NCBI GenBank assembly: GCA_965215195.1
Contig: CBDCDC010000001.1
Coordinates: 576,001-640,000 of the forward strand
DNA length: 64,000 bases
Direction of reading: 5' to 3'
DNA from: Candidatus Latescibacterota bacterium
GTDB lineage: Bacteria > Latescibacterota > UBA2968 > UBA8231
The notes under the pieces are model-generated. The model had not been told where the DNA came from, searched no databases, and saw only the letters and a list, made by a program, of their open reading frames with translations. Below, in pieces: positions 1 through 64,000 of this stretch; the first letter of the stretch is position 1, and each line of letters opens with the position of its first letter. A program made the translations under genes and the position numbers.

Positions 1-1
1 T

Positions 2-382
2 TATCTGCGCGACAGCGGTGTCCTACACTTCCTACTGGGGATTGAAGACATGGCGGAACTGCCCATGCACCCGCGCTACGGCACTAGCTGGGAGGGGTTT
101 GCACTCGAACAGACGTTGCTCGCGCACGGTCAGGACCAAGCCTATTTCTACGCCACTCAACGCGGTGCCGAGCTGGATCTGCTGTTGCTGCGACGGGGAA
201 AACGCTGGGGTTTCGAGTTCAAATGCACCGACGCTCCGCGCACGACGAAATCCATGCGCATCGTCATCGAGGATTTAGGGCTCGAGCACCTGTGGGTGAT
301 CTATCCCGGCGACTTGGAGTACCCGCTCGCGCAGGATATAACGGCCCTGCCGTTGAAGAAAGTTGGCGACCTCGCGTTGTAG
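2..382 (+). CDS. AAA-family ATP-binding protein, C-terminal DUF4143 domain (5'-partial)
   Basis: Frame open from window start: YLRDSGVLH...SWEGFALEQ...GAELDLLL...GFEFK, typical DUF4143 motifs. Confidence 0.85.
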   Translation, partial: YLRDSGVLHFLLGIEDMAELPMHPRYGTSWEGFALEQTLLAHGQDQAYFYATQRGAELDLLLLRRGKRWGFEFKCTDAPRTTKSMRIVIEDLGLEHLWVIYPGDLEYPLAQDITALPLKKVGDLAL

Positions 383-418
383 GCGACGAGGGGTTGCGCC
401 AAAACCTAGTGGCCGGTT

Positions 419-1849
419 TCACATCTCTAGCTGCTGGCGCAACAATTCTTGCACGAGCTGCGGGTTGGCCTTTCCCCGCGTCGCCCGCATCACTTGACCC
501 ATTAGAAATTGCACGGTTTTGTGGTTGCCGCCCTTGATTTTTGCGACGGCGTCGGGATGCGCGGCGATCACCTCGGCCACCGCTTGGTCGAGTTCCCCGC
601 TGTCGGAGATTTGCCCTAGGCCGCGTGCAGCGACAATCTCGGCCGGCGAGCCGCCCTGTTCCCACAGTTGGCCAAAGACTTCGCGGGCCGCGTTTTGGTT
701 GATCGCGCCCCTTTTGACTAAGGAGAGCAACTCCGCGAGCGCGGCTGGCTGGACCTCGACGTCCTCAATCGACCGGCCCTCGGCGTTGAGGCGGCGAAAA
801 ACTTCCCCGGTGATCCAGTGGCCCACCTGTTTGGGGTCTGCGCCTCGTATCTGTGCGGCCTCTTCGAAATACGCAGCTACGGCTTGGTCTTCGACCAAGT
901 CGGCGATCTCCTGTGGGTTGAGTTCGTAGGTAGCGGCAAAGCGCACGGCCTTGGCCGCCGGCAGCTCGGGTACGCTGGCGCGGACTCTGGCGATCCACTC
1001 GTCGTCTAACTCCGCGACGAGCAGGTCTGGCTCCGGGAAGTAGCGGTAGTCGTCCGAGGTCTCTTTGCTGCGCTGCGGACGAGTGATATTGGCGCGTTCG
1101 TCCCAGCCCATGGTCTCTTGCTGGACGTGGCCGCCGGCTTCGACAATGCGTTGCTGGCGCTCGGCTTCGCAGGCGATGGCGCTGCGCACGGCGCGGAAGG
1201 AATTGAGGTTTTTGACCTCGACCTTGGTGCCCAATTCGCGGCTTCCCACAGGTCGGATCGAGATGTTGGCCTCGCAGCGCATGGCCCCTTTCTCCATGTC
1301 GCCAGAGGACGCGCCTAGGTAGCGGACGATCTGGCGGATCTGGGTCAGGTACGCATAGCTCTCGTCGGCCGAGCGGAGCGAGGAGTCGGTGACGATTTCC
1401 ATCAGAGGTACGCCGGCGCGGTTGTAGTCTATCAGGCTAGCGCGGCCGGCGTGCTGGAGCTTGCCGGTGTCCTCTTCGAGGTGGACGCGGACGACCCCGA
1501 TCTGCTTGGGGCCGCTCTCGCTGTCGATCTCGATCCAACCGCTCTCGCACAGGGGTTGCTCGTATTGCGAGATCTGGTAGCCCTTGGGCAAGTCGGGATA
1601 GACGTAGTTTTTGCGCGCAAAGACGCTGCGGGGCTTGATTTGGCAATGGAGGGCCATGCCGGTCATAACCGTCAGCTCGACAGCGCGACTGTTGATCGCG
1701 GGCAAGGCACCGGGCTGGCCGGTACACACCGGGCAGATATGGGCGTTGGCCGCCACCTGAAAGTGATCGGCCGCGCAGGCGCAAAACATCTTGGAGGCGG
1801 TTTGCAACTCGACGTGGACTTCCATGCCGATGACGGTTTCGTAGCGCAA
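419..1849 (-). CDS. gatB: Asp-tRNA(Asn)/Glu-tRNA(Gln) amidotransferase subunit B
   Basis: [40 protein letters not shown]-terminal [13 protein letters not shown]. Confidence 0.98.
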
Positions 1850-1912
1850 GGGGTGCTCCTTGGGGCGTTAGTAGGTTAGGGCGCGTTGATAGGCTCTGTA
1901 TCGTAGCGACCG

Positions 1913-2449
1913 CTATAACAAGCCTTTTTCTTTAATCAGCTCATTGGAAATCCCCGATTTTACTTGAATGCCTTTGTAACTCCAGTTCGTTAGAACCGTA
2001 CGTGCTTTTTTGGGGACTACAATAGCATTCACCGCTTCTCCGTAGCGGCCAGTGGAATTATACTCCCAGATCAAGATAATCATTCGATAGGGCAATTTCC
2101 CCGTTTTTGCTTGCCTTTCAGTCAGTGGCGCAACAGTAAAGGTCAGGGTTGAGCGGTCGCTGCGTACCGTCTTTAGGTCAAAGTTCAAGGGCTCTTCAAA
2201 GTCGGGACTTTGGGAATCGTTCCGAGCAAACTTAAAGTCCTGTTCGATGAAAAATTCTGCCAAGTCTTTTTCCCAGAGCTTGCTATTCCCCTGTCGCTCT
2301 TGGGGGTCTTCTATCTGAATGGTGCGCTTTGCAAGCAAGTATTCGAGAATCAGGTCTTCTAATTTTTTCAATGGAATTTCTGTGTGCTTGGGACGCAAGT
2401 ACTTGAGAATGAGTCTGCCCAATTTTTTGAATGGAATCGCCATTAGCAT
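1913..2449 (-). CDS. Putative PD-(D/E)xK restriction endonuclease
   Basis: SPDFEEPLNFDLKT (PD...DxK) motif, AT-rich, directly downstream of a DNA methyltransferase; start (2449 or 2443) uncertain. Confidence 0.6.
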   Translation of the reverse strand: MLMAIPFKKLGRLILKYLRPKHTEIPLKKLEDLILEYLLAKRTIQIEDPQERQGNSKLWEKDLAEFFIEQDFKFARNDSQSPDFEEPLNFDLKTVRSDRSTLTFTVAPLTERQAKTGKLPYRMIILIWEYNSTGRYGEAVNAIVVPKKARTVLTNWSYKGIQVKSGISNELIKEKGLL

Positions 2450-2459
2450 CCCGATCAAT

Positions 2460-4985
2460 TCACTCTGACCCGTTTTTGGACATTTTTGGACGGACTTTAG
2501 TCCAACGAAACATGATCGCCTCATTCAGAGCGGCCTTGATTTCCTTTTGGAAGCTGTGAATTTTATCGCCGCTGTACCCAAACCCTCTTAAAAATAGCTC
2601 GTCAATTTGGTTGATGAGGCGATGGGCTTTTTCGTCTTTTCGGTCTTGAACAGCCAAAATGGGATCCATGATGTTCAGTAATTCTTCTCTTATGTTTGAA
2701 GGAAATGAAGCAAAATCGGGACACGGCAAATTGTTGAGGTGACCAACTTGGATTTTCAACATAAAGCTACCATCAAATCGCGCACGGTGAAGTCCGCTAC
2801 CCTCTAGCAATAGATGGGCAATTCTACTAGAGAGAAACAGAAAGAGGAGCATGTCGAGCTCGTGGTCTCCAGAGGGTTCGATAACTTGAAATTGATCGGT
2901 TGCATAAATGCTAAATTTGTTCCAGAAGACGCCAATGGTTGTATCGACGATACATTGAACAGCAATGGCTGGAGGGTTGGGCAGCGAGAGTGTATACCAC
3001 TCTGGGTAATGGCCTTTAATGGACATTCGATTAGCCAAGTTTTCGGCTCTAGCGCCGTATTCCTGAATGTACTTGAAAACGGGTTCGCTTTCGTTTACTC
3101 GACTGTATAAGTTCAGCAATCTAAAGGGAGTGCGCCGAGGAATGACAAAGCCGCGCAGGCCACGCGAATTTTTTACTGCGGCGACCAAGTGCTTAGGGGA
3201 AACGTTTGCGAAAAAGTTCAGAAATGGCTCGCGATCTTCTCGCAACAGAAAAAAGGCATTCCAACCTGTTTTTACGCCCATTTTAGTTCGAGTATATCGA
3301 GACAATGTAGCAGGGCAAAGGGAAATCAACTCTTTGCGGGTTTGCGTTTGAAAGAAAAGCGTCTCGGTCCAGTTATCAGAGCGTGCGAGTTCCCGCCGTT
3401 TTACGGGGCGGCCCTCAGTTGTACTCAGAGGCTGTTTCCAATCAGAAAGATGACTAAAGAGAAGACTGTCACCATCAGGTTTACCTCGGTTTAAGGTCAG
3501 GATGACGGTATTCGCTTTCGCCTTCATACCCGATTGGGTAAAGGGGTGGGTATGCAGTGTGAATACATGGCGTAAATCGACCTCGTTGGTCAAGTGATGC
3601 CGTATGGATTTTCCGTACTTAGTATCAAAGAAGTTGCGAGACGTGATATACGATAGGACTCCCTCGCGATTGAGGATTTCAATGCCGCGCAATATGAAGA
3701 ACGTGCTTAAGTCCGATGTAGGTTTAAGCGGGTAGGTAGGATTAGCGGCATTCCAATGCTCGATGAATTCGCGTTTGCCGCGAATGCTATTCTGCTGGCT
3801 TAGAGGGACGAAAGGCGGGTTTCCCAGAGAAATATCAAATCCGTCAAACTGGCTCAGAAAAGACCGCACGTCTGCTTGCCTCAGAGCAGCAGGTGCGTCA
3901 TCAAATATGGAGAGTTGGTAACTAGGACTGGAGGACGAAAGCGGGACGAGGGCATTGCCTACTCTTAGGTTGTTCAGAGGTGCTAAGGCGCAATTTGGCG
4001 GCGAGGTGGATAACAGTGCTCGCTCCAGTAGCCACAGACGCAATTTGGCTAAATCGAGGGCTTGGGGCGCAATATCTATCCCGTAGATGTTTTGCTCGAA
4101 TATCTTTCTTATGATAGGTGCCTTAGAACAGTTGTTTGTGTGCAATAGGGAGGTAAACTGAAAAAAGTCCACGAGAACGTTCGCGGCCGCTACCAGAAAG
4201 GCCCCAGCCCCTACTGCCGGGTCAATTATCCGTACGGTTTTCAGCGAGCGCTCGATCCAAACGAGGACATCGGGGTGGCGGTTTGCATAGCTCCGGCGAG
4301 CTGCTTTATCAGTGCGTGAGAAAGCCTGCAAGAGCAGGTCGGCAGTCTTAAATTCTCTGGTATATTTGCTTAGCAACCAGTTTTCAATGGCGTGGCGGGC
4401 AATGTTATAACAAAGGTCGTCGGGCGTAAAATACGTTCCTGTCTCCTTGCGATTGATGCCGCGTTCGTATAGATAACCTAATATCCATGGCTCGATGTTG
4501 GGCAGAAGATTCTCATCGGGTGTTGTATCAGTAGTGGAAAGATGCCAATTGTACTTGGGAAAAACGCCACATATAAGTTGATGTAACCGCTCGCTATTAA
4601 CTGTTGTCGCCGCAGTAAAGGGCAGTGCAAACACCGCTTTGTCCAGATAGGGGAGCCCTTGAAAAAGTGGATGCTCGCTAAACGCCGGCGTTCTGCAATC
4701 GAGAGGAACGGAGAGAATTTGATCGAATAATATCTCGACGAAGTCCTCGTAGAGGTCCTGCCCCTTTGCGAGTATCATTTGCGCGGCGTTCTGAAGATAG
4801 TTTTCCCTCTTTGTTCCCAAGTATCCATTTTCTTGTAAAAACTGTACGAATATCAGACGTGATACGATAGCGACTTCCGCCGCATTCCGCTCGGGTCCCT
4901 GCACAATAAGCCCCGGCGCATGTTTTTTGAGATCGCCAAATAAAAGCAGTGAGCTATCCTGCGTTTCGTTTGCTCGCTGGGGCAT
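2460..4985 (-). CDS. N6-adenine DNA methyltransferase, Eco57I/TaqI-like gamma class with C-terminal TRD
   Basis: GTYFTP, motif I IIDPAVGAGAFL, IYGIDI, motif IV GNPPF; AT-rich insert. Confidence 0.9.
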   Translation of the reverse strand: MPQRANETQDSSLLLFGDLKKHAPGLIVQGPERNAAEVAIVSRLIFVQFLQENGYLGTKRENYLQNAAQMILAKGQDLYEDFVEILFDQILSVPLDCRTPAFSEHPLFQGLPYLDKAVFALPFTAATTVNSERLHQLICGVFPKYNWHLSTTDTTPDENLLPNIEPWILGYLYERGINRKETGTYFTPDDLCYNIARHAIENWLLSKYTREFKTADLLLQAFSRTDKAARRSYANRHPDVLVWIERSLKTVRIIDPAVGAGAFLVAAANVLVDFFQFTSLLHTNNCSKAPIIRKIFEQNIYGIDIAPQALDLAKLRLWLLERALLSTSPPNCALAPLNNLRVGNALVPLSSSSPSYQLSIFDDAPAALRQADVRSFLSQFDGFDISLGNPPFVPLSQQNSIRGKREFIEHWNAANPTYPLKPTSDLSTFFILRGIEILNREGVLSYITSRNFFDTKYGKSIRHHLTNEVDLRHVFTLHTHPFTQSGMKAKANTVILTLNRGKPDGDSLLFSHLSDWKQPLSTTEGRPVKRRELARSDNWTETLFFQTQTRKELISLCPATLSRYTRTKMGVKTGWNAFFLLREDREPFLNFFANVSPKHLVAAVKNSRGLRGFVIPRRTPFRLLNLYSRVNESEPVFKYIQEYGARAENLANRMSIKGHYPEWYTLSLPNPPAIAVQCIVDTTIGVFWNKFSIYATDQFQVIEPSGDHELDMLLFLFLSSRIAHLLLEGSGLHRARFDGSFMLKIQVGHLNNLPCPDFASFPSNIREELLNIMDPILAVQDRKDEKAHRLINQIDELFLRGFGYSGDKIHSFQKEIKAALNEAIMFRWTKVRPKMSKNGSE

Positions 4986-4988
4986 TTT

Positions 4989-6866
4989 TCAGGCAAAGAG
5001 GACGTGCTGGCGGAGGAAGGCCTCGCAGGCTTGGTAGAAGGCCCGCACCGTCTCGGGTTTGCGCCAGCCATGGCCCTCGCCTTCGTACAGATGATAGACG
5101 TGCGGTATGTTGCGCCGGCGCAACGAGGCCGCGATCTCCGCGGCTTGGGCCGGGGGCACGACTTGGTCATCGGTCCCCTGAAAGATGGCGATTGGGTCGC
5201 GTAGCTGGTCAGCGGCGTAGATCGGCGAGCGCTCGCGATAGACTTCAGCCGCTTCGGGCAGCGGGCCGATCATGGAGTCGAGGTAGCGGGATTCAAATTT
5301 GTGGGTGTCTGCGGCGAGAGTGAAGAGGTTGGCCACGCCGTACAGGCAGATGCCAGCGCGGAAAAAGCCGGGCCGCGTGGTGAGCGCCCGCAAGACCGTG
5401 TAGCCACCGGCACTGCCGCCCATGATGACGAGGCGCTCCGGGTCGGCGAGGCCGCTGGCGACGAGGTGCTGGGCACCGCCGCTGGCGTCTTCGACATCGA
5501 GGAGGCCCCAACGGGTGCGCAGGGCACTCATGTACGCTCGGCCCCGGCCGGTGCTCCCTCGGTAGTCAATGTCGAGGACGGCAAAGCCACGAGTAGCAAA
5601 AAACTGATTGGTGGCCTCAAAGCCGGTCTCGACTTGGCCGGTGGGGCCGCCGTGGATTACGACGATCAGCGGCGGTCGGCCTTGGCCGGTAAAGCGGCGG
5701 CTGGCCGGAGGATAGTACAGCCCGTGAACTGGCGTGGCGTCTTCGCTGGCCCAAGAAACCGGCTCGGGCGTGGAGAGATCGGCCGGGGCCAGCGACTCGC
5801 TGGCCGAGCGAGCGCGGACTGTTACTTGGGTGGGAGTACCGGCGACAATGCGGGCGGGGATCGCGCTGGCCGCGGCAATGCAGGCCAAACCCTTGCCGCG
5901 CGGGGCCGCAGCGAGCTGTTCGATGTGGGTGTACGCGGCCAGCGCCTCGACCCTGGCGACCGCCCCACTGGCGAAGTCGAGCGCGTAGGCTAGGCGCTGG
6001 GCGTTCTCGCTGCGCACGAAATACAAGGTGCGGCTATCGGCGGCCCACGCGAATGCCCGCAGACCCTGCACCCAAGCAGGACCGGCGACGTCGCTGGCGT
6101 CCTCGCACAGGCAGCGCGTGGCACGGCTGGCGAGGTCGCAGCACCAGAGGTTGCTGTAGCCGCGTTCGTCCGAGGCATAGGCCAGATAGCGGCCATCGGG
6201 CGAAAAACAAGGCTGGGCAATGGCAGTGTCCGCGTCGCCGGCAAGTACCTCGGTTGTGCGCAGGCTGGGCAGCCCGTGGCGGCTGCGCGCAAGCTGGCCC
6301 AGCACTAGGCGGGTGCCGTCCCAAGGCATTTGCGGATGATCCCACTCGATCCAGGCCAAGCGGTCGCCTCTGGGGTGCCAAGCTGGCTGCATGTAGAAGT
6401 CGGCCCCCTCCGCGAGGATTTGCGGCCAAAAGCGCCCGGCCACATCGACGATGGCTAAGGTGTCGCGGCCCTCGTAACTGTGGACGTACGCGAGATGACG
6501 CCCTGTTGGCGCAGGCGCAGGAGACGCAGCGTGGCCAAACTGGGGGGTGATCGACTGGGCTGAGCCGCCGGCTAGCGGCTGGCGGTACAGGCGACCGCCG
6601 TGCTCGACGAAGTACGCGTGGCCGCGGGCTACGGCGAAGTCGCCGCCGCCGTAGCCGACTTGAGCGCGCACCGAGAGTGCGGCGTTGAGGTCGCGCGGGG
6701 CAGTGCCCGGCTCTTGGCAGACGAGCACGCCCTGTGGTCCTCGGCCCTCCAGCCACACGAGGGTGCGGCCGTCGGCATCCCAAGCCACATCGCGGAGGCG
6801 CGTGGAGTTGGCCAACTCGTCGGGCGAGAGTGCGCTCGGCCACAAGCCAAAGGGGCGGACTTCCAC
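4989..6866 (-). CDS. S9 family (prolyl oligopeptidase-like) peptidase
   Basis: Beta-propeller N-terminus, IHGGPT, GGSAGG nucleophile elbow, GEGHG. Confidence 0.93.
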   Translation of the reverse strand: MEVRPFGLWPSALSPDELANSTRLRDVAWDADGRTLVWLEGRGPQGVLVCQEPGTAPRDLNAALSVRAQVGYGGGDFAVARGHAYFVEHGGRLYRQPLAGGSAQSITPQFGHAASPAPAPTGRHLAYVHSYEGRDTLAIVDVAGRFWPQILAEGADFYMQPAWHPRGDRLAWIEWDHPQMPWDGTRLVLGQLARSRHGLPSLRTTEVLAGDADTAIAQPCFSPDGRYLAYASDERGYSNLWCCDLASRATRCLCEDASDVAGPAWVQGLRAFAWAADSRTLYFVRSENAQRLAYALDFASGAVARVEALAAYTHIEQLAAAPRGKGLACIAAASAIPARIVAGTPTQVTVRARSASESLAPADLSTPEPVSWASEDATPVHGLYYPPASRRFTGQGRPPLIVVIHGGPTGQVETGFEATNQFFATRGFAVLDIDYRGSTGRGRAYMSALRTRWGLLDVEDASGGAQHLVASGLADPERLVIMGGSAGGYTVLRALTTRPGFFRAGICLYGVANLFTLAADTHKFESRYLDSMIGPLPEAAEVYRERSPIYAADQLRDPIAIFQGTDDQVVPPAQAAEIAASLRRRNIPHVYHLYEGEGHGWRKPETVRAFYQACEAFLRQHVLFA

Positions 6867-7241
6867 TCAGCGTTGCTCCATTAGCTCGATCTTGACGTGG
6901 TCCGGGCCATTGATAAAGACGATGCGGCTGCCGTCATCGAGCGTCACCGGCCCCATCCAGATCTCGACGCCGTGCTCGGCGATGTCGGCGAGGGTTTGAT
7001 CGAAGTCGTCGGAGACGAGCGCAAGGTGGTCATAGCCCTGATAGCGCCCCAATTCCATCGGGGCAAACTCGCGGTCCGTGACCGTGATTTGCACCGCGCC
7101 AATGTGAACCGGGACCCACGTCGCACCGCCGCGCTCAAAGGGCGGATCGCTGGTGGCGCCGAAGAGCTTTTTGTACCAGGCGACCGCGGCCTGGACGTCG
7201 CCGGCCTCGTGGTGGATGTGGTTGAAGGTGTAGTTGGGCAT
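6867..7241 (-). CDS. VOC/glyoxalase family protein
   Basis: FNHIH...DHLAL...GPDHVKIELM metal-ligand pattern. Confidence 0.88.
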   Translation of the reverse strand: MPNYTFNHIHHEAGDVQAAVAWYKKLFGATSDPPFERGGATWVPVHIGAVQITVTDREFAPMELGRYQGYDHLALVSDDFDQTLADIAEHGVEIWMGPVTLDDGSRIVFINGPDHVKIELMEQR

Positions 7242-7312
7242 GGGGAATCCTTTCTTTTGTGCGCCCGAAAGTTCGCAAAAAGGGCACTACTGTCAAGGGA
7301 GCTTAGCTCGCG

Positions 7313-8131
7313 TCACAGGGCGGCGGCAAGGCCCTTGAGGTAGTGCAGGCTGCCGGCGGCAATGGTGCGCGGATCCGGGCTAAAATCGAACACTTCCACC
7401 GAGACGTAGCCCTGATAGTCCAGCTCCGTTAGCGTCCGCAGGACGCTGGCGAAGTCGGTGTTGCCAAAGCCCGGGCCGCGCTTGTTGGCGTCGTTGACGT
7501 GGACGTGATAGAGGTGCTGGCCGGAGTCGCGCAAAAGCTGGGCGAGCGGAATTTCCTCGGTTGAGCCGGAGCACACATCGACCATGGTTTGGAAGTGCGG
7601 GTGGTCGATCTCGGCGACCATTTTGCGCGCTTCCGCACAGGTAGAGACGATGTTCGTCTGTTCCTTGCTCAGGGACTCTATGCACAGATAGACGCCGTGC
7701 TGTTGGGCCAACTCCAAGCTGTCTTCAAACGCCCCGCGCATGCGGTTCCAGCACGCTTGGTAATCCCACCCCTCCTGCACGTTGCGCTGCATGGGCGAGC
7801 CAATGACCATCACTCGGCCGCCGAGGTCGCCGCAAAATTGGACTAACTCCTTGAAGTACGCGCAGGTGCGCTGGTAAATGGCCGGGTCGGGATGGGTGAT
7901 GTACAGCCCGTCGGGGCTGGCTAAAAGCCAGTGCAGACCGGCGATTTCCACGCCAGCGCGTTCGGCGGCCGCGCGGATTTGGGCGCGGCGCACCGCCGGG
8001 ATGTCTTCGACGCTGTCGGCGAGGGTAAAGGGGGCGATTTCCACGGCGGCGTATCCGAGGTCAGCCGCATAGTCGAAGACCTCTTCGATGGGCCAGTCGG
8101 TGAAGTACTCGTTACAAGTGGCGAATTTCAT
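7313..8131 (-). CDS. Sugar phosphate isomerase/epimerase (xylose isomerase-like TIM barrel)
   Basis: GYAAVEIAP, HVHVND, GPGFG, YQGYVSVEVF. Confidence 0.88.
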   Translation of the reverse strand: MKFATCNEYFTDWPIEEVFDYAADLGYAAVEIAPFTLADSVEDIPAVRRAQIRAAAERAGVEIAGLHWLLASPDGLYITHPDPAIYQRTCAYFKELVQFCGDLGGRVMVIGSPMQRNVQEGWDYQACWNRMRGAFEDSLELAQQHGVYLCIESLSKEQTNIVSTCAEARKMVAEIDHPHFQTMVDVCSGSTEEIPLAQLLRDSGQHLYHVHVNDANKRGPGFGNTDFASVLRTLTELDYQGYVSVEVFDFSPDPRTIAAGSLHYLKGLAAAL

Positions 8132-8185
8132 GCGGGGTGCTCCTTGGGGGGTTGGGTGCGGCGACGCTTTGGGCCGGATGATGGT

Positions 8186-9088
8186 TTATTCGCATACGAC
8201 GCCGTCGCCATCTGCGTCGTACATAAATGAATAAGCCGAGTGATTGCTTGACACCGGAGCTATGCCATGCTGTCGCGCCTCCGCGCACGTGATGCGCCCG
8301 TTGCCGTCATCGTCATACTCGCTAAGGGCATCTGAGCTTGTCAGCGCAACTTCAGGCGGATCGCCGGGTTGCCAGTTATCGTAAAACTCGCTAAGCGCAT
8401 CTGAGCTTGTCAGCCTAACTTCCGAGACCTCGGACGCACAATCCATAAACTCCATCTCGACCGAGGAACAGGCCGCCAGTATGCGCTCTAGTGCTTCGGC
8501 CTCCCGGCGGTCAATAGTGAGGCCATACTTTTGCCGCACTGCGACGATGCGCTGGGCAAACCAACACTTATTTATAGGCGGTAGCCATTCGGCCCCGTCG
8601 TAGTGCTGCTTATGGCGGCGGTTTAATTCAGGGCTGGCCAGCGTCAGATTGAGCGGATCGGCCGCAAAGGCCCGGCGAGTGGAATCAGGGGCCGCGCACA
8701 GTCCGCTATCGTGCGCCTCGGAAAGCGCGACGATGTGCTCAATGTCCGTTTCCCCCCGGCTAGCAAAACAGCGTTCCGTGTAGGGGCTGTAGATGCTGCC
8801 GAGTTCTTCGATAATAGCAAGCTCGACAGACTGCGGGTAGTGATAGTCGCTACGATCATACGGGGAACATCTGCTTTCGGGCCGAATCTCGATTCCCTGC
8901 CAGTGACTCGCTGCATTCCCAATCGCATGGTCTTGGCCATCGTGCTCCTGTGCAGTAGTGAGTTTCCCCCGTCGATAGCTGTCTGTATTACCAGTATGAT
9001 CTCTACTGCCGTCAATGGGATTGTCATCGTCGCCGCAGGCGATGAACAGGGCATTGGCGAGCAAAATAGTGTATTTGCAGACTCTCAT
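8186..9088 (-). CDS. Lipoprotein with DUF1524 (HNH-like) nuclease and C-terminal Excalibur Ca-binding domain
   Basis: Lipobox LFIAC; DIEHIVALSEAHDSG, NLTLASPELNRRHK, EWLPP; CAEAR...DADGDGVVCE. Confidence 0.8.
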   Translation of the reverse strand: MRVCKYTILLANALFIACGDDDNPIDGSRDHTGNTDSYRRGKLTTAQEHDGQDHAIGNAASHWQGIEIRPESRCSPYDRSDYHYPQSVELAIIEELGSIYSPYTERCFASRGETDIEHIVALSEAHDSGLCAAPDSTRRAFAADPLNLTLASPELNRRHKQHYDGAEWLPPINKCWFAQRIVAVRQKYGLTIDRREAEALERILAACSSVEMEFMDCASEVSEVRLTSSDALSEFYDNWQPGDPPEVALTSSDALSEYDDDGNGRITCAEARQHGIAPVSSNHSAYSFMYDADGDGVVCE

Positions 9089-9150
9089 GTATGATCTCCT
9101 CGTTGGGGGACGGAAACGCCCAATCCGCCTCGGCGACTGACCGCTTGGGA

Positions 9151-9198
9151 CTGTAACCTAAAGGAAACAGAATACTGTAACCTAAAGGAAACAGAATA
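9151..9198. repeat. Perfect 24-bp tandem duplication
   Basis: CTGTAACCTAAAGGAAACAGAATA x2 (9151-9174, 9175-9198). Confidence 0.95.
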
Positions 9199-9289
9199 GG
9201 GAATCAAAGGATACACTAGCCACTGTCTCCTCCACTGACTCGCCTCGTGGCACGGTCATTGCAAGAGTCCAGACAAAGGAGGCAGGACT

Positions 9290-10831
9290 ATGTGGCGACT
9301 GTTGGTGTTGGTGTTGGTCGGCCCGGTGTGGGCCGAGGAGAATTTGGGGGAGGAGGACGCGGGATACTTGGAGCAGCGGTTGGACGACTTGAGAGGGTTA
9401 GACGCGGCGTCCGTGCGGTGGCGGGTGCGCGGGGCCGAGGCGGCTTGGGAGCGGTGGCAGTTGTATCAGCGGGTGGAGGTTTCGCCAGCCAGCGGACAGG
9501 CGTTTTTTGGCTTGGCCGAGCGCGATCCCGGCGAGTCCGGGTGGAGCGATTTTAGGACGTTTTACTACGCAGTGCAGAGCCAGCGATCCGAATGGGTCGT
9601 CGGCGATCTGCGGCCCGGCACGGGCGCGGGCTTGGTGTTTGGACGCAGCCGGCGCGGGAGTATCGCGCCGAGGATGCCGGCCGGAGACAGTCGGCGCTTG
9701 GGCTATCGCTCTAGTGGGGAGAATCATGCCCTGCGCGGCGCGGCGTGGCGCTACGAGGGCCGCGCGTGGGGTGGGATGTTGCTCGGGGGCTGGACGCGCC
9801 GGGACGGGCGTTTGGACGAACAGGGCCGGGTGCGGTCCCTGCCCGAAAGCGGCTATCACGTGACCGCGACCGAGGTGGCCGGCCGCGACCTGCTGGGCCT
9901 CCGCGCTGGCGGCGGTCGGCTGCACTGGCGGGGCGAGCATTGGCAGTGGGGCACGACCTTGCTGGCCTTGGACTTTTCCCATCACATCGACTTGCGTCGG
10001 GACGGGCGGACGCCTTGGGGTTTTGTCGGCAACAAGCAGCGCATGGGGGCCGTGGATGTGCGCGTGGGTTGGGACCGGGGTCGAGCGGCGTTGGAGGTGG
10101 CCGGCGATGGGGTGGAGCACTGGGGGATGGTCGGGGAACTGCGAGTGCGGTATAGAGGTCTGCGGCTGCGGACGCTGGGCCGCTACTACGCGCCGGGGTT
10201 CCACAGCTTCTTTGGCGCGGCCCCGGGGACCTCGGCCATGCAGAACGAACGGGGCGGCGTCGCCGAGGTCAGCGGGCGGGGCTGGCGCGGCTATGTGGAT
10301 GTGTACCGCCGACCTGCGCGCTCCTACTTCATACCCGTGCCGGCCACGTATGCTACTTGGGGAGCCGAGCTAAAGAGGCGGTTGGGACGCGGCTGGGCAA
10401 TGCGCGGGCAGTGGCAGAGACGCCTGCGGCCGCACTGGGCGGACGAGCAGTTGGCCCAAGAGCGCAGCCACAAGTGGCGCGTAGATGTGGAGCGAGGCGC
10501 GTGGCGTTGGCGCAGCGAGGTGGTGCGCTGGCACCGCGCCGCTCGCGCCGAGTGGGGTCTGTTGGGCAGTGTGCGATTCAAGGTGCGCTGGGTCACCTTG
10601 CACGTGAGCCGCTTCCGCACGAATTCGTATGCCTCGCGCATCTACGAGTACGAATACGATCTGCCCGGGGCGGTGAGCATTCGCCCGCTCTACGGCACGG
10701 GCTGGCGCGGCTATGGGATGGTCGCGGTCACTTGGCGGGGATGGGTGCTGAGCGGGCGCTACCGGGTGCAGCGCGACGAGCGGATTAGGCGCTACGGCGG
10801 GGTGCAGGTGGACTGGACGAGGGGCGATTAG
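9290..10831 (+). CDS. Probable outer-membrane beta-barrel protein related to Bacteroidota ComEA/HhH-family barrels
   Basis: Signal peptide, amphipathic Trp/Tyr-rich strands, YEYEYDLPGAVSIRPLYG motif; no HhH segment seen. Confidence 0.55.
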   Translation: MWRLLVLVLVGPVWAEENLGEEDAGYLEQRLDDLRGLDAASVRWRVRGAEAAWERWQLYQRVEVSPASGQAFFGLAERDPGESGWSDFRTFYYAVQSQRSEWVVGDLRPGTGAGLVFGRSRRGSIAPRMPAGDSRRLGYRSSGENHALRGAAWRYEGRAWGGMLLGGWTRRDGRLDEQGRVRSLPESGYHVTATEVAGRDLLGLRAGGGRLHWRGEHWQWGTTLLALDFSHHIDLRRDGRTPWGFVGNKQRMGAVDVRVGWDRGRAALEVAGDGVEHWGMVGELRVRYRGLRLRTLGRYYAPGFHSFFGAAPGTSAMQNERGGVAEVSGRGWRGYVDVYRRPARSYFIPVPATYATWGAELKRRLGRGWAMRGQWQRRLRPHWADEQLAQERSHKWRVDVERGAWRWRSEVVRWHRAARAEWGLLGSVRFKVRWVTLHVSRFRTNSYASRIYEYEYDLPGAVSIRPLYGTGWRGYGMVAVTWRGWVLSGRYRVQRDERIRRYGGVQVDWTRGD

Positions 10832-10914
10832 GCCCCTTGCGTCTGAATGGCGTTAAATTGTTTATTAAAGCATATCTAGAGCAACTCAACCGCCGCTTGG
10901 ATCAACCGAGATAA

Positions 10915-11253
10915 ATGGACTGGCATTCGTCGATCAAACCGTATCCGTCCACACTCCGAGCGGTTCGACTGTATTTTAACATTGTTGTCCGAGCGGCGGT
11001 CTTGGCGCTGATTTGGGGTGTTCTATTAGCTATCGGCACATGTCTCAATTGGCTGATAGACTTAGCACTGGGAGCATTCGATGCCTCTGAAAAGGTTAAA
11101 AATGTCTCGCTGCAGATCTCTCTTGGGTACATTATTGCGTTAGGAGTTGCAGCGACTTTGACTAGCCTAAAGGACGTGTGGGATTTGACACTCGCTAGCC
11201 TACGCAAGTCTTCCGCCGACGAAGCGGACGATCATCAGAAAGAAAAAAAATGA
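10915..11253 (+). CDS. Hypothetical membrane protein
   Basis: Two hydrophobic helices; AT-richer insert; ATGA overlap with the next gene. Confidence 0.6.
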   Translation: MDWHSSIKPYPSTLRAVRLYFNIVVRAAVLALIWGVLLAIGTCLNWLIDLALGAFDASEKVKNVSLQISLGYIIALGVAATLTSLKDVWDLTLASLRKSSADEADDHQKEKK

Positions 11254-11873
11254 AAAAAGCCCTTCTTCCCGTTGGAGATTTCAAGCTGGCAATCGCATAT
11301 ACTACGGGGTGGATGCTCGCGTTTTGGGTGATAGAACATCCCATAGGCGATTGGGCGGTAACGGCGGTCATCTTGTATGGGTCGCTGTGGCTATCGAGAG
11401 AGGTCGTTTCAGCCTTGATACTATTTGTAGAAGAGCACCTGCAAGGGTACGCAAAGCGCATTGGCCAGAAGGCAGGCGTTGAACTTTGCGTGGACTCACC
11501 CCCTGAATACAACCTGCGGGATAAGTTGCTCTTTGTCGCCCTTTTCTTGCTAGCGTGTTTTACTATTATCGGCCTTTCGCTGATCGCCGGGCTCCCTGCA
11601 GTCGGTCTGTATGGACTTACTCCACTGCCTTCCTCTTTTAACTGGATAGCTTGGGGACTCTTTCTCGTTGGGGGGATCGGTGTATCCCTGATATTTGGGA
11701 TTGTGATGTGGCTGTTGTCTTCTGCCGCCGCCGAGCTTGACGTTGCTATTGCCTTCAAACAGGTCCCTGCCGCCGTCAACCGCAAACCGACCGAATTAGA
11801 ATTCCGTCTATTATTTTTGTACTTACTCCTGTTGTATCGCTTTCATCTGCAATTCGGTCGTCGCCAACCGTAA
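11250..11873 (+). CDS. Hypothetical membrane protein
   Basis: About four hydrophobic segments; coupled to the upstream ORF. Confidence 0.6.
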   Translation: MKKALLPVGDFKLAIAYTTGWMLAFWVIEHPIGDWAVTAVILYGSLWLSREVVSALILFVEEHLQGYAKRIGQKAGVELCVDSPPEYNLRDKLLFVALFLLACFTIIGLSLIAGLPAVGLYGLTPLPSSFNWIAWGLFLVGGIGVSLIFGIVMWLLSSAAAELDVAIAFKQVPAAVNRKPTELEFRLLFLYLLLLYRFHLQFGRRQP

Positions 11874-11930
11874 GGTCCGCCCCGCCCTCCCATAGGGCAG
11901 CTACGAGGGGCGATCTTGCAGACTTGTTGC

Positions 11931-14570
11931 ATGAGATACCTTCTATTGCTCCTCGCCGCTTGCTTGGCCGTCGTTGAGGTCGGCGCGGCCCCCCAAACCG
12001 GGCACATCCACGCCCTGACCATCTTCGCGCACTTTGCCGACGAGGGCGGCTTGGGCCGCGAAGCCCCGTCTTTTGCGAAGCGAATTTTCGCCGAGCAGGC
12101 GGGCAGCCTGACCCACTTCTACCGCGAGATGTCGCGCGGGCAGTTCGCGCTCACCGGCGAGGTCCTGCCCCGCTGGTATGCGTCCCGCAGCAATGCCGCC
12201 GCGTACGCGGGCGCCGAGGGCGGTTATGGCCGCTTTGCCCGCGAGGTCATACAGGCCGTTGATGCCGACGTGGATTTTGGCCGCTACGACAACGACGGCC
12301 CCGACCGAGTGCCCAACTCCGGCGACGACGATGGATACGTGGATTTCATTTTTATCGTCTCGGCCTCGGCCCCGACGGGCTTTATAATCGAAGAAGCCAC
12401 GGGCGTCGCCCAGCTCGGGTTGGGCAGCGACTTTGTGAGCCAAGACCGCGCCCAGCGCGGTGGCTTCATCCAGATCCGCTCGAAAAGCGGTGCCGTGCAG
12501 CGCGGGCGGTCTTTTGCCGAAGCTGTGGGCATCATGGCACACGAGTTTGGGCACTTTCTGGGGCTGCCCGACCTGTACGACCGCGAATTTGAGTCCGAGC
12601 CGGACGACGACTCGGGCGGCATTGGCTACTGGGGGTTGATGGGGCACGGCAATCGAGGCTGGGACGAGGTAGATGGCCCCAACCCCTTTTGCGCTTGGAG
12701 CTTGGGGCAGCTCGGTTGGCTGGGGGTAAACAACCAACAACTCAAAGTGCTGAGCGCGGATCGGGACGACGTGGTCTTTGCCGATGTCAACGCCGGCGGC
12801 GACGTGTATTTGCTGCCCGCGTCCGCGCCGGCCGAGCACTTTTTTCTCGTGGAGTTTCGCAGCCGCCAGCACAGCTACTACGAGCGCAATCTGCCCGGCG
12901 AAGGCTTGCTAATCTGGCGCGTAAATCCCAATCGCAACGGCAATAATGCAGAAACCAACAAACAGGTGGATTTAGTCTGCGCCGATGGGCTTTTTGGCGA
13001 TGCGGGCTTCCCCTTGGGCCGCCAGCCATCCCCGTTTAGCGGCCGCGACAACCTCGACTTTTGGGCGCACGACGAGCGCTATCGCACGGATTTTGGCGGC
13101 AATTTAGGCGACGCCACCGACGCGTTTGACGGCGAGCAATTTACCGACTTCTGGGCTGCATCCAATCCGGCTGCTACCCCTGGGGTTAGTGTGACCCGCA
13201 TCCGCCGCGAGGGCGAGCGGATGGTGGCCGACCTCAAGCTGCAAGACCGCCGCCGCGCCGGCCCAATTGCCGACATCGAGGTGTGGGACGACCGCATTGA
13301 GGTGGTCGGCGACGTGACCGTCCTGCCCGCAGGGCACCTCGATGTTCGCGCTGATGCGCAAGTGTTGGTGGGGCCGGACGCGCTGGCTGCGGGCGCGGAT
13401 ACGGCGCGCGTGGAGCTGATGGTGTACGGCGATCTTAGCGTCGGCGTTTCAGGGCGAGGGCAGGCTGTCTTCCGCTCGGCCGCGGCCGAGCCGCAGCCCG
13501 GGGCTTGGCAGGGCATCGTGCTGCACCCAACGGCCTCGGCCTATTTGCGCCGCGCCCGCATCGAAGACGCCCGCTATGGCCTATGGGCCGAAAAGGTCGA
13601 CCACGCCCTGACCTTGGAAGACGTGACAATCCGCCACGTCAGCGCGGACGGCATTCGCTTAGAAAAGGTCGAAGAGGAAATTCTCTTTGACCGCGTGCAG
13701 GTCGAGGAAGCGGGTGGAGTGGGCATTTGGATCGCCGGCTCGGGCTTGACGCGGATAAACCAAGCCGAGTTGCGCGCCAATGGCCGCGCTGGTCTCTGGC
13801 GCGAAGGCGGGTTTTTGTCGTTGCGCGACAGTCGCTTCAATGCCAATGGCTCGGCCGTGCCCGAAGAGGCCAACTTGGTCTTGGGGCGGGGGGCTAGCGG
13901 CGAGGTGGCGGGCAATGCGTTTGCCGGTGGGATCGGGATTTACTGCGTGGAGACGCGAGAAGTCGAAATCGAGGACAACACCCTGCACAACCACGAGGTC
14001 GGCCTTTGGTCAAAAAGCGCACGCCCGCGCATTGTGCGCAATCAATTCTTCCGCAATGCGTTGGCCCTGCGGGTGGAGGGGAGCGCGGTGCCGGCGCGGC
14101 TGGTCTTGAACGGCGTCCAAGGCAGCGAGCAATTGCTCGACAACGAGGCCAACCAACCGCTGCAGGCGATCAACAACTGGTGGGGGGGCGATGACGAGGG
14201 GTGGATCGAGGCCCGGATCAGCGGCGATGTTAGCTGGCGGCCCTTCCTCAACTTCGACCCGCGCCGGCCCTTGGACTTTGCCTTGGGGCAGAATTACCCC
14301 AACCCGTTCAACGAGGCTACGCACATCGACTATCAGATCGGGATCAACGACCCCATCATCGCCGGCCAGACTAGGGTCGAGCTCGAAATCCGCACCTTGA
14401 CCGGCGGCTTGGTGCGGCGCTTGGTCGATGGATTGGCGGCCCCGGGTTTGTACAGCACCTCTTGGGATGGCCGCGACGAGCGGGGCGAGCGCGTGGCCAG
14501 CGGTATGTACTACTATGTGTTGCGCGTCGGGCCGATTGCCCACGCCAAAAAAATGGTCTTTATCAAATGA
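11931..14570 (+). CDS. Secreted M6 (immune inhibitor A-like) metalloprotease with beta-helix and C-terminal FlgD-Ig/secretion-tail domain
   Basis: Signal peptide, HEFGHFLGLPDLY zinc motif, parallel beta-helix repeats, QNYPNPFN...WDGRDERGERVASGMYYY. Confidence 0.88.
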   Translation: MRYLLLLLAACLAVVEVGAAPQTGHIHALTIFAHFADEGGLGREAPSFAKRIFAEQAGSLTHFYREMSRGQFALTGEVLPRWYASRSNAAAYAGAEGGYGRFAREVIQAVDADVDFGRYDNDGPDRVPNSGDDDGYVDFIFIVSASAPTGFIIEEATGVAQLGLGSDFVSQDRAQRGGFIQIRSKSGAVQRGRSFAEAVGIMAHEFGHFLGLPDLYDREFESEPDDDSGGIGYWGLMGHGNRGWDEVDGPNPFCAWSLGQLGWLGVNNQQLKVLSADRDDVVFADVNAGGDVYLLPASAPAEHFFLVEFRSRQHSYYERNLPGEGLLIWRVNPNRNGNNAETNKQVDLVCADGLFGDAGFPLGRQPSPFSGRDNLDFWAHDERYRTDFGGNLGDATDAFDGEQFTDFWAASNPAATPGVSVTRIRREGERMVADLKLQDRRRAGPIADIEVWDDRIEVVGDVTVLPAGHLDVRADAQVLVGPDALAAGADTARVELMVYGDLSVGVSGRGQAVFRSAAAEPQPGAWQGIVLHPTASAYLRRARIEDARYGLWAEKVDHALTLEDVTIRHVSADGIRLEKVEEEILFDRVQVEEAGGVGIWIAGSGLTRINQAELRANGRAGLWREGGFLSLRDSRFNANGSAVPEEANLVLGRGASGEVAGNAFAGGIGIYCVETREVEIEDNTLHNHEVGLWSKSARPRIVRNQFFRNALALRVEGSAVPARLVLNGVQGSEQLLDNEANQPLQAINNWWGGDDEGWIEARISGDVSWRPFLNFDPRRPLDFALGQNYPNPFNEATHIDYQIGINDPIIAGQTRVELEIRTLTGGLVRRLVDGLAAPGLYSTSWDGRDERGERVASGMYYYVLRVGPIAHAKKMVFIK

Positions 14571-16111
14571 AAATCGAGGCGGACTATCTCGTTCTCGGCA
14601 GCGGTATTGCCGGTTTGTTCTTTGCCCTCAAAGCCGCTCAGCGCGGATCCGTGGCCGTGGTGACCAAACGCGAGCGGCGCGAGTCCAATACCCAATACGC
14701 GCAAGGCGGCATTGCCGCGGCCATGGATGCGGCCGATTCAGTAGCCAGCCACGCGCAGGACACGCTCGCGGCGGGCGCTGGCCTGTGCGACTGCGCGATC
14801 GTCGAAGGGGTGGTGGCCGAAGGGCCGGAGGTGGTGGCCGAGCTGCTGGCGATTGGTGCGCAGTTCAACGAATCGCGGTCCGGGGTGTTGGCGTTGGGGC
14901 GCGAGGGGGGCCACGCCCATGCGCGGGTGGTGCATGCGGATGATATGACCGGCCGCGAGGTGACGCGCGCCTTGGTCGCGGCCGTGCAAGCCCTGCCGCA
15001 GGTGACCCTGTACGATCACCACTTGGCCGTGGACTTAATCGTGGACGAGCAACGGCGTTGCCACGGGGCTTGGGTATTGGACTCGCAGCAAGCCGCGCCC
15101 ATCGCCGCCTTGGCACCGGTTACGCTGCTGGCTACGGGCGGCTGCGGGCAGGTCTTTTTGCACACCACCAACCCGTGCGTGGCCTCCGGCGATGGAGTCG
15201 CCATGGCTTGGCGGGCCGGAGCGAGGGTGGGCAACATGGAGTTTATGCAGTTCCACCCGACCATGCTCTACGATCCGGGGCGGCCCTCGTTCCTGATTAC
15301 CGAGGCTTTGCGCGGCTTTGGCGCCGTGCTGATCGACGAGCGCGGCGCGGCCTTCACCGACCCACTGCAGACGCGCGATGTGGTGTCGCGGGCCATTGTC
15401 GCGCAGATGCAGAAAAGCGGTGCCGAGTGCGTCTATTTGGACGTCACCGGCCAAGACGCCCACCAGACCCGCCGCCGCTTTCCCAACATCTATCGGTACT
15501 GTCTGGGGATGGGCGTAGAAATGACCGAGACGCCGATCCCGGTGGTGCCGGCGGCTCACTATAGCTGCGGTGGGGTGTGGACGGGTGTGCATGGCCAGAC
15601 GGATATTGCGGGTCTATACGCGGCTGGCGAGGTGGCGATGAGCGGGTTCCAAGGGGCCAACCGGCTGGCGAGCAATTCGCTGTTGGAAGGCTTGGTCTTT
15701 GCGCGGCGCGCCGTCGAGTACGCTAGGAAAGTCGCGCCCGGGGGCTGGTTCGAGATGGAGCATACGGGCGATTGCGTGGCGTCCGCTGCGCTAAAGGAGC
15801 GGCGGGCGTTGCTGCGGCGCTTGATGTGGGACGACGTGGGGATCGTGCGCAGCGACCGAGGCTTGGCGCAGGCTCAGGAGGCCACCGAGCAGATGGCGCG
15901 AGAAATTGAAGCCTTGTACCGCGAGCACCGGCTCGACGCCGAGCTAGTACAGCTACGCAGCTTGGCGACCGTGGCCGCGCTCATTGCCCGCTCGGCGCGG
16001 CAGCGCTTGGAAAGCCGCGGCGTCCACTACAACCGCGACCATCCCACACGCGACGATGCCGGCTGGCAGCGGCCGACGCTGCTGGTGCGGGACGAGGGAT
16101 CGGGACTTTAG
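14567..16111 (+). CDS. nadB: L-aspartate oxidase
   Basis: GSGIAG, NTQYAQGGIAA, REGGH, QFHPT, LITEALRG, AAHYSCGG, GANRLASNSLLE; ATG at 14567 overlaps the upstream stop. Confidence 0.95.
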   Translation: MKIEADYLVLGSGIAGLFFALKAAQRGSVAVVTKRERRESNTQYAQGGIAAAMDAADSVASHAQDTLAAGAGLCDCAIVEGVVAEGPEVVAELLAIGAQFNESRSGVLALGREGGHAHARVVHADDMTGREVTRALVAAVQALPQVTLYDHHLAVDLIVDEQRRCHGAWVLDSQQAAPIAALAPVTLLATGGCGQVFLHTTNPCVASGDGVAMAWRAGARVGNMEFMQFHPTMLYDPGRPSFLITEALRGFGAVLIDERGAAFTDPLQTRDVVSRAIVAQMQKSGAECVYLDVTGQDAHQTRRRFPNIYRYCLGMGVEMTETPIPVVPAAHYSCGGVWTGVHGQTDIAGLYAAGEVAMSGFQGANRLASNSLLEGLVFARRAVEYARKVAPGGWFEMEHTGDCVASAALKERRALLRRLMWDDVGIVRSDRGLAQAQEATEQMAREIEALYREHRLDAELVQLRSLATVAALIARSARQRLESRGVHYNRDHPTRDDAGWQRPTLLVRDEGSGL

Positions 16112-16257
16112 CCCGAATGGCACTAAGCGACAAGGCGGCGTCAAAAATACACTAGCGCCGCCCCCTCGAGGACCACTCCCACCTGCTTTTAGAGTCGCGT
16201 TTTTCGCAGCGGCCGCTCAGGCGGATGCGTTGGAAAGCCATGCGCTCATTAGCCACC

Positions 16258-17529
16258 TCACCTAGATTTTGCCACGCGATGCCAACACCAGCCGAGCAAG
16301 AGCAGCCCCAACCCACTGAGCCAGATTGTGCGCTCGACGAAAAACGCCAGCCCGAGGCAGGCGACTAAGCCCACTATGGCTATCCACCGAGGGAAGAGCC
16401 GCTGGGCGGCCGGCAAGCGCAGGGCGCAGAAGTTGGTGATGGCGTAATAGACCAGAATGGAGAAGGCGCTAAAGGACCAAGTGGTCTTGACGTTGCCCAC
16501 GAGGACCAGCCCGGCGATGGCTAGTCCGACGACCACCACGGCAATAGAAGGCGTGGTCTGATCCCGATTGAGGCGGGCAAGCGCCCGGGGCATATCCCCG
16601 CGACGGCCCATGGCCAGCAGGACTCGCGACAGACCGAGGATCAGGTTGAGGAGCACCCCGGCCATGGCGGTGATCGCTCCCAAGGCGAGGATTGAGGAGA
16701 CGCCGGGCGCGCCAAAGGTGCGGGCGATGACCCTTAGGGGAGCGGCCTCGTCCATGGTGGCCGCGTAGAACGCCTCCGACCCGGCGGCAGCTAGGGCGAC
16801 AGCACCGACGCCGATGTAGAGCATCATGGCGATGAGCAGGGCGGCGACGATGGCGCGGGGGATCGTCTTGCCGGGTTGGCGCACTTCTTCGCCAAGCGTG
16901 GCAATGCGACCGTAGCCCGTATAGGCGACGAACATCAGGGCACTGGCTTGCAACAGGGCCGACCCGCCTTGCTCTCCCAAGAAAGGCGTCAGGTGCAGGT
17001 TGTGCAGAGCAGTGGGTGTGCCGGCGACGATGAAGGCGATCAGCGAGCAAAGCGTCGCGGCGACGATGGCGACGTTGACCTTATTGGTGCGGTTGATGCC
17101 CAAGAGGGCGACGAGGGTGAGCGCTAGCACGGCTGCTAAGGCGACCGGGGTGATCAATCCGGTCTGCTCTAGCGCGTTGAGCAGGTAGCCGGCCAACCCC
17201 ATCGCCGCGGTGGCCGCGGTCGCGCTCTTGGCACAGAGGAACATCCACCCGGCAGTAAAGCCAATGGCCGGCGAAGCGTACTCATAGCCGTATTGATACG
17301 TGCCACCGCTGAGCGGATGGCTGGCGGCTAGTTGGGCGCTGGACAGGCCGTTGCAGAGGGCGACTAGCGCGGCAATGGCGATGGCGACCAAGACCGACGG
17401 TCCAGCGATGCCAGCGCCGATGCCAATGCTGACAAAGACGCCGGTGCCGACAATCGAACCCAAACCGAGGGCAATGGTGCCGATTAGGCCCAGTTCGGGG
17501 CGCAGGCGGGGTGGATGTGCGGAGGTCAT
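16258..17529 (-). CDS. APC-family amino acid permease
   Basis: GSIVGTGVF, FVAYTGY, EEVRQP; about 12 TM helices. Confidence 0.9.
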   Translation of the reverse strand: MTSAHPPRLRPELGLIGTIALGLGSIVGTGVFVSIGIGAGIAGPSVLVAIAIAALVALCNGLSSAQLAASHPLSGGTYQYGYEYASPAIGFTAGWMFLCAKSATAATAAMGLAGYLLNALEQTGLITPVALAAVLALTLVALLGINRTNKVNVAIVAATLCSLIAFIVAGTPTALHNLHLTPFLGEQGGSALLQASALMFVAYTGYGRIATLGEEVRQPGKTIPRAIVAALLIAMMLYIGVGAVALAAAGSEAFYAATMDEAAPLRVIARTFGAPGVSSILALGAITAMAGVLLNLILGLSRVLLAMGRRGDMPRALARLNRDQTTPSIAVVVVGLAIAGLVLVGNVKTTWSFSAFSILVYYAITNFCALRLPAAQRLFPRWIAIVGLVACLGLAFFVERTIWLSGLGLLLLGWCWHRVAKSR

Positions 17530-17691
17530 GCGACCAAATATAGCTCGGCCGCGTCATTATAGGCAGCGAAAAGACTTCCGCGGCCGCGCTTGACTAGGTG
17601 CCTAAAGCCCCTTTACGTACTACTCATCGCTGAGCGCAGTGCTCATTAGCTGTAATTTACGGCCATCGCCCTTGTTCACTGGAGGTTTCCC

Positions 17692-19482
17692 TTGAGCATC
17701 GTCGTCCTCGACTTCGGCGGACAGTACGCCCACCTAATCGCCAACCGCATTCGCCGCCTCCGCGTCCATGCCGAGATCCGCTCGCCAGAGACTGCGGTTG
17801 CCGATTTGCAGGACGCCGACGGGCTGATTCTGTCGGGTGGCCCGGCCAGCGTCTATGACCCGCAAGCCCCGGCGTACAATCCCTCTATTTTGGCGATGGA
17901 CAAGCCGATGCTGGGCTTGTGCTACGGCCATCAACTGCTCTGCCACCGCTTGGGCGGCCAAGTCGAGCGGGGGGCGACCCACGAATTTGGCGCGGCCTAT
18001 TTGCATGTCCACAAGGCCGAGGGGGTGCTGGCCGGGTTGGACGTGCGCGAGCGAGTGTGGATGAGCCATCGCGACCACGTCGCGGCCCTGCCGCCCGGGT
18101 TTGCCGTCTTGGGCGCGACCGCGGGCTGCCCGGTGGCGGCCATGGGCGACCCCGAGCGCAAGATATACGGCTTGCAGTTCCATCCAGAAGTGACCCACAC
18201 CGTCCGCGGCATGGGAATCCTCGATAACTTCGCCGCGCTCTGCGGCGCGGAGCGCAACTGGACGATGGAGCGCTACACCGAGCAGGCGATAGAGCGAATC
18301 CAAGAGCATGCTAAAGGGCGCAACGTCTTTTTGTTCGTCAGCGGCGGGGTCGATTCGTCGGTGGCGTTTCTCCTGCTCAACCGCGCCTTGGGCGCGGAGC
18401 GGGTGCTGGGCTTGCACATTGACAACGGCTTTATGCGCGCGGGCGAAACCGCGCTGGTCGAGCGGCTGATGAAAGGGGCGGGCCTGCACAATCTGGAGGT
18501 CGTCGATGCCAGCGCGGATTTTCTCGCCGCCACCGAGGGGATTGCCGACCCGGAGGAAAAGCGGCGGCGGATTGGCGAGGAGTTCATCCGCGTCCGCGAC
18601 CGGGCACTGGCGGCACTGGCGCTGGATCCAGACGAGTGGCTGTTGGGCCAAGGGACGCTCTACACGGATACCATCGAGTCCGGCGGCACGGAAAACGCGG
18701 CCGTCATCAAGACCCACCACAACCGCGTCGGCGTCATCGATCAGCTCTTGGCCGAGGGCAAGGTCGTCGAGCCGCTGGACCAGCTCTACAAGGACGAGGC
18801 GCGCACCTTGGGCGAAACGCTCGGCTTGCCGCACCACTTGGTCTGGCGGCATCCGTTCCCCGGGCCGGGGCTGGCGGTGCGGGTTTTGTGCAGCGAAGGG
18901 CCGAGCGCGGAGATAGCACTCGAAACGGTCGTTGAGGCGCAGAAGGTGGCGGCGACATTCGGCCTATCACTCGATGTGCTGCCGTTGCGCAGCGTCGGCG
19001 TACAGGGCGATGCGCGGACCTACGCACATCCAGCGGTGATCTCTGGTCAGAGCGAGTGGAAGACGCTGGAGGCCCTGTCCACTGAATTGACCAATCGCTT
19101 CCCGTCGATCAATCGGGTGATCTACCTGCTGGGGCCCACGCCGCGGCCACAGCAAAACCTCAAGGCCGGGTATTTGACCCGCGACCGGCTCGATCTCCTG
19201 CGCAAGGCCGATGCCATCAGCATGGAGGCGTTGGAGCGCCACGGGCTAATGCGGGAAGTGACCCAGATGCCAACGGTGCTGCTGCCGCTGTCGTCGGATG
19301 GGGTGCAAGAGAGCGTAGTGCTGCGGCCGGTTGCGACCTCCGACTTTATGACCGCACGCTTTTGCCCGTTGCCGCCGGCGTTTTTGGACGATGTGTGCGA
19401 GCGGCTGTTGGCACTAGCCGGGATTGAAGCGGTCTTCTACGACATTACCCACAAGCCGCCGGGCACGGTGGAGTGGGAGTGA
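17692..19482 (+). CDS. guaA: GMP synthase (glutamine-hydrolysing)
   Basis: LDFGGQY, GLCYGHQ, QFHPEV, SGGVDSS, IKTHHN, HPFPGPGL, KPPGTVEWE. Confidence 0.97.
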   Translation: MSIVVLDFGGQYAHLIANRIRRLRVHAEIRSPETAVADLQDADGLILSGGPASVYDPQAPAYNPSILAMDKPMLGLCYGHQLLCHRLGGQVERGATHEFGAAYLHVHKAEGVLAGLDVRERVWMSHRDHVAALPPGFAVLGATAGCPVAAMGDPERKIYGLQFHPEVTHTVRGMGILDNFAALCGAERNWTMERYTEQAIERIQEHAKGRNVFLFVSGGVDSSVAFLLLNRALGAERVLGLHIDNGFMRAGETALVERLMKGAGLHNLEVVDASADFLAATEGIADPEEKRRRIGEEFIRVRDRALAALALDPDEWLLGQGTLYTDTIESGGTENAAVIKTHHNRVGVIDQLLAEGKVVEPLDQLYKDEARTLGETLGLPHHLVWRHPFPGPGLAVRVLCSEGPSAEIALETVVEAQKVAATFGLSLDVLPLRSVGVQGDARTYAHPAVISGQSEWKTLEALSTELTNRFPSINRVIYLLGPTPRPQQNLKAGYLTRDRLDLLRKADAISMEALERHGLMREVTQMPTVLLPLSSDGVQESVVLRPVATSDFMTARFCPLPPAFLDDVCERLLALAGIEAVFYDITHKPPGTVEWE

Positions 19483-20660
19483 GGCATCCTTATCTGGAAC
19501 GTCACCCGCACGAACTTACCGCCTTCGTCTTGCACAATTTCTGGCTCGGTGCCATTGAATTCCCGCATCGCTCTCCGCATCACCGGCCAGCCGCGTCCCC
19601 GCTGCTCCATCAAGCGCGCGACGAGGATGGCGTTTGCCATCAACTCGTTGCGGGACCGCGGATTACCGCCGGAGCGCACGTTCTCGACTTTCATGTGATT
19701 GGGGAGAGTTCCGGGGCTGGTCACGTCAATGCGGTCGCTGAATACTTCGAGCAGCACCCGCGAACCGGTAATCGCGTAGTCGCGATGGACGACGGCGTTG
19801 ACGATCGCCTCGCGCAGCGCCTTCTCGGGCACCAACGGCGCGTCCTCCCGGGCGAGCTCGTGGTAGCGCTCGGTCCATCCGAGGCTTCGAACCCATCCGA
19901 CCGACCGGCGTATTTGCTCGTCGAGCCGCCCTTTCCCCTCGCCAGCGAGGATGACATCCGACGCCCGATCCGCGCCCGAGTAGGCGGCGCACTGGACGAA
20001 GAAGCTCGTTGTCTGCGGGTGCGCCTGCGGCTCCTTGCCAAACGCCATCAACCCGTAGAGCGTGGGGTGTAAAACCCCGTCGAACTCGGCTAGGATGCGT
20101 CTATTGCGCAGATCGTCAGCAGTGGCGGGCTGCGGTTCCGCCTCCACGTCAAGCCCCTGAGTACGCAGGAAGGAGCGAAACTCGCCGAGGTCGATATCCT
20201 CTATCCTCGCGGCCGGAATGATTTGCTCTTCCGTCAGAACAAAGCCGAAGGTATTGTACAGCTCCTGGAGTTCGGTCGGCGACGGTTCCACGCTGCTGCG
20301 TTCGCGCCGAATCCAGACGCGCCCTCGATAGTGGATAGGTTCAAAGCCCCGCTGACGAGGCACTTCGATCCAATGCACCCATCCGTTCGGCGCGCTGTAC
20401 CGCCCACAGTGCGCCGGGATCGGCGTACTACACCCCGAATGCAGAAAACTGGTCAGCCGTTCCTGTGCGGTATCCGGATCCTCTCTCACCCCGACAATCG
20501 TCCCCCCATCATCAACCCCTAGGACGATCAGCCCGCCTTCTGCATTTGCAAAGGCGCAGATCGCCCGACCAATTCCCGAGAAGTCTCCAAGGTCGCGTTT
20601 GAATTCGGTTCGCCGACCCTCGCCCGCTTTGATGCGCTTGGTGATGTCATGCCATTCCAT
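19437..20660 (-). CDS. Schlafen/AlbA_2 DNA-binding domain + HATPase_c_4 (RecG-C-like) protein
   Basis: EGRRTEFK, ICAFANAEGGLIVLGVDD, REAIVNAVVHRDY, TSPGTLP, MEQRGRG. Confidence 0.88.
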   Translation of the reverse strand: MEWHDITKRIKAGEGRRTEFKRDLGDFSGIGRAICAFANAEGGLIVLGVDDGGTIVGVREDPDTAQERLTSFLHSGCSTPIPAHCGRYSAPNGWVHWIEVPRQRGFEPIHYRGRVWIRRERSSVEPSPTELQELYNTFGFVLTEEQIIPAARIEDIDLGEFRSFLRTQGLDVEAEPQPATADDLRNRRILAEFDGVLHPTLYGLMAFGKEPQAHPQTTSFFVQCAAYSGADRASDVILAGEGKGRLDEQIRRSVGWVRSLGWTERYHELAREDAPLVPEKALREAIVNAVVHRDYAITGSRVLLEVFSDRIDVTSPGTLPNHMKVENVRSGGNPRSRNELMANAILVARLMEQRGRGWPVMRRAMREFNGTEPEIVQDEGGKFVRVTFQIRMPHSHSTVPGGLWVMS

Positions 20661-20919
20661 AGTTCACCTAGTACATTAGCTATAAAAACCACGGAGCGAT
20701 TTCAATTATTTAGTACGGCGTTCACTCCGTCAAGGTTCAGTGGTCAGCAGCCGGCCGCTGAGGTTCAAAGAGGGCGTTATTGTCGGCTCGCTGCGGTCAC
20801 CCCATGTCTTCCGACATTGACGTGGCCGTTGTGCGCGAAATAAGGTGGCGGATTTGGCGGCCAAAGCCGCGTGCATTTTGCGCGATTTTGCGTGGGAAAC
20901 GCTCTTGCGGCCTGAGTAG

Positions 20920-22167
20920 CTAGCAGACAAGAGTGTACTGCTTCTTGCCGCGGCGCACGATTAAGTATTTGCCGTGCAGGCCATGTCGGCGCTGCATTCT
21001 CCGCGCCATGTCCGTGCAGCGCTCGCCGTTGATGTATATTGAACCGTTTTGCACGTCTTGGCGGGCTTGGCGCTTGGAGGGCGAGACGCCGGCCGCGACG
21101 AGCAGATCGACCAGCCCCAGCTCCTCCTGACCCATCGCGTGCGTTGGCACGTCGTCAAAGCCTTCGAGGATTTCGGCCTCGGATAGGTCTTGAAACGCCC
21201 CGTAAAAGAGCGCGTACGAGATGCGTTCGGCCCGGCGAGCAGCGTCGGCCCCATGCACTAGGGTTGTTGCCTCGACAGCAAGGGTGCGCTGGGCCTCGCG
21301 CCGTGCGGGCTGGTCGCGGACGGTCTCGGCGAGCTGGCGGATCGCGTCCTGCTCCAAGAAAGTGTACGTTTTCAGGTAATCGACCACCTTCTGGTCCTCG
21401 GCGTTGATCCAGAACTGGTAAAACTGATAGGCCGAGGTCTTGGCGGCGTCGAGCCAGACCGTCCCCGCCTCGGTCTTGCCGAATTTAGCCCCGTCTGCTT
21501 TGGTCACCAGCGGGCAGGTCAGGCCAAAGGCCCGGTTGCCGGCGGAGCGGCGGATCAGATCGGTGCCGGCGGTGATATTGCCCCACTGGTCAGAGCCGCC
21601 GGTCTGCAATTCGCAGCCGTACTTTTTATTGAGGACCAAGAAGTCATACGCCTGTAGCACCATGTAGCTGAACTCGGTGTAGGAAATACCCGTTTCGAGG
21701 CGCGAGGCGACCGATTCCTTGGCCAACATGTAGGGGACGGGAAAGTGCTTGCCTACGTCGCGCATAAAGTCGATGGCCGCGAGTTGGCCGAGCCAGTCGT
21801 AGTTATCGACCACAATCGCCGGGTTGGGGCCGTCGAATTCGAGGAAGCGCGCTAGCTGGGCTTTGACCTGCTGAGTCCACTCGGCCACCACGTCGGTGGC
21901 ATTGAGCTGGCGCTCCTCGGTCTTGCCCCCTGGATCGCCGATCAGGCCGGTGCCGCCGCCAGCCAAGGCAATGACCTTGTGCCCGGCGAGCTGGAAGCGG
22001 CGCAGGAGCAGGATCGGCACGAGGTTGCCCACCGTCAGGCTGTCGGCGGTCGGGTCAAAGCCGTTGTAGAGCGCGATCGGACCGGCCGCGAGGCGCGCGG
22101 CGAGGCCGTCGAGATCGGTGGCTTGGTAGATCAGGTTGCGGAACTGAAGATCGGGTATGATGTTCAT
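20920..22167 (-). CDS. tyrS: Tyrosine--tRNA ligase
   Basis: YNGFDPTADSL, QTGGSDQWGNI, KFGKT, C-terminal S4 domain RRGKK. Confidence 0.98.
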   Translation of the reverse strand: MNIIPDLQFRNLIYQATDLDGLAARLAAGPIALYNGFDPTADSLTVGNLVPILLLRRFQLAGHKVIALAGGGTGLIGDPGGKTEERQLNATDVVAEWTQQVKAQLARFLEFDGPNPAIVVDNYDWLGQLAAIDFMRDVGKHFPVPYMLAKESVASRLETGISYTEFSYMVLQAYDFLVLNKKYGCELQTGGSDQWGNITAGTDLIRRSAGNRAFGLTCPLVTKADGAKFGKTEAGTVWLDAAKTSAYQFYQFWINAEDQKVVDYLKTYTFLEQDAIRQLAETVRDQPARREAQRTLAVEATTLVHGADAARRAERISYALFYGAFQDLSEAEILEGFDDVPTHAMGQEELGLVDLLVAAGVSPSKRQARQDVQNGSIYINGERCTDMARRMQRRHGLHGKYLIVRRGKKQYTLVC

Positions 22168-22191
22168 CGCATTTCCTTAATTTATGGGCAT

Positions 22192-22218
22192 AAAAAAAGC
22201 CCCTGTAACCAGGGGCTT
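22192..22218 (-). terminator. Intrinsic terminator (attenuator) in the tyrS leader
   Basis: Minus strand AAGCCCCTG-GTTA-CAGGGGCTT followed by a U-run, about 25 nt before the tyrS ATG. Confidence 0.88.
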
Positions 22219-22249
22219 GTAACGCGGTTGAGACGACAAAGCGAGCGCA

Positions 22250-22309
22250 CTATCCCCCTTTTTGACGCGAGGTATAATAGTAGTAGCGATCGGCGCGTAG
22301 GGTCTGCAT
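22250..22309 (-). CDS. Tyr-rich leader peptide MQTLRADRYYYYTSRQKGG
   Basis: ATG preceded by GGAGA; four consecutive Tyr codons TAC TAC TAT TAT; TAG stop overlaps the antiterminator arm. Confidence 0.85.
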   Translation of the reverse strand: MQTLRADRYYYYTSRQKGG

Positions 22310-22328
22310 GGTTCGTTCTCCGCGCAAA

Positions 22329-22357
22329 AATATAATGGCGACCTCTATCCCCGTCAA
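22329..22357 (-). promoter_or_regulatory. Putative sigma70 promoter of the tyrS leader
   Basis: Minus strand TTGACG-N17-TATATT immediately upstream of the leader RBS. Confidence 0.6.
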
Positions 22358-22501
22358 TCAGGAGGCTAACCGACGCTAAGAGCCTATACGAAAATTGATT
22401 TCCTGATAATAAAAAGGTCTTGGCAACCTACGTTTTCCTTACCTATTGACCCTCAATCAAGTCCGAATTGTCGACCGTTTGACATAATTTTCGCAGCGGA
22501 A

Positions 22502-23761
22502 TCAATCGCCCAGATAGCCCTGTGCTGCCCAAATTTTCCTCGCCAGCTTTTTAGCCTCGGCGTCCGGTTCGATTGCGCCCAAAATACTGCTCGGCGGCTG
22601 CCCCTGCTTTTTGCGCTCCGGGTCGGGCGACCAGTCGTCTTGGGCGTATTTTCGGCGCACTGACTCGCGGCGGAAGTCGGGTACTTCCATTGGTGCCGAG
22701 TCGTTTAGTGCCGACCGCCACGCTTGGATACCGGCGATGCTCATGTCGAGGCCGCGGTACACGTCGAGATAGGGCGGCTCGCCGGTGCGGATGGCCTCGG
22801 CAAAGTGATAGCTGGTGAAAAAGTCGCCGCCGCCGTGTCCGGTGCGCGTGGCTTGGGTGTGACGCACCGGGAAGTCGGGCCTGTACACCGTTTCAACCGG
22901 ATCGCTCTTGCGCTTTTCCCACGGCTCGTACCACACGCGCAGCCGCTGTTTGTCGCCGTGGCGGCAGTTTTCCATCACGCCCTTGTTGCCGTGGATGCGG
23001 ACGTAGTTGCCGTGGCCGCGCAGCGCACCGTGCAGGGACTTCACCACCGCGTCGTTGTCCATCCGGCAGATGATCACCGCGGCCGTGTCGCCTCGGTACA
23101 CGTGCAGCGTTTGGGTGGGGTCGGCAAAATCAAAGGGGATGACAAAGCCATTCACCTTTACCGGCCGGGTGTCGGTGATGTACATGACCGGGGCGATGGA
23201 ATGGGTGCAGTAGTACGTGGCGGGGATCCAGTTGCGCCAGTGGTCGCGTCCGCAGCTACGCGCCAGTTTCACTTCGGGCGGGTCGGGGTGGACGTACTCT
23301 CCTTCGCCGTATTTGAACTCGCCGACGCGGCCCTTTTGGTAGAGCCGCTTCATCTCTTGGTTGAAGACCATGTAGGGATAGTTCTCGGCGAACATGTAGG
23401 TTTTGCCGCTTTGCTCAACCGCTCGCGCCAGCGCCACGCCTTCGCCCAAGGTGTGGCAGGCGGCGGTTTCGCTCATTACGTGTTTGCCGGCCTTGAGTGC
23501 TTTGATGGCAAACGGGGCGTGTTGGTGGAAGTAGTTGGCCAGCACAACCGCGTCCGTGTCGCAGCCGAGGAATTCGTCGTAATCGACGAACGTCGGCACG
23601 CTGAGTGCCTTGCCTTCTGCGCTGAGGCGCTCTTCCCAAATGTCGCAGATGGCGACCAGTTCCATGCCGGTCGCGGCGGCCGCCTGCATGAAGGAGCGTC
23701 CGCGACCAACGCCGACTACGCCGACGCGGATGGGACGTTGTTTGTTGCGTTTTTTAGTCAT
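22502..23761 (-). CDS. Gfo/Idh/MocA family oxidoreductase
   Basis: VGVVGVGRG, GKHVMSE, YCTHS, GHGGGD. Confidence 0.9.
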   Translation of the reverse strand: MTKKRNKQRPIRVGVVGVGRGRSFMQAAAATGMELVAICDIWEERLSAEGKALSVPTFVDYDEFLGCDTDAVVLANYFHQHAPFAIKALKAGKHVMSETAACHTLGEGVALARAVEQSGKTYMFAENYPYMVFNQEMKRLYQKGRVGEFKYGEGEYVHPDPPEVKLARSCGRDHWRNWIPATYYCTHSIAPVMYITDTRPVKVNGFVIPFDFADPTQTLHVYRGDTAAVIICRMDNDAVVKSLHGALRGHGNYVRIHGNKGVMENCRHGDKQRLRVWYEPWEKRKSDPVETVYRPDFPVRHTQATRTGHGGGDFFTSYHFAEAIRTGEPPYLDVYRGLDMSIAGIQAWRSALNDSAPMEVPDFRRESVRRKYAQDDWSPDPERKKQGQPPSSILGAIEPDAEAKKLARKIWAAQGYLGD

Positions 23762-23793
23762 GGTTTAAGCCTGTTCCCTTCCCAGCGTCTTCT

Positions 23794-24486
23794 TCAGGTG
23801 TTTTCAACGGATTCACTTGCTGTAGCGATCTCACCAGTCTGAGGGTCAAGCGTAATTTTTACCAAGCCCTGAGACTCTGGATCGCGGATCGCACGCCGCT
23901 TAAAAACTGGCAGGTTGGAACCATTCCCCCGGCGTGCGGAAGGAACGGCCAAACCGTCCAATTCCAACCGGACTGCTGCCGCGCCAATCCGATTACAGAA
24001 CGTGTAGTCAGTATCATGCACCAATTCCGGCCATTCGCTCCGCTTGTCGCGGAGGTCCTTTTCCTCGCCTTCAAACAAACAGGTAAAACGCTGATAGTAG
24101 GCACTGCGTCGACCTTGGGGACGACCTCCAAAACCCTTACTGAACCAATGCGCGGCTTCCGCCTCGGATGTCACAGGATCGAGGGCGCTGTAAAAGACGG
24201 GATAGGAGCCATCCGAATACCTCGTCGCCCTGATCAGGTGGCATTTCGGACGAAATGGCGCATCGCAGAGATCTTCAAGGGAAGTTCTGTAGCCAGCAGC
24301 TACGAGTAGATCTCTCATTTCCCGTTCGCCAAGTGCATCCAATCTCAACTCTGCAAGGAACTCGTCATCCCAATCCAAGGTGGCCAATCGGTATATCCGC
24401 CGAAGGTTGCGTGTGGTAGGAATCTCGTCAAGCAGGTTGTCAACCGATTGGCGGGATTCCCGTACGTCATCGTCCTGCGGCGGCAT
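23794..24486 (-). CDS. RES-domain toxin (NAD+ phosphorylase-like)
   Basis: R (TRYSDGS), YSALD, E (SEAE), S (VPSARR) RES residues. Confidence 0.82.
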   Translation of the reverse strand: MPPQDDDVRESRQSVDNLLDEIPTTRNLRRIYRLATLDWDDEFLAELRLDALGEREMRDLLVAAGYRTSLEDLCDAPFRPKCHLIRATRYSDGSYPVFYSALDPVTSEAEAAHWFSKGFGGRPQGRRSAYYQRFTCLFEGEEKDLRDKRSEWPELVHDTDYTFCNRIGAAAVRLELDGLAVPSARRGNGSNLPVFKRRAIRDPESQGLVKITLDPQTGEIATASESVENT

Positions 24487-25102
24487 CCACGTACTCCTTC
24501 ACCAAAAGAAGGTCTTCCATGGAGCCGCCCAACAGCAACTTCAACGGCTCTCGCTCATCCAGCAAAGTGTGCGGTTCGCGCAGCCATTCGTTTTCGACAT
24601 CCAGATCGCGAAAGAGCGATGCCAGCGTCTGCCTGATGTGGAAAAGATGGGCAATCCGATCGCGAACGTCTCGGCCGTGCAAGTCGGCAGTTCCTGCCAG
24701 AACAGCTCGCACGAGATTGTTGTCGGTCTGATCGAATCCCAGCAGGAGGACTGCATCGCCTCTACTCAAGCGCCAACTCTCAAGCAATTTTAAGACAAAC
24801 TGAACCGGTCCGCTGACCCGATTCGGCGCAAAGGCAAGCGATCGCCAACTCACAACGTCGAGACCGATCTCTGAAGAGTGACCTGCGGTAAGTCCCAAAT
24901 TCAGTTCATACGCAGACGAACCGCTAGCGAAGGATGAAAAGGCAGGTTTCGGATTTCGCTGATAAAGGTAGATCGCATGTAAGGCACGGGGATTGTCGGA
25001 ACCGATTTGTGACGGCCCAGTGTAGCCGGACCTCGACATCAAAAGGGAGTCCTCAGCACCTTCTTTAGGAGTTGATCCTAGCACTTCTGTTACAGTCGTC
25101 AT
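24467..25102 (-). CDS. Xre/MbcA/ParS-type antitoxin with long N-terminal extension
   Basis: C-terminal LFRDLDVENEWLREPHTLLDEREPLKLLLGGS motif; overlaps the RES gene. Confidence 0.78.
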   Translation of the reverse strand: MTTVTEVLGSTPKEGAEDSLLMSRSGYTGPSQIGSDNPRALHAIYLYQRNPKPAFSSFASGSSAYELNLGLTAGHSSEIGLDVVSWRSLAFAPNRVSGPVQFVLKLLESWRLSRGDAVLLLGFDQTDNNLVRAVLAGTADLHGRDVRDRIAHLFHIRQTLASLFRDLDVENEWLREPHTLLDEREPLKLLLGGSMEDLLLVKEYVDAAAGR

Positions 25103-25773
25103 GTTATTTCCACCTGAATCCGCGATAGTATTCCGCCTATCAGACGATACTGTGCATCAATGCGATCACTGACCGATTTTTGGCTGCCAACGTGATGGCT
25201 CTGGCAGAATATCGTAAATTCGTCTTGGTCGGCGGTGACCTTGGTTGACGATCTCCAGCCATCCATCGGATTGCCGAGATCAATGGCGACGACAGGATGT
25301 TCCTTTGTTGCCCCAAACTGAGACGGATCCACACGGACATTCGCGGCGGAAATTTTTTTGAGGTGTCCGGCGGCGTTGCCTTGTCCACTCAATTTGAGCA
25401 AGATGCTGATCGTCTCATCGAGAATGACCACATCGGCGCATGTCTCGTTCAGGGCCACCGTGATTAAGTCGATACATTTCTTGCAAATCTCGACGTCGTT
25501 CTCATTTAAGTTGGAAAAGTCTATGGCCAAGCGCACCGGGGTCAGATGGACCGATGCGTTGCCGCCAAACATCTTGATCCGCAGCCCGGTGTCCGATTGC
25601 ATCCCACCTGTCGAAACGTACATGTCGTCCGCGTTCAATGCGTACGGGTAGATCTCCCGGACGCCCGCGTAAATGCGTACTTGCAGTTTTGGTGCTTGGC
25701 GTATCACATCGAACAACGGAACGGCGAAGTCGGCCTGATAGCCGATGTCCATCCCAGCAAATGGCACTTTCAT
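25099..25773 (-). CDS. Hypothetical alpha/beta protein, first gene of the RES TA operon
   Basis: 224-aa ORF with a 4-bp overlap with the antitoxin start; same composition as the TA genes. Confidence 0.7.
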   Translation of the reverse strand: MKVPFAGMDIGYQADFAVPLFDVIRQAPKLQVRIYAGVREIYPYALNADDMYVSTGGMQSDTGLRIKMFGGNASVHLTPVRLAIDFSNLNENDVEICKKCIDLITVALNETCADVVILDETISILLKLSGQGNAAGHLKKISAANVRVDPSQFGATKEHPVVAIDLGNPMDGWRSSTKVTADQDEFTIFCQSHHVGSQKSVSDRIDAQYRLIGGILSRIQVEIT

Positions 25774-25937
25774 TCCGTCACCTTGGTCTCAATTTTCGCC
25801 CGTCAAGGCGGTTCTACGATACCACATTCTGCCTCTCTGACATATTGCAAAATAAGGTACTGTTATCGATGCTCTGTCAACATACCCGACCCGCTAGCGA
25901 CGAATTGCTGACTTACCGCCACAGGTAGCGTATAAAT

Positions 25938-27281
25938 TTAGAACGTCGAGGGTTTGGGCGTTGCCGGGGGCCAGTAGCCGTCGGGATTTTCGTCCCACGC
26001 CGTGCCGCACATCCGCGAGATGACCGCCCATTCAGCCGCGGTCAGGTGGGCGTGATTGTGGAAGAGGAAGCGCTGCAATCCGGCCGCGGCTGAGGCCTGG
26101 AGGATGCGGTAGAGATCGCCGGCGGTCATGGGGTCGCCGCCGTGGGGCATGCGCCCGGTATCGACCCAAGGCAAGATCTTTTGCGGGTCGCCGACCGCGG
26201 CGATGGCGCGGCGCGTCTCTTCTTGTACCACCTCGTCGAAAAACGCCTGCGGAAACCCCAACTCCATGTCGGCGAGGTACGCCACCTCGGGCAGGCGGAT
26301 GCCAAGCCAAGCGCGGAGGACCGTCCAGCACTGCGCCTCGCTCAACGCCGGATTCCACGCCTGAATTTGCCGCACCCAGCGGGCGACCGTGCCGTACATC
26401 CCGTCAAAGCCGCGGTGCCAGAAGTAGTGCTTGACCAAGAGCAGATCCACGATCTGGCCCCAAGCGTGGAAATCGAGCGCGGTCATGCCGGAAAACACAG
26501 CCGAGCGCGGGCCGTTGCCCAAGAGCAGTTGACGCGGCAATTCGTCGAGGGCCTGGCGGAAGGCGCGGCCTTGGCGGATGCCGTCTTCGCGTCGCCAGCG
26601 CAGCCAGTAGAGCGCGTCCTCGTTGATGTCGAAGAGGTTCATCTCCGAGAGCACGCCGTAGGCACCATAGTAATCAACTTCGGCGGGAGTAAAAGACTGG
26701 AAGCGCTGGTGCAAATGCTGACGGCCGCGATCGAGTCGCGCGGCGTCGTAGCCTCTAGCGGTTGCCTCTTGGCGCTGGCCGTCACTGAGCGGGCGAAAGA
26801 CGGCATTGCCGTGGTGATAAGTCAGCTCGTAAGCCGACTCGGTCCAGCCATCGACAATGCCGCCATCGGCTTCTGGAAAAGCCGCGAAGATGTCCTCCCA
26901 GGCCGCAGCGTGTAGCTGGGTGCCGTAGGGATCCTCCGCCAGCGGCAGGCCCTCGGCGGCAATGGTGCCGGAGGCCGGCGCGAAGATCATCAGGGTCCAG
27001 CCGCGCCTTTTGGCGTCGGCCAGCATAGTGTGCAGGCGCTTTTCCTTGTCCGGTTGCAGGGGCGCGTCGCGCAGTTGGGCTTTGAGGCCGCGCCTTTTGT
27101 AGGGCGCGAGATCGCTCTTGAACGCGGGGATGGTACACTGGCCTTGCTCATCGGCAAACAGCAGGCGGCCAAAGACAAGGCCGCGGATGCCGCCTTGTGC
27201 CCAAGCATCGAAGATGCGCTCGTAGTCGGACATGACCGCCTCTAAGGGCTGGCCGATGCGGATCCAAGGGGTCAGAGTCAT
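25938..27281 (-). CDS. Hypothetical protein (possibly TIM-barrel enzyme)
   Basis: Long ORF with host-like codon usage; RBS GGAG before MTLTPW. Confidence 0.7.
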   Translation of the reverse strand: MTLTPWIRIGQPLEAVMSDYERIFDAWAQGGIRGLVFGRLLFADEQGQCTIPAFKSDLAPYKRRGLKAQLRDAPLQPDKEKRLHTMLADAKRRGWTLMIFAPASGTIAAEGLPLAEDPYGTQLHAAAWEDIFAAFPEADGGIVDGWTESAYELTYHHGNAVFRPLSDGQRQEATARGYDAARLDRGRQHLHQRFQSFTPAEVDYYGAYGVLSEMNLFDINEDALYWLRWRREDGIRQGRAFRQALDELPRQLLLGNGPRSAVFSGMTALDFHAWGQIVDLLLVKHYFWHRGFDGMYGTVARWVRQIQAWNPALSEAQCWTVLRAWLGIRLPEVAYLADMELGFPQAFFDEVVQEETRRAIAAVGDPQKILPWVDTGRMPHGGDPMTAGDLYRILQASAAAGLQRFLFHNHAHLTAAEWAVISRMCGTAWDENPDGYWPPATPKPSTF

Positions 27282-27437
27282 GGCGCGTTCTCCTGTTGGT
27301 GGGCAAGGCAATATATTGCGTCGGTAGGGCGGCGTCCATATCGCTATCAGGTAGTAGTTCAGTCGGCGATAAAAATTGTATATATTCAGCGATTCTGTGG
27401 CTGCCTAAACACCAAACTGGACAAAGGAGGTGCCTAA

Positions 27438-29186
27438 ATGGACCGCGAAACCATGACCAACGAAGAGAATTACTGTTTCGACGTGGCCGGATATTTGCAC
27501 GTGCCCGGGACGCTGACTCGGCCGGAGGTCGAGCGGCTCAATAGGGAGATCGACGCCATGGGAGCGACCGAGGGGATGCTGGGTTGGCCGGGGCCGGCGC
27601 GGGAGCCATTCCGCGACCTGTTGGTACATCCGGCGTTGGTGTGGTATCTCAACCAGCTCGTGGGCGAGGGGTTTATCCTCGACCGCGCACCGGAGATCTG
27701 GGGTGAGGAGACCTGCGACACGAGCGCACCGCTGGTCGGCGGCAACGAGCCTCGGGACCCCGCCATTGCGTACTACTACCAGAACGGGCGGCGCTTCAGC
27801 GAGGGGGTGCGGGTGCTGTGGGCGCTGGAGGATGTCGAGGCCGAGGACGGCGGCTTTGTGCTAGTGCCGTGCAGCCACAAGGGCAATGTGGCGACGCCGG
27901 CAGAAGTTGCGACCGGGGCCGACGATATGGGGCTTGTTTTGCAGCCGGCACTCAAGACCGGGGATTTGCTGATCGCGGCGCTGGCGACTGTGCAGGGGAT
28001 GCGGCCGTGGAAGGGGGAAGGACGTCAGCGGCTGTTGAGTTACGAATTCGTGGGGCGCGGCGTGATCCGCAGCGTCGGGACCGGGCCGAAGACCGCAGTG
28101 GCGCCGCGTCCAGAATGGCACGCCGAATTGAGTGAGGTGCAGCGGGCCTCGCTCTACAAGCCGGGCTACCAAGCCACGTCTCCGCCGCCGACGATTGCGA
28201 CCGACGGCCAGACCACGCGGATGGAGTCCGGGGTCTTTCACCCGTCGCTTTTGCAGATGGACCCCGCCAGCGGCATTGACTACCGGGAATTTTACTTTTG
28301 GGACCTCAACGGCTATCTGGTCTTGCGCGGGGTGATGGACGAGGAGTGGTTGGCCGCGGCCAACGAGGCAGTGGACCGCTTTGAGGAGCGGATCGAAGTC
28401 GGCGCAGAGCTGGCGCGGGGGTCCAAAAGTCTGGCGGGAACCGGGCGGCCCTTATTGCCTGGACTGCTCGAACTGCCCCAGCCCTATTGCGAACCGTTCC
28501 GGCGCATGGTCGCGCATCCAGCGGTCGAGCACCGGCTGAACTGGATGGGCGGCAGCGGCGGGCGGATGGGCGGAGCAACGGGTTTTGTCTCGGTCAAGGG
28601 GACCAGCGGCCACGCCCTGCACGACGCCAACGAGCCGCTCAACCCCGGCCGCGGCTATGTGTACCACAACGGCCGCAGCTATTGCGAGGCCATCACCGTG
28701 ACTTGGCAGCTCCGGGACGTGCGGGCGGGCGACGGGGGTTTTGCCTGCGTGCCGGGCAGCCACAAGGCATACTACCGAATGCCTCCCGGCGTGCGGACCT
28801 GCGACCGCGATATGGGGCTGGTCAAACACGTTGAGATGCAGGCCGGCGATGTGCTGTTCTTTGGCGACGGCGGCACGACCCACGGGGCGTTGGCTTGGAA
28901 GAGCGAGATTGCGCGGCGGGGCATCCTGATCAAGTATTCGTCGCGCAACTTCAACCGCAGCGGTGGCGAGATGGTCCACCCGGAAAACCGCTGGGGCGAA
29001 TGGGTCGAGGGGATGAGCGACGCCCAGCTAGCGGTGATGCGCGGCCCGGACCGCGATGTGTTCAACAACAACGTGCCGCGACTGGACGTGGCCAATGGCG
29101 AGGTGTTCGTGTCGTACGAGCGCGGGTCGTCGCTCTACAGCAAGGAAGCACCGACTGGGCCGTTGGCAAAGGACGAGAAAGGTTAA
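27438..29186 (+). CDS. Tandem-domain phytanoyl-CoA dioxygenase (PhyH) family protein
   Basis: Two copies of the Y.FD..GYL and GGF..VP.SHK motifs; strong RBS AAGGAGG. Confidence 0.85.
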   Translation: MDRETMTNEENYCFDVAGYLHVPGTLTRPEVERLNREIDAMGATEGMLGWPGPAREPFRDLLVHPALVWYLNQLVGEGFILDRAPEIWGEETCDTSAPLVGGNEPRDPAIAYYYQNGRRFSEGVRVLWALEDVEAEDGGFVLVPCSHKGNVATPAEVATGADDMGLVLQPALKTGDLLIAALATVQGMRPWKGEGRQRLLSYEFVGRGVIRSVGTGPKTAVAPRPEWHAELSEVQRASLYKPGYQATSPPPTIATDGQTTRMESGVFHPSLLQMDPASGIDYREFYFWDLNGYLVLRGVMDEEWLAAANEAVDRFEERIEVGAELARGSKSLAGTGRPLLPGLLELPQPYCEPFRRMVAHPAVEHRLNWMGGSGGRMGGATGFVSVKGTSGHALHDANEPLNPGRGYVYHNGRSYCEAITVTWQLRDVRAGDGGFACVPGSHKAYYRMPPGVRTCDRDMGLVKHVEMQAGDVLFFGDGGTTHGALAWKSEIARRGILIKYSSRNFNRSGGEMVHPENRWGEWVEGMSDAQLAVMRGPDRDVFNNNVPRLDVANGEVFVSYERGSSLYSKEAPTGPLAKDEKG

Positions 29187-29301
29187 TGCCGCTAGCGAAA
29201 TCGGTGAACTGGAACGGGAGAAGGCGACTGCCTGATGAGATAAGAGGGCAGTCTCGGTGGATTCGCCATTCAATGGAGGGCCGTCGCTTCATGCTCGCAG
29301 G

Positions 29302-29868
29302 CTACCAGCCACATGCTTCGCGCAACGGACGCATCGCCTCCGCACTGCCTTTTAGATTGAAAGTACCTTCCACCACGGGTCCGACCTCTGGATCAGTTCT
29401 CACAAACAGCTTTCGGGCACTTGCAATTTTACGCGCCCAAGAAACGCCGTTATAAGCAAAAATCGCCTTACCAGTGGTGGATTGCCTCCAACCCTTTTTT
29501 TCTGCAGGCTCTTGGTCAAAACGGGACCAGACAAAGAGATCCCATCCCCTGATTCGTTCCAAAACCGTATAGTAACCAATGAGCACATCCGTTTTGCCCT
29601 CTAAACAACGGACTATAAGCTGCAGGAGGACGTTGTCCTCTGCTCTTAAAACCATAAATACATTCTGTGAGTCATCGAGCGGCGAGGTTTCCCGCCTCAC
29701 ATACCACTGGCCTGTGTCAGAATCAAGCACGCCATTCTGCGAGTCATCGAGCGGCGAGGTCTCTCGCCTCACATCCCCACTGCCCGTGTCAGAATCAAGC
29801 GAACGACTGCATCCACCGGAAACGAAAAGCAAGCAACTCACGCAAACGGAGAGCATTAATTGTTTCAT
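29302..29868 (-). CDS. Hypothetical lipoprotein, VasI/TagO-like fold
   Basis: Lipobox VSGGC; SPLDDS...LIVRCLEGKTDVLI...FNLKG...PLREACGW; internal 72-bp duplication. Confidence 0.6.
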   Translation of the reverse strand: MKQLMLSVCVSCLLFVSGGCSRSLDSDTGSGDVRRETSPLDDSQNGVLDSDTGQWYVRRETSPLDDSQNVFMVLRAEDNVLLQLIVRCLEGKTDVLIGYYTVLERIRGWDLFVWSRFDQEPAEKKGWRQSTTGKAIFAYNGVSWARKIASARKLFVRTDPEVGPVVEGTFNLKGSAEAMRPLREACGW

Positions 29869-29889
29869 GCTGCGGGTATCCTTTTCTCG

Positions 29890-32800
29890 TCAGCTCTCAT
29901 CGGCAAAGTCGCGCGCATTCTGAAAGAGCTTCAGCCACGGCCCTTCTTCGCCCGTCCACTCGGCCGGACGCCAAGATAGCTGGACATTGCGGAAGACGCG
30001 CTCGGGGTGCGGCATCATAATGGTGGCGCGGCCATCGGCGCTGGTGAAGGCGGTTAGTCCTTCGGGCGAGCCGTTCGGGTTGGACGGATAGCGTTTGGCC
30101 GGGCGGCCGTAGTTATCCACGTAGCGCAGGCAAAGCTGGTTTTGCATCCGCGCTCGTTCTAGTGCCGGCTCGTCGCCAAATTGGACGCGGCCCTCGCCGT
30201 GTGCCACCGCAATGGGCAAGCGCGATCCCTCCATGCCGCGCAAGAGCACCGAGCGGCTCTCCAGCACCTCTACGGCCGCGAGCCGCGCCTCAAACTGCTC
30301 GGAGCGGTTGCGCCCAAATCGCGGCCAGTTGCCCGCGCCCGGGATCAGTTCCACGAGATGCGACAGCATCTGGCAGCCATTGCACACCCCCAAGGAAAAG
30401 GTATCCGGCCGCTCAAAGAAGGCGGCGAATTGCTCGCGCAGGCGGTCGTGAAAGAGGATGGAACGCGCCCAGCCGGCCCCGGCCCCGAGTACGTCGCCGT
30501 AGCTGAAGCCGCCGCAGGCAGCCAGCCCGTGAAACGAACTCAACTCAACGCGGCCTGCCAACAGGTCGGTCATGGTCACGTCAACCGCCTCGCAGGCGGC
30601 GGCGTCAAAGGCCGCGGCCATTTCCACGTGGCCGTTGACGCCCTGCTCGCGCAGTATCGCCACGCGGGGGCGCGCCTTTCCCCCTATGGTCGGGGCGACT
30701 TTGTGCGCCAAGTGAAAATTCAGGCCCGGATTGCGGCCATCGCCAAGGGCCTCGTACTCCTCGCGAGCGCAGTCTGGGTCGTCGCGGTGGGCCTGCATCC
30801 GATACGTCAGCTCAGCCCACGCCGCGTGGAGGTTGAGCAGGGGGGCGGCATAGACGAGATCGCCGCGGCTGGAAACGCGCAGGTGCAAGTCGTCAACGGG
30901 CTGACCCACGCCGTGGACCAAGTCGGCAATGCCTTGGTCCGCAAAGACCTTGTACACGGCTGCCTCATCCTCGGCGCGATATTGGATTACAACGCCCACT
31001 TCCTCGCAAAACAGCGCGGCGAGCGGATCGCGGCCCAGCGTGTTGATCTCCAGCTCCACGCCGCAACGGCCAGCAAACGCCATCTCGGCTACCGCGGCAA
31101 AGAGGCCGCCGTCGGATCGGTCGTGGTACGCAAGCACGAGCTCTTGGTCGAGCAAGGTCTGCACGGCCTCGTACAAGCCGCGCACATCGCCTGCATCTAC
31201 GTCCGGGACCTCGTTGCCGATTTGGTTGAACGCTTGGGCGAGGCAAGAGCCGCCGAGGCGGTTGCGCCCGCGACCCAAATCCACGAGCAGCAGCCGGGTG
31301 TGGCCGCGCTTTAGGTCGGGCGTGACGTGGCGGCGCACATCTTCTACAGGCGCGAAGGCCGAGACGACCAAGCTCAAGGGCGCGACCACTTTGTGCGCTG
31401 TGCCCGCGGCGTCTTCCCACACCGCCCGCATGGACAGCGAGTCTTTGCCCACTGGGATCGACACCCCTACGGCCGGGCAAAACTCCAAACCCACTGCACG
31501 CACTGCGTCGTACAGGGCCGCGTCCTCGCCCTCCTCGCCGCAGGCACACATCCAGTTGCCCGACAGCTTGATGCGGTGGATCGGGCCGATGTGCGCCGCG
31601 GCAATGTTGGCAATGGCCTCGGCAATGGCCACGCGCCCGGACGCCGGCGCATCCACCAAGGCAAGGGGCGTGCGCTCGCCCATGGCCATGGCCGACCCAG
31701 TGTACCCCTGAAAGGAGTGGCAGGTCAGGGCCAGATCCGCGACCGGCACCTGATGGGGGCCAACCATCTGATCGCGGGCCACCAAGCCGGTGACCGTGCG
31801 GTCGGCAATGGCGATGAGGAAGGTCTTGGCCGCTACGGCCGGGAAGCGGAGCACGTGCGCGGCGGCCTCGGCTACCGAGAGGTGCTCTAAGGCGAGGGGC
31901 TGCTGCACGGGCTGGCTGCGCGTTGCGCGGCGCAGCATCTTGGGCGGCTTGCCCAAAATGACCGCTAGGTCGAGGCGGTCGATGGGCTTGCCGCCGAGCA
32001 GGGCGTCGTCGAGGGACAGCGTACCGTCGCCAGTGATCTCGCCGATGACCGCAAACAGGCAGCGCTCGCGAGCAGCCAACTCGGCAAAGCGTTCCAAATC
32101 GGCGCGGCCCACCACCAGCACGTAGCGCTCTTGCGCCTCATTGCTCCAAATCTGCATCGGACTCATGCCCGGATCGTCGTTGTGAATGGCGCGTAAGTCA
32201 AAGCGTGCGCCCACGTCTGCCACCAGTTCCGGGCAGGCGTTGGACAGGCCGCCGGCCCCCACGTCGTGGATGCTGACGATGGGGTTTTTTGCCCCGAGCG
32301 CGATGCAGCGGCTGATCAGCTCTTGGCAGCGGCGCTGCATCTCGGGGTTGTCGCGCTGCACCGAGGCAAAGTCGAGGTCTTCGCTGTTGGCACCTGTGTC
32401 CATGCTAGAGGCCGCGCCGCCGCCGAGGCCGATGAGCATGGCCGGTCCTCCGAGCTGGATGACGCAATCGCCCGCGGCCGGAGTTTTCTTCTCCACGTGC
32501 GCCGCGTCGATGAGGCCAACGCCGCCTGCGACCATGATCGGCTTGTGGTAGCCGCGCCACACCCCGGTACTGTCGTCCTCCAAGGTGCGGAACATCCCCA
32601 AGATGTTGGGCCGGCCGAATTCATTGCCAAAGGCCGCGCCGCCGATCGGCCCTTCGGTCATAATCGCGAGCGGGGAAGCCAAGCGGTCCGGGAAGGCCGC
32701 GCGCTCTTTTTCCCACGGCTGGGCGAACCCGGGCAGGCGCAGATGCGAGGTGAAAAAGGCGCACAGGCCCGCCTGCGACCAGCCGCCGATGCCGGCTGCT

Positions 32801-33741
32801 CCCTCGTCGCGGATCTCTCCTCCGACCCCAGTAGATGCGCCGGGATAGGGTGCGATGGCCGTGGGGTGGTTGTGGGTCTCGACCTTGATCAAGACGTGGG
32901 TCTGCCGCTGGCGGTATCCATAGCGAAAGCCCTCGTCTGGGCCGAAGACCGGCACGGCAAAGCCCTCGATCGCGCCGGCGTTGTCGGAATACGCCTTGAC
33001 CGTACCTTGGGGGTGGGCGGTGTGCGTGTGGCGAATCATGTCGAAGAGCGAGTGCGTCTCGCGCTGGCCATCGACGATCCAAGCGGCATTGAAAATTTTG
33101 TGGCGACAGTGCTCGGAGTTGACCACCGCAAACATCATCAGCTCCACATCGGTCGGATCGCGGCCGGCAAAGGCGTGCAGCGCGTAGTCAATTTCCTCTT
33201 CCGAGAGGGCCAAGCCCATCTCGCGGTTGGCGGCCACGAGCGCATGCCGTCCCTCGGCCCGCACCGGGATGTGGACTAGCGGCTTGGGATCCACCCGGCG
33301 AAAGAGGGTCTCTAAGGAATTGAGCGGGGCCTCAGTCATGCGGTCGTAGAGCAGCGGCAAGACCGCGCTGGGCAAGGTATCGGCGGCAAAGGCATAGAGC
33401 GTACCGCGCTCGACGCGGCGCACGAATTCGAGGCCGCAGTTTCTGAGGATGTCGGTGGCCTTGCTCGACCACGGGGACGTCGTGCCCGGCCGCGGGCCAA
33501 TGGCCACCTCGTTGTGCGCCCGCGCCGGCAGGGCCGCATCCACCCCGAGGATGCGCATGAGCCGCGCCAACTCGTCATCGGCTAGGGCGCGTCCGCATTG
33601 CACGGCATAGAAGTACGTGGCGCGCAGATCCTCAATCTCGGGTGCGCAGCTCTGGCAGTGCGCTAGGAGCGACCGGCGGCGCAGGGACGACAGGGCCGGG
33701 GGGCCGACAAAGGCGAGTAGCGGGAATGGGTTAGCTGCCAT
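29890..33741 (-). CDS. purL: Phosphoribosylformylglycinamidine synthase (large PurL)
   Basis: [51 protein letters not shown]. Confidence 0.98.
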
Positions 33742-33789
33742 GAAAACTCTCAAGGATTGGTAGTGGGTCACGTTGAATTTTTACGCGAG

Positions 33790-34153
33790 TCTTGGGACGC
33801 CGCTCAGGGCGTCGACGCGGCGGGCGAGGTAGTGGCGTTGGACGCGGCCCTACGGGCGAGTCGACAAAATCGTGCTGCTATTGGGGGTGGAGGACTCGGT
33901 CGTGGTGGATACCCAAGACGCGCTATTAACCAATGGTGCTAGTGAGTTGACCGCGGTCAAGGTAGTTCCTACGCCGCGGGTATCCCACCTTCCAGCGAAG
34001 GAGCGTCCCATGACCACGGCCAAGTTTATAATAGCCCTCTTCTATCGGATCGACAACCCGATGGGCGATGTGCCCAAACACCCCAAGCCGCTTTATATCC
34101 CAGCGAAACGGTGCCGCTGGCGGTTTGGTTATTAGTGTGCGCGAAGGGGGCGG
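33790..34153 (+). pseudogene. Decayed fragment of mannose-1-phosphate guanylyltransferase (manC-like), interrupted by an IS remnant
   Basis: Frameshifted pieces SWDA..GEVVALDA / DKIVLLLGVEDSVVVDTQDALL|VCAKGA resemble the ManC C-terminal region. Confidence 0.6.
33929..34129 (+). mobile_element. 201-bp internally deleted IS remnant with 5-bp TSD (IS982-like transposase N-terminus)
   Basis: Ends ACCAA...TTGGT flanked by TATTA (33924-28, 34130-34); encodes MTTAKFIIALFYRIDNPMGDVPKHP/LYPSETV; the paralogous copy has a single TATTA at 46245. Confidence 0.75.
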
Positions 34154-34154
34154 C

Positions 34155-34198
34155 TTAGCATGGAGCAGCTAAAAGATTAGCATGGAGCAGCTAAAAGA
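34155..34198. repeat. Perfect 22-bp tandem duplication
   Basis: TTAGCATGGAGCAGCTAAAAGA x2. Confidence 0.95.
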
Positions 34199-34224
34199 GA
34201 AATATCGCTAGGCTTCTTAGGGCG

Positions 34225-34716
34225 TCATCCTTCCCGAGAATCGCTGCCCAGTTCCTCGTCGAATAGCCGTTTGGCTTGGGTAGCGGCCCATTGCTCGCAG
34301 GCGTGTGCTGCTTGGGTGGTCGGCTCGCGAACATCCGGGGGGACAGAAAGACCGAGTTTGCCAAGCGCGACTTCCACCGCTTTTTGGAGTTGTTGTTGCT
34401 CCCATCGCCATGCGTCGGAATCGAGATACAGAATCGGCATGGCCAGTACTTCCTCTTGGCCAGCGAGCAGCTTCTGCAAGACAGCCCGCGATGCCCCACG
34501 ACGGTTGCGTTCGAGCCCAAGCTCGTAGCAGAGCATCTCATCGCGGTAGGTCTCCACCCGCTGTTGGACGAAGGAGCATTGCTCTGGGGAGGGGGGATGG
34601 CTTATGAGATCTGGGGTTGGCGTACTAGTGCTACGACGCCTATAGCAATAGTATATAGCGCCGCCTGCAATGAGCGCAGTACCGGCGGCCAAAATCACGA
34701 GACTCGTCGTATTCAT
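34225..34716 (-). CDS. Hypothetical protein with N-terminal TM anchor, last gene of the dynamin operon
   Basis: LVILAAGTALIAGGAIYY followed by a helical domain; start abuts the upstream stop. Confidence 0.7.
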   Translation of the reverse strand: MNTTSLVILAAGTALIAGGAIYYCYRRRSTSTPTPDLISHPPSPEQCSFVQQRVETYRDEMLCYELGLERNRRGASRAVLQKLLAGQEEVLAMPILYLDSDAWRWEQQQLQKAVEVALGKLGLSVPPDVREPTTQAAHACEQWAATQAKRLFDEELGSDSREG

Positions 34717-36705
34717 TTAGGCACTCCTCGCTGGTTCATATTCAGCTTTAAGTAGTTCTACTTGCAGTTTTCGCCGATCCAATTCCACAAGCTGATCGTC
34801 AATCTCTTGCCGCTTGTCCTCATCCGACGAAATTGTTTCTTGCAACTCTTCTAACACCTTCTGCTTCTTTTCGAGAATGTACTGACACCTCCCTTCCATT
34901 GTCCTAAGAGCCTCTTGTCCGTGATTATTCAACTCTCTACCAATGTGATCAGAGAGTTTGTCAAGCTCCTTTTGCAGAAGCGACTCAAGGTCAGAGTCCA
35001 ACTTCTTAACAGCATCATCTTTGCCTGCCTGCGTATCCCAAACCCTCTGCCACCAAGTAGTTGCAGCTTTCACAGTGTCCTGCAGAGTCTCAAAATTAAG
35101 AGCGATTTCCAGTTCCGCTTCTACACGCTTACAAATGGTATTAGCCGAGATCGGCAGTAAATGATACTGTGATCCCTGATCAAAGGAGAATCCACTTGCC
35201 AACAATTTCTCTGAGAGATCATTCTCTGTCTGATTGAGCGTGTCTTCGATTGTACGCACAATATCCCTGATAGCTTGTGCGAGAACGTTGCGATGCTTAT
35301 ATAGATGGTTCCCAATACCCATCGCCATTCCTGCCATATTAGCGATTTTCTTCACACTGCGAAGGTCGTCTTTGATCCCTTGCAAAACCTTACTAATCGT
35401 TTTATTGATGCTCTCTTGCAGGGGCCCTTGTGCTTCGTCAAGACTCTTCTCGAAATGCTTCCTCGCGTTCCTGACAACTGAAGCTATCGAAACAATGTTT
35501 GTTCTTATCCGAGCGAGTTCTTCGTTGCGCTCTTCTTGCGATGCGTTAATAGCATCGAGATTAGTCGTCAATATCGCCTTGTCTTGAGAGATGCCTACAG
35601 CGGCATTTTCAAAGACGCTGTCCAAACGCCTTTGATGTGCCTCGATAATACTATCGCCTTTGGTGGAGATGATTCGTTGTTCAATGACATTGCGAAGTCG
35701 TTCCATACCGTGCTGCTCCGGCTCCAGATAGCCCTTGCCGTCTAGCTCCCTTTCATACCATGTTAAATCATCGGACAGGGGGCGGCCTGCTTCCTGCATG
35801 GCAGCAATAAGCCCACCGAGGCTGCTGACGAGTACAATCTGGTCGTCATCTCCAAACAGTGCCTTCATCCTCAGGTCGTCACTATCCCGGATCTTCCGAA
35901 TGTGACTCCAAATGGCCTCTTTGTTGGGTTGACTGTCGCACTTGTTCACCGCGATGATGCGCCGCTGGGGATTGATGTGTGCCAAGTACTCGTCGATAAA
36001 TTTCACGTCCGAACCAGTCATGCCGGCTTGCCCGGCAAAAGTAACGTACACCACAGCGTCGGCCCGCTCAATCCACTCGCGAGTGATTTTGTCGCGCACC
36101 GGGTTCGGATCATTGGTTCCGGGGGTATCGGCTACGGTCACCTGATGCAGCCACGGACGATCCGCCCATAATCGCACAGAGTTGACATACGCACTGTATG
36201 TGCCCCCGCGGCTACATATCGCCGCAAACTGGTGCAGCTTATCGAGACCGTCCTCGGAAATGACGCGAGCCGGGTTGGTGAGCAGGTCGGATTCCTTGAG
36301 CCCTTCCGCACGAGCAGTTTCTCGCGCCTCAGCCAGTTCCTGCGCGGAGCGTTCATCTTGCTTGCTTCCTTCCTTCACTTGGTTAAACTCGTCACACGTG
36401 TACAGGGTGGCCTCAACTCGCTCTGCTTCACTTTCACTCCCTTCCATGAGTGCGATCTTGGCCGTCATGGTCGTAACGTGACTCGGTAGTATCTCCTCCG
36501 AGAAAAGCAGGGCGTTGAGCAGAGTCGATTTCCCGCTGTTCATCTCGCCACATACTGCCACGACGAAGCGACCTTCTTGTAGGTTGGATTTTGCCTCCTG
36601 AAGTGCCTCCACGTCTGCCGTTAGCAATTCATGGTTTTCAACGACGCGGTCGTACCACTCACAGATAGTCGCTTGGTACTTTTGGTACGCTTGGAAGTTT
36701 TTCAT
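34717..36705 (-). CDS. Bacterial dynamin-like GTPase (third)
   Basis: G1 GEMNSGKST, G3 DTPG, G4 NKCD, long helical/coiled-coil C-terminus. Confidence 0.9.
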   Translation of the reverse strand: MKNFQAYQKYQATICEWYDRVVENHELLTADVEALQEAKSNLQEGRFVVAVCGEMNSGKSTLLNALLFSEEILPSHVTTMTAKIALMEGSESEAERVEATLYTCDEFNQVKEGSKQDERSAQELAEARETARAEGLKESDLLTNPARVISEDGLDKLHQFAAICSRGGTYSAYVNSVRLWADRPWLHQVTVADTPGTNDPNPVRDKITREWIERADAVVYVTFAGQAGMTGSDVKFIDEYLAHINPQRRIIAVNKCDSQPNKEAIWSHIRKIRDSDDLRMKALFGDDDQIVLVSSLGGLIAAMQEAGRPLSDDLTWYERELDGKGYLEPEQHGMERLRNVIEQRIISTKGDSIIEAHQRRLDSVFENAAVGISQDKAILTTNLDAINASQEERNEELARIRTNIVSIASVVRNARKHFEKSLDEAQGPLQESINKTISKVLQGIKDDLRSVKKIANMAGMAMGIGNHLYKHRNVLAQAIRDIVRTIEDTLNQTENDLSEKLLASGFSFDQGSQYHLLPISANTICKRVEAELEIALNFETLQDTVKAATTWWQRVWDTQAGKDDAVKKLDSDLESLLQKELDKLSDHIGRELNNHGQEALRTMEGRCQYILEKKQKVLEELQETISSDEDKRQEIDDQLVELDRRKLQVELLKAEYEPARSA

Positions 36706-38660
36706 CAGAATGTATGCTCCTTCATTTTATTGATCCGTTCTTGGAGTCTGCTCAATTCTTCGGTTTTTTTCGCAACCTCCACTTCACTTCTTTCTGTGGT
36801 GCTGATGACGGCTCCCTTCAGTCCATCTATCACCTCCTGAATAACCAGAACACTGATGTTGTCTCCCCGAGACGCAAAATATTCGATTATACGTTCCAAG
36901 TGCTGGTCTCTAGAAACTTCGGCCTCATATTCGTACTGCCAGAATTTCCCTTTCCCTCTCTTTCTTTTTTTATGCTGCGTCCATTCATTTTCTTGAAAAG
37001 ATTGTACTGTTTCTTGAACTGCTTTGCGAATCAGATCGAGAAAATTTTCCTTCAGATGCTCAACAGCTTGTTGAGGCGTGAAGTCGAAGTTGATATCAAG
37101 AGATCGTTTTAAGTATGAAAGTAGCCCTTGATATATTCCATATATACGATGCCAATTATCGTGCTTATCCATTACGTCAGGTGCTATGTCTAAGTAAACG
37201 CGAACTTGATAATATACAGTATCCGAAAAAAACCCCTCTTCAGTGCGTTTGTTTTTGGTAGTTATTTCAATAGGTATATCTGAAAAAATCTCGTTGACAA
37301 GCTTAAGCGTATCGTACTTCGCTTTTTCGATAGCTTCAAGTGCGGTCTCTTGGCGTCTAGTTTCATCACCACCATCACCTTCTCCGGCAGACCCACTTAG
37401 TGCTTTCTCTAAATCAGAAAGCGTCGTTTGCCAGTCCTCTCGCAGTTGCAAGGTGTTGCGCTCAAATTGCTGTTCAAGCAAGACGTGTCGTTCTGCAGAC
37501 ACCTGCTTCACCATCTCGGCAAGTTGTTTGCGGGACGCCAGTCCCGAATTCGATGAGACGGGCACATCGTACACGTTGCCGCTGATATCGAGTCGGTAAC
37601 TCTGTATCGTCCGTTTGGCCGAGATATTTTCTCGAAATGACTGGCGCTCCTCGTATGCAGATCGCATACGCTGCATGGCGATGTCCAGCGGGTCAAGCAA
37701 TGCCTCATCTTCGGCTTCACTCAACTGCAACGCAGAGACAAGCACGACATCGCGAAAACGTTCGTCGTGTAACTCTTCGCATACACGCTTCACTTCGGTA
37801 CGTTGTGATGGCGGCAATCCTTCAGCCTTGTTGAGCAAGAGAAATACGGGTTGACGAGACTCATTGGTCGAATTTTGCGAAATCCGATCTAATTGGTCCA
37901 ACAGCGTATTTGATGGATTCCCCTTATTGGCATCCGTAAGTACGAACAGCACGTCCGATCCCTTGACTGCTTCTTCGGTCACTCTGGTATCATTCACATT
38001 TGGAGGTGGGGCATTAAACCCAGGCGTATCGACAAGCCGAATATGATCAAGAACCGGAGAATTTACCGCAATGCGAAAGGTATTCGGCTCGCTGTCGCCT
38101 TCTTTTTTATGCTGAGCCAACGCACGATACTTCGATTTATCCAGAGCGATCCACGTTCCGTCCGCCAATCCCTGCTCAAAACGTTCCTCGCCGCCATGGA
38201 CGAAGTGCGTTACGGATGCGGTCGTTGGTTCATCGCCAACCGGGCACATATCCATTTCCAAGAGTGCATTGATGAACGTCGATTTACCCGCATTAAAGTC
38301 GCCGACCACCGAGACGGTCAAACGACCGATACCGTCTCGATGCTCTCGTTGCTCAGCAAGGTGGTCAGTCAGGCTCCTCTCCAAGGAATCCAACTTATGC
38401 TCGAGCTCGCCGGTCAAAAGATTGAGTTCAGCATCTGCAAACTGATCTCGAACGGACCGCAAGGCGAGGAGACACTCAATCGTCTCGTTGAGCTCTGTCC
38501 CATCCGATCTCGCATTGGAGGCGACAAAGCCCTGCTTATCAGCAGATCGGGCTTTGGCTTTGGCCTTGGGTTTGGCCTTGGCCTTGGGCTTGGCTTTGGG
38601 CTTGGCTTTGGCTTTGACTTTGGCTTTGGCCTTGACTTTGGCTTTGGGCTTGGGCTTCAT
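36705..38660 (-). CDS. Bacterial dynamin-like GTPase (second) with Lys/Ala/Pro-rich N-terminal tail
   Basis: G1 GDFNAGKST, PTTA, DTPG, NKAE; N-terminus MKPKPKAKVKAKAK... Confidence 0.9.
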   Translation of the reverse strand: MKPKPKAKVKAKAKVKAKAKPKAKPKAKAKPKAKAKARSADKQGFVASNARSDGTELNETIECLLALRSVRDQFADAELNLLTGELEHKLDSLERSLTDHLAEQREHRDGIGRLTVSVVGDFNAGKSTFINALLEMDMCPVGDEPTTASVTHFVHGGEERFEQGLADGTWIALDKSKYRALAQHKKEGDSEPNTFRIAVNSPVLDHIRLVDTPGFNAPPPNVNDTRVTEEAVKGSDVLFVLTDANKGNPSNTLLDQLDRISQNSTNESRQPVFLLLNKAEGLPPSQRTEVKRVCEELHDERFRDVVLVSALQLSEAEDEALLDPLDIAMQRMRSAYEERQSFRENISAKRTIQSYRLDISGNVYDVPVSSNSGLASRKQLAEMVKQVSAERHVLLEQQFERNTLQLREDWQTTLSDLEKALSGSAGEGDGGDETRRQETALEAIEKAKYDTLKLVNEIFSDIPIEITTKNKRTEEGFFSDTVYYQVRVYLDIAPDVMDKHDNWHRIYGIYQGLLSYLKRSLDINFDFTPQQAVEHLKENFLDLIRKAVQETVQSFQENEWTQHKKRKRGKGKFWQYEYEAEVSRDQHLERIIEYFASRGDNISVLVIQEVIDGLKGAVISTTERSEVEVAKKTEELSRLQERINKMKEHTF

Positions 38661-40375
38661 GCCTGACCAACCTTTCGGAGCCGGGCGATATCGGCGTCGA
38701 TGCGCGACACCTTGTCGGTGCGATCTTTGAGATCGTCTCGCCGCTCTTCTTCAAGCTGAGACAGCGTACTCTGTACTTCTTCAAGCTCGTGCTCTAGAGG
38801 TTGAAATAGTTCAGACTCAAAGTATGCCTCGATATTCCGCATCGCTTGCGTCGAAAATTCCTGGCGGATACGAGCCATTGGCTCGGCGAGGCGCTTGTTT
38901 TTCCACCACTCCCCCACAAAGTCGCTGGCGATGTTGGCCGGATTAATCTCATGCAAGGTGGTAAGAATCCTTCTTCCTACGCTCTTGAGCCCTTCGGAGG
39001 TTGCGACTTTTACCGCTGTTTCGGTCCCTGCCTTGGCCGCCGTTTTGGCGGCGGCGGCCCGCAATGCCGCACCGCCGGTCGCCTCCCCGGCCGTGGCAGC
39101 CAAACCAGCAGCGGGACTTATCGCGGTAAACAGGGCTGCCGTAGCCAAGGTGGCTCCCAAGCTCACAATTTTGTCAGTGTCTTTCAGTAAGGTCTCGATC
39201 TCCGTCATGTCAATCCCTGCGTCATGGAGATCCAGTTGTTGTCCCAGCTTAGCAAAGTGATTTCTAACCGTTGTTGCGAGTGCAGCGGTGAACTCGCCAC
39301 TGACCTGTTCTATGGCGAGATCGTCCGACGTAGCGGCGAAGCGCACCTGATATTGGTCGCATATTGCCCGCGCTTCCCGGCTAAGATCGTTGCGCACCTG
39401 ATCGAGACGTTGCTGGTGCTGATGTAGCTCTCGGTCCAGTCTCTTGCGTTGCTCATCCACATTTTTCTTACGCAACGCAAAATCTTCTTTCGACTCTAGC
39501 AAGCCACCGCGCATCTGCTCAAGCAGTGATATGGTACGCGGCACCAAGCGCACACTAGCCCGGTGTTGTCGTTCGGCCATAAGGGACGCCTTGCGACCTT
39601 CAAACACCTCTTGGATGGCGGTGCGTAAAGCACTGACGTCACGCACGGCCGCCTCTGGGCCAGCCCTGACGACCACAATGCGGCCCTCAGCTTCTGATTT
39701 CGCGCAGCCGATAGTCTGTGCCAGCGTGTCGGTAGTCTTCTCGGCTACCGTCGTATGCTCATGATCTGGAAGTTGGTCGGCAAATGTGAGCGCAATGAGA
39801 AAGCGATGCTGTAGGTGGCGGACGCCGGGAGAAGTGAGAAAGTCGGTGACGGTACTCGTCAAGCCGCCCTTGCGAATATCCATACAAATCACAGCGGCAT
39901 CTACGAAGGGGAGCTCGCCCAATGTGATTTCCGTGTGTTCCTCAATGAGGGTCGATAGTCCCGGCGTGTCGAGGAATACGAATCCTGCTGGAAACCCGGG
40001 ACGGGACGGTAGGCGGACGAGCGGACGTCCCGGCGTGTGCCCGCGGGCGAGATCATCGAAATCGGGGCGGTTGATTGCCGTCTGCGCACCCTCGTCGTCC
40101 ACGCGAAAATAGGCCGGCTCTTCAAGAGAAGGCACTGAAACCACCTGTCCGGCCCGCGCTGTACAGGGCTCAACCTGCGCGGGCATGAGATCTTCCATGC
40201 CTACCAACTCATTGATCAGCGTACTTTTACCACTGCTGAAGTCCCCCAGAAAGCCTATCTGCACCGCGTCATCGCTCGTAAGGCTCTGGATATCGTCGGC
40301 CAATATGTCCAAGTCCCACCGCGAGGCTACCTCGCGCAGTGTCTCCAATGCCGTTGAGCCACGTTGTTCTGTCAT
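38657..40375 (-). CDS. Bacterial dynamin-like GTPase (first) with hydrophobic paddle-like segment
   Basis: G1 GDFSSGKST, PCTA, DTPG, TFAD; Ala-rich hydrophobic segment; RBS AGGAG upstream of MTEQRG. Confidence 0.9.
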   Translation of the reverse strand: MTEQRGSTALETLREVASRWDLDILADDIQSLTSDDAVQIGFLGDFSSGKSTLINELVGMEDLMPAQVEPCTARAGQVVSVPSLEEPAYFRVDDEGAQTAINRPDFDDLARGHTPGRPLVRLPSRPGFPAGFVFLDTPGLSTLIEEHTEITLGELPFVDAAVICMDIRKGGLTSTVTDFLTSPGVRHLQHRFLIALTFADQLPDHEHTTVAEKTTDTLAQTIGCAKSEAEGRIVVVRAGPEAAVRDVSALRTAIQEVFEGRKASLMAERQHRASVRLVPRTISLLEQMRGGLLESKEDFALRKKNVDEQRKRLDRELHQHQQRLDQVRNDLSREARAICDQYQVRFAATSDDLAIEQVSGEFTAALATTVRNHFAKLGQQLDLHDAGIDMTEIETLLKDTDKIVSLGATLATAALFTAISPAAGLAATAGEATGGAALRAAAAKTAAKAGTETAVKVATSEGLKSVGRRILTTLHEINPANIASDFVGEWWKNKRLAEPMARIRQEFSTQAMRNIEAYFESELFQPLEHELEEVQSTLSQLEEERRDDLKDRTDKVSRIDADIARLRKVGQA

Positions 40376-40424
40376 CGTATTCCGTATTCTCCTGTTTGAT
40401 CCACCAATGGGCATAAGAATGCAG

Positions 40425-40503
40425 CGACCCAGCAGGGTGCCGGGCCATGTAGCCATCTCACAGGTTTTTCGGAGAAGTTCTGCCTATTCGCCGGGCTTCA
40501 GGG
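40425..40503. repeat. ~80-bp dispersed repeat, copy 1 (upstream of the dynamin operon)
   Basis: CGACCC.GCAGGGTGCCGGGCCA...ATCTCACAGGTTTTT...AGTTCTGCCTATTCGCCGGGCTTCAGGG shared with 45000-45079. Confidence 0.9.
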
Positions 40504-40619
40504 AATGGGCTTTCTCTCGCGGACAGAAAACACCTTGTGCGTTTCCCGTTCAAAACCCGCAAAGTGGTCTATAATAAGTTTTAAGAGCGTTTCTAAAGCT
40601 CAGAACAAGTCTTAATCTA

Positions 40620-40817
40620 CTAGGAAAAGACTGCAATCAACAAGACAAACAATACGAGGATGATTACAGACGCTATGGTTATACAACCCACTGCTTGGTT
40701 GATTCCTTTTGCACTCTCCTCGACGAATCCTTTAGCCTCTCTTTTTCCTCGAAAAATTCGCAGGTACACCGCTCGAATCCCTACGATAAGGACTACAAAG
40801 AGCAAGACTTCCACCAT
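40620..40817 (-). CDS. Small two-TM membrane protein
   Basis: 65 aa, two hydrophobic helices, RBS GAGG. Confidence 0.6.
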   Translation of the reverse strand: MVEVLLFVVLIVGIRAVYLRIFRGKREAKGFVEESAKGINQAVGCITIASVIILVLFVLLIAVFS

Positions 40818-40867
40818 AGCTATACCTCTCTGGTTTTTTGGCCCTGATTGAGGCGTAAAGTCAGTTA

Positions 40868-41695
40868 TTAAAACACTTCGCCCACCATCAGCTTATAGAA
40901 CCGAGATTCCACGGCTCGCAAACGATCCTGATAGAGCTTTTTATCCGTTGGGCCAGTTGAATCAAAAACTCGCACGAAAAATCGGCATTTTTTCGATTTA
41001 GACCACTCAAACAATTCAGATGTTGCAGAGAGAAAAGACTGTTCCGGTATATCTTGATCCAAGACGATATTTTGAATGGGTAGCATCTGCCGTTCATCCG
41101 CTCGATGCGGTAGATTGGTTGCCCGGACGATCAGACCAGTGGGTGTTAGATTCACATCGTATATGTACTCAATAGTTCCATCGTCGAGCGTCCAGCAGGA
41201 CGGAACTTCGGTGCCTTTGCCTGCTGAGTATTCCCGCACCAACTCCAACAGCTTCTCTACATTCCTCTCGCCATCCGGTAGAAGCTCCCGAACGGTTGAG
41301 TACTCACGTCCCAATTCTAGCGTATTTACTATGGTTTCCGGTTCTGACAAGAATCCGGCCGCTTCTGCAGTACTCTGAAGCCTTGTAAGCTGTTGCTTGG
41401 CATCGCGGAGAAGTACTAGTTCCCGCTGCAATTCCTCGATATTCTTATCACCACTGGGCAATATCTCTTGAATAGCAGAAAACTGCTCCTCAAGTTGCTC
41501 CTCAAGTAGGGTGATTGTTTCTTGGCGTTCCTCTGCTACTCGCTCGGCTTCCTTCTGCTTGTCTTGTTGGCGCACCAACAAGGCGGCAAAGGCGAGCAGC
41601 AGAACGAAGATGATAAGAATGGCGATCTCAGCCATGGTGAGGCCGAGGATGAGACCTTGCCGATAGGCAGAGGTCTGCTTTTCAAGATTTGCCAT
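40868..41695 (-). CDS. ExbD/TolR/MotB-like single-pass protein with coiled-coil stalk
   Basis: N-terminal TM LTMAEIAILIIFVLLLAF with an intramembrane acidic residue; coiled coil; C-terminal alpha/beta domain with two Cys. Confidence 0.6.
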   Translation of the reverse strand: MANLEKQTSAYRQGLILGLTMAEIAILIIFVLLLAFAALLVRQQDKQKEAERVAEERQETITLLEEQLEEQFSAIQEILPSGDKNIEELQRELVLLRDAKQQLTRLQSTAEAAGFLSEPETIVNTLELGREYSTVRELLPDGERNVEKLLELVREYSAGKGTEVPSCWTLDDGTIEYIYDVNLTPTGLIVRATNLPHRADERQMLPIQNIVLDQDIPEQSFLSATSELFEWSKSKKCRFFVRVFDSTGPTDKKLYQDRLRAVESRFYKLMVGEVF

Positions 41696-42713
41696 CTTGA
41701 CGGGCTAGCCATGCTCCAAAACGGGCTAGCCATGCCCTAAAATGCGAGGAACTAGCGTGTAGTTCTTGTTTGTTCATGCTTGTCTCTGGGGATAGTATTT
41801 CTTTTGGAATCTGCACATTGTTGAGTCGGTTGGCGAGATTTTCTCCGGCCTTGCTGATTTGTTCAGCTCCGATTTCAAGGCTCTGTATGGAGGGACGTAG
41901 AAGTTGTTCAAGGAGGTCTTCGGGCACTTGCAAGTGGTTGATTTTATCAACGAGGTCGCTCGCGGCCACTGACTCCGAAACGGCTTGTATCGCACCTACG
42001 CTAGCAGACACTGCGTCCGAACTGGCTTTTAATGCACTGTCGAGATTCGACACTTGTGCGTTGAGATCGGATACGGTATTGACGAAACTATCGAGGTTGA
42101 CCTGCAACTGCTCGCGACTTTCTTCAACGGTTTTGGTGAAGTGAGTAACTGATGCCTCGAACTGAGAAATAGCTTTCTCTTGTCTGTCGCGGCTCTCTCT
42201 GAGAATTTGCGCTAGCTCTGTTCTAAAGTTTGAAAACTCTCCTAATTCACCCTTGAGTGTAGATATTCTCTCTCTGAGATCGGATACCGCATTGCCGAGA
42301 TCGGATACCGCATTGCCGAAATTGGATACCTTTTCTTTTTGGGCTTCGCCTTCTTCGGATTGGTTAAAAAAGACCCGGAAAAAGATGCCAAATATCGTCG
42401 AAGCGATAGAGATGCCGAAGTTCGTAATGATCTGGGTAATTTTTCCGATAGATTCGTCAATGAGGGAAAATTCAAAAAGCGATACCCCCAAGCTGACGAG
42501 GGTATATAAAAATCCAAGGTAATAGAGGTTATCGCCAGCTTTACCGCGCAGGGATTGCGGCTTGCTGCCATACGTTACTGCATAGACCAACATAATCGCA
42601 ACAGGAAAGGCGGTTACGAAAAACTGATTCACATGGTGTTGCTTGAGAATTATGATCCCCACTGCTCCTATCAAGAAGCAGAAAAAAAGAAATGTTGGAC
42701 TTAGTTTATTCAT
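41682..42713 (-). CDS. MotA/TolQ/ExbB/ZorA-like membrane protein with long coiled-coil tail
   Basis: YYLGFLYTLVSLGVSL...FGISIASTIFGIFFRV matches the proton-channel TM hairpin pattern; heptad-rich C-terminus. Confidence 0.65.
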   Translation of the reverse strand: MNKLSPTFLFFCFLIGAVGIIILKQHHVNQFFVTAFPVAIMLVYAVTYGSKPQSLRGKAGDNLYYLGFLYTLVSLGVSLFEFSLIDESIGKITQIITNFGISIASTIFGIFFRVFFNQSEEGEAQKEKVSNFGNAVSDLGNAVSDLRERISTLKGELGEFSNFRTELAQILRESRDRQEKAISQFEASVTHFTKTVEESREQLQVNLDSFVNTVSDLNAQVSNLDSALKASSDAVSASVGAIQAVSESVAASDLVDKINHLQVPEDLLEQLLRPSIQSLEIGAEQISKAGENLANRLNNVQIPKEILSPETSMNKQELHASSSHFRAWLARFGAWLARQDGKS

Positions 42714-43507
42714 CAGTCATTCATCCCGGAGGTTCTAAGTACGCGTACTACTTGGCCTCCGTGCTGCGAGAGCCAAGACTGGAAGAATTTCAAGAGGGGG
42801 CCGCCATCTCCCTGCTGCCATTGCCGTCTCTGAACGAGCCATAGCTCTATATCGACGCCGCGCAGATCAGGGTTTAGACCGCGAGATTCATGGGTGTGCT
42901 GGAAGCGGCTGAAATCGGGCGGCTCTCGATAGAACGAACATGCGTCGCTGTTTTGTAGAAGGTCTGAAATAATGATGAGACGCCGCGGGACATTGCGACG
43001 TTTGGTATCTTGAAAATGCGTTAGAGAAACCGACTGCACGGACTCCATAATTGGCGACGATGGTGCTTCCTTTTCGTCGAGCAGGGTTTGCAGCACTTCT
43101 TCCAGAGGCTGCCGGAACTTCTGCTGCCAGTTTCGACGAACTATTGCTTGGGATTGGATTAGCGGATCGACGTTTTCTGGATCGCCGGGATTGCAAACCT
43201 TAATGATCGGCTCAAGGCCATGTTCGTGCGTGGATTCCACCGTAAAAAGACTGATTTCGTGATTTTCTTTGACCGTACCTAACAGGTTCTGGATCTGAAC
43301 CTTCAGATCGTCCTTGGTCTGAGCACCAAAGGAATCGGTGCGATCGAGTAGAAAGGCCGTAATCGAATATGGCCCTTCGGTTCTGCAAAGGGTTACGGGA
43401 TCGCGGATGATAGGCTCGGGTTTTAATAATACAAGAGCAACCACAGCCCCTACACCTAGGACGATCATCCCCCCACCTGCGATGTAGTATAGTAGCTTTA
43501 ACGACAT
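42713..43507 (-). CDS. Membrane-anchored vWA-domain protein
   Basis: N-terminal TM; MIDAS-like FLLDRTDS, SPIMES, LIIISDLLQN. Confidence 0.72.
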   Translation of the reverse strand: MSLKLLYYIAGGGMIVLGVGAVVALVLLKPEPIIRDPVTLCRTEGPYSITAFLLDRTDSFGAQTKDDLKVQIQNLLGTVKENHEISLFTVESTHEHGLEPIIKVCNPGDPENVDPLIQSQAIVRRNWQQKFRQPLEEVLQTLLDEKEAPSSPIMESVQSVSLTHFQDTKRRNVPRRLIIISDLLQNSDACSFYREPPDFSRFQHTHESRGLNPDLRGVDIELWLVQRRQWQQGDGGPLLKFFQSWLSQHGGQVVRVLRTSGMND

Positions 43508-43552
43508 GCCAGTTCTTTCCGCTTGTTTTTTGTCTCGGAGTTGGTAACTGGG

Positions 43553-44938
43553 CTATTCAGTTGGCGTTGGTAGGCGGTGCGGGGCCAATCTCCGCAAATC
43601 CCTACGGAGAACATCGTACTCTTTTTGCAACTCCTGTTCGCCGTTATTAACGTCTGTTGTCGCCTTAGAAATGATCTCTAAAATTTCTTCGCGTTTCAGC
43701 AATTCCTCCGGCAAGGTATCGTCTATTGGCGATAGTTCTTCCATTTCCCACTTATCATTGAAGCGAGCAGGTGCTTCTCCTCCTCGTCTCGCACGGTTGA
43801 CCTCTCGGTAGCGCTTGAGCAAATCGTTTCCTGCCCGCTCCAAGTGGTTGAGGTAATCCTCATACGATTTGATAACGTGCCTATGTCCGTCTAAGATAGA
43901 AGCGCGTTCCCTTTCCGAGCCCAAGAGTCCTTGCTTGATGCTATTTAGCTTTCCGACGGCTTCATTAAATATCGCTTTTAGTTCTTTTTCGTGATTGTCA
44001 TAAGCATCTTTGTATTTTTTATATTCACCATCTTTACCATGATAGCGAAAGAACACCTTGCTATAACCGGGGTAGGGATCGCCAGCCCATTTTATGCCAT
44101 CGATAAAGCTAATGATTGCAAACAGGAAACCCATGCAGAACAGCATCCACGACTGGAAGTCCCTTAGCCCCAATGGATTCTCGCGAAAAGCGGACATGGC
44201 GAGCTGCCCGCCTTCGTCGAGCATGGTCCCCGTTATTTCTCGATAGTGTGCAACCATTAGGTTAAAGAAGAATGCAAAGAGTATAAATGCAGTTGCAGCG
44301 AGGATGCCCGCAGACTTTCTACTCCACTCAACATGGTAACAGTTGGTAATGATCCGCCCGAGTAAGAAAGCGATGCCGAGATTGGCAAACGAAATAACAA
44401 CAGCCTCAGTATAGGCACCGAATAGGCCCAGTTCGTTGCCCTTTGCCAGAAAGGATGCGTTGCCCAAGGTCTCAATGAGAAAGAGCACGGCGATAATACC
44501 TGCAAGAAATATATTGTATCCATCGCCGTGCTTACTCGCCTCGCGACTCAGGTTATTCCTGTTCTGAAAATTAGTCAAGCGATCTTCTGCTTTTTTTAGC
44601 GGACTTTGCTTTGCTCGCAAATCCGTAGCAGCACTTTCAGCCTTCTCCTTGAGCTTTGCTTTACCATGGCGAACTTCGCCACCAATAGAGTGCTTGCGGA
44701 ATTCCGGGTCGAGGTCGATAAGACGCTTGCGGTATGAAGCTAATTCTTCATCGGCTCTATCCTTTACGTTTGACTGATATTCTTCGATCCGCCCGACAAT
44801 CTCGGTTTCGGTGTTATCGAGGTCTGTACTGTCTAGCGAAGGCAATCCTTGTTTCGCTGCTTCTTCAGCTTCTTCTACTATATGCACATTCTCTACTATC
44901 TTATCTATCTCGATTTTCTTAAACAGGTCAGTTGACAT
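43553..44938 (-). CDS. Hypothetical multi-pass (about 4 TM) membrane protein flanked by long coiled coils
   Basis: Central hydrophobic helices, DPYPGY motif, charged helical N- and C-termini. Confidence 0.8.
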   Translation of the reverse strand: MSTDLFKKIEIDKIVENVHIVEEAEEAAKQGLPSLDSTDLDNTETEIVGRIEEYQSNVKDRADEELASYRKRLIDLDPEFRKHSIGGEVRHGKAKLKEKAESAATDLRAKQSPLKKAEDRLTNFQNRNNLSREASKHGDGYNIFLAGIIAVLFLIETLGNASFLAKGNELGLFGAYTEAVVISFANLGIAFLLGRIITNCYHVEWSRKSAGILAATAFILFAFFFNLMVAHYREITGTMLDEGGQLAMSAFRENPLGLRDFQSWMLFCMGFLFAIISFIDGIKWAGDPYPGYSKVFFRYHGKDGEYKKYKDAYDNHEKELKAIFNEAVGKLNSIKQGLLGSERERASILDGHRHVIKSYEDYLNHLERAGNDLLKRYREVNRARRGGEAPARFNDKWEMEELSPIDDTLPEELLKREEILEIISKATTDVNNGEQELQKEYDVLRRDLRRLAPHRLPTPTE

Positions 44939-44999
44939 CGCATGGTCCTCCGCATGGGTTTACTTAACTACCTAGTAGCGTCGTACATTAAAGATGAGA

Positions 45000-45079
45000 C
45001 GACCCCGCAGGGTGCCGGGCCAAGTGTATATCTCACAGGTTTTTTTAGAACAGTTCTGCCTATTCGCCGGGCTTCAGGG
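45000..45079. repeat. ~80-bp dispersed repeat, copy 2 (upstream of the vWA/stator-like operon)
   Basis: Near-identical to 40425-40503, same orientation, similar distance from the operon's first ATG. Confidence 0.9.
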
Positions 45080-45125
45080 CGTGTGCAGGAATGGGTGAAA
45101 GCGAATCCACGATATATTTTCCGGG

Positions 45126-45698
45126 CTACCAACCGCAGTAGTGCAGGACCTTACCAGCCAGTTCCGTAACCCCTTTCAAGGGCACCTCGGCCATCACAAA
45201 GTCGCCATCCCACTTCGACATAACGCTGATGATCATACGGTCATAGAGCAAAAAGGGGGCGATCATGTCAGAATGAAGGCCCAAGAGGGTAGCCTTAGGT
45301 ATAGTCCACTGTTGGGACCCCTCCGTTTCGTACATACGACGCTCCTGTTGCCCCGTCTTGGGAAAGCCAATCACGACCGGGTAGTAGTCTAGTGGGCCAA
45401 CACGGCGTCTATTGGTTGAAAACTGGGGTGCCTTGTCAAAATCCAAAGACAGGGCGAGGCTTGTTGTCGGGTGGTCAGGATTGCAAGACAACATCACGGT
45501 CATCCGAGTCTTTATCCGATTCTTTAGCCAGTCTTCATGCTCTATGATGCGGACCGGGATGCCTTTTATCTGGACAACATAGTATTCGTTGTCTGTTTGG
45601 TCATCTCGGCCATGGGCTAAGTGCCAACCCGTCTGCGCAAGGGCCTCGGTGGGGCAGACGCCAAGCACAACGAGGACGATAATGCGTCCGTAGGACAT
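45126..45698 (-). CDS. Hypothetical secreted protein
   Basis: Signal peptide ending EALA-Q; beta-rich mature part ending CGW. Confidence 0.65.
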   Translation of the reverse strand: MSYGRIIVLVVLGVCPTEALAQTGWHLAHGRDDQTDNEYYVVQIKGIPVRIIEHEDWLKNRIKTRMTVMLSCNPDHPTTSLALSLDFDKAPQFSTNRRRVGPLDYYPVVIGFPKTGQQERRMYETEGSQQWTIPKATLLGLHSDMIAPFLLYDRMIISVMSKWDGDFVMAEVPLKGVTELAGKVLHYCGW

Positions 45699-45793
45699 AG
45701 AGCCCCCTAAATTGGATGGGTGCTGGATATATTAAGACGGTGATGGAGCGGAAAACGCATCGACACTACCGCCTTCGGCTCCCGAGGGAGCCG

Positions 45794-45936
45794 GGCAGTG
45801 TCAAACTCGCGCAAGTTTTTGTGCGGGAATCCCTGCGTATTTACCCAAGAGTTGGGAGCTACCCAACCGCTCTTGAAACAGGCTATTGTATTCGGCAGGC
45901 CACCCGACAGGACGGTAGCACGAGTTTGACAGTCCC
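45794..45936. mobile_element. MITE-like element with 19-bp imperfect terminal inverted repeats
   Basis: GGCAGTGTCAAACTCGCGC ... GCACGAGTTTGACAGTCCC (16/19 match); no TSD seen. Confidence 0.5.
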
Positions 45937-45989
45937 AAGAAAATAGAGCAGGAAAAGATGGGATGCAAATTCTTTTTTTAGAACGCATA

Positions 45990-46071
45990 CTAAGTACACG
46001 ACAGTAGGACCTTGCCCTCGATCCCGGACTCATCGCCCATCAACGACAAGTTATTGGTGTCGTGTAGTTAG
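45990..46071. mobile_element. 82-bp MITE-like element with 14-bp TIR and 8-bp TSD-like flanks
   Basis: CTAAGTACACGACA ... TGTCGTGTAGTTAG (13/14 match), flanked by AACGCATA / AACGCATG. Confidence 0.65.
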
Positions 46072-46173
46072 AACGCATGAATAGAGTGCCCCAGCCTACG
46101 CGCTTGGTGCTCTATTCAACAAACCCTTGAAGAAATTTCAAAACGTACCGCTACCAAAAAATCGCCTGCCGAC

Positions 46174-46268
46174 GGACGCGGCCCTACGGGCAGGCCGACA
46201 AAATCGTGCTGCTATTGGGGATAGAGTGGATACCCAAGACGCGCTATTAGGGTGCGCGAAGGGGGCGG
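46174..46268 (+). repeat. Second copy of the manC-like fragment; right boundary direct repeat of the island
   Basis: GGACGCGGCCCTACGGGC..CGACAAAATCGTGCTGCTATTGGGG..GTGGATACCCAAGACGCGCTATTAG.GTGCGCGAAGGGGGCGG matches 33840-34153 minus the IS remnant. Confidence 0.9.
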
Positions 46269-46292
46269 TGCAGCAGGTGAAAGACGCGGGGT

Positions 46293-47051
46293 TCACTCCA
46301 CGTCGAGGATGTAGCGCGCTAGCGGCGAGAGCCGCTGGGCAGTTGCCGGCCGCAAGTACTCGCGCTGGTTGGTCTGCTGCGGGTGCTCGCGGGCGATAAA
46401 GGCGCAGTGCAGGGTGCGGCGCGGGCTGCTGCTGAGGTTGCGATACGAGCTGTGCCAAAGGCTGCCGTTGAACACGGCGACCGAACCAGCGCGGCCCGTT
46501 AGCTGCACTTGCTCGGGGTAATCGGCCAAGCGGTCGTCCATGTAGTCGGCTACCCTGCCGGGTTTGCGGTGGCTGCCGGGGACGCAGCGGGTTGCGCCGT
46601 TGGCTGCGGTGAAATCGTCGAGCATCCACATGGAGTTGACGACGTGGTACGGCCCGCCGGGCGCAGTGGGCTGCCCCCAATCCGCGTGCAGGATCTGTAA
46701 ACCGCTGCCGGGCAGTGGATCGTGCCCGTTGAGCGAGTGCAGCTTAAACGGCCGCTGCAAGACGTGGAAGACCGCCGTCAGTAGTGCTGGCTGCAGGTAC
46801 ACAGCGTCGAAAACGTTCCCCTTGTTGACCAAATCGGCGAGGCGGCGCACGCCGTCCATCTGAGCTACCTCAGCGCCGGCTTGGTCGCCCTCGCGGGCAA
46901 AAATCGCGTCAAAAGCATGGCGCAACTCGGCCAGCCAGTCGGGCGCGATGACTTCTTCCAAGATGATAAAGCCGTTGGTGTCCAACTCGTTGTATTGCGC
47001 GAGCGTCAGCGACTGGGGGACGAATCCCCGTTGCAACAATTCAATGTCCAA
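46293..47051 (-). CDS. Phytanoyl-CoA dioxygenase (PhyH) family protein
   Basis: QILHADW (HxD), NGATRCVPGSH, LWHSS. Confidence 0.9.
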   Translation of the reverse strand: MDIELLQRGFVPQSLTLAQYNELDTNGFIILEEVIAPDWLAELRHAFDAIFAREGDQAGAEVAQMDGVRRLADLVNKGNVFDAVYLQPALLTAVFHVLQRPFKLHSLNGHDPLPGSGLQILHADWGQPTAPGGPYHVVNSMWMLDDFTAANGATRCVPGSHRKPGRVADYMDDRLADYPEQVQLTGRAGSVAVFNGSLWHSSYRNLSSSPRRTLHCAFIAREHPQQTNQREYLRPATAQRLSPLARYILDVE

Positions 47052-47068
47052 AACGGAATTTCCCTCGC

Positions 47069-48232
47069 TTAGCTACCAACTTGTTGCGCGAACTCGCACA
47101 GGGTGGTCGCGCCGCGGCGGATGTGCTCTTCGGAGGCGGCGATGGAGATGCGCACGTGGTCGCGGCACATCCGGCCGAAGGTGCTGCCCGGGGCCACGGC
47201 CACGCGCTGTTCTTTGAGCAGCCGGACAGCGAATTCGCCGGAGTCCATGCCAGCCGCCGAGATGTCGATCATCAGGTAAATGGCACCGCCCGGGGTGTAG
47301 CGGTACAAGTCGTATTCTCGCAGGACTTGCAGGGCGATGTCGCGGCGGTGCGCATAGGCGCGGCACATGGCGGTCACCTCGTCTTGAGGGCCGTTGAGCG
47401 CGTCGGCGGCCGCTAGCTGGGAAAAGCCCGTGCCGCACGAGACAAAAGGCTCTTGCAGCTTGGCGGCCAGTTCAATGTACTCGGGATGGGCGCGCGTGAA
47501 GCCCACTCGGTAGCCGGTCATGGCGTAGCTTTTGGACATGCCGGAGACGACGATGGTGCGTCCGTCGGCATCGTGCGGCAGTGCGCTTTGATGCGGTTGG
47601 TCGAAGACGATCTGGCCGTAAATCTCGTCGGACAGCACCCACAAGTTGTGGCGTTGGGCCAAGTCCACGAGCTGGCGCATCAGGGCCTCGTCGTACACTT
47701 GGCCGGTGGGGTTGGAGGGCGTGCAGAGGAGCAGGAGCTTGGTGCGAGGGCTGACTAGACGGTCGATCTCGTCGAGGTCGGGCAGGAACTGGTTTTCCGC
47801 CCGCAGATTGTAAAAGACGGGTCGGCCGTGGGCGATGGAGACGGCCATCTCGTAATTGGGCCAGCCTGGGTCGGGCAACAGGACCTCGTCGCCCGGTTCG
47901 ACCAGGGCGAGGAAAGCGGTCGCCACGCTCATGACCGCGCCGGGGGTGACGAGGATGTTGTCGCTGGTGGTCGGTACGCCAGTGAGGCACTCGAAGTGGC
48001 GAGCCGCGGCCGCGCGCAAGGCATCGACTCCGGCGTTGGGCACGTACTTGGTGTGGCCGGCGCGTGCGTAGCGGCAGGTAGCTTCGACAATGGACGCTGG
48101 CGTGGCAAAATCGGGTTGCCCGACTTCGAGGTGGATGACCTCGCCCGTCTTCTCGACCTCCCAAGCCAAGTCCATGATCTCGCGGATGCCCGAGCGGGGA
48201 ATGGACGCGGGGATGCGGGCGAAGGGCTTCAT
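47069..48232 (-). CDS. PLP-dependent aminotransferase class I/II
   Basis: GQPDF, PSNPTG, SDEIY, SKSYAMTGYRVG. Confidence 0.93.
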   Translation of the reverse strand: MKPFARIPASIPRSGIREIMDLAWEVEKTGEVIHLEVGQPDFATPASIVEATCRYARAGHTKYVPNAGVDALRAAAARHFECLTGVPTTSDNILVTPGAVMSVATAFLALVEPGDEVLLPDPGWPNYEMAVSIAHGRPVFYNLRAENQFLPDLDEIDRLVSPRTKLLLLCTPSNPTGQVYDEALMRQLVDLAQRHNLWVLSDEIYGQIVFDQPHQSALPHDADGRTIVVSGMSKSYAMTGYRVGFTRAHPEYIELAAKLQEPFVSCGTGFSQLAAADALNGPQDEVTAMCRAYAHRRDIALQVLREYDLYRYTPGGAIYLMIDISAAGMDSGEFAVRLLKEQRVAVAPGSTFGRMCRDHVRISIAASEEHIRRGATTLCEFAQQVGS

Positions 48233-49026
48233 CGGAGGTGGATGCCCGGGCCGGTCGCGCCGATCATCTGTACGGTGTTGTAGATGGAGACCGGCGTCGA
48301 GGCGCCGGTGACCCCGGTGATTCCCTCACTGCGTGCGACCTTGAGGTCAAGGCCCGGGCCTTGGGCGTGGATTTCGACGATGGCTTCGCTCCACTCCGGG
48401 CTTACCAGCAACAGCGAATGCGTGCGGTCGAAGCCGATGCCGGCGTACGCGATGGTCGCGTGGGTGTTGACGTTGCGCGGGAAGAGCGGGCAGATGCCGC
48501 GCGTCGGGCCGTCGTAGAGGACCGTTTCTTCTTTGATGTCGTCCGGGTCGAGGCCAGCGGCCGCGCAATCGACGTTGTGCGGCGGCTTTTTCATTACCAC
48601 ATCGACCGACTCCCACACGTCGCGGTTTTCCAACAGCGCGTCCATGCCGACTACGCCTCCGTGCGGGACGAAGGCGCGGGTGCTAGCGCGGCGGGTCGTC
48701 TCCTCAAGGGCGGCTTCGATGGCTGGGTCGGCGAGGGCGGTCACCGAGATGAACATGTAGTTGGTTTTTTCGAGGATCGTCTGTCCCCACTGGCGGGTGA
48801 CGTCCGGGTGGGCCATCTCGACGACGAGGTCGGGCTGCCGCGACTCAAAGTTGCCCAAGTCCGCTAGACAGAGGTCGGCGGGGAGGTTTTGGACGGCAGC
48901 GGCCATTTGATCGTGGACAAAGACGACCTCCATGCCGTTGTCTGCGTCCGCGTCTATCATCTTGTGGACCGCTTGGCCGATCTGGCCGTAGCCGATCAGG
49001 CCGATGCGGGTCGGTTTTTGGCGCAT
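48229..49026 (-). CDS. nadX: L-aspartate dehydrogenase-like protein (DUF108)
   Basis: IGYGQIG, VVEMAH, GGVVGMD, KKPP, FPRNVN; RBS GAGGAG before MRQKP. Confidence 0.75.
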   Translation of the reverse strand: MRQKPTRIGLIGYGQIGQAVHKMIDADADNGMEVVFVHDQMAAAVQNLPADLCLADLGNFESRQPDLVVEMAHPDVTRQWGQTILEKTNYMFISVTALADPAIEAALEETTRRASTRAFVPHGGVVGMDALLENRDVWESVDVVMKKPPHNVDCAAAGLDPDDIKEETVLYDGPTRGICPLFPRNVNTHATIAYAGIGFDRTHSLLLVSPEWSEAIVEIHAQGPGLDLKVARSEGITGVTGASTPVSIYNTVQMIGATGPGIHLR

Positions 49027-49051
49027 GGTCTGGCTCCTCAAAGGGGGGTGA

Positions 49052-49135
49052 AATCGGAAGTAGCGAATATATGCACTCGCCGCGGATGGGGCGAACATTT
49101 TCAACGCCCACTACGATCGTAGATTCAAGCCCTAA
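49052..49135 (+). pseudogene. Remnant C-terminus of a small toxin gene upstream of the DUF2283 antitoxin
   Basis: NRK*RIYALAADGANIFNAHYDRRFKP* resembles the '...DGETVHNAFFDRRFKP' ends of DUF2283-paired toxins; internal stop, no start. Confidence 0.5.
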
Positions 49136-49164
49136 ATGACCTTAGCTCGAAAGGACGCCAAATC

Positions 49165-49602
49165 GTGCAGGCCAAATACTACCCAGAGGTCGATATGCTC
49201 AACATCGACTTTTCCACTGCGCCGGGAGCCGATGCAGAAGAGGTGACGGAGGGATTCGTCTTCACTTACGACGCCCAAGGACGCGTCGTAGGCATTGAAG
49301 TTGATCAAGCGTCCAAGCGCGTGTGCTTAAAAGAAATAAAAAAGAACGACGCTTACGTCATCACCATGGGCGAGGTCTCTACCGTCTCCACGTTGGCCGC
49401 GGAACTAGGTGTCGGGGAGCGCTCAATTCAGAAAACGATTCAGGCGATGCGTGCAGCCAGCATAGAGGTCGGTCAGCAAGCGAGTCCTACCCATCCGATC
49501 CTGCTGACGGAAGCGGATGTATTGGCCGTCAAGCAATGGCGCGAGCAGCACCCTCGGGGTCGGCCGCGAGTGGCTGCTGAAGGACCCCACCGAACCGTTT
49601 AG
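49165..49602 (+). CDS. DUF2283 domain protein fused to an HTH
   Basis: YYPEVDMLNI...EEVTEG...YDAQGRVVGIEV, then VSTLAAELGVGERSIQKTI and RGRP. Confidence 0.8.
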   Translation: MQAKYYPEVDMLNIDFSTAPGADAEEVTEGFVFTYDAQGRVVGIEVDQASKRVCLKEIKKNDAYVITMGEVSTVSTLAAELGVGERSIQKTIQAMRAASIEVGQQASPTHPILLTEADVLAVKQWREQHPRGRPRVAAEGPHRTV

Positions 49603-49621
49603 AAGCGCAGCGCGGCACCCC

Positions 49622-50638
49622 TCAATCCCGCCAATCGACGACCACCCCGACGATATCCCCATCCCGCTCCCGCTTAATGCGCTCGTACATCGCCGGCATC
49701 TCGGCGCACCCTATCCGCTGGGTAATGCAGTGTTCCCACTTGAGCACTCCCAGCGCCATGTTCTTGATCACAGCGCGACGGCAGGGCTGCCAGCCATCGT
49801 CGCAGGGAAAAAACATCTGTAGCCGCTTGCCGTGCGGCACAGGAAAGTTTAGGGCGAGCGGCTCGTCCCCGTAGTGGCCCTGCCAGACGAAAGACCCAAA
49901 CCGCCGACAGAGGGCAATCGCCGGATCGATGCACTGCGGATGCCCGGTGCATTCGAATACCACATCGGCCCCTTCGGGCGCGATCTCCCGTACTACAGCG
50001 GCCACGTCCTGCTTTTTGCCATTGATTGCATAATCCGCTCCCAGCGCCTTGGCGACTGCCAGCGGTTTTTCGTCGATATCCACCGCCACCACCATGCACC
50101 CCCGCTGGGCACAAGCCGCCACCACCCCCAAGCCAATCATCCCCACCCCATGCACCACCACCGCATCCCCCATCCGCGGATTGGCCATATCGACGCCATA
50201 GAGCCCCACGGCGGGCATCACAAACAAACTCGCCACATCCATTCCCGCCCCGGGCACCATCTTGGCCACGCCATGCGTGGTATTGGGCCGAGTCACGACG
50301 CGACTGCAATGCCCTCCAGAAACGCACCCAACCTCCGTCCCGTCGGCCAGCCTCATCGCGTCATTGCCGCGAAAGTACACTTCGTCGCCAACCGCAAAAT
50401 TGTCGATAGCGGCCCCGACAGCTTCTATGGTGCCCGTGCCCTGATAGCCGGTACACAACGGAAAGGGGTTGCGGTCCATCTTGCTGATCTTGCCGCTGAT
50501 CAGCCCGAACTCAGTGCCGATACTGACCCCAGTGAAATGCGTGCGGATCGCGACTTGGTCGGGGGCGGGATCGTTCAGGGCGACCGCAGTCAAGGCGAAA
50601 TTTTGCTGTTCGTCGCAGATAAGCGCTTTGGCATCCAT
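49622..50638 (-). CDS. Zinc-binding/MDR-family alcohol dehydrogenase
   Basis: VSIGTE, GYQGTG, VHGVGMIGL, DVVFECTG. Confidence 0.88.
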   Translation of the reverse strand: MDAKALICDEQQNFALTAVALNDPAPDQVAIRTHFTGVSIGTEFGLISGKISKMDRNPFPLCTGYQGTGTIEAVGAAIDNFAVGDEVYFRGNDAMRLADGTEVGCVSGGHCSRVVTRPNTTHGVAKMVPGAGMDVASLFVMPAVGLYGVDMANPRMGDAVVVHGVGMIGLGVVAACAQRGCMVVAVDIDEKPLAVAKALGADYAINGKKQDVAAVVREIAPEGADVVFECTGHPQCIDPAIALCRRFGSFVWQGHYGDEPLALNFPVPHGKRLQMFFPCDDGWQPCRRAVIKNMALGVLKWEHCITQRIGCAEMPAMYERIKRERDGDIVGVVVDWRD

Positions 50639-50706
50639 GAGAACTCCTTTTGTGTTTTGCAGATTTGAGGGCATAAAGTCGCTTTGAACTTGGTATCGCG
50701 TAACGC

Positions 50707-53088
50707 CTATTTGCGCTCGGCGATTTTGCAGACCCAGATACTGATCTCGTAGAGCAGGAGCAGGGGTAGGGCCATGAGGAGCTGGGAGACCGGGTCGGGC
50801 GGCGTGAAGATCGCGCCGAGGACGAAGATGCCGATGATGGCATAGCGGCGGATGTGGCGCATCCGCGCGGCCGTCAGCACCCCGACTTTGGCCAAAAAGA
50901 GCGACAGCACGGGCATCTCAAAGACAATGCCAAAGCCAGCGATCAGCCGCAGGACAAAGCCGATGTACTCGTCGGCCGCCCATTGCGAGGTCATGTCGGG
51001 CGGCTCTAACGCGAGGAAAAAGCGCAGCCCGAGCGGGAGGACGATGTAATAAGCGAGCAGCGCGCCGACCGAGAAGCAGAGGACGCTCAGCGAGATAATG
51101 GGCAGCATGAGCCGTTTCTCGCGCTGCAAAAGCCCCGGGGCCACAAAGCACCAAGCTTGGTAGAAGATGGCCGGCAGCGCGAGCAGCAACCCGCCGACAA
51201 AGGCGATTTGCAGGCTGATGAAGAAGTAGGTCATGGGTCGCAGGGCTTGCAGCCGGCGCGCCGGGGGTAACTCGGCGCCTGGCGCATTCGGCTCCGGCAC
51301 AGCGTCGGGCTGGCCCAACCACTCGCTCACCAGCTTTTTGACCGCCCGCACCGCGCCCGAGGATTGCTGGCCCTCCAAGCTGAGGACGGCTTCTTCGTAT
51401 GGCCGGGTCAAGATCTGCACGATTGAGTCGGAGAGGGCGAAGCAGATCACCGCACCCACGGCGAGCGCGCCTAGGGCCTTGAGAATGCGCCAGCGAAGTT
51501 CTTCGAGGTGGTCGAGAAAGGGCATGTTGTCTGCTACGCGGTCCGTTACCGCTGGCTCGCGGGCGGGTCGCGGCTTGCGGAAACGGGCGGCGAGGGCGGC
51601 GAGGGCGATCAGCAGGCAGCCATAGGCGAAGAAGTCGCCGTGCCGAGTGTAGAAGGTCGCGGGCTGGCCGACCGGCACGGTGGCGACCGCGACCGCGGGC
51701 GTGAAGAGATCGGTCGCCTCGTAGGTGCGGCCAAACGGGTCGATGAACAGGGAGATGCCGGTGGTGGCAGCGCGAGCGATGGCCGTGCGGTTTTCAACGG
51801 CGCGCATGGCGTTGATGAGCGCGTGTTGGTAGGGCCCCGCGCTGCGGCCAAACCACGAGTCATTGGTGATGTTGACCAGTACGTGCGCCCCGGCCGCCAC
51901 GTGCTGGCGGACCAGATCGGGAAAAATGGACTCAAAGCAGATGAGCACGGCAAAGGGATGCCGGGGATGGGCAAAAACGGCGTGCTCGGTGCCGCGCGCG
52001 AATTCGGCCGGGCCGAGGTCGCCGGTCAGGCGGGTCCAGTCGATGTCGCGCAGCAGGGGGATGGCGTCTCGGTAGGGAGTCCGCTCGCCAAAGGGCACTA
52101 AGTGCATCTTGGCGTACGAGGGTAGGGCTGCGGCCCCGGGCTGGACGAAGAAGGCCGCGTTGTAGTTCGCGTGTGGTGCGCCGGTCAGCAAGGGAATGTC
52201 CAGTTCCTCGACGAGCGCTTGGACGCGGCCTCGGCAACCGGACCGGCGCACAGGATCGCACGGCAGGGCGGTTTCGGGCCAGACCAGCAGCTCGGGATCG
52301 CGCTTGGCCGCTTGGCGCGAGAGCGCGGCGAGGGCTGTGAAACTGCGCTCCAGCCCGTTGGGGCCCCACTTGTCGGCGTACGTGGTGTTCGGCTGTATCA
52401 GGCCGATGCGCAGGCCCTCGGCCGGGACGGCTGACGCCAGCGCACTCTGAGCGTGGAGCCAAGGCAAGAGATAGCCCAAGGCAACGCCCGCGAGGAAGAC
52501 GCGCCGTTCGACGAGCGCCAAGTAGAACAGGGCGTTGAGGCCGACGACCCAGCAGGAGACGCCAAAGACGCCGGTCCAAGTGGCGTACTGGATGAAGTGG
52601 GGCAGGGCTGCTTGGCTGTGCCCCAGCAAGAGCCAGGGAAACCCCAACTCCCCGAGGGAGAGCAGGTATTCCTGCCCGGTCCACAACAAAGGCAGCAGGG
52701 CGAGCGCCTTCGCGCCCCACCGCGCGGCGAGCGCGCTGAACAGCCCGATACAGAGGCCGGTAAAAAGGCCCAGATAAGCGGCCATCAGCCCGGTGCCCCC
52801 GACGACAGCGACCCCCCCACCTTGGGTATAGGCCACCCAGTACAGGGACAGCAGGTTCCAGACTAAGCCGCTGACCCAACCCGCGGCAAAGCCGGCTTTG
52901 AAGCCGCGGCTGTGCAGCGCGAGCAGTAAAGGCACCAGCGCACAATGGGCCCAGAGTGGATGATAGAGAAAGGCGAGGGGGTGAGCAGGGTGGCTGGGAA
53001 AGGCCAGCGCGAGCAAGGCCCCGCTCAGTGCGGCGAGCAGTAGGCGGTAAAGCGGGGTTGGGGCCAGAACAAAGCGCGGATTAGACAT
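50707..53088 (-). CDS. lnt-tatC: Fused apolipoprotein N-acyltransferase (Lnt) / twin-arginine translocase TatC
   Basis: Lnt: GFPW, WPETA, KMHLVPFGE, LICFES, NDSWFG, RAVEN; TatC: MPFLDHLEELR, FVAPGL..EKR, FEMP, TPPDPVSQ; one uninterrupted frame. Confidence 0.9.
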   Translation of the reverse strand: MSNPRFVLAPTPLYRLLLAALSGALLALAFPSHPAHPLAFLYHPLWAHCALVPLLLALHSRGFKAGFAAGWVSGLVWNLLSLYWVAYTQGGGVAVVGGTGLMAAYLGLFTGLCIGLFSALAARWGAKALALLPLLWTGQEYLLSLGELGFPWLLLGHSQAALPHFIQYATWTGVFGVSCWVVGLNALFYLALVERRVFLAGVALGYLLPWLHAQSALASAVPAEGLRIGLIQPNTTYADKWGPNGLERSFTALAALSRQAAKRDPELLVWPETALPCDPVRRSGCRGRVQALVEELDIPLLTGAPHANYNAAFFVQPGAAALPSYAKMHLVPFGERTPYRDAIPLLRDIDWTRLTGDLGPAEFARGTEHAVFAHPRHPFAVLICFESIFPDLVRQHVAAGAHVLVNITNDSWFGRSAGPYQHALINAMRAVENRTAIARAATTGISLFIDPFGRTYEATDLFTPAVAVATVPVGQPATFYTRHGDFFAYGCLLIALAALAARFRKPRPAREPAVTDRVADNMPFLDHLEELRWRILKALGALAVGAVICFALSDSIVQILTRPYEEAVLSLEGQQSSGAVRAVKKLVSEWLGQPDAVPEPNAPGAELPPARRLQALRPMTYFFISLQIAFVGGLLLALPAIFYQAWCFVAPGLLQREKRLMLPIISLSVLCFSVGALLAYYIVLPLGLRFFLALEPPDMTSQWAADEYIGFVLRLIAGFGIVFEMPVLSLFLAKVGVLTAARMRHIRRYAIIGIFVLGAIFTPPDPVSQLLMALPLLLLYEISIWVCKIAERK

Positions 53089-53259
53089 CGGCAGTGGGGG
53101 GTAATGCGCAAAAATATAGGAGGGGGGCCGGGGTGGAGCAAGGTGCTGGCACAGATTCTGCTTAGTATGTCGGTTGCGTCTGTGCCCCTAGGCTCGTGGG
53201 GGCTAGACGCTACATTCGCGTGGTTTTTTGCTACAACTTTGCCTAAGGAGGAATGCGCC

Positions 53260-53979
53260 GTGCCAACACAAGCTCAACCTATTGACTACGACTTTGCCAC
53301 CCGCACTGTGGGCGAGGGGCTGCCGATCCACCGCGACGAACTGCCACGGGAGCGGCTCGCACGCTTGGGGCCGCAGGCGCTCAAGGATCAAGAACTGTTG
53401 GCCGTGGCCTTGGGGACGGGGTATCGCGGTCGGCATGTGATGGACTTGGCCGAGGGCATCCTCGCCGATTACCCCAAGGAATCGCTGGTGGATATGGATC
53501 TGGGGCAATTGAGCCGGATCAAGGGATTGGGCAAGGCCAAGGCTGGGGTCTTGGTCGCGGCGTTTGAGTTAGCCCGCCGCGGGTTGCACAAGGGCTTGGG
53601 GGTGCGGCCGGTGATTAGTTCGCCAAGCGACGCGCTGTCCATGCTTTCCGACATCAAGGATCAGCAGCGAGAGCACTTTCTCTGCCTGTATCTCAACGCT
53701 CGCAATCAGGTGATCCACAAGGAGGTCGTGTCCATCGGCAGCCTATCTTCGGCCATCGTACATCCGCGCGAGGTCTTTCGCACGGCTGTAGCGCAGGCTG
53801 CGGCCAGCGTGATCTTGGCGCACAACCACCCCTCTGGCGACGTGTCGCCCAGCCAGGACGACATCAACCTGACGCGGCGCTTGGTGCAGGCCGGCGAAAT
53901 CATGGGCATTGACGTGCTTGACCACCTCATCATCGGCAGCGACGATTTTCTCAGCTTGAAGGAGCGCGGCTTGATCTAA
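53260..53979 (+). CDS. radC: RadC/JAB-domain protein
   Basis: PRERL, IKGLGKAKA, VHPREVF, HNHPSGD.SPS..D, LDHLIIG; GTG start after AAGGAGG. Confidence 0.93.
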   Translation: MPTQAQPIDYDFATRTVGEGLPIHRDELPRERLARLGPQALKDQELLAVALGTGYRGRHVMDLAEGILADYPKESLVDMDLGQLSRIKGLGKAKAGVLVAAFELARRGLHKGLGVRPVISSPSDALSMLSDIKDQQREHFLCLYLNARNQVIHKEVVSIGSLSSAIVHPREVFRTAVAQAAASVILAHNHPSGDVSPSQDDINLTRRLVQAGEIMGIDVLDHLIIGSDDFLSLKERGLI

Positions 53980-54042
53980 AGAAAATTGTATTTGCCCGGC
54001 AAAAGCCTATATTACTGGCGAGCACTGCAATTTATACGAGGT

Positions 54043-54714
54043 ATGCGAGCGATGAAAGCCGAAGAAAATCATCTAATTCCGGTGTACATTTTCGACATGT
54101 ACCCCTATCCAGACGCAGAGCAGGGCTTGGGCATACCACAGAAGTACTTGGTTTTGCTCAAGGGCACGGAAAACAGCGTGGTGCCCATCACGATCGGCCA
54201 CTTTGAGGGCCAAGCCCTCGCCATGGCCCTGCGCAAAATCGCCTTGCCGCGGCCCCTGCCGCACGATCTATTGTGCAACCTGCTCAAGCGAATCAACGCC
54301 GTGGTCCACAAGCTGGTGATTCACACCCTCAAAGAGGACGTTTTCCACGCGTACCTGCTGGTCCAAGCCGAGGGCCAGTCCTTCTACCTCGACTGTCGCC
54401 CCAGCGACGGCATGATCTTGGCCACGCTCTTGGGGGTGCCGCTGTTCCTGACCCCAGAGGTAATGGAGGCGGCCGGCCAATTGCTGGCGCACACCGATCA
54501 GCGCGAACAAGCCGCTGCGCCCGCAGAGGACAAAGCGGCCAAGCGCAAAAGTGCCGCGCAGAAGTCGGAGGCGTTCGTGGATCCGCAGACGGGCGAGCCG
54601 ATAAGCCAGTTGGAGCAGCTCAAGGCGCACTTGGACTGGCTCATCGCCCAAGAGGCCTACGAGCAGGCGGCCAAGGTCCGCGACCGCATCAGCAAACTAG
54701 AAGCCGAAGGCTGA
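54043..54714 (+). CDS. Bifunctional nuclease family (DUF151) protein with C-terminal UVR domain
   Basis: PITIGHFEGQA, PRPLPHDL, LDCRPSDG, EAYEQAAKVRDRI. Confidence 0.88.
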   Translation: MRAMKAEENHLIPVYIFDMYPYPDAEQGLGIPQKYLVLLKGTENSVVPITIGHFEGQALAMALRKIALPRPLPHDLLCNLLKRINAVVHKLVIHTLKEDVFHAYLLVQAEGQSFYLDCRPSDGMILATLLGVPLFLTPEVMEAAGQLLAHTDQREQAAAPAEDKAAKRKSAAQKSEAFVDPQTGEPISQLEQLKAHLDWLIAQEAYEQAAKVRDRISKLEAEG

Positions 54715-54806
54715 GGGTCGCACTCGCCGCGCCGCGCTTGGACGCTCTTGCACTGTTGTTGCCGTGCAGGGGCGTTTCTTATTTCGGAGTCTATTTAGAC
54801 GCCTCA

Positions 54807-56273
54807 CTAGTCCATCTTGTGCGGATACCCCCGCTCCCACCCCGCCGCACCGAATGTCTTATTGGACCACAGCGACCCACTTTCGGAGGCGTAAACCACG
54901 TTGTAGTCGTGCGAGGCCTGCACCGAGCGCATGACCTCGCGCCAGAGCGCAGCGTCCAAGTGGCGGTACTCGGCTGCGTGCGACGCGGATTCGGCGAGAT
55001 TGTGCTGTTCTTGGGGATCTTCCTGCAAATCGAAAAGCCCGGCCGCGCCGTTGCCGTATTTCACCAGCTTGTAGCGTCCGTCGTAGGCCATCCAGCCGGA
55101 TTGCAAGCCGCCGACTAGCATGTTGCGCGGCGCATCGCCAGCCAAGCCCAAGCCGGGCAGGGGCCTAGCGTCCATGTACTCTGGTACGCCGTGGCCAGAC
55201 GCGGCCAGCAAGGTAGCGGTGACGTCCGTGAGGCACACCATGTCGTCGCGCACCGCGCCGGCGGCACCGCCCGGCGGGCGCACCAGCATGGGCACGTGGC
55301 AACTGCCCTCGTAGAAGTTGCCTTTGGCGTTGACCCCGTGATCCCCGACCAAGTCGCCGTGGTCTGAGGAGAAGATGACGAGGGTATTGTCCAGCCGACC
55401 GCTTTCCTCCAAGGCCTCGAGGATGCGGCCCACCTCGTGGTCTATCTGCAAAATGAGCGCGGAATAGTGGGCGCGCACCTTGCGCTTCTGTTCGTCGGTG
55501 TAAGGGCCTTCGGTCTCTGGAGTCCATACCGGCACACCCGGCCGACGCCGGGGATGGATGCCCTCGCGGACATCGCGGTGGATGGGGTCGCCCGGGGCCG
55601 GAGCGGGAATTTTATCGACATCGACTTCGGCCAGAAACTCGGGCGTGGGGTCGTAGGGATCGTGCGGGCCGGGGAAGCCCACCATGCAGGCGAAGGGCTG
55701 CTCGCGGTCGTACTCGCGGATGAAGCGCACGGCCTCCTCGCCAACGAAGTAATCCCAGTAGCAGTCCCACGGCAAAAGCGACACACACGCCCCCCGGTTT
55801 TCGTCGTATCCGGGGTGCTCCTTGCCCATGTACTTGCGATGGCCGCGCTGTTGCAAATAGTGCCAATAGTCGTCTTGAATGTTGACCCACACCTTGTCCT
55901 CGCAGGCGATGCGGTGCTGGAAGCCAAAAGAGGCGTCCCACGGATAGAAGTGCATCTTGCCGATGGCCGAGGTGAGGTAGCCGTGATCGGTCAACATCTC
56001 CGCCCAAGTGCGGATGCCGCACGCAGCGTGGTCTGGGCGCAAATAGTTGCCGTTGGTGAGCACGTGGGTGCGCCAAGCATTGAGGCCAGTGAGCAGCGAA
56101 CAACGCGCCGGTACGCAGACCGGGTGCAAGCTGTACGCGCGGTCGTAGCGAATGCCTTCGGCAGCGATGCGGTCGATGTGGGGCGTGGCAATGTGGGGGG
56201 CACCATAACAACTGAGAAAGTCGTGGCGCATCTGGTCTGGCATGATGAACAGCAAATTGGGTCGGTCGCGCAT
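54807..56273 (-). CDS. Sulfatase
   Basis: PNLLFIMPDQ, CVPAR (FGly motif), GKMH, PHDPY, SDHGD. Confidence 0.93.
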   Translation of the reverse strand: MRDRPNLLFIMPDQMRHDFLSCYGAPHIATPHIDRIAAEGIRYDRAYSLHPVCVPARCSLLTGLNAWRTHVLTNGNYLRPDHAACGIRTWAEMLTDHGYLTSAIGKMHFYPWDASFGFQHRIACEDKVWVNIQDDYWHYLQQRGHRKYMGKEHPGYDENRGACVSLLPWDCYWDYFVGEEAVRFIREYDREQPFACMVGFPGPHDPYDPTPEFLAEVDVDKIPAPAPGDPIHRDVREGIHPRRRPGVPVWTPETEGPYTDEQKRKVRAHYSALILQIDHEVGRILEALEESGRLDNTLVIFSSDHGDLVGDHGVNAKGNFYEGSCHVPMLVRPPGGAAGAVRDDMVCLTDVTATLLAASGHGVPEYMDARPLPGLGLAGDAPRNMLVGGLQSGWMAYDGRYKLVKYGNGAAGLFDLQEDPQEQHNLAESASHAAEYRHLDAALWREVMRSVQASHDYNVVYASESGSLWSNKTFGAAGWERGYPHKMD

Positions 56274-56462
56274 GGTTTTATTCCTCGTCTTAGAAACGGT
56301 CTGCTTCATCGCGCCTTTAGGCGTGACAAACCCCCGGGCGGCCATCGTGCGGGGGCAGAATTAGTGGTCAGTGGTCAGTCCGCGACCGCTCTTGGAGAGG
56401 GAGTTGTTGGGACTGGGCACAGGCCGCTGAGCGCGGCATTCTTAGTCAATGGTGCGCTCATA

Positions 56463-57863
56463 CTAATTCTCTTGGCCAAGATCAGCAAGTACCAGCCGTT
56501 TGAACAGGTCTCCCCGTGCGGCGTAGTTGGCGAACTGATCAAAGCTGGCGCAGGCCGGCGAAAGCAGCACCACGTCGCCCGCTTGGCCGAGCTGGCGGGC
56601 GGTGTCCAAGGCTTGGGCTAGGTCGCGGCAGCAGTGGGCGATCTCGCCAGCGCCGGCCCGCCGGACGGCAGCGGCAATGCGCGGGGCCTCTTGGCCGATG
56701 AGCAGGGCCGCGCGGACTTGCTCATCGGCGATGCAGGCACCCAAAGCAGTGAAGTCCGCGCCTTTTGCGGCCCCGCCGGCGATCAGCAGCACCGGGCCGT
56801 CAAAGGAGCGGAGGGCGGCCATGGTCGCTTCTGGAGTGGTGGCCAGCGAATCGTTGTAATAGGCCAAGCCATCGCGCTCGGCCACATATTCGAGGCGATG
56901 GGGAAGGGGCTCAAAGGCGCGGAGGGCCTCGGCCAAATGGGTCGCTGGCGCACCAAAGGCCAAAGCGCCGGCTACCGCGGCGGCCGCGTTGCTCCAATTG
57001 TGCCGGCCCCGGAGGGGAAGGTCGGCTACCGGACAAATGGCTATGGGCGGTGCCCCAGGGCAACAAGCCCACAACTGGCCGTCGGCAATCCACGCACCCG
57101 GAATGCTCGGGGCGGTTGTGCTAAAGGCCCACAGGGCGGCTGGACTCTCTGCGGCAAAGGTGCGGGCCGTGGGACAGTCCCCATCGACAATGAGGATATG
57201 GCCGGGCTTTTGGTAGCGGCACACTGGCTCTTTGGCGGCGACGTATTCGGTGCGGTCGGCGTGATAGTCGAGGTGGTCTTCGCTGATGGAGAGGACCACG
57301 GCGATGTGCGGACTTTGGTCGAGGTCTTGCAATTGGAAGCTGGACAGCTCTAGAACCACCCGGTCCGTCGGCTGCAACTCGTCAATAAATTCGAGCGGCG
57401 GCCGGCCAATGTTGCCGCCGCTGAACACCCGCGCCGCGGGGTCGGTGGCCAAGAGCGCATGTAGCAGCGCGGTCGTGGTCCCCTTGCCCTTGGTGCCGGT
57501 GACGCCGAGCACTGGCGCGGGGCATAGCTGTAAAAAGAGGCGGGTCTGGCTCGATACTTCGATGCCGCAACGGCGCGCAGCGCACAGGCGCGGGTCCAGC
57601 GCTGGCAGGCCCGGCGTGCGGAAGAGCAGGTCGAAGTCGGTCAGGTCGTCGAGGTAGCTTTCGCCGATGCGCCACTGTTGCACGCCCTCCACCGGGGTGG
57701 CCGGAGCGCGGGCGTCGCACGCGGAAAAGGGAATCTGGCGCGCGTGGAGAAAGCGGGCCAACGCGCGGTTTTCCACGCCGAGGCCGAGGAGGGCAATGCG
57801 CCGCTGGTGCAGGTGTTGGGTCGCGCTTGACTCTTTGGGGGCGAGGGATTTCTTTAGCGCCAT
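56463..57863 (-). CDS. murD: UDP-N-acetylmuramoyl-L-alanine--D-glutamate ligase
   Basis: GVTGTKGKGTT, ELSSFQL, DHLDYH, HRLE, NDSLAT, LLSPACASFDQF. Confidence 0.96.
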   Translation of the reverse strand: MALKKSLAPKESSATQHLHQRRIALLGLGVENRALARFLHARQIPFSACDARAPATPVEGVQQWRIGESYLDDLTDFDLLFRTPGLPALDPRLCAARRCGIEVSSQTRLFLQLCPAPVLGVTGTKGKGTTTALLHALLATDPAARVFSGGNIGRPPLEFIDELQPTDRVVLELSSFQLQDLDQSPHIAVVLSISEDHLDYHADRTEYVAAKEPVCRYQKPGHILIVDGDCPTARTFAAESPAALWAFSTTAPSIPGAWIADGQLWACCPGAPPIAICPVADLPLRGRHNWSNAAAAVAGALAFGAPATHLAEALRAFEPLPHRLEYVAERDGLAYYNDSLATTPEATMAALRSFDGPVLLIAGGAAKGADFTALGACIADEQVRAALLIGQEAPRIAAAVRRAGAGEIAHCCRDLAQALDTARQLGQAGDVVLLSPACASFDQFANYAARGDLFKRLVLADLGQEN

Positions 57864-58008
57864 TGAAATCGCAATACGCGCTCTAATTAACGGACGTTAC
57901 GCCCTTTGCGGTCGCCGGGGAAACGACGCCTCTGCGTTCATTGCGTTCATCGGCGGATACCCTATCGGGCGCAACATCACGAAGTAAATTGACTAACGAG
58001 AAGGTGCT

Positions 58009-58383
58009 GTGGCTGTAACAATTATGCGTACGGTGCGGCCTAGTCCGCAATGGCAAGACAGCTTGATCCGGCTAGAGAGCGGCCAGCGGGTCGTGGTGGA
58101 TGCCGAGGAAACTTGGTCGCCGGACATGCGCAACCAAATCGCTTGGTGCGGTGCCGATGGCGTGTACAACCTGCCCGCAGACTCGGGGTACTTACTGCCG
58201 GGGGCCAACGTCGGGGCACTCGTGGCCCGCATTGGCACCGGGCCGATCTTTGCCGTGGGCAGCCGCTGCGACTTTGTCGCCGACCGCGCCGGCATCCTGC
58301 ACTTGGCCATGAACGAAAACCCGGACTTCAACAACCAAGCCGGCAAAATCGTCGCCCAAATCATCGTCTTTAGCCAACCATGA
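58009..58383 (+). CDS. LecA/PA-IL-like beta-sandwich (putative lectin) protein
   Basis: WQDS.I....GQ.V...A..TW, GALVARIG, FAVGS, G.LHLAMNE..FNNQAG pattern. Confidence 0.55.
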   Translation: MAVTIMRTVRPSPQWQDSLIRLESGQRVVVDAEETWSPDMRNQIAWCGADGVYNLPADSGYLLPGANVGALVARIGTGPIFAVGSRCDFVADRAGILHLAMNENPDFNNQAGKIVAQIIVFSQP

Positions 58384-59417
58384 GCCTCGCCGGCCGCACG
58401 GCGACCGCAGCCTATGTGCGCGCTGGGCATCCGCCCGTCCGCGCGCTCGCTCCGCTCGCCGCAGGAGTCTGGCGCATCGACGACGCAGCCGGTCGCAAGG
58501 TCGTGGTTAAACATCAGCTCTTCGGGCGGCTAACGCAGGGTACGGCTTTCGACCTGTTGGAGGTTGAGCGCGAAGTGCTCGGGTTCCTGCGTGCAGACGG
58601 ATGTCCGGTGCCCGCGGTCCTCGGCTTAGACCCAGACGCCCACTGCATCTTCTTGCAATGGGTCGGCGATCGCACCCTCGACGACGCCATTCAGGACGGA
58701 GACCAAGCCGCGACCACGCAGGCCATACGCGGGCTGTGCGCCATTGAGCGAACGTGCGCCCAACGCGCCGATCAGCTAGGGCCGAGGGTGGTGCCGAGCG
58801 CCAATCGCACGGCCCTCGCCGCTGCCTGGGACGAGGCCGGGGAGCGGGCATACGCTGGAATTGAGCAGTTGTGCAGCCGCCTCCAGCGGCCCTTGGACGC
58901 CGGAATGCGACCGCTGCTCGAAGCCATGCACGCCTATCTGGCGGCGCGACCGGCCGCGTTGGGCAGCGTAGATTACAACGCACGCAACGCAGTCGTTGAG
59001 CCGGGGGGAACGCGCATCTACTTCCTCGAATTTGCCAAAATTGGTTGGGACTGGACGGAACGGCGCTTGACGCAGTATACTACTAGCATGGGCAGCGGCC
59101 GGCAGGACGGGCGCATGTGCTCGCTGCTGGACGCGCCGGCCGCGCGTTTGTACGCCGAGGAGTCCGGGCGCAGCGATGGCGCACGGGCGCTCGATTATCA
59201 CCGAGTCTTTTTTCTTCTCAACAGCGCGGCCTTGTTGTGCGCGGCCCTCGATGGCGAGCCGCACGCGCTGGCCCTGCGTCAACGCTGGAAAAGGCCCTAT
59301 GCGCGGCTGCGGCAATGCGCGGCCATGCTGGCCGAGGGCCTGAGCACGGACCCAAGCGCGGCCGAGTTCAGAGGCCGGTTGCAATTTTGTACATCACCAC
59401 GCGGAGGTACCCTATGA
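58380..59417 (+). CDS. APH/phosphotransferase (kinase-fold) family protein, divergent
   Basis: VVVKH, EREVLGFL, VPAVLG, DYNARN catalytic-loop-like motif, FLEF. Confidence 0.65.
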   Translation: MSLAGRTATAAYVRAGHPPVRALAPLAAGVWRIDDAAGRKVVVKHQLFGRLTQGTAFDLLEVEREVLGFLRADGCPVPAVLGLDPDAHCIFLQWVGDRTLDDAIQDGDQAATTQAIRGLCAIERTCAQRADQLGPRVVPSANRTALAAAWDEAGERAYAGIEQLCSRLQRPLDAGMRPLLEAMHAYLAARPAALGSVDYNARNAVVEPGGTRIYFLEFAKIGWDWTERRLTQYTTSMGSGRQDGRMCSLLDAPAARLYAEESGRSDGARALDYHRVFFLLNSAALLCAALDGEPHALALRQRWKRPYARLRQCAAMLAEGLSTDPSAAEFRGRLQFCTSPRGGTL

Positions 59418-59680
59418 GCGAGTGGAACACGCTTGACTTCAAGCCCCGGGCCCGGGGTATGATCATCGGCGATATTCCCTGGCTGGCGCGCATAGCCGAC
59501 AAGGCGCGGGCGCACCAGCAAGAGCGCATCGGCGACTACGTATTTCCCTGACCGGCCGACATGCGCTTCCTGGAGGAAGTGGAGCTGACAGCCGCAGCAT
59601 TTGCAGAGATGGTGGCCGCATCCGCAGATGACGATGCACTGATCGAAAAGATGAAAGCGCACTTGGCCGGAAAGCACTAG
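59414..59680 (+). CDS. Candidate selenoprotein, DUF5069-like (88 aa, TGA at codon 46)
   Basis: RBS GGAGG, ATGA overlap with the upstream gene; WLARIADKARA...IGDYVFP-TGA-PADMRFL; frame continues to TAG one base before the next ATG. Confidence 0.75.
59552..59594 (+). promoter_or_regulatory. Putative bacterial SECIS hairpin
   Basis: CGCUUCC-UGGA-GGAAGUG stem-loop with apical loop 19 nt after UGA and G in the loop; basal CGGC/GCCG pairing. Confidence 0.6.
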
Positions 59681-59681
59681 C

Positions 59682-60569
59682 ATGAGCACCCCAGCGCAAA
59701 CAGCGCGCAGACCAAGGCGGAGAGTGCGGGAGCTGGAGGTGGAGGTCGTCCACGTGCGCCGCGACACCCCAGACACCACCACGCTCTTTATGTCCACTGG
59801 CGACGAGCCGATCGAATACGAAGCCGGCCACTTCTGCACCATTGATCCCCATCAGTTCGGCGAGTTGGAGCACTTCACCGCCTATTTAGAAGATCAAAAG
59901 GGGCAGCGGGAAAAGCCGCGGGCCTATTCCATGGCTTCTGCACCGCACGAGCAGGACCTTGCCATCACCATCAAAGAAGAGCGCTACGAGAGCGGCCAGA
60001 CCCCGTACCCGCCGCTGCTGTCGCCGCTCTTGACGTACTACATCCAAGAGGGCCGGCGGCTGGTCATCAGCGGTTTTACCGGGGCGTACACCTTTCCCGC
60101 CGATGTCTGCGAGCGCACCGAGCACATTGTCCACGTGTGCGCTGGCAGCGGCATCGTGCCCAACAGGAGCCTGATCAAGGAGAGCCTGCACCGCGGCGAC
60201 CCGCTCAGGCACACCTTGCTGTTTAGCAACAAGACGCGCAGCGACATCATTTACTTTGAGGAATTCGAGGTGCTGCGGGCGCAGTATCCCGACCGGCTCA
60301 ACGTGATCCACTGCATCACCCGCGAAGACCCAACTGGCATTCGCGGCGCCCGCAACGGGCGCATCTCCGGGGCACTCTTGCGCGAAGTCGCACCCGATCC
60401 CTCCAAGGTGATGGCCTATAGCTGCGGCCCGGGCATCACGCCCTACGAGCGCCGGGCGGCCCGGGCCAAGGGCGAGGTCCCGGAGCCGCGCTTCGTCGAA
60501 AACATGGTCGCACTCTTGCGCACACACGGGTTGGACAAAAATCAGATCCGGCAGGAAAGCTGGGGGTGA
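59682..60569 (+). CDS. Ferredoxin-NADP reductase-like FAD/NAD(P) oxidoreductase
   Basis: RAYSMAS, CAGSGIVP, LLFSNKT, YSCGP, C-terminal ESWG; no Fe-S domain. Confidence 0.88.
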   Translation: MSTPAQTARRPRRRVRELEVEVVHVRRDTPDTTTLFMSTGDEPIEYEAGHFCTIDPHQFGELEHFTAYLEDQKGQREKPRAYSMASAPHEQDLAITIKEERYESGQTPYPPLLSPLLTYYIQEGRRLVISGFTGAYTFPADVCERTEHIVHVCAGSGIVPNRSLIKESLHRGDPLRHTLLFSNKTRSDIIYFEEFEVLRAQYPDRLNVIHCITREDPTGIRGARNGRISGALLREVAPDPSKVMAYSCGPGITPYERRAARAKGEVPEPRFVENMVALLRTHGLDKNQIRQESWG

Positions 60570-61520
60570 ATGAAGTTGATCGTGCAGATTCCCTGCTTTG
60601 ACGAAGAGCAGACCCTGCCCGCTGTAATCCGCGACATCCCGCGCCAAGTGCCCGGCATCGACCAAGTCGAAATTTTGGTCATTGACGACGGCTCCAGCGA
60701 CCGCACCAGCGCGGTGGCGCGCGAGTGCGGTGCCGAGCACGTAATTCGCTTTCCGCACAACCGGGGGTTGGGGCAAGCCTTTAAGGCCGGTTTTGACGCT
60801 TGTCTGCGGCTGGGGGCCGACGTCATCGTCAACACCGATGGCGACAACCAGTACTGCGGCGGCGACATCGGCAAGCTAGTCGCGCCCATCCTCGGCGGCC
60901 GGGCCGACATGGTCATCGGCGACCGGCAGCCGCAGGCCATTGCCCATTTCTCCTTCCTCAAGCGCTGCCTACAGGGCTTGGGCAGCCGGGTGATTAGCCG
61001 CCTCGCCGGCGTACAGGTGCCGGATGTGGCCAGCGGCTTTCGCGCCTTTAGCCGCGAGTGCGCACTCCAGCTTTCGACCTTTACCCATTTCGACCACACG
61101 GCCGAGCACGTGATCGAGGCCGGCTACAAAAACTTGGCCGTGACCTCGGTCGCGGTCCGCACCAACCCCAAGACGCGCGAGTCGCGCCTCTTTTCCAACA
61201 TCGGCAAGTTCGTCTTCAAGTCCGCGGAGATCAGTTTGCGCACCTATGCGCGCTACGCCGCGCTCAAGATATTTGCCACCTGCGGCATTTTGACCTTTGT
61301 CGCCGGCTTTTGCCTCGGCGTGCGCTTTCTCTACTTCTTCTTTTGTACCGACGAAGGGGGGCTGCACGTGCAGTCGCTGATTTTGGCGGCGATTCTGCTG
61401 TTGGCCGGGTTTCAGATGTTTCTCACCGGCGTCATAGCCGATTTGATCGCCACCAATAGGGACTTGCTCGAAGACGCGTTGCAGCGGATCAAGAAGTTGG
61501 AATTGCGGAGCAAAAAATAA
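60570..61520 (+). CDS. Glycosyltransferase family 2 (DPM1-like)
   Basis: IPCFDEE, IDDGSSD, NTDGDNQY, SGFRAFSR, two C-terminal TMs. Confidence 0.92.
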   Translation: MKLIVQIPCFDEEQTLPAVIRDIPRQVPGIDQVEILVIDDGSSDRTSAVARECGAEHVIRFPHNRGLGQAFKAGFDACLRLGADVIVNTDGDNQYCGGDIGKLVAPILGGRADMVIGDRQPQAIAHFSFLKRCLQGLGSRVISRLAGVQVPDVASGFRAFSRECALQLSTFTHFDHTAEHVIEAGYKNLAVTSVAVRTNPKTRESRLFSNIGKFVFKSAEISLRTYARYAALKIFATCGILTFVAGFCLGVRFLYFFFCTDEGGLHVQSLILAAILLLAGFQMFLTGVIADLIATNRDLLEDALQRIKKLELRSKK

Positions 61521-61528
61521 TTTCCCCC

Positions 61529-62491
61529 ATGCAAAAACCTGCGATTTACATAGACGGCCAAGAGGGGACGACCGGGCTGCGCATTCGCCAGATGCTAGCC
61601 GGACGCGAGGATGTGGAGGTGTTGCTCATTCCACCGGCGCAGCGCCGCGATCGGCGCGTACGGGCCGAGTTTCTCAGCCGAGCGGACTTGTGCGTGCTCT
61701 GCCTGCCCGACGACGCGGCCGCCGAGGCCCTCGCCTTGCTCGAAAACCCGCAGACCAAGGTCATCGACACGAGCACGGCGCGCCGGGTCCATCCCGAGTG
61801 GGTCTATGGGCTGCCCGAGATTGCACCCGCGCACAAAGAGCGGATTCGCCGCGCACAGCGAGTCGCCAATTGCGGTTGTTATCCGGTCGGCTTCATTCTC
61901 GCCGTGCGGCCCCTCATCGCACAGGGGCTGCTCCTGCCCACTGCGCCGCTGGCCATCAACGCGGTGTCCGGCTATTCTGGCGGGGGGCGCACGATGATCG
62001 CCGAGTACGAAGGAGAGGGCGGGCACAAGCCTTTCTGCCTGTACGGCCTCGATGGCGCGCACAAGCACTTGCCCGAGATGTGGAAATTCAGCGGGTGCGA
62101 AAAGCAACCGCTCTTTGTGCCGGCCGTCGATCATTCGTTCTGCGGCATGGTCGTCAGTACGCCGCTGGCCGCGGAATTTTTCGCCCGTCCCCGCGTCAAT
62201 CGCCAAGCAGTGTACGAGGTCTGGCGCGCGTACTACGCAGACTGTCCCTTTGTGAAGTTGATCGAGCCGCAAGACGCCGTCCTGCGCGACGACAAGTTCC
62301 TCGACCTAACCGAGTTGAGCCACACCAACTTCGTCGAGCTATCGGTCTGGGGCGACTCGGAGCGGGGGTTGGTTTTGGTCGGGCGGCTCGACAACCTCGG
62401 CAAAGGGGCGTCGGGCAATGCCGTGCAGTGCCTCAACTTGATGCTCGGCTGCGACGAAGCCGCAGGGCTAGGGCTAGATGCTGGTCGATAG
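61529..62491 (+). CDS. argC: N-acetyl-gamma-glutamyl-phosphate reductase (short type)
   Basis: IDGQEGTTGL, IDTSTA, GCYP, SGYSGGG, LDNLGKGASG. Confidence 0.95.
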   Translation: MQKPAIYIDGQEGTTGLRIRQMLAGREDVEVLLIPPAQRRDRRVRAEFLSRADLCVLCLPDDAAAEALALLENPQTKVIDTSTARRVHPEWVYGLPEIAPAHKERIRRAQRVANCGCYPVGFILAVRPLIAQGLLLPTAPLAINAVSGYSGGGRTMIAEYEGEGGHKPFCLYGLDGAHKHLPEMWKFSGCEKQPLFVPAVDHSFCGMVVSTPLAAEFFARPRVNRQAVYEVWRAYYADCPFVKLIEPQDAVLRDDKFLDLTELSHTNFVELSVWGDSERGLVLVGRLDNLGKGASGNAVQCLNLMLGCDEAAGLGLDAGR

Positions 62492-63227
62492 CCACTGTCA
62501 TCTCGACCAATTCGCCGATGCGGCCGCCGTGCTCGCAACGGCCACCCAAGCCGGGGTGGGGCAGGTCGTCGCCGTCAGCGAAAGTGCCCGCTCTATGCGC
62601 ACCGTGCTCGCGCTCAAGCGGCGGCACCCAGACCAAGTGTTAGCCGGGCTGGGCTTGCATCCAGCTTGGGTCACCCAAGCCACAGGCGCAGAACTCGCAG
62701 ACGCGCTCGCCTATCTGGCCGCGCATCTGCCCGAGGCCGATGTCCTCGGCGAGGTTGGCCTCGACTACAAATGGGCGACCAGCCCGGCCCAGCAAGCCCA
62801 GCAGCAAGACGTCCTCGCGCAACAGCTCGCGCTCGCGGCACAGTGCGGCAAGCCGATCAACCTGCACTCGCGTCGCGCCCAGCGGCAGACCTTGGAGCGG
62901 GCCGTGGAATTTCGCCGCCGCACCCAGCTCAACGCCCAGTTACACTGGTTCACCCAGTCTAAAAAACTCGTGCGGATCTGCCGAGCGGAGCGGATCTACG
63001 TGTCCGTTGGTCCGTCCGTTTTGTGCGACCCCCAGACCCAAGCCGTGGCCGCGACCATCGACCGCGAGTTGCTGCTGTTGGAGACGGACGCGCCCGTGGC
63101 CATCGGCGGGGCTGCGGGCCATCCGGCGCAGGTGGCAGCAGTCGCCGCCAAACTAGCCGAACTCATCGGGTTCACCGCGGAAGAGGCCGCCGCCAATTGG
63201 GCGCGCTATTTGGGCAAGCTGCCGTGA
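62478..63227 (+). CDS. tatD: TatD family hydrolase
   Basis: DSHCHLD, GLHP, GEVGLDY, LHSR, LETDAP. Confidence 0.92.
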   Translation: MLVDSHCHLDQFADAAAVLATATQAGVGQVVAVSESARSMRTVLALKRRHPDQVLAGLGLHPAWVTQATGAELADALAYLAAHLPEADVLGEVGLDYKWATSPAQQAQQQDVLAQQLALAAQCGKPINLHSRRAQRQTLERAVEFRRRTQLNAQLHWFTQSKKLVRICRAERIYVSVGPSVLCDPQTQAVAATIDRELLLLETDAPVAIGGAAGHPAQVAAVAAKLAELIGFTAEEAAANWARYLGKLP

Positions 63228-63291
63228 AAACACGGGCTGCGGTTTTACCATAGTATCAGCGCACTTGCGACAATCGGTAACAGGAGGAACC

Positions 63292-64000
63292 ATGCCAACG
63301 AGCATTTTTGTCCTTGCTTTCGCCCTCGTCTTTTGCGGGCTAGCAGGACCAGTGAGCGCCCAACAAGGCCTAGGAAATTTGGAAAATCTGATCGATCTCG
63401 GCGGCGGCGGAGGCAAACTCCAAGCCCTTTCCACGTCCGACCTGCCGGATCTAAATCAGGATTTGATCTCCGGTAAGGCGCGCTTGCCCAGCAGTTTAAG
63501 CGCGGATAAGACGCGCATCGGCCAAGATCGCGATATAGACCCAGACACGTACATCGTCGGCCCCAACGACGTATTGCAGCTCTATATCTGGGGCGAATTC
63601 GACCAGCCCTATACGTTGCAGATCGATCCAGAGGGCAATGTCCTCATCCCCACTGTCGGCTCGTTCCACATTTCGGGCCTGTCCCTGACCGCGGCCAAAG
63701 AGCACCTCTCGACCGCAGTCCGAAACAAGTATCCCAACGTAGAACTCAGTATCTCCCTCGTGAGTATGCGCTTCTTCACGGCGTACGTCACCGGCGCAGT
63801 AATAAACGAGGGCAGCTTCACCATCCATCCGACCACGCGGGTTGCAGATATAATCAATCGGGCCGGCGGCTTTAGGGGCCGGTTGCAAGGGATCGCTTCG
63901 CCGGGTCAGGGCATCGATGAGCAGCTCCTGCGCGCGAATCAAGGCACGAACCGCGACATAGGCCGGCGCTCCATTGAGCTGATCCACCGCGACGGCACCA
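63292..64000 (+). CDS. Polysaccharide export protein (Wza/SLBB family), 3'-partial
   Basis: RBS AGGAGG, signal peptide, YIVGPNDVLQLYIWG...IDPEGNVLIPTVG...VTGAV...INRAGGF; absent from the ORF track because it runs off the window. Confidence 0.88.
   Translation, partial: MPTSIFVLAFALVFCGLAGPVSAQQGLGNLENLIDLGGGGGKLQALSTSDLPDLNQDLISGKARLPSSLSADKTRIGQDRDIDPDTYIVGPNDVLQLYIWGEFDQPYTLQIDPEGNVLIPTVGSFHISGLSLTAAKEHLSTAVRNKYPNVELSISLVSMRFFTAYVTGAVINEGSFTIHPTTRVADIINRAGGFRGRLQGIASPGQGIDEQLLRANQGTNRDIGRRSIELIHRDGT

Follow-up and report, generated by a model that had tools for sequence, protein, structure and literature searches.

A conserved four-gene membrane-protein cassette with a candidate glutamate-bearing relative of the MotAB, ExbBD, and ZorAB motors

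Introduction

The question raised by a group of four adjacent membrane-protein genes in a Candidatus Latescibacterota bacterium is whether they belong together, whether two of them encode an ion-driven motor, and what the other two would contribute. The genes, designated g1, g2, A, and B, are tightly packed on the minus strand at positions 40868–44938 of the window, by which we mean the whole 64,000-nucleotide stretch that was analysed (GCA_965215195.1 CBDCDC010000001.1:576001-640000). We consider it probable, with some reserve, that the four genes form one conserved, horizontally mobile cassette, and that its A and B core belongs, although only distantly, to the MotAB/ExbBD/TolQR/ZorAB superfamily of ion-driven motors.

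Results

The g2 and A genes overlap by 1 bp and the A and B genes by 14 bp. Of 66 related loci, which are spread over many phyla, 51 follow the order g1>g2>A>B strictly and five others retain it with a split or extra copy; the four-gene synteny, which a first-pass annotation of the window had put up for checking, is thus fixed across phyla. Relatives of g2 were found in 61 of the 66 loci, and g1 in 60, immediately upstream of g2, whereas no flanking family recurred in more than five. The family comprises 2,441 clusters at 50% identity (E<=0.001), the members of which are annotated as hypothetical only. For a 65-aa ORF with two hydrophobic helices (40620..40817, minus strand; ORF call and hydropathy), which the first-pass annotation had included in its range, neither phmmer nor tblastn found a relative in the 66 loci, and this ORF probably lies outside the cassette.

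The A gene (41682..42713, minus strand) encodes a 343-aa protein, for which the ORF, the invariant residues, sub-threshold PF01618 matches, and an alignment with TolQ point to a MotA/ExbB/TolQ-like subunit with four helices and a tail. The protein contains LGFLYTLVSLGVSL and FGISIASTIFGI, in which a MotA/ExbB/ZorA transmembrane hairpin had been recognised at first pass, and the tail of about 200 aa described there is present as a helical C-terminal segment of 227 residues, which matches coiled-coil models, the ZorA tail among them. Helices 3 and 4 read GDNLYYLGFLYT71LVS and NFGISIAST106IFG, respectively, and G60, D61, N62, Y64, Y65, G67, T71, L72, F99, G100, T106, G109, and R113 are invariant across the A families. 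The motor hairpin was defined by a conserved Thr/Ser on each helix, at a spacing of 33–37 residues, and by a C-terminus that continues into the cytoplasm. In A, the invariant T71 and T106 lie one on each hairpin helix with a spacing of 35 residues, the cytoplasmic C-terminus follows, and the two residues align with T145/T178 of TolQ and T148/T181 of ExbB. The ZorA counterparts are given as T147/S184 in the Zorya paper (PMC11946911).

Among 47 N-terminal segments of A proteins, the most frequent Pfam match was PF01618 (MotA_ExbB), seen in 35 at E<=1 (best 0.0017), as compared with eight for the runner-up family; in a smaller sample, sub-threshold PF01618 matches were seen in 6 of 12 members. 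All of these matches fall far short of the curated cut-off of PF01618, and the A protein of the window itself gave no PF01618 match at E<=1. The model was absent among the Pfam families listed for the g1, g2, and B members. Together with the invariant motifs of A and B, these counts put the pattern beyond chance. The family HMM of A matched E. coli TolQ with an E value of 0.0074 (over 3 targets), and an Atlas lead pointed to a cluster named MotA/TolQ/ExbB (score 0.89). No significant similarity emerged when A was compared by hhalign with a thin ExbB/TolQ/MotA profile (probability <1%, E 0.16), and no motor chain was found for the membrane part of A in PDB profile searches. On conserved residues and remote matches, A is assigned as a remote relative of MotA/ExbB/TolQ. 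A precomputed Pfam accession on the A protein of the window, PF28175.1, may already cover part of it.

The B gene (40868..41695, minus strand) encodes a 275-aa candidate for the MotB/ExbD/ZorB-like subunit, as indicated by the ORF, hydropathy, Glu conservation, and weak ZorB1 matches. A short N-terminus precedes a single hydrophobic helix, beyond which a helical stalk extends as far as residue 157 or so; residues 161–275 form an alpha/beta domain. The motif LTMAEIAIL places Glu23 inside the sole helix, at its cytoplasmic start, and A22, E23, C167, and C237 are invariant in the B family, the two cysteines being in the C-terminal domain; the single transmembrane helix, intramembrane Glu, coiled coil, and two C-terminal Cys noted at first pass are accordingly all seen. 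The acid position is occupied by Glu in all 140 sequences that were readable with a motif permitting D or E, so that the conservation of the Glu among homologues, on which the first-pass annotation had staked its proposal, was upheld. In an anchored comparison, Glu23 was placed with D25 of ExbD, D23 of TolR, and D32 of MotB, and the acid is followed by 18 hydrophobic residues, which is the pattern of ExbD and TolR. In addition, PADLOC ZorB1 models matched 8/33 and 6/33 B members (best E 2.7e-6). These results suggest that the B helix resembles that of ZorB/ExbD. B agrees with the motor subunits in its helix and in where the acid lies, but has Glu in place of their conserved aspartate; the Zorya paper terms the B-subunit aspartate "universally conserved" (PMC11946911).

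For the C-terminal domain of B, AF2 yielded a model with pLDDT values of 88–98. Foldseek returned no match to this domain at E<=0.001, the best being ribosomal uS11 (0.015–0.1), and neither ExbD nor TolR was among the 50 matches listed for B. The HMM of the domain gave E values of 0.25–0.5 against E. coli ExbD and TolR, and ExbD, MotB, and OmpA models were absent among the Pfam families listed for B members. The ExbD-like order of strands and helices, which had been read from the sequence at first pass, found no counterpart in the Foldseek matches at E<=0.001, and on the Foldseek and HMM results the head is not detectably ExbD-like.

No OmpA domain was found in the B protein of the window by Pfam, Foldseek, or comparison with Pal. 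The earlier description of the module as OmpA-less holds for 53 of the 61 B genes in the loci but fails for the family: rhizobial pRL11 and a Paracoccus plasmid carry all four genes, their B being annotated as "OmpA family protein" with the Glu kept, and six of the 61 B genes match the pRL11 C-terminal domain (E 1e-36 to 1e-56). A phmmer search of the PDB with this variant domain found nothing, and E. coli Pal matched one of the two plasmid proteins only, weakly (E 0.0065 over 4 targets).

For g2 (42713..43507, minus strand), the ORF, AF2, and Foldseek indicate that the 264-aa product is anchored in the membrane by its N-terminal part and contains a domain with the vWA fold. The AF2 model, built from 40 sequences, has a pLDDT of 93 and a pTM of 0.87, and its top Foldseek matches were the Sec23/24 trunk, BatA/BatB-type proteins, VWF A3, integrin I domains, and Rpn10 (E from 5e-6, prob 1.0; 234 matches at E<=0.001, the top rows all of vWA type). 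The predicted structure thus confidently assigns g2 to the vWA fold, and in Pfam searches of 40 members no family matched more than one member at E<=1 and no VWA model appeared. A conserved MIDAS-like cluster is formed by D55, T57, and D58 after strand 1 (D55-x-[TS]57-D58), S151 and E155 at a helix start, and S181-D182 after strand 4, and C41 and C105 form an invariant Cys pair. The first-pass annotation had called g2 a membrane-anchored MIDAS vWA protein with a 1-bp overlap; the fold, the anchor, and the overlap were confirmed, but the motif of the family is D-x-[TS]-D rather than the canonical DxSxS, the third Ser position of which is unconserved. The anchor helix (residues 9–27) contains neither His nor an acid, and no column is conserved before C41. 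The SHLS/His motor-binding motif or Asp-bearing pore helix, which a study of motor-associated vWA proteins describes (PMC12204202), is absent from g2.

The g1 gene (43553..44938, minus strand) encodes a 461-aa protein with four hydrophobic helices (143–161, 175–193, 212–230, and 264–282; ORF and hydropathy) flanked by N- and C-terminal helical or coiled-coil regions, in agreement with the upstream 4TM coiled-coil protein described earlier. E156, N186, N226, H231, R233, G270, and D287 are invariant among 37 aligned members. No relatives of g1 were found in Pfam, PADLOC, or the PDB, and hhalign showed it to be unrelated to A, ExbB, and the B helix.

The cassette of the window is located in a low-GC island (GC 0.48–0.56, versus 0.62–0.65 in the flanks). 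Relatives of g2 occur in 24 plasmid records, of which 11 are conjugative, and an integrase, resolvase, or transposase lies within two genes of the cassette in L009, L012, L014, L015, L019, and L048. PADLOC matches were present within two genes in 11 of 39 loci and absent in 28, as raw counts with no matched control, and 8 of the 11 were taken as having real defence genes. The setting of the family also includes secreted nucleases. The low-GC island, plasmids, defence genes, and secreted nucleases together suggest an accessory envelope-sensing system, possibly for defence.

Discussion

The A and B proteins appear to represent a large new family that is akin to the MotA/ExbB/ZorA and MotB/ExbD/ZorB subunits. 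The architecture is close to that of ZorAB: in A, the hairpin leads into a long helical tail on the cytoplasmic side, as in ZorA, B has one carboxylate-bearing helix and a periplasmic domain with cysteines, as in ZorB, and the setting is accessory or island-borne. PADLOC, however, gave only weak ZorA-tail and ZorB-helix matches on A and B, and was silent on g1 and g2. According to the Zorya paper (PMC11946911), ZorB has Asp26 where B has Glu, the ZorA tail has about 500 residues (70 nm) as compared with 227 in A, ZorA has a membrane-proximal cytoplasmic domain that is missing from A, in which helices 2 and 3 are joined by a loop of about 20 residues, and ZorB carries a peptidoglycan-binding domain, unlike most B proteins. 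Furthermore, Zorya systems combine ZorA and ZorB with ZorC/D, ZorE, or ZorF/G, whereas the cassette has the vWA and 4TM proteins instead of ZorC/D/E/F/G. The earlier label "Zorya-like" therefore applies to the architecture and not to the partners.

The hairpin of A is closest in sequence to TolQ/ExbB, the helix of B shares its acid and 18 hydrophobic residues with ExbD and TolR, and, as in the ExbBD-TonB and TolQRA systems, an additional membrane-anchored periplasmic partner is encoded alongside. Conversely, the cassette has no TonB/TolA-like partner, A differs from ExbB/TolQ in its four helices, tiny cytoplasmic loop, and long tail, and B differs from ExbD/TolR in its long stalk, unrelated head, and Glu in place of Asp. 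With MotAB, the cassette shares the four-helix topology of A, the overlapping A-then-B genes, and a variant B annotated as OmpA family, but not the large cytoplasmic torque-generating loop, the flagellar context, or Asp32, which Glu replaces. A glutamate is also the key protonatable residue of GldLM, the superfamily member that drives gliding and type IX secretion; there it is located on the ring subunit GldL, whereas in the B family it is on the central subunit.

A membrane-anchored periplasmic vWA protein beside a motor pair of the same superfamily has a precedent, in that two families of inner-membrane-tethered vWA proteins adjoining tolQ(R)-like genes are proposed as "force transducers" in PMC12204202. 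As described there, the motors have Asp and can be recognised as homologues of TolQ/TolR, the vWA helices carry the SHLS/His motif or are Asp-bearing pore helices, and a TPR gene co-occurs; here, B is separate and has Glu, the g2 helix is unconserved, and the fourth gene is the 4TM coiled-coil g1. Thus, of the novelty claimed at first pass, the A/B family does look new, but the link between vWA proteins and TolQR-like motors was already published.

In the mechanism that we propose, a ring of A, probably of five copies, would surround a B dimer, a stoichiometry that we infer. Ion flow through Glu23 and the ring of Thr71/Thr106 would turn A relative to B, which the stalk and disulfide-stabilised head or, in the variant form, the OmpA-named domain would anchor in the periplasm. 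The vWA domain of g2 may, via its putative metal site, bind either the B head or some ligand in the periplasm, and the A tail, about 34 nm long if its 227 residues form a single continuous helix, may relay a signal together with the g1 coiled coils at the cytoplasmic face, g1 being the likely output given its conserved polar membrane residues. By analogy with Zorya, the system would be an accessory envelope sensor that counters incoming phage or foreign DNA. This role is the most likely one, yet the least certain step, and the analogy lacks its output, because the cassette has no conserved cytoplasmic effector enzyme. It is conceivable, though doubtful, that the cassette represents a novel and very large family of glutamate-run rotary motors that, with membrane partners only, forms a self-contained immune or exclusion device, in which the periplasmic vWA protein senses an invader at the envelope, the motor turns, the A tail activates g1 as the effector, and an adjacent secreted nuclease aids some hosts; if so, in those hosts the nuclease would destroy incoming DNA before it enters the cytoplasm.

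A role without immunity is possible, albeit on the unlikely side: the motor may pull the vWA protein and the B head as a Tol/Ton-like force transducer in envelope maintenance, adhesion, or surface movement. The tethered vWA proteins that adjoin tolQ(R)-like genes in PMC12204202, the chromosomal flanks of housekeeping genes with which the Latescibacterota cassette is collinear in L001, L003, and L004, and the 28 loci without a PADLOC neighbour all fit such a machine, but the g2 helix has neither the motif nor the acidic pore-helix residue described there. In addition, the patchy distribution, unrelated flanks, and plasmid copies fit an accessory trait, outward pulling would leave the long A tail and the g1 coiled coils in the cytoplasm without a role, and some hosts, which the record titles name as Dehalococcoidia and Saccharibacteria, may have no outer membrane, provided that they were binned correctly. 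It is very improbable that A and B are no motor at all and that the cassette serves as a static scaffold in the membrane, with a compositional likeness to MotA/ExbB and MotB. The sub-threshold level of all sequence matches to motor families and the non-significant hhalign comparison would agree with a scaffold, whereas the lead of PF01618 on A (35 versus 8) and its absence from the families listed for the other three proteins, the invariant Thr pair and carboxylate at motor-equivalent positions, the motAB-like overlapping gene order, and the OmpA family annotation of the variant B proteins argue for a motor.

The cassette is followed by three dynamin-like GTPase genes, which match the Eleos models of PADLOC (LeoA, 2e-19; LeoBC, 1.6e-16 and 4.4e-13). 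These genes are adjacent to the cassette on the same strand, inside the one low-GC island, and a conserved non-coding element precedes both g1 and the first of them, as would be expected if all seven genes formed one larger membrane-remodelling or defence system. We regard such a system as quite improbable, as GTPase relatives were found within 10 kb in none of the 66 related loci, and the collinearity with L001, L003, and L004 stops at, or a few bases from, the B stop codon, which indicates that the GTPase block was inserted separately. From these comparisons of gene content, the dynamin-like genes are judged not to be part of the cassette.

The non-coding element itself, of about 100 nt, lies upstream of g1 (44972..45086, minus strand; alignment), with a second copy at 40395–40510 upstream of the first dynamin-like gene. 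Rfam gave no match to it, and both sides changed in only 1 of 26 predicted pairs. The element is likewise found upstream of g1 in L001, L003, and L004. The window contains two exact copies of its 28-nt core, against 0 expected by chance, and each of these three loci contains one.

Conservation of the four-gene cassette

The cassette lies on the minus strand and consists of the genes for g1, a coiled-coil protein with four transmembrane (TM) helices (43553-44938, 461 aa), g2, a membrane-anchored vWA protein (42713-43507, 264 aa), A, a candidate ring subunit (41682-42713, 343 aa), and B, a single-helix subunit (40868-41695, 275 aa). The g2 and A genes overlap by 1 bp, and the A and B genes by 14 bp. 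The hydropathy profiles gave four helices for g1, one N-terminal helix for g2, one helix for B, and three clear helices plus a weaker fourth (approximately residues 96-114) for A. The sequence strings quoted in the first-pass annotation were found in the ORFs of the window. The cassette is inside a low-GC stretch (34-46 kb, GC 0.48-0.56, versus 0.62-0.65 on both sides), which is flanked by purL and a PhyH-family gene.

Homologue searches at E<=0.001 retrieved 200 relatives of A and 160 of B, and the named ones were either "hypothetical" or carried spurious names taken from coiled-coil proteins. A scan of species genomes with the membrane profile of A yielded 66 loci, the closest of which is from Latescibacterota (74% identity). 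According to the titles of their records, these loci span Alpha-, Beta- and Gammaproteobacteria, several Acidobacteriota orders, Nitrospirales, Dehalococcoidia, Saccharibacteria, Cytophagales, Spartobacteria, Desulfogranum, Bdellovibrionales and Binatia. When the window's ten local proteins were compared with all ORFs of the 66 loci by an iterated HMM search, relatives of g1, g2, A and B were found in 60, 61, 65 and 60 loci, respectively, and no relatives were found for the 65-aa ORF, the three dynamin-like proteins, the 163-aa protein and the upstream 190-aa protein.

The strict order g1>g2>A>B, the synteny that the first-pass annotation had proposed to check, was observed in 51 of the 66 loci, and 5 more retained the order with a split or extra copy. 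The other loci contained g1>g2>A with B not found (3), A>B only (3), A only (2), g1>g2 only (1) and g2>A>B only (1); several of the incomplete cassettes are on contigs of 3-6 kb. Among the 891 flanking ORFs, no gene family recurred in more than 5 of the 66 loci. Judged from this synteny alone, it is highly likely that the four proteins would act as one machine. A profile search of 1.84 billion representatives put the family at 2,441 clusters when E<=0.001 was required, and at 1,635 with E<=1e-10. No published description of the four-gene cassette was found in the literature, paper supplements aside.

Subunit A

For subunit A, the conserved part is the N-terminal 116 residues, with G60, D61, N62, Y64, Y65, G67, T71, L72, F99, G100, T106, G109 and R113 being invariant. 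The Pfam family PF01618 (MotA_ExbB) matched 6 of 12, and then 35 of 47, A members scanned singly, with a best E value of 0.0017, all far below the curated cut-off; the runner-up family matched 8 of 47. The window's own A segment had no PF01618 match at E<=1, and PF01618 was absent among the families listed for g1 (37 members), g2 (40) and B (33). An HMM of 133 A membrane sequences matched E. coli TolQ with an E value of 0.0074 over three targets, aligning YLGfLyT71 with YIGLFGT145 and NFGiAiasT106ivG with PGIAEALIAT178AIG. The same register was obtained for ExbB (T148 and T181), with a score that was not significant. The two hydroxyl residues are 35 positions apart in A and 33 in ExbB and TolQ; the ZorA pair T147/S184, taken from PMC11946911, is spaced by 37.

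Further comparisons gave little more. With hhalign, the 133-sequence profile reached a probability of <1% against E. coli ExbB, TolQ and MotA, singly or aligned, and its best local alignment had the expected register. In a search with E. coli ExbB, the 120 matches listed were all enterobacterial and at least 85% identical. Sequence-profile searches of the PDB with the cassette proteins returned coiled-coil noise or nothing; the single match of the A membrane part, 4x5m, rested on a C-terminal "ENLYF" string, which is presumably an expression tag. Atlas feature leads (scores 0.81 and 0.89) pointed to clusters with PF01618 in 13% of their members. The placement of A in the MotA/ExbB type by the first-pass annotation is backed by the PF01618 matches in 35 of 47 members and by the threonine register shared with TolQ; all of these lie below threshold, and the window's own A is unmatched by PF01618.

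The remainder of A (residues 117-343) matched many coiled-coil models, including the ZorA tail (PADLOC, E 2.1e-6; PDB 8qyd_A, E 2.4e-6). Because unrelated coiled coils score higher, the likeness to ZorA is considered compositional. The loop between helices 2 and 3, of about 20 residues, is rich in K and R, which, by the positive-inside rule, suggests that the N-terminus, this loop and the tail are cytoplasmic. The window's A (P0001) and one relative (P0041) bear the precomputed Pfam accession PF28175.1, which is missing from the Pfam copy searched.

Two forms of subunit B

For subunit B, the invariant residues of the helix are A22, E23, L27, I28, F30, L32 and L33, and those of the C-terminal domain are C167, C237, R238, F239 and D245. 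The intramembrane Glu noticed in the first reading is conserved among the homologues: the D-or-E motif was readable in 140 of 182 sequences, and all 140 have Glu. With the acid as the anchor, the sequence of B is E-IAILIIFVLLLAFAALLV, next to D25-VMLVLLIIFMVAAPLATV in ExbD and D23-VLLVLLLIFMATAPIITQ in TolR. Two PADLOC ZorB1 models matched 8 and 6 of 33 B members (best E 2.7e-6), and the ExbD, MotB_plug and OmpA models were not among the Pfam families listed for these 33 members.

An AF2 model built from 33 sequences comprised one long helix from the membrane to approximately residue 78, further helices of low confidence to approximately residue 157, and a C-terminal beta-beta-alpha-alpha-beta-alpha-beta domain with pLDDT of 88-98. 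Foldseek returned no PDB match for this model at E<=0.001; the best matches were to ribosomal protein uS11 (E 0.015-0.1), and no ExbD, TolR or OmpA-like chain was present in the best 50. These results agree with the earlier statement that the window's B has no OmpA domain, and they do not support the description of its C-terminal domain as ExbD-like.

The cassette also occurs on plasmids. A tblastn search with g2 of locus L019 as the query detected g2 relatives on 24 plasmid records, 11 of them typed conjugative, from Rhizobium (12), Paracoccus (6), Sinorhizobium (3), Microvirga (2) and Tistrella (1); tblastn of the window's B and the L019 B against plasmids and phages gave no match. In the two plasmids examined, pRL11 from Rhizobium johnstonii 3841 and one from Paracoccus yeei, all four genes keep the same order, and RefSeq gives the fourth the name "OmpA family protein". 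The HMMs of g1, g2 and A matched the pRL11 proteins with E values of 3e-154, 8e-72 and 7e-84, respectively. The HMM of the N-terminal helix of B also matched (E 2.6e-20), with the Glu retained (LTMAE, LTVAE), and that of the cysteine domain did not (E 0.26). In this variant, the cysteine-containing head is replaced by the domain named "OmpA family", and the Glu-bearing helix is retained.

Among 61 B ORFs within the 66 loci, 53 have the cysteine domain, 6 have the pRL11-type domain (E 1e-36 to 1e-56) and 2 have neither. The variant-head genes are those of L010, L017, L022, L038, L042 and L060, together with those on pRL11 (L070, 8952-9926) and the Paracoccus plasmid (L071, 8781-9821). The Paracoccus protein matched E. 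coli Pal weakly in the GH...NxxLSxxRA region (E 0.0065 over 4 targets), the pRL11 protein gave nothing significant against Pal, and phmmer of the variant domain against the PDB gave nothing, so that the OmpA assignment rests mainly on the record annotation. If this annotation holds, the variant has the architecture of MotB and ZorB, namely a carboxylate helix, a stalk and an OmpA-like head, and would be the strongest independent pointer to the superfamily membership of B.

The partner proteins g2 and g1

For g2, no match was found in Pfam, PADLOC or NCBIfam, and VWA models matched none of 40 members. Its AF2 model (40 sequences, pLDDT 93, pTM 0.87) retrieved vWA-type domains throughout the top of the Foldseek list (E from 5e-6, probability 1.0). 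MIDAS-like positions are found just after strand 1 (D55-x-[TS]57-D58), at a helix start (S151-P152..E155) and after strand 4 (S181-D182). Since the canonical third serine is not conserved, we term the site MIDAS-like rather than MIDAS; the vWA fold and the 1-bp overlap with A described at first reading hold. A periplasmic location of the g2 domain is suggested by its invariant cysteines C41 and C105, together with the basic N-terminus and one helix of the protein, and the same reasoning would place the C167/C237 domain of B there.

g1 is an orphan family, with no relatives found in Pfam or the PDB. Its invariant residues are E156, N186, N226, H231, R233, G270 and D287, and its four helices lie between helical regions of about 140 and 180 residues, which the charge pattern would place in the cytoplasm. 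The possibility that g1 is a second stator-like protein was rejected, as hhalign gave a probability of <1% against A, ExbB/TolQ/MotA and the B helix.

Probable superfamily membership and possible role

Members of the ion-motor superfamily drive flagella, the import of nutrients, the upkeep of the envelope, gliding and Zorya immunity. To our knowledge, the known central subunits all carry an aspartate, whereas the present family comprises more than two thousand sequence clusters with a glutamate in its place. We regard it as quite probable that A and B belong to this superfamily; the sequence links of the cassette to known motors are all sub-threshold. The 5:2 ring, the part played by Glu23 and the contacts made by g1 and g2 are, like the biological role, inferred. 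The cassette would offer a direct test of whether a carboxylate longer by one carbon supports rotation. The range of motor parts and couplings would be widened by the glutamate, by the vWA and 4TM coiled-coil partners, and by the exchange of B's periplasmic head, which is either a novel domain stabilised by cysteines or one annotated as OmpA family.

As to the role, the cassette most likely serves as an accessory envelope-sensing device directed against invaders, the main rival being a Tol/Ton-like mechanical role. A precedent close to this rival is provided by the part of PMC12204202 that deals with inner-membrane-tethered vWA proteins beside TolQR-like motors, where they are proposed to be force transducers. 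The systems described there have recognisable TolQ/TolR with Asp, and vWA helices with an SHLS/His motif or Asp; unlike these, the g2 helix has neither. The portion of the survey of MotAB relatives in PMC12505986 drawn on here makes no reference to a Glu form or to a vWA partner.

The accessory reading draws on the neighbourhood. Twelve of the 66 loci (L008, L009, L013, L014, L015, L018, L019, L020, L025, L030, L032 and L036), a raw count without a matched control, contain secreted-type non-specific nucleases no more than 10 kb from the cassette; these belong to the staphylococcal-nuclease or Endonuclease I family and carry a hydrophobic leader at the N-terminus. A "thermonuclease family protein" directly adjoins the cassette on pRL11 (L070, 9927-10670). 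The two nearest genes on each side were scanned at 39 loci (150/170 ORFs), with 5 loci omitted on size and 22 with fewer than four core genes picked. Within this distance, and likewise with no matched control, staphylococcal-nuclease homologues were found in L008, L013, L014, L019, L030 and L032, Endonuclease I in L018 and L020, and an integrase, resolvase or transposase in L009, L012, L014, L015, L019 and L048. The nucleases could be no more than markers of plasmid or integrative-element backbones.

PADLOC matches at E<=1e-8 were present within two genes in 11 of the 39 loci, again a raw count without a matched control. Those retained were PDC-S52 (L011), an R-M control protein (L018), Mrr-helicase (L020), type II R-M (L026), ThsA (L030), SoFic-like proteins (L035 and L049) and HEC-01 (L052); the SbcB-like (L008), PrmC-like (L055) and cysteine desulfurase (L058) matches were discounted as generic. 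Should the cassette indeed serve in defence or exclusion, it would do so without requiring a cytoplasmic enzyme.

Dynamin-like genes and other features of the window

Downstream of the cassette, three tandem dynamin-family GTPases (38657-40456, 36705-38660 and 34717-36705, minus strand; 599, 651 and 662 aa) form, with a 163-aa single-helix membrane protein, a block at 34225-40456 (minus strand) in the same low-GC island. They matched Pfam Dynamin_N (8e-10 to 1e-20) and, weakly, the PADLOC Eleos models LeoA (2e-19) and LeoBC (1.6e-16 and 4.4e-13). A long K/A/P-rich repeat opens the second GTPase. Any connection of these genes with the cassette was rejected, their relatives occurring in 0 of the 66 loci. 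Collinearity with the Latescibacterota loci L001, L003 and L004 extends from about 52 kb down to, or to within a few bases of, the B stop codon and stops at that point. Together, these results suggest that the block was inserted separately and is Eleos-like.

A non-coding element of about 100 nt (44972-45086, minus strand) precedes g1 and is conserved at this place in L001 (7584-7700), L003 (7638-7754) and L004 (7619-7720), and a second copy lies upstream of the first GTPase gene (40395-40510, minus strand). The annotated start of this GTPase (MATWPG...) is inside the element, so that the true start is probably further downstream. The element had no Rfam match, and both-sided change was seen in 1 of 26 predicted pairs; it could reflect either shared regulation or a recombination scar. 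A promoter and terminator scan gave nothing above shuffles.

Just upstream of the cassette, a 190-aa protein (45126-45698, minus strand) has an N-terminal hydrophobic leader; it matched no family and had no relative among the 66 loci. In a single 793-aa ORF (50707-53088, minus strand), apolipoprotein N-acyltransferase domains (LNT_N, CN_hydrolase) are fused with a full TatC domain, and the compared part of this ORF (up to 52000) is inside tblastx blocks common to L001, L003 and L004. Scattered defence- or toxin-antitoxin-type genes are found in the window at 23794-25102, 2460-4985, 8186-9088 and 19437-20660 (all minus strand), comprising a RES/Xre pair, an Eco57I/MmeI-type methylase-nuclease, a GmrSD_C-Excalibur protein and a Schlafen AlbA_2/HATPase_c_4 protein.

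Follow-up and report, generated by a model that had tools for sequence, protein, structure and literature searches.

A predicted selenocysteine-containing DUF5069 protein and its gene cassette in uncultured Latescibacterota

Is the TGA that interrupts a small open reading frame of a Candidatus Latescibacterota bacterium a stop codon, or is it read as selenocysteine (Sec) in a protein family which has not been counted among the selenoproteins? The question arises from a window of 64,000 nucleotides, i.e., the whole stretch of DNA that was analysed, from an organism for which metagenome assemblies are the sole source of knowledge. The default list of open reading frames ends the frame at position 59551, while an initial annotation, made from the letters of the DNA, proposed that it continues and encodes a Sec-containing DUF5069 protein, with the UGA at a conserved cysteine and a SECIS-like hairpin behind it. 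This proposal is supported by the family match of the product, by the pairing of TGA and Cys at one aligned column, by the hairpin and by the selenium machinery of the genome, and the stretch 59414-59680 is, judging by these sequence data, very probably one gene for an 88-residue DUF5069 selenoprotein in which UGA is read as Sec.

A DUF5069 gene that continues across an in-frame TGA

The coordinates of the gene and of its surroundings are collected in Table 1. The start codon (59414-59416) shares the letters ATGA with the TGA stop of the upstream gene (59415-59417), to which the DUF5069 gene is translationally coupled, and after codon 46, the TGA in question, 42 further sense codons follow up to a TAG at 59678-59680. 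The gene thereby comprises 88 codons plus the stop codon, carries the motif Y-V-F-P-U-P-A-D around Sec46 and leaves a single base before the next ATG (59682). In the initial annotation this layout (GGAGG ribosome-binding site, ATGA overlap, TGA at codon 46, 42 further codons, TAG) had been described correctly in every item, and its translation of the read-through product is identical to the recomputed one.

Table 1. Features of the predicted selenoprotein gene and of its two partner genes (positions in the window)
Feature	Position	Strand	Basis
Upstream partner, 345 aa, aminoglycoside/choline-kinase-like fold	58380..59417	+	AF2 and Foldseek; no Pfam match
Shine-Dalgarno-like GGAGG	59404..59408	+	Direct sequence reading; 5 nt 5' of ATG
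Predicted selenoprotein gene, short-form DUF5069, Sec at residue 46	59414..59680	+	Pfam, orthologues and dN/dS
UGA, predicted Sec codon 46	59549..59551	+	TGA/Cys pairing at the aligned column in homologues
Predicted bSECIS hairpin	59564..59581	+	7-bp stem 59564-70/59575-81, loop UGGA 59571-74; covariation
Downstream partner, 295-aa FNR-like flavoprotein reductase (NAD_binding_1)	59682..60569	+	PF00175, E 3.4e-14

When U is read as C, the read-through product (P0001) matches PF16798 (DUF5069) with an E-value of 2.6e-12 and a score of 47.5 bits (cut-off 27), and the match, from residue 11 to residue 84, bridges the TGA. Because the match spans only positions 4-77 of the 133 profile positions, the product is regarded as a short form of the family. 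No Pfam family other than PF16798 was matched, nor any NCBIfam model at E<=0.01, the NCBIfam selenoprotein models included. The only solved relative is 3omd (profile E 3.4e-12), an uncharacterised protein of Leptospirillum rubarum, which reads DKARAH...GEYTYNCPLD and whose cysteine aligns to U46, in agreement with the DUF5069 motif that the initial annotation had given (LPRxxDKARA...GEYxYxCPxD, with the UGA on the Cys). An AlphaFold (AF2) model of the selenoprotein, based on an alignment of 48 sequences (pLDDT 87.8), superimposes on 3omd with a TMq of 0.78 and an rmsd of 1.1 A over 73 columns at 32% identity. The two proteins share the fold and the motifs DKARA and G-[DE]-Y-x-Y-x-C-P-x-D, whereas 3omd has 145 residues and a Cys, the window protein 88 residues and, as predicted, a Sec. 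As a structural-genomics entry 3omd has no function attached; it is the sole Foldseek match of the model, further hits lying at E > 4, and a comparison of the natural Cys homologue P0002 with protein clusters returned DUF5069 clusters only, without a functional lead.

Sec46 takes the place of the single conserved cysteine of DUF5069, a residue which 47 full-length homologues from databases share almost without exception at this column. Of the best 149 of 476 family representatives, 108 have C here, 15 have S, three N, three G, and one each W, A, D and K, while 16 of the best 149 stop ahead of the column, 12 of them exactly at ...YxYP; these 12 are gene models truncated at the TGA. As serine occupies the column in 15 of these 149, neither Cys nor Sec is essential throughout DUF5069. 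A paralogous frame of 437 aa in the same genome (G000:C1:824487-825740, minus strand, loci L024-L026) comprises three tandem DUF5069 domains (99, 94 and 80 bits), which at the Sec column read G-D-D-S, G-A-D-S-S and G-E-D-S, without Cys; frames of 430-470 aa which resemble it are present in most of the 41 related genomes. Taken together with the serine-bearing representatives, this paralogue indicates that Cys/Sec chemistry may be a trait of a subfamily and not of the family as a whole.

The TGA itself is widely conserved, together with the sequence on both sides of it. Among the 41 related genomes, 36 have an orthologue whose frame is interrupted by exactly one TGA, a single genome (G025) has one with Cys, encoded by TGC at the Sec column, and four have none; the 36 consist of genome G000, 22 of the 24 other genomes of the same genus and 13 of the 16 from other families of the class. 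In a survey of the phylum, an orthologue is present in 119 of 168 species-level genomes (E<=1e-15), with one TGA in 104 and a sense codon instead in 15. All 119 fall within four families of one class, and at the same threshold none of the 36 genomes from ten other families of the phylum has an orthologue. A search with the family alignment retrieved 80 public loci, of which 65 have TGA, 14 have TGC or TGT and one does not match the search motif; among the taxa in their record titles are Latescibacterota, Gemmatimonadota, Poribacteria and Planctomycetota. The Poribacteria loci (L121-L139) carry forms to which the window protein is ~45-60% identical, and all have both the TGA and a UUCC-UGGA-GGAA core downstream. 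A tree built from 77 distinct sequences after masking of the site needs four changes between Sec and Cys, three of them forced by strongly supported branches, a count which is rough because the alignment behind the tree has only 80 columns.

As a side observation, the genes of loci L062, L073 and L081 are 89-93% identical to the window gene and are titled Gemmatimonadetes or Alphaproteobacteria, while most near-identical genes bear the label Latescibacterota. Since genes of 92-93% identity bear different phylum names, some of these labels of metagenome-assembled genomes are probably binning errors.

The stem-loop behind the UGA and the selenium machinery

The Escherichia coli gene fdhF is the prototype of the bacterial SECIS (bSECIS) mechanism. 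In the published bSECIS model, an upper stem of 4-16 bp carries an apical loop of 3-9 nt with at least one G among its two leading positions, usually followed by G or U, the UGA lies 16-37 nt from the apical loop, and the minimum free energy (MFE) is at or below -7.5 kcal/mol (PMC13188914). The hairpin proposed in the initial annotation, CGCUUCC-UGGA-GGAAGUG, was re-read at the place 3' of the UGA that had been given for it; it begins 12 nt past the UGA, runs through the codons for R-F-L-E-E-V and agrees with the published model. Its loop of 4 nt, UGGA, has a G in its second position, with another G after it, and recurs in all 55 distinct Sec forms; its stem has 7 bp in the window gene and 6 bp in many orthologues; and 19 nt (59552-59570) separate the UGA from the loop, a length which is constant in the alignment. 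The energy of the window hairpin alone is -8.0 kcal/mol, by a measure that may differ from that of the published model (PMC13188914). Energies of -7.5 kcal/mol or lower are reached by the isolated 18-nt hairpin in 26 of the 55 Sec forms and by the 42 nt after the UGA in 54 of them.

The 52-nt MFE (-16.2 kcal/mol) is unexceptional for a G+C-rich sequence when compared with shuffles (z = -0.57), and the significance of the hairpin therefore rests on conservation and covariation, not on energy. Across the 55 distinct Sec forms 94.5% of the stem cells are paired, versus 77.9% in shuffled sequences (a value as high occurs in 0 of 500), although this test is inflated because related sequences are not independent; slid partners are paired in 33-70%. 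Pair 18-31 is C:G in 33 Sec forms and G:C in 22 and is unpaired in none, while pair 17-32 appears as GU in 16, UA in 15, AU in 14, GC in eight and as other combinations in two. The outermost stem pair fails in 18 of the 55. The Cys forms provide a natural control, in which the full stem occurs in 0 of 15 and 73% of the cells are paired, i.e., the level of the shuffles. Part of the stem conservation reflects the peptide F-L-E-E, as the stem lies within the coding sequence: the core UUCC-UGGA-GGAA is a perfect palindrome and encodes these four conserved residues as well. With an invariant palindromic core and covarying flanks, the element would be a clean case of one stretch of RNA that serves both the protein and recognition by SelB.

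The machinery for the insertion of selenocysteine is present in the genome, with selA (559 bits), selB (344 bits), selD (383 bits) and a tRNA-Sec (71.9 bits) all above their curated cut-offs, the last with the anticodon tca according to ARAGORN. Among the 41 relatives, selA is found in 40 and selB in 39. Genome G038 (91% complete) has no selA, no selB and no DUF5069 orthologue; in G024 (75% complete) the TGA form is present and selB was not found. The SelD frame of the genome (locus L012, G000:C2:2619321-2620244, plus strand) appears to be a selenoprotein itself, with U in GGU-ASK, and contains a second TGA near its end (…LVEPU…) which is probably its real stop.

From the gene, its Sec/Cys pair, the conserved and covarying hairpin and this machinery, all of them found by computation, we infer that selenium is actually inserted. 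SelB together with Sec-tRNA(Sec) would bind the mRNA hairpin at 59564-59581 and deliver selenocysteine to the UGA at 59549-59551, whereby the ribosome would go on to the TAG at 59678-59680.

Alternative readings of the UGA codon

Were the TGA a true stop, the product would be a peptide of 45 residues, and the 42 codons behind it would either escape translation or form part of a different element. The default list of frames and the 12 representatives that end at ...YxYP accord with this reading, but the downstream part behaves as coding sequence. In the 23 same-genus sequences, all of which have the TGA, codon positions 1/2/3 account for 12/6/35 variable sites before the TGA and for 19/16/30 after it, and dN/dS in five pairs amounts to 0.02-0.17 before and 0.11-0.25 after; the two alternative frames after the TGA hold stops. 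By these sequence measures, what follows the TGA is under purifying selection. It also aligns residue for residue with the full-length Cys homologues and with 3omd, the Pfam match runs through the TGA, and direct reading finds neither a start codon nor a ribosome-binding site ahead of it, all of which makes termination at codon 46 highly improbable. Less credible still, and barely worth entertaining, is the idea that the TGA arose by a nonsense mutation which made the gene a pseudogene or by faulty assembly, or that it belongs to a reassignment of TGA throughout the genome; all that speaks for it is that a stop lies in frame. The same TGA column recurs in the 104 genomes of the phylum and in the Poribacteria loci, and contigs from other runs contradict the possibility, raised in the initial annotation, that the TGA is unique to one assembly. 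One contig from run X5, which may be the very source of the window DNA, covers 59000-60200 with one difference (59868), while contigs from run X7, from another study, cover the TGA and do not differ there. A contig of 1009 nt from the RNA library X15, 90-95% alike, spans 59253-60200 across three genes and has no difference at 59549-59551 among the differences listed; the contigs over this locus from the RNA libraries X15 and X20 stem from 90-95% relatives and are no proof of transcription. A code in which TGA is reassigned is excluded, because both flanking genes, as well as 27 of the 56 long frames in the window, terminate in TGA.

It is also conceivable that the UGA is decoded, stimulated by the hairpin, by a tRNA other than that for Sec (a near-cognate Trp, Cys or Arg tRNA), which would yield a full-length product free of selenium. 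The identity of the inserted residue is beyond the reach of computation, and the public cluster P0045 (81 aa, 54 members) has W at the column, though apparently as the result of translation with a table in which TGA is Trp. Against such decoding, the column holds Cys and not Trp in the homologues, the loop of the hairpin, the position of its G and the spacing conform to the SelB-type bSECIS model, selA and selB occur in nearly all relatives (as counted above), and the sole relative without both of them is also without the orthologue. Decoding by a non-Sec tRNA is thus very unlikely, and the reading of UGA as selenocysteine is preferred in what follows.

Gene neighbourhood, possible function and place among selenoproteins

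The predicted selenoprotein gene lies between two conserved genes. For the upstream protein, Pfam contains no match up to E 10, so that its sequence does not place it in a known kinase-like family; NCBIfam contains no match either. Its AF2 model (pLDDT 91.6), however, retrieves 269 PDB chains with Foldseek at E<=0.001, and among the matches listed all are kinase-like phosphotransferases, including corramycin phosphotransferase, APH and homoserine, choline and methylthioribose kinases, with 8agy, 3csv and 4pdy at the top (E ~1e-7, probability 1.00, TM ~0.5). Its invariant residues K44, E63, D198, N203 and E217 are, by eye, candidates for the hallmark sites of this fold, namely the Lys/Glu pair, the catalytic-loop D-x4-N and the metal-binding acidic residue; the metal-binding motif F-x-E-F appears, again by eye, to have E where D is usual. 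On the strength of the model, the protein looks like a member of an undescribed kinase-like family. Its gene is found directly upstream in 54 of the 80 loci, at identities down to 36% and including 12 of the 14 Cys-form loci. The FNR-like gene lies directly downstream in 40 of the 80, and its product shows weak matches to the NCBIfam reductase modules PaaE, Hcr and NqrF, all under cut-off. In locus L095 all three cassette genes overlap end to start; a complex prediction for the kinase-like protein and the Cys-form DUF5069 protein of this locus gave a score of 0.12 (mark 0.32), which is uninformative either way.

The kinase-like/FNR context is absent in Poribacteria and in 26 of the 80 loci. 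The neighbours of the Poribacteria locus L122 are UPF0182, PheA and QueG, those of locus L113 a heparinase-like protein, an enolase-superfamily protein and a hybrid histidine kinase, and neither neighbourhood has a gene in common with the window. In the window, a GT2 glycosyltransferase and then ArgC (60570-62491, plus strand) follow the cassette; the GT2 protein most resembles, under cut-off, the AglJ/polyprenyl-phosphate sugar synthases of NCBIfam. As GT2 and ArgC are co-conserved in 40 and 42 of the 80 loci, the syntenic block is longer than three genes. On the other side, a frame of 173 aa (57993-58514, minus strand) diverges from the kinase-like gene and overlaps its listed 5' end. It has no Pfam match at E up to 10 and is probably a real gene, given its conservation in 52 of the 80 loci; the overlap of this conserved frame with the 5' end of the kinase-like gene suggests that the true start of one or the other lies further in.

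As to function, Sec46 is most likely the reactive residue, since in the model it stands immediately ahead of helix 47-55 and lies within the invariant Y-x-[YF]-P-[U/C]-x-x-D. The absence of the neighbour context in Poribacteria and in some other lineages counts against the function proposed next. Tentatively, the small protein might be a selenol/thiol redox or ligand-carrying component which works with both partners and receives electrons from the flavoprotein, a proposal about which doubt outweighs confidence; to our knowledge, no FNR-family enzyme is a selenol or thiol reductase. A more specific and rather improbable proposal is that DUF5069 could form the reactive part of an undescribed three-protein system, in which the small protein would carry or transform a substrate on Sec46, while the kinase-like partner would phosphorylate this substrate and the flavoprotein would reduce it.

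The supposition of the initial annotation that the family is not known as a selenoprotein family agrees with the searchable literature. The catalogue of prokaryotic selenoproteins of May 2026 lists 119 families and subfamilies in its Table 1, and PF16798/DUF5069 is absent from all of them (PMC13188914). No paper of the searchable literature contains "DUF5069", and no relevant one was found for PF16798, IPR031849 or 3OMD. The main texts of BSepDB (PMC13326102) and deep-Sep (PMC12013277) do not mention DUF5069, although the supplementary tables of either could list the family, and nothing on it was met among the listed papers on selenoproteins of Poribacteria or Latescibacteria. The nearest counterparts are the predicted single-Sec families which have homologues with Cys and a bSECIS inside the gene, such as DUF523, DUF1858, DUF3179 and DUF166 (PMC13188914, Table 1). 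With these, DUF5069 has in common a UGA at a conserved Cys column, a stem-loop in the coding region directly downstream, in which the two leading loop positions include G and the spacing is 16-37 nt, the dependence on selA, selB, selC and selD, and the truncation by gene callers. It differs from them in that PF16798 is unlisted and in that the palindromic core of its stem-loop encodes F-L-E-E; moreover, it has no partner cysteine of the CxxU/UxxC type but a lone Sec in Y-x-[YF]-P-U-x-x-D.

In public protein clusters the gene appears in various forms. Clusters P0059-P0062, P0073-P0075, P0083, P0087, P0088, P0090 and P0154 are cut right past ...YxYP, and in P0054, P0072 and P0115 the C-terminal halves are called as separate small proteins. 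Since databases thus cut the gene to ~45 residues or translate its TGA as Trp, the use of selenium by these uncultured lineages is under-counted.

What is new here is the predicted Sec form of DUF5069 in a clade of Latescibacterota, together with a conserved cassette of kinase-like, DUF5069 and FNR-like genes. With it, a widespread family would join the bacterial selenoproteome, present as the TGA form in 104 of the 168 species-level genomes of one phylum and in Poribacteria. For DUF5069, whose structure is solved and to which no function is attached, no other available clue points to the active residue as strongly as the switch between Sec and Cys, and the conserved kinase-like and FNR-like neighbours are concrete candidate partners. 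If the three-protein system outlined above were true, uncultured Latescibacterota, together with bacteria labelled as Gemmatimonadota, would possess a selenium-dependent pathway that is new.
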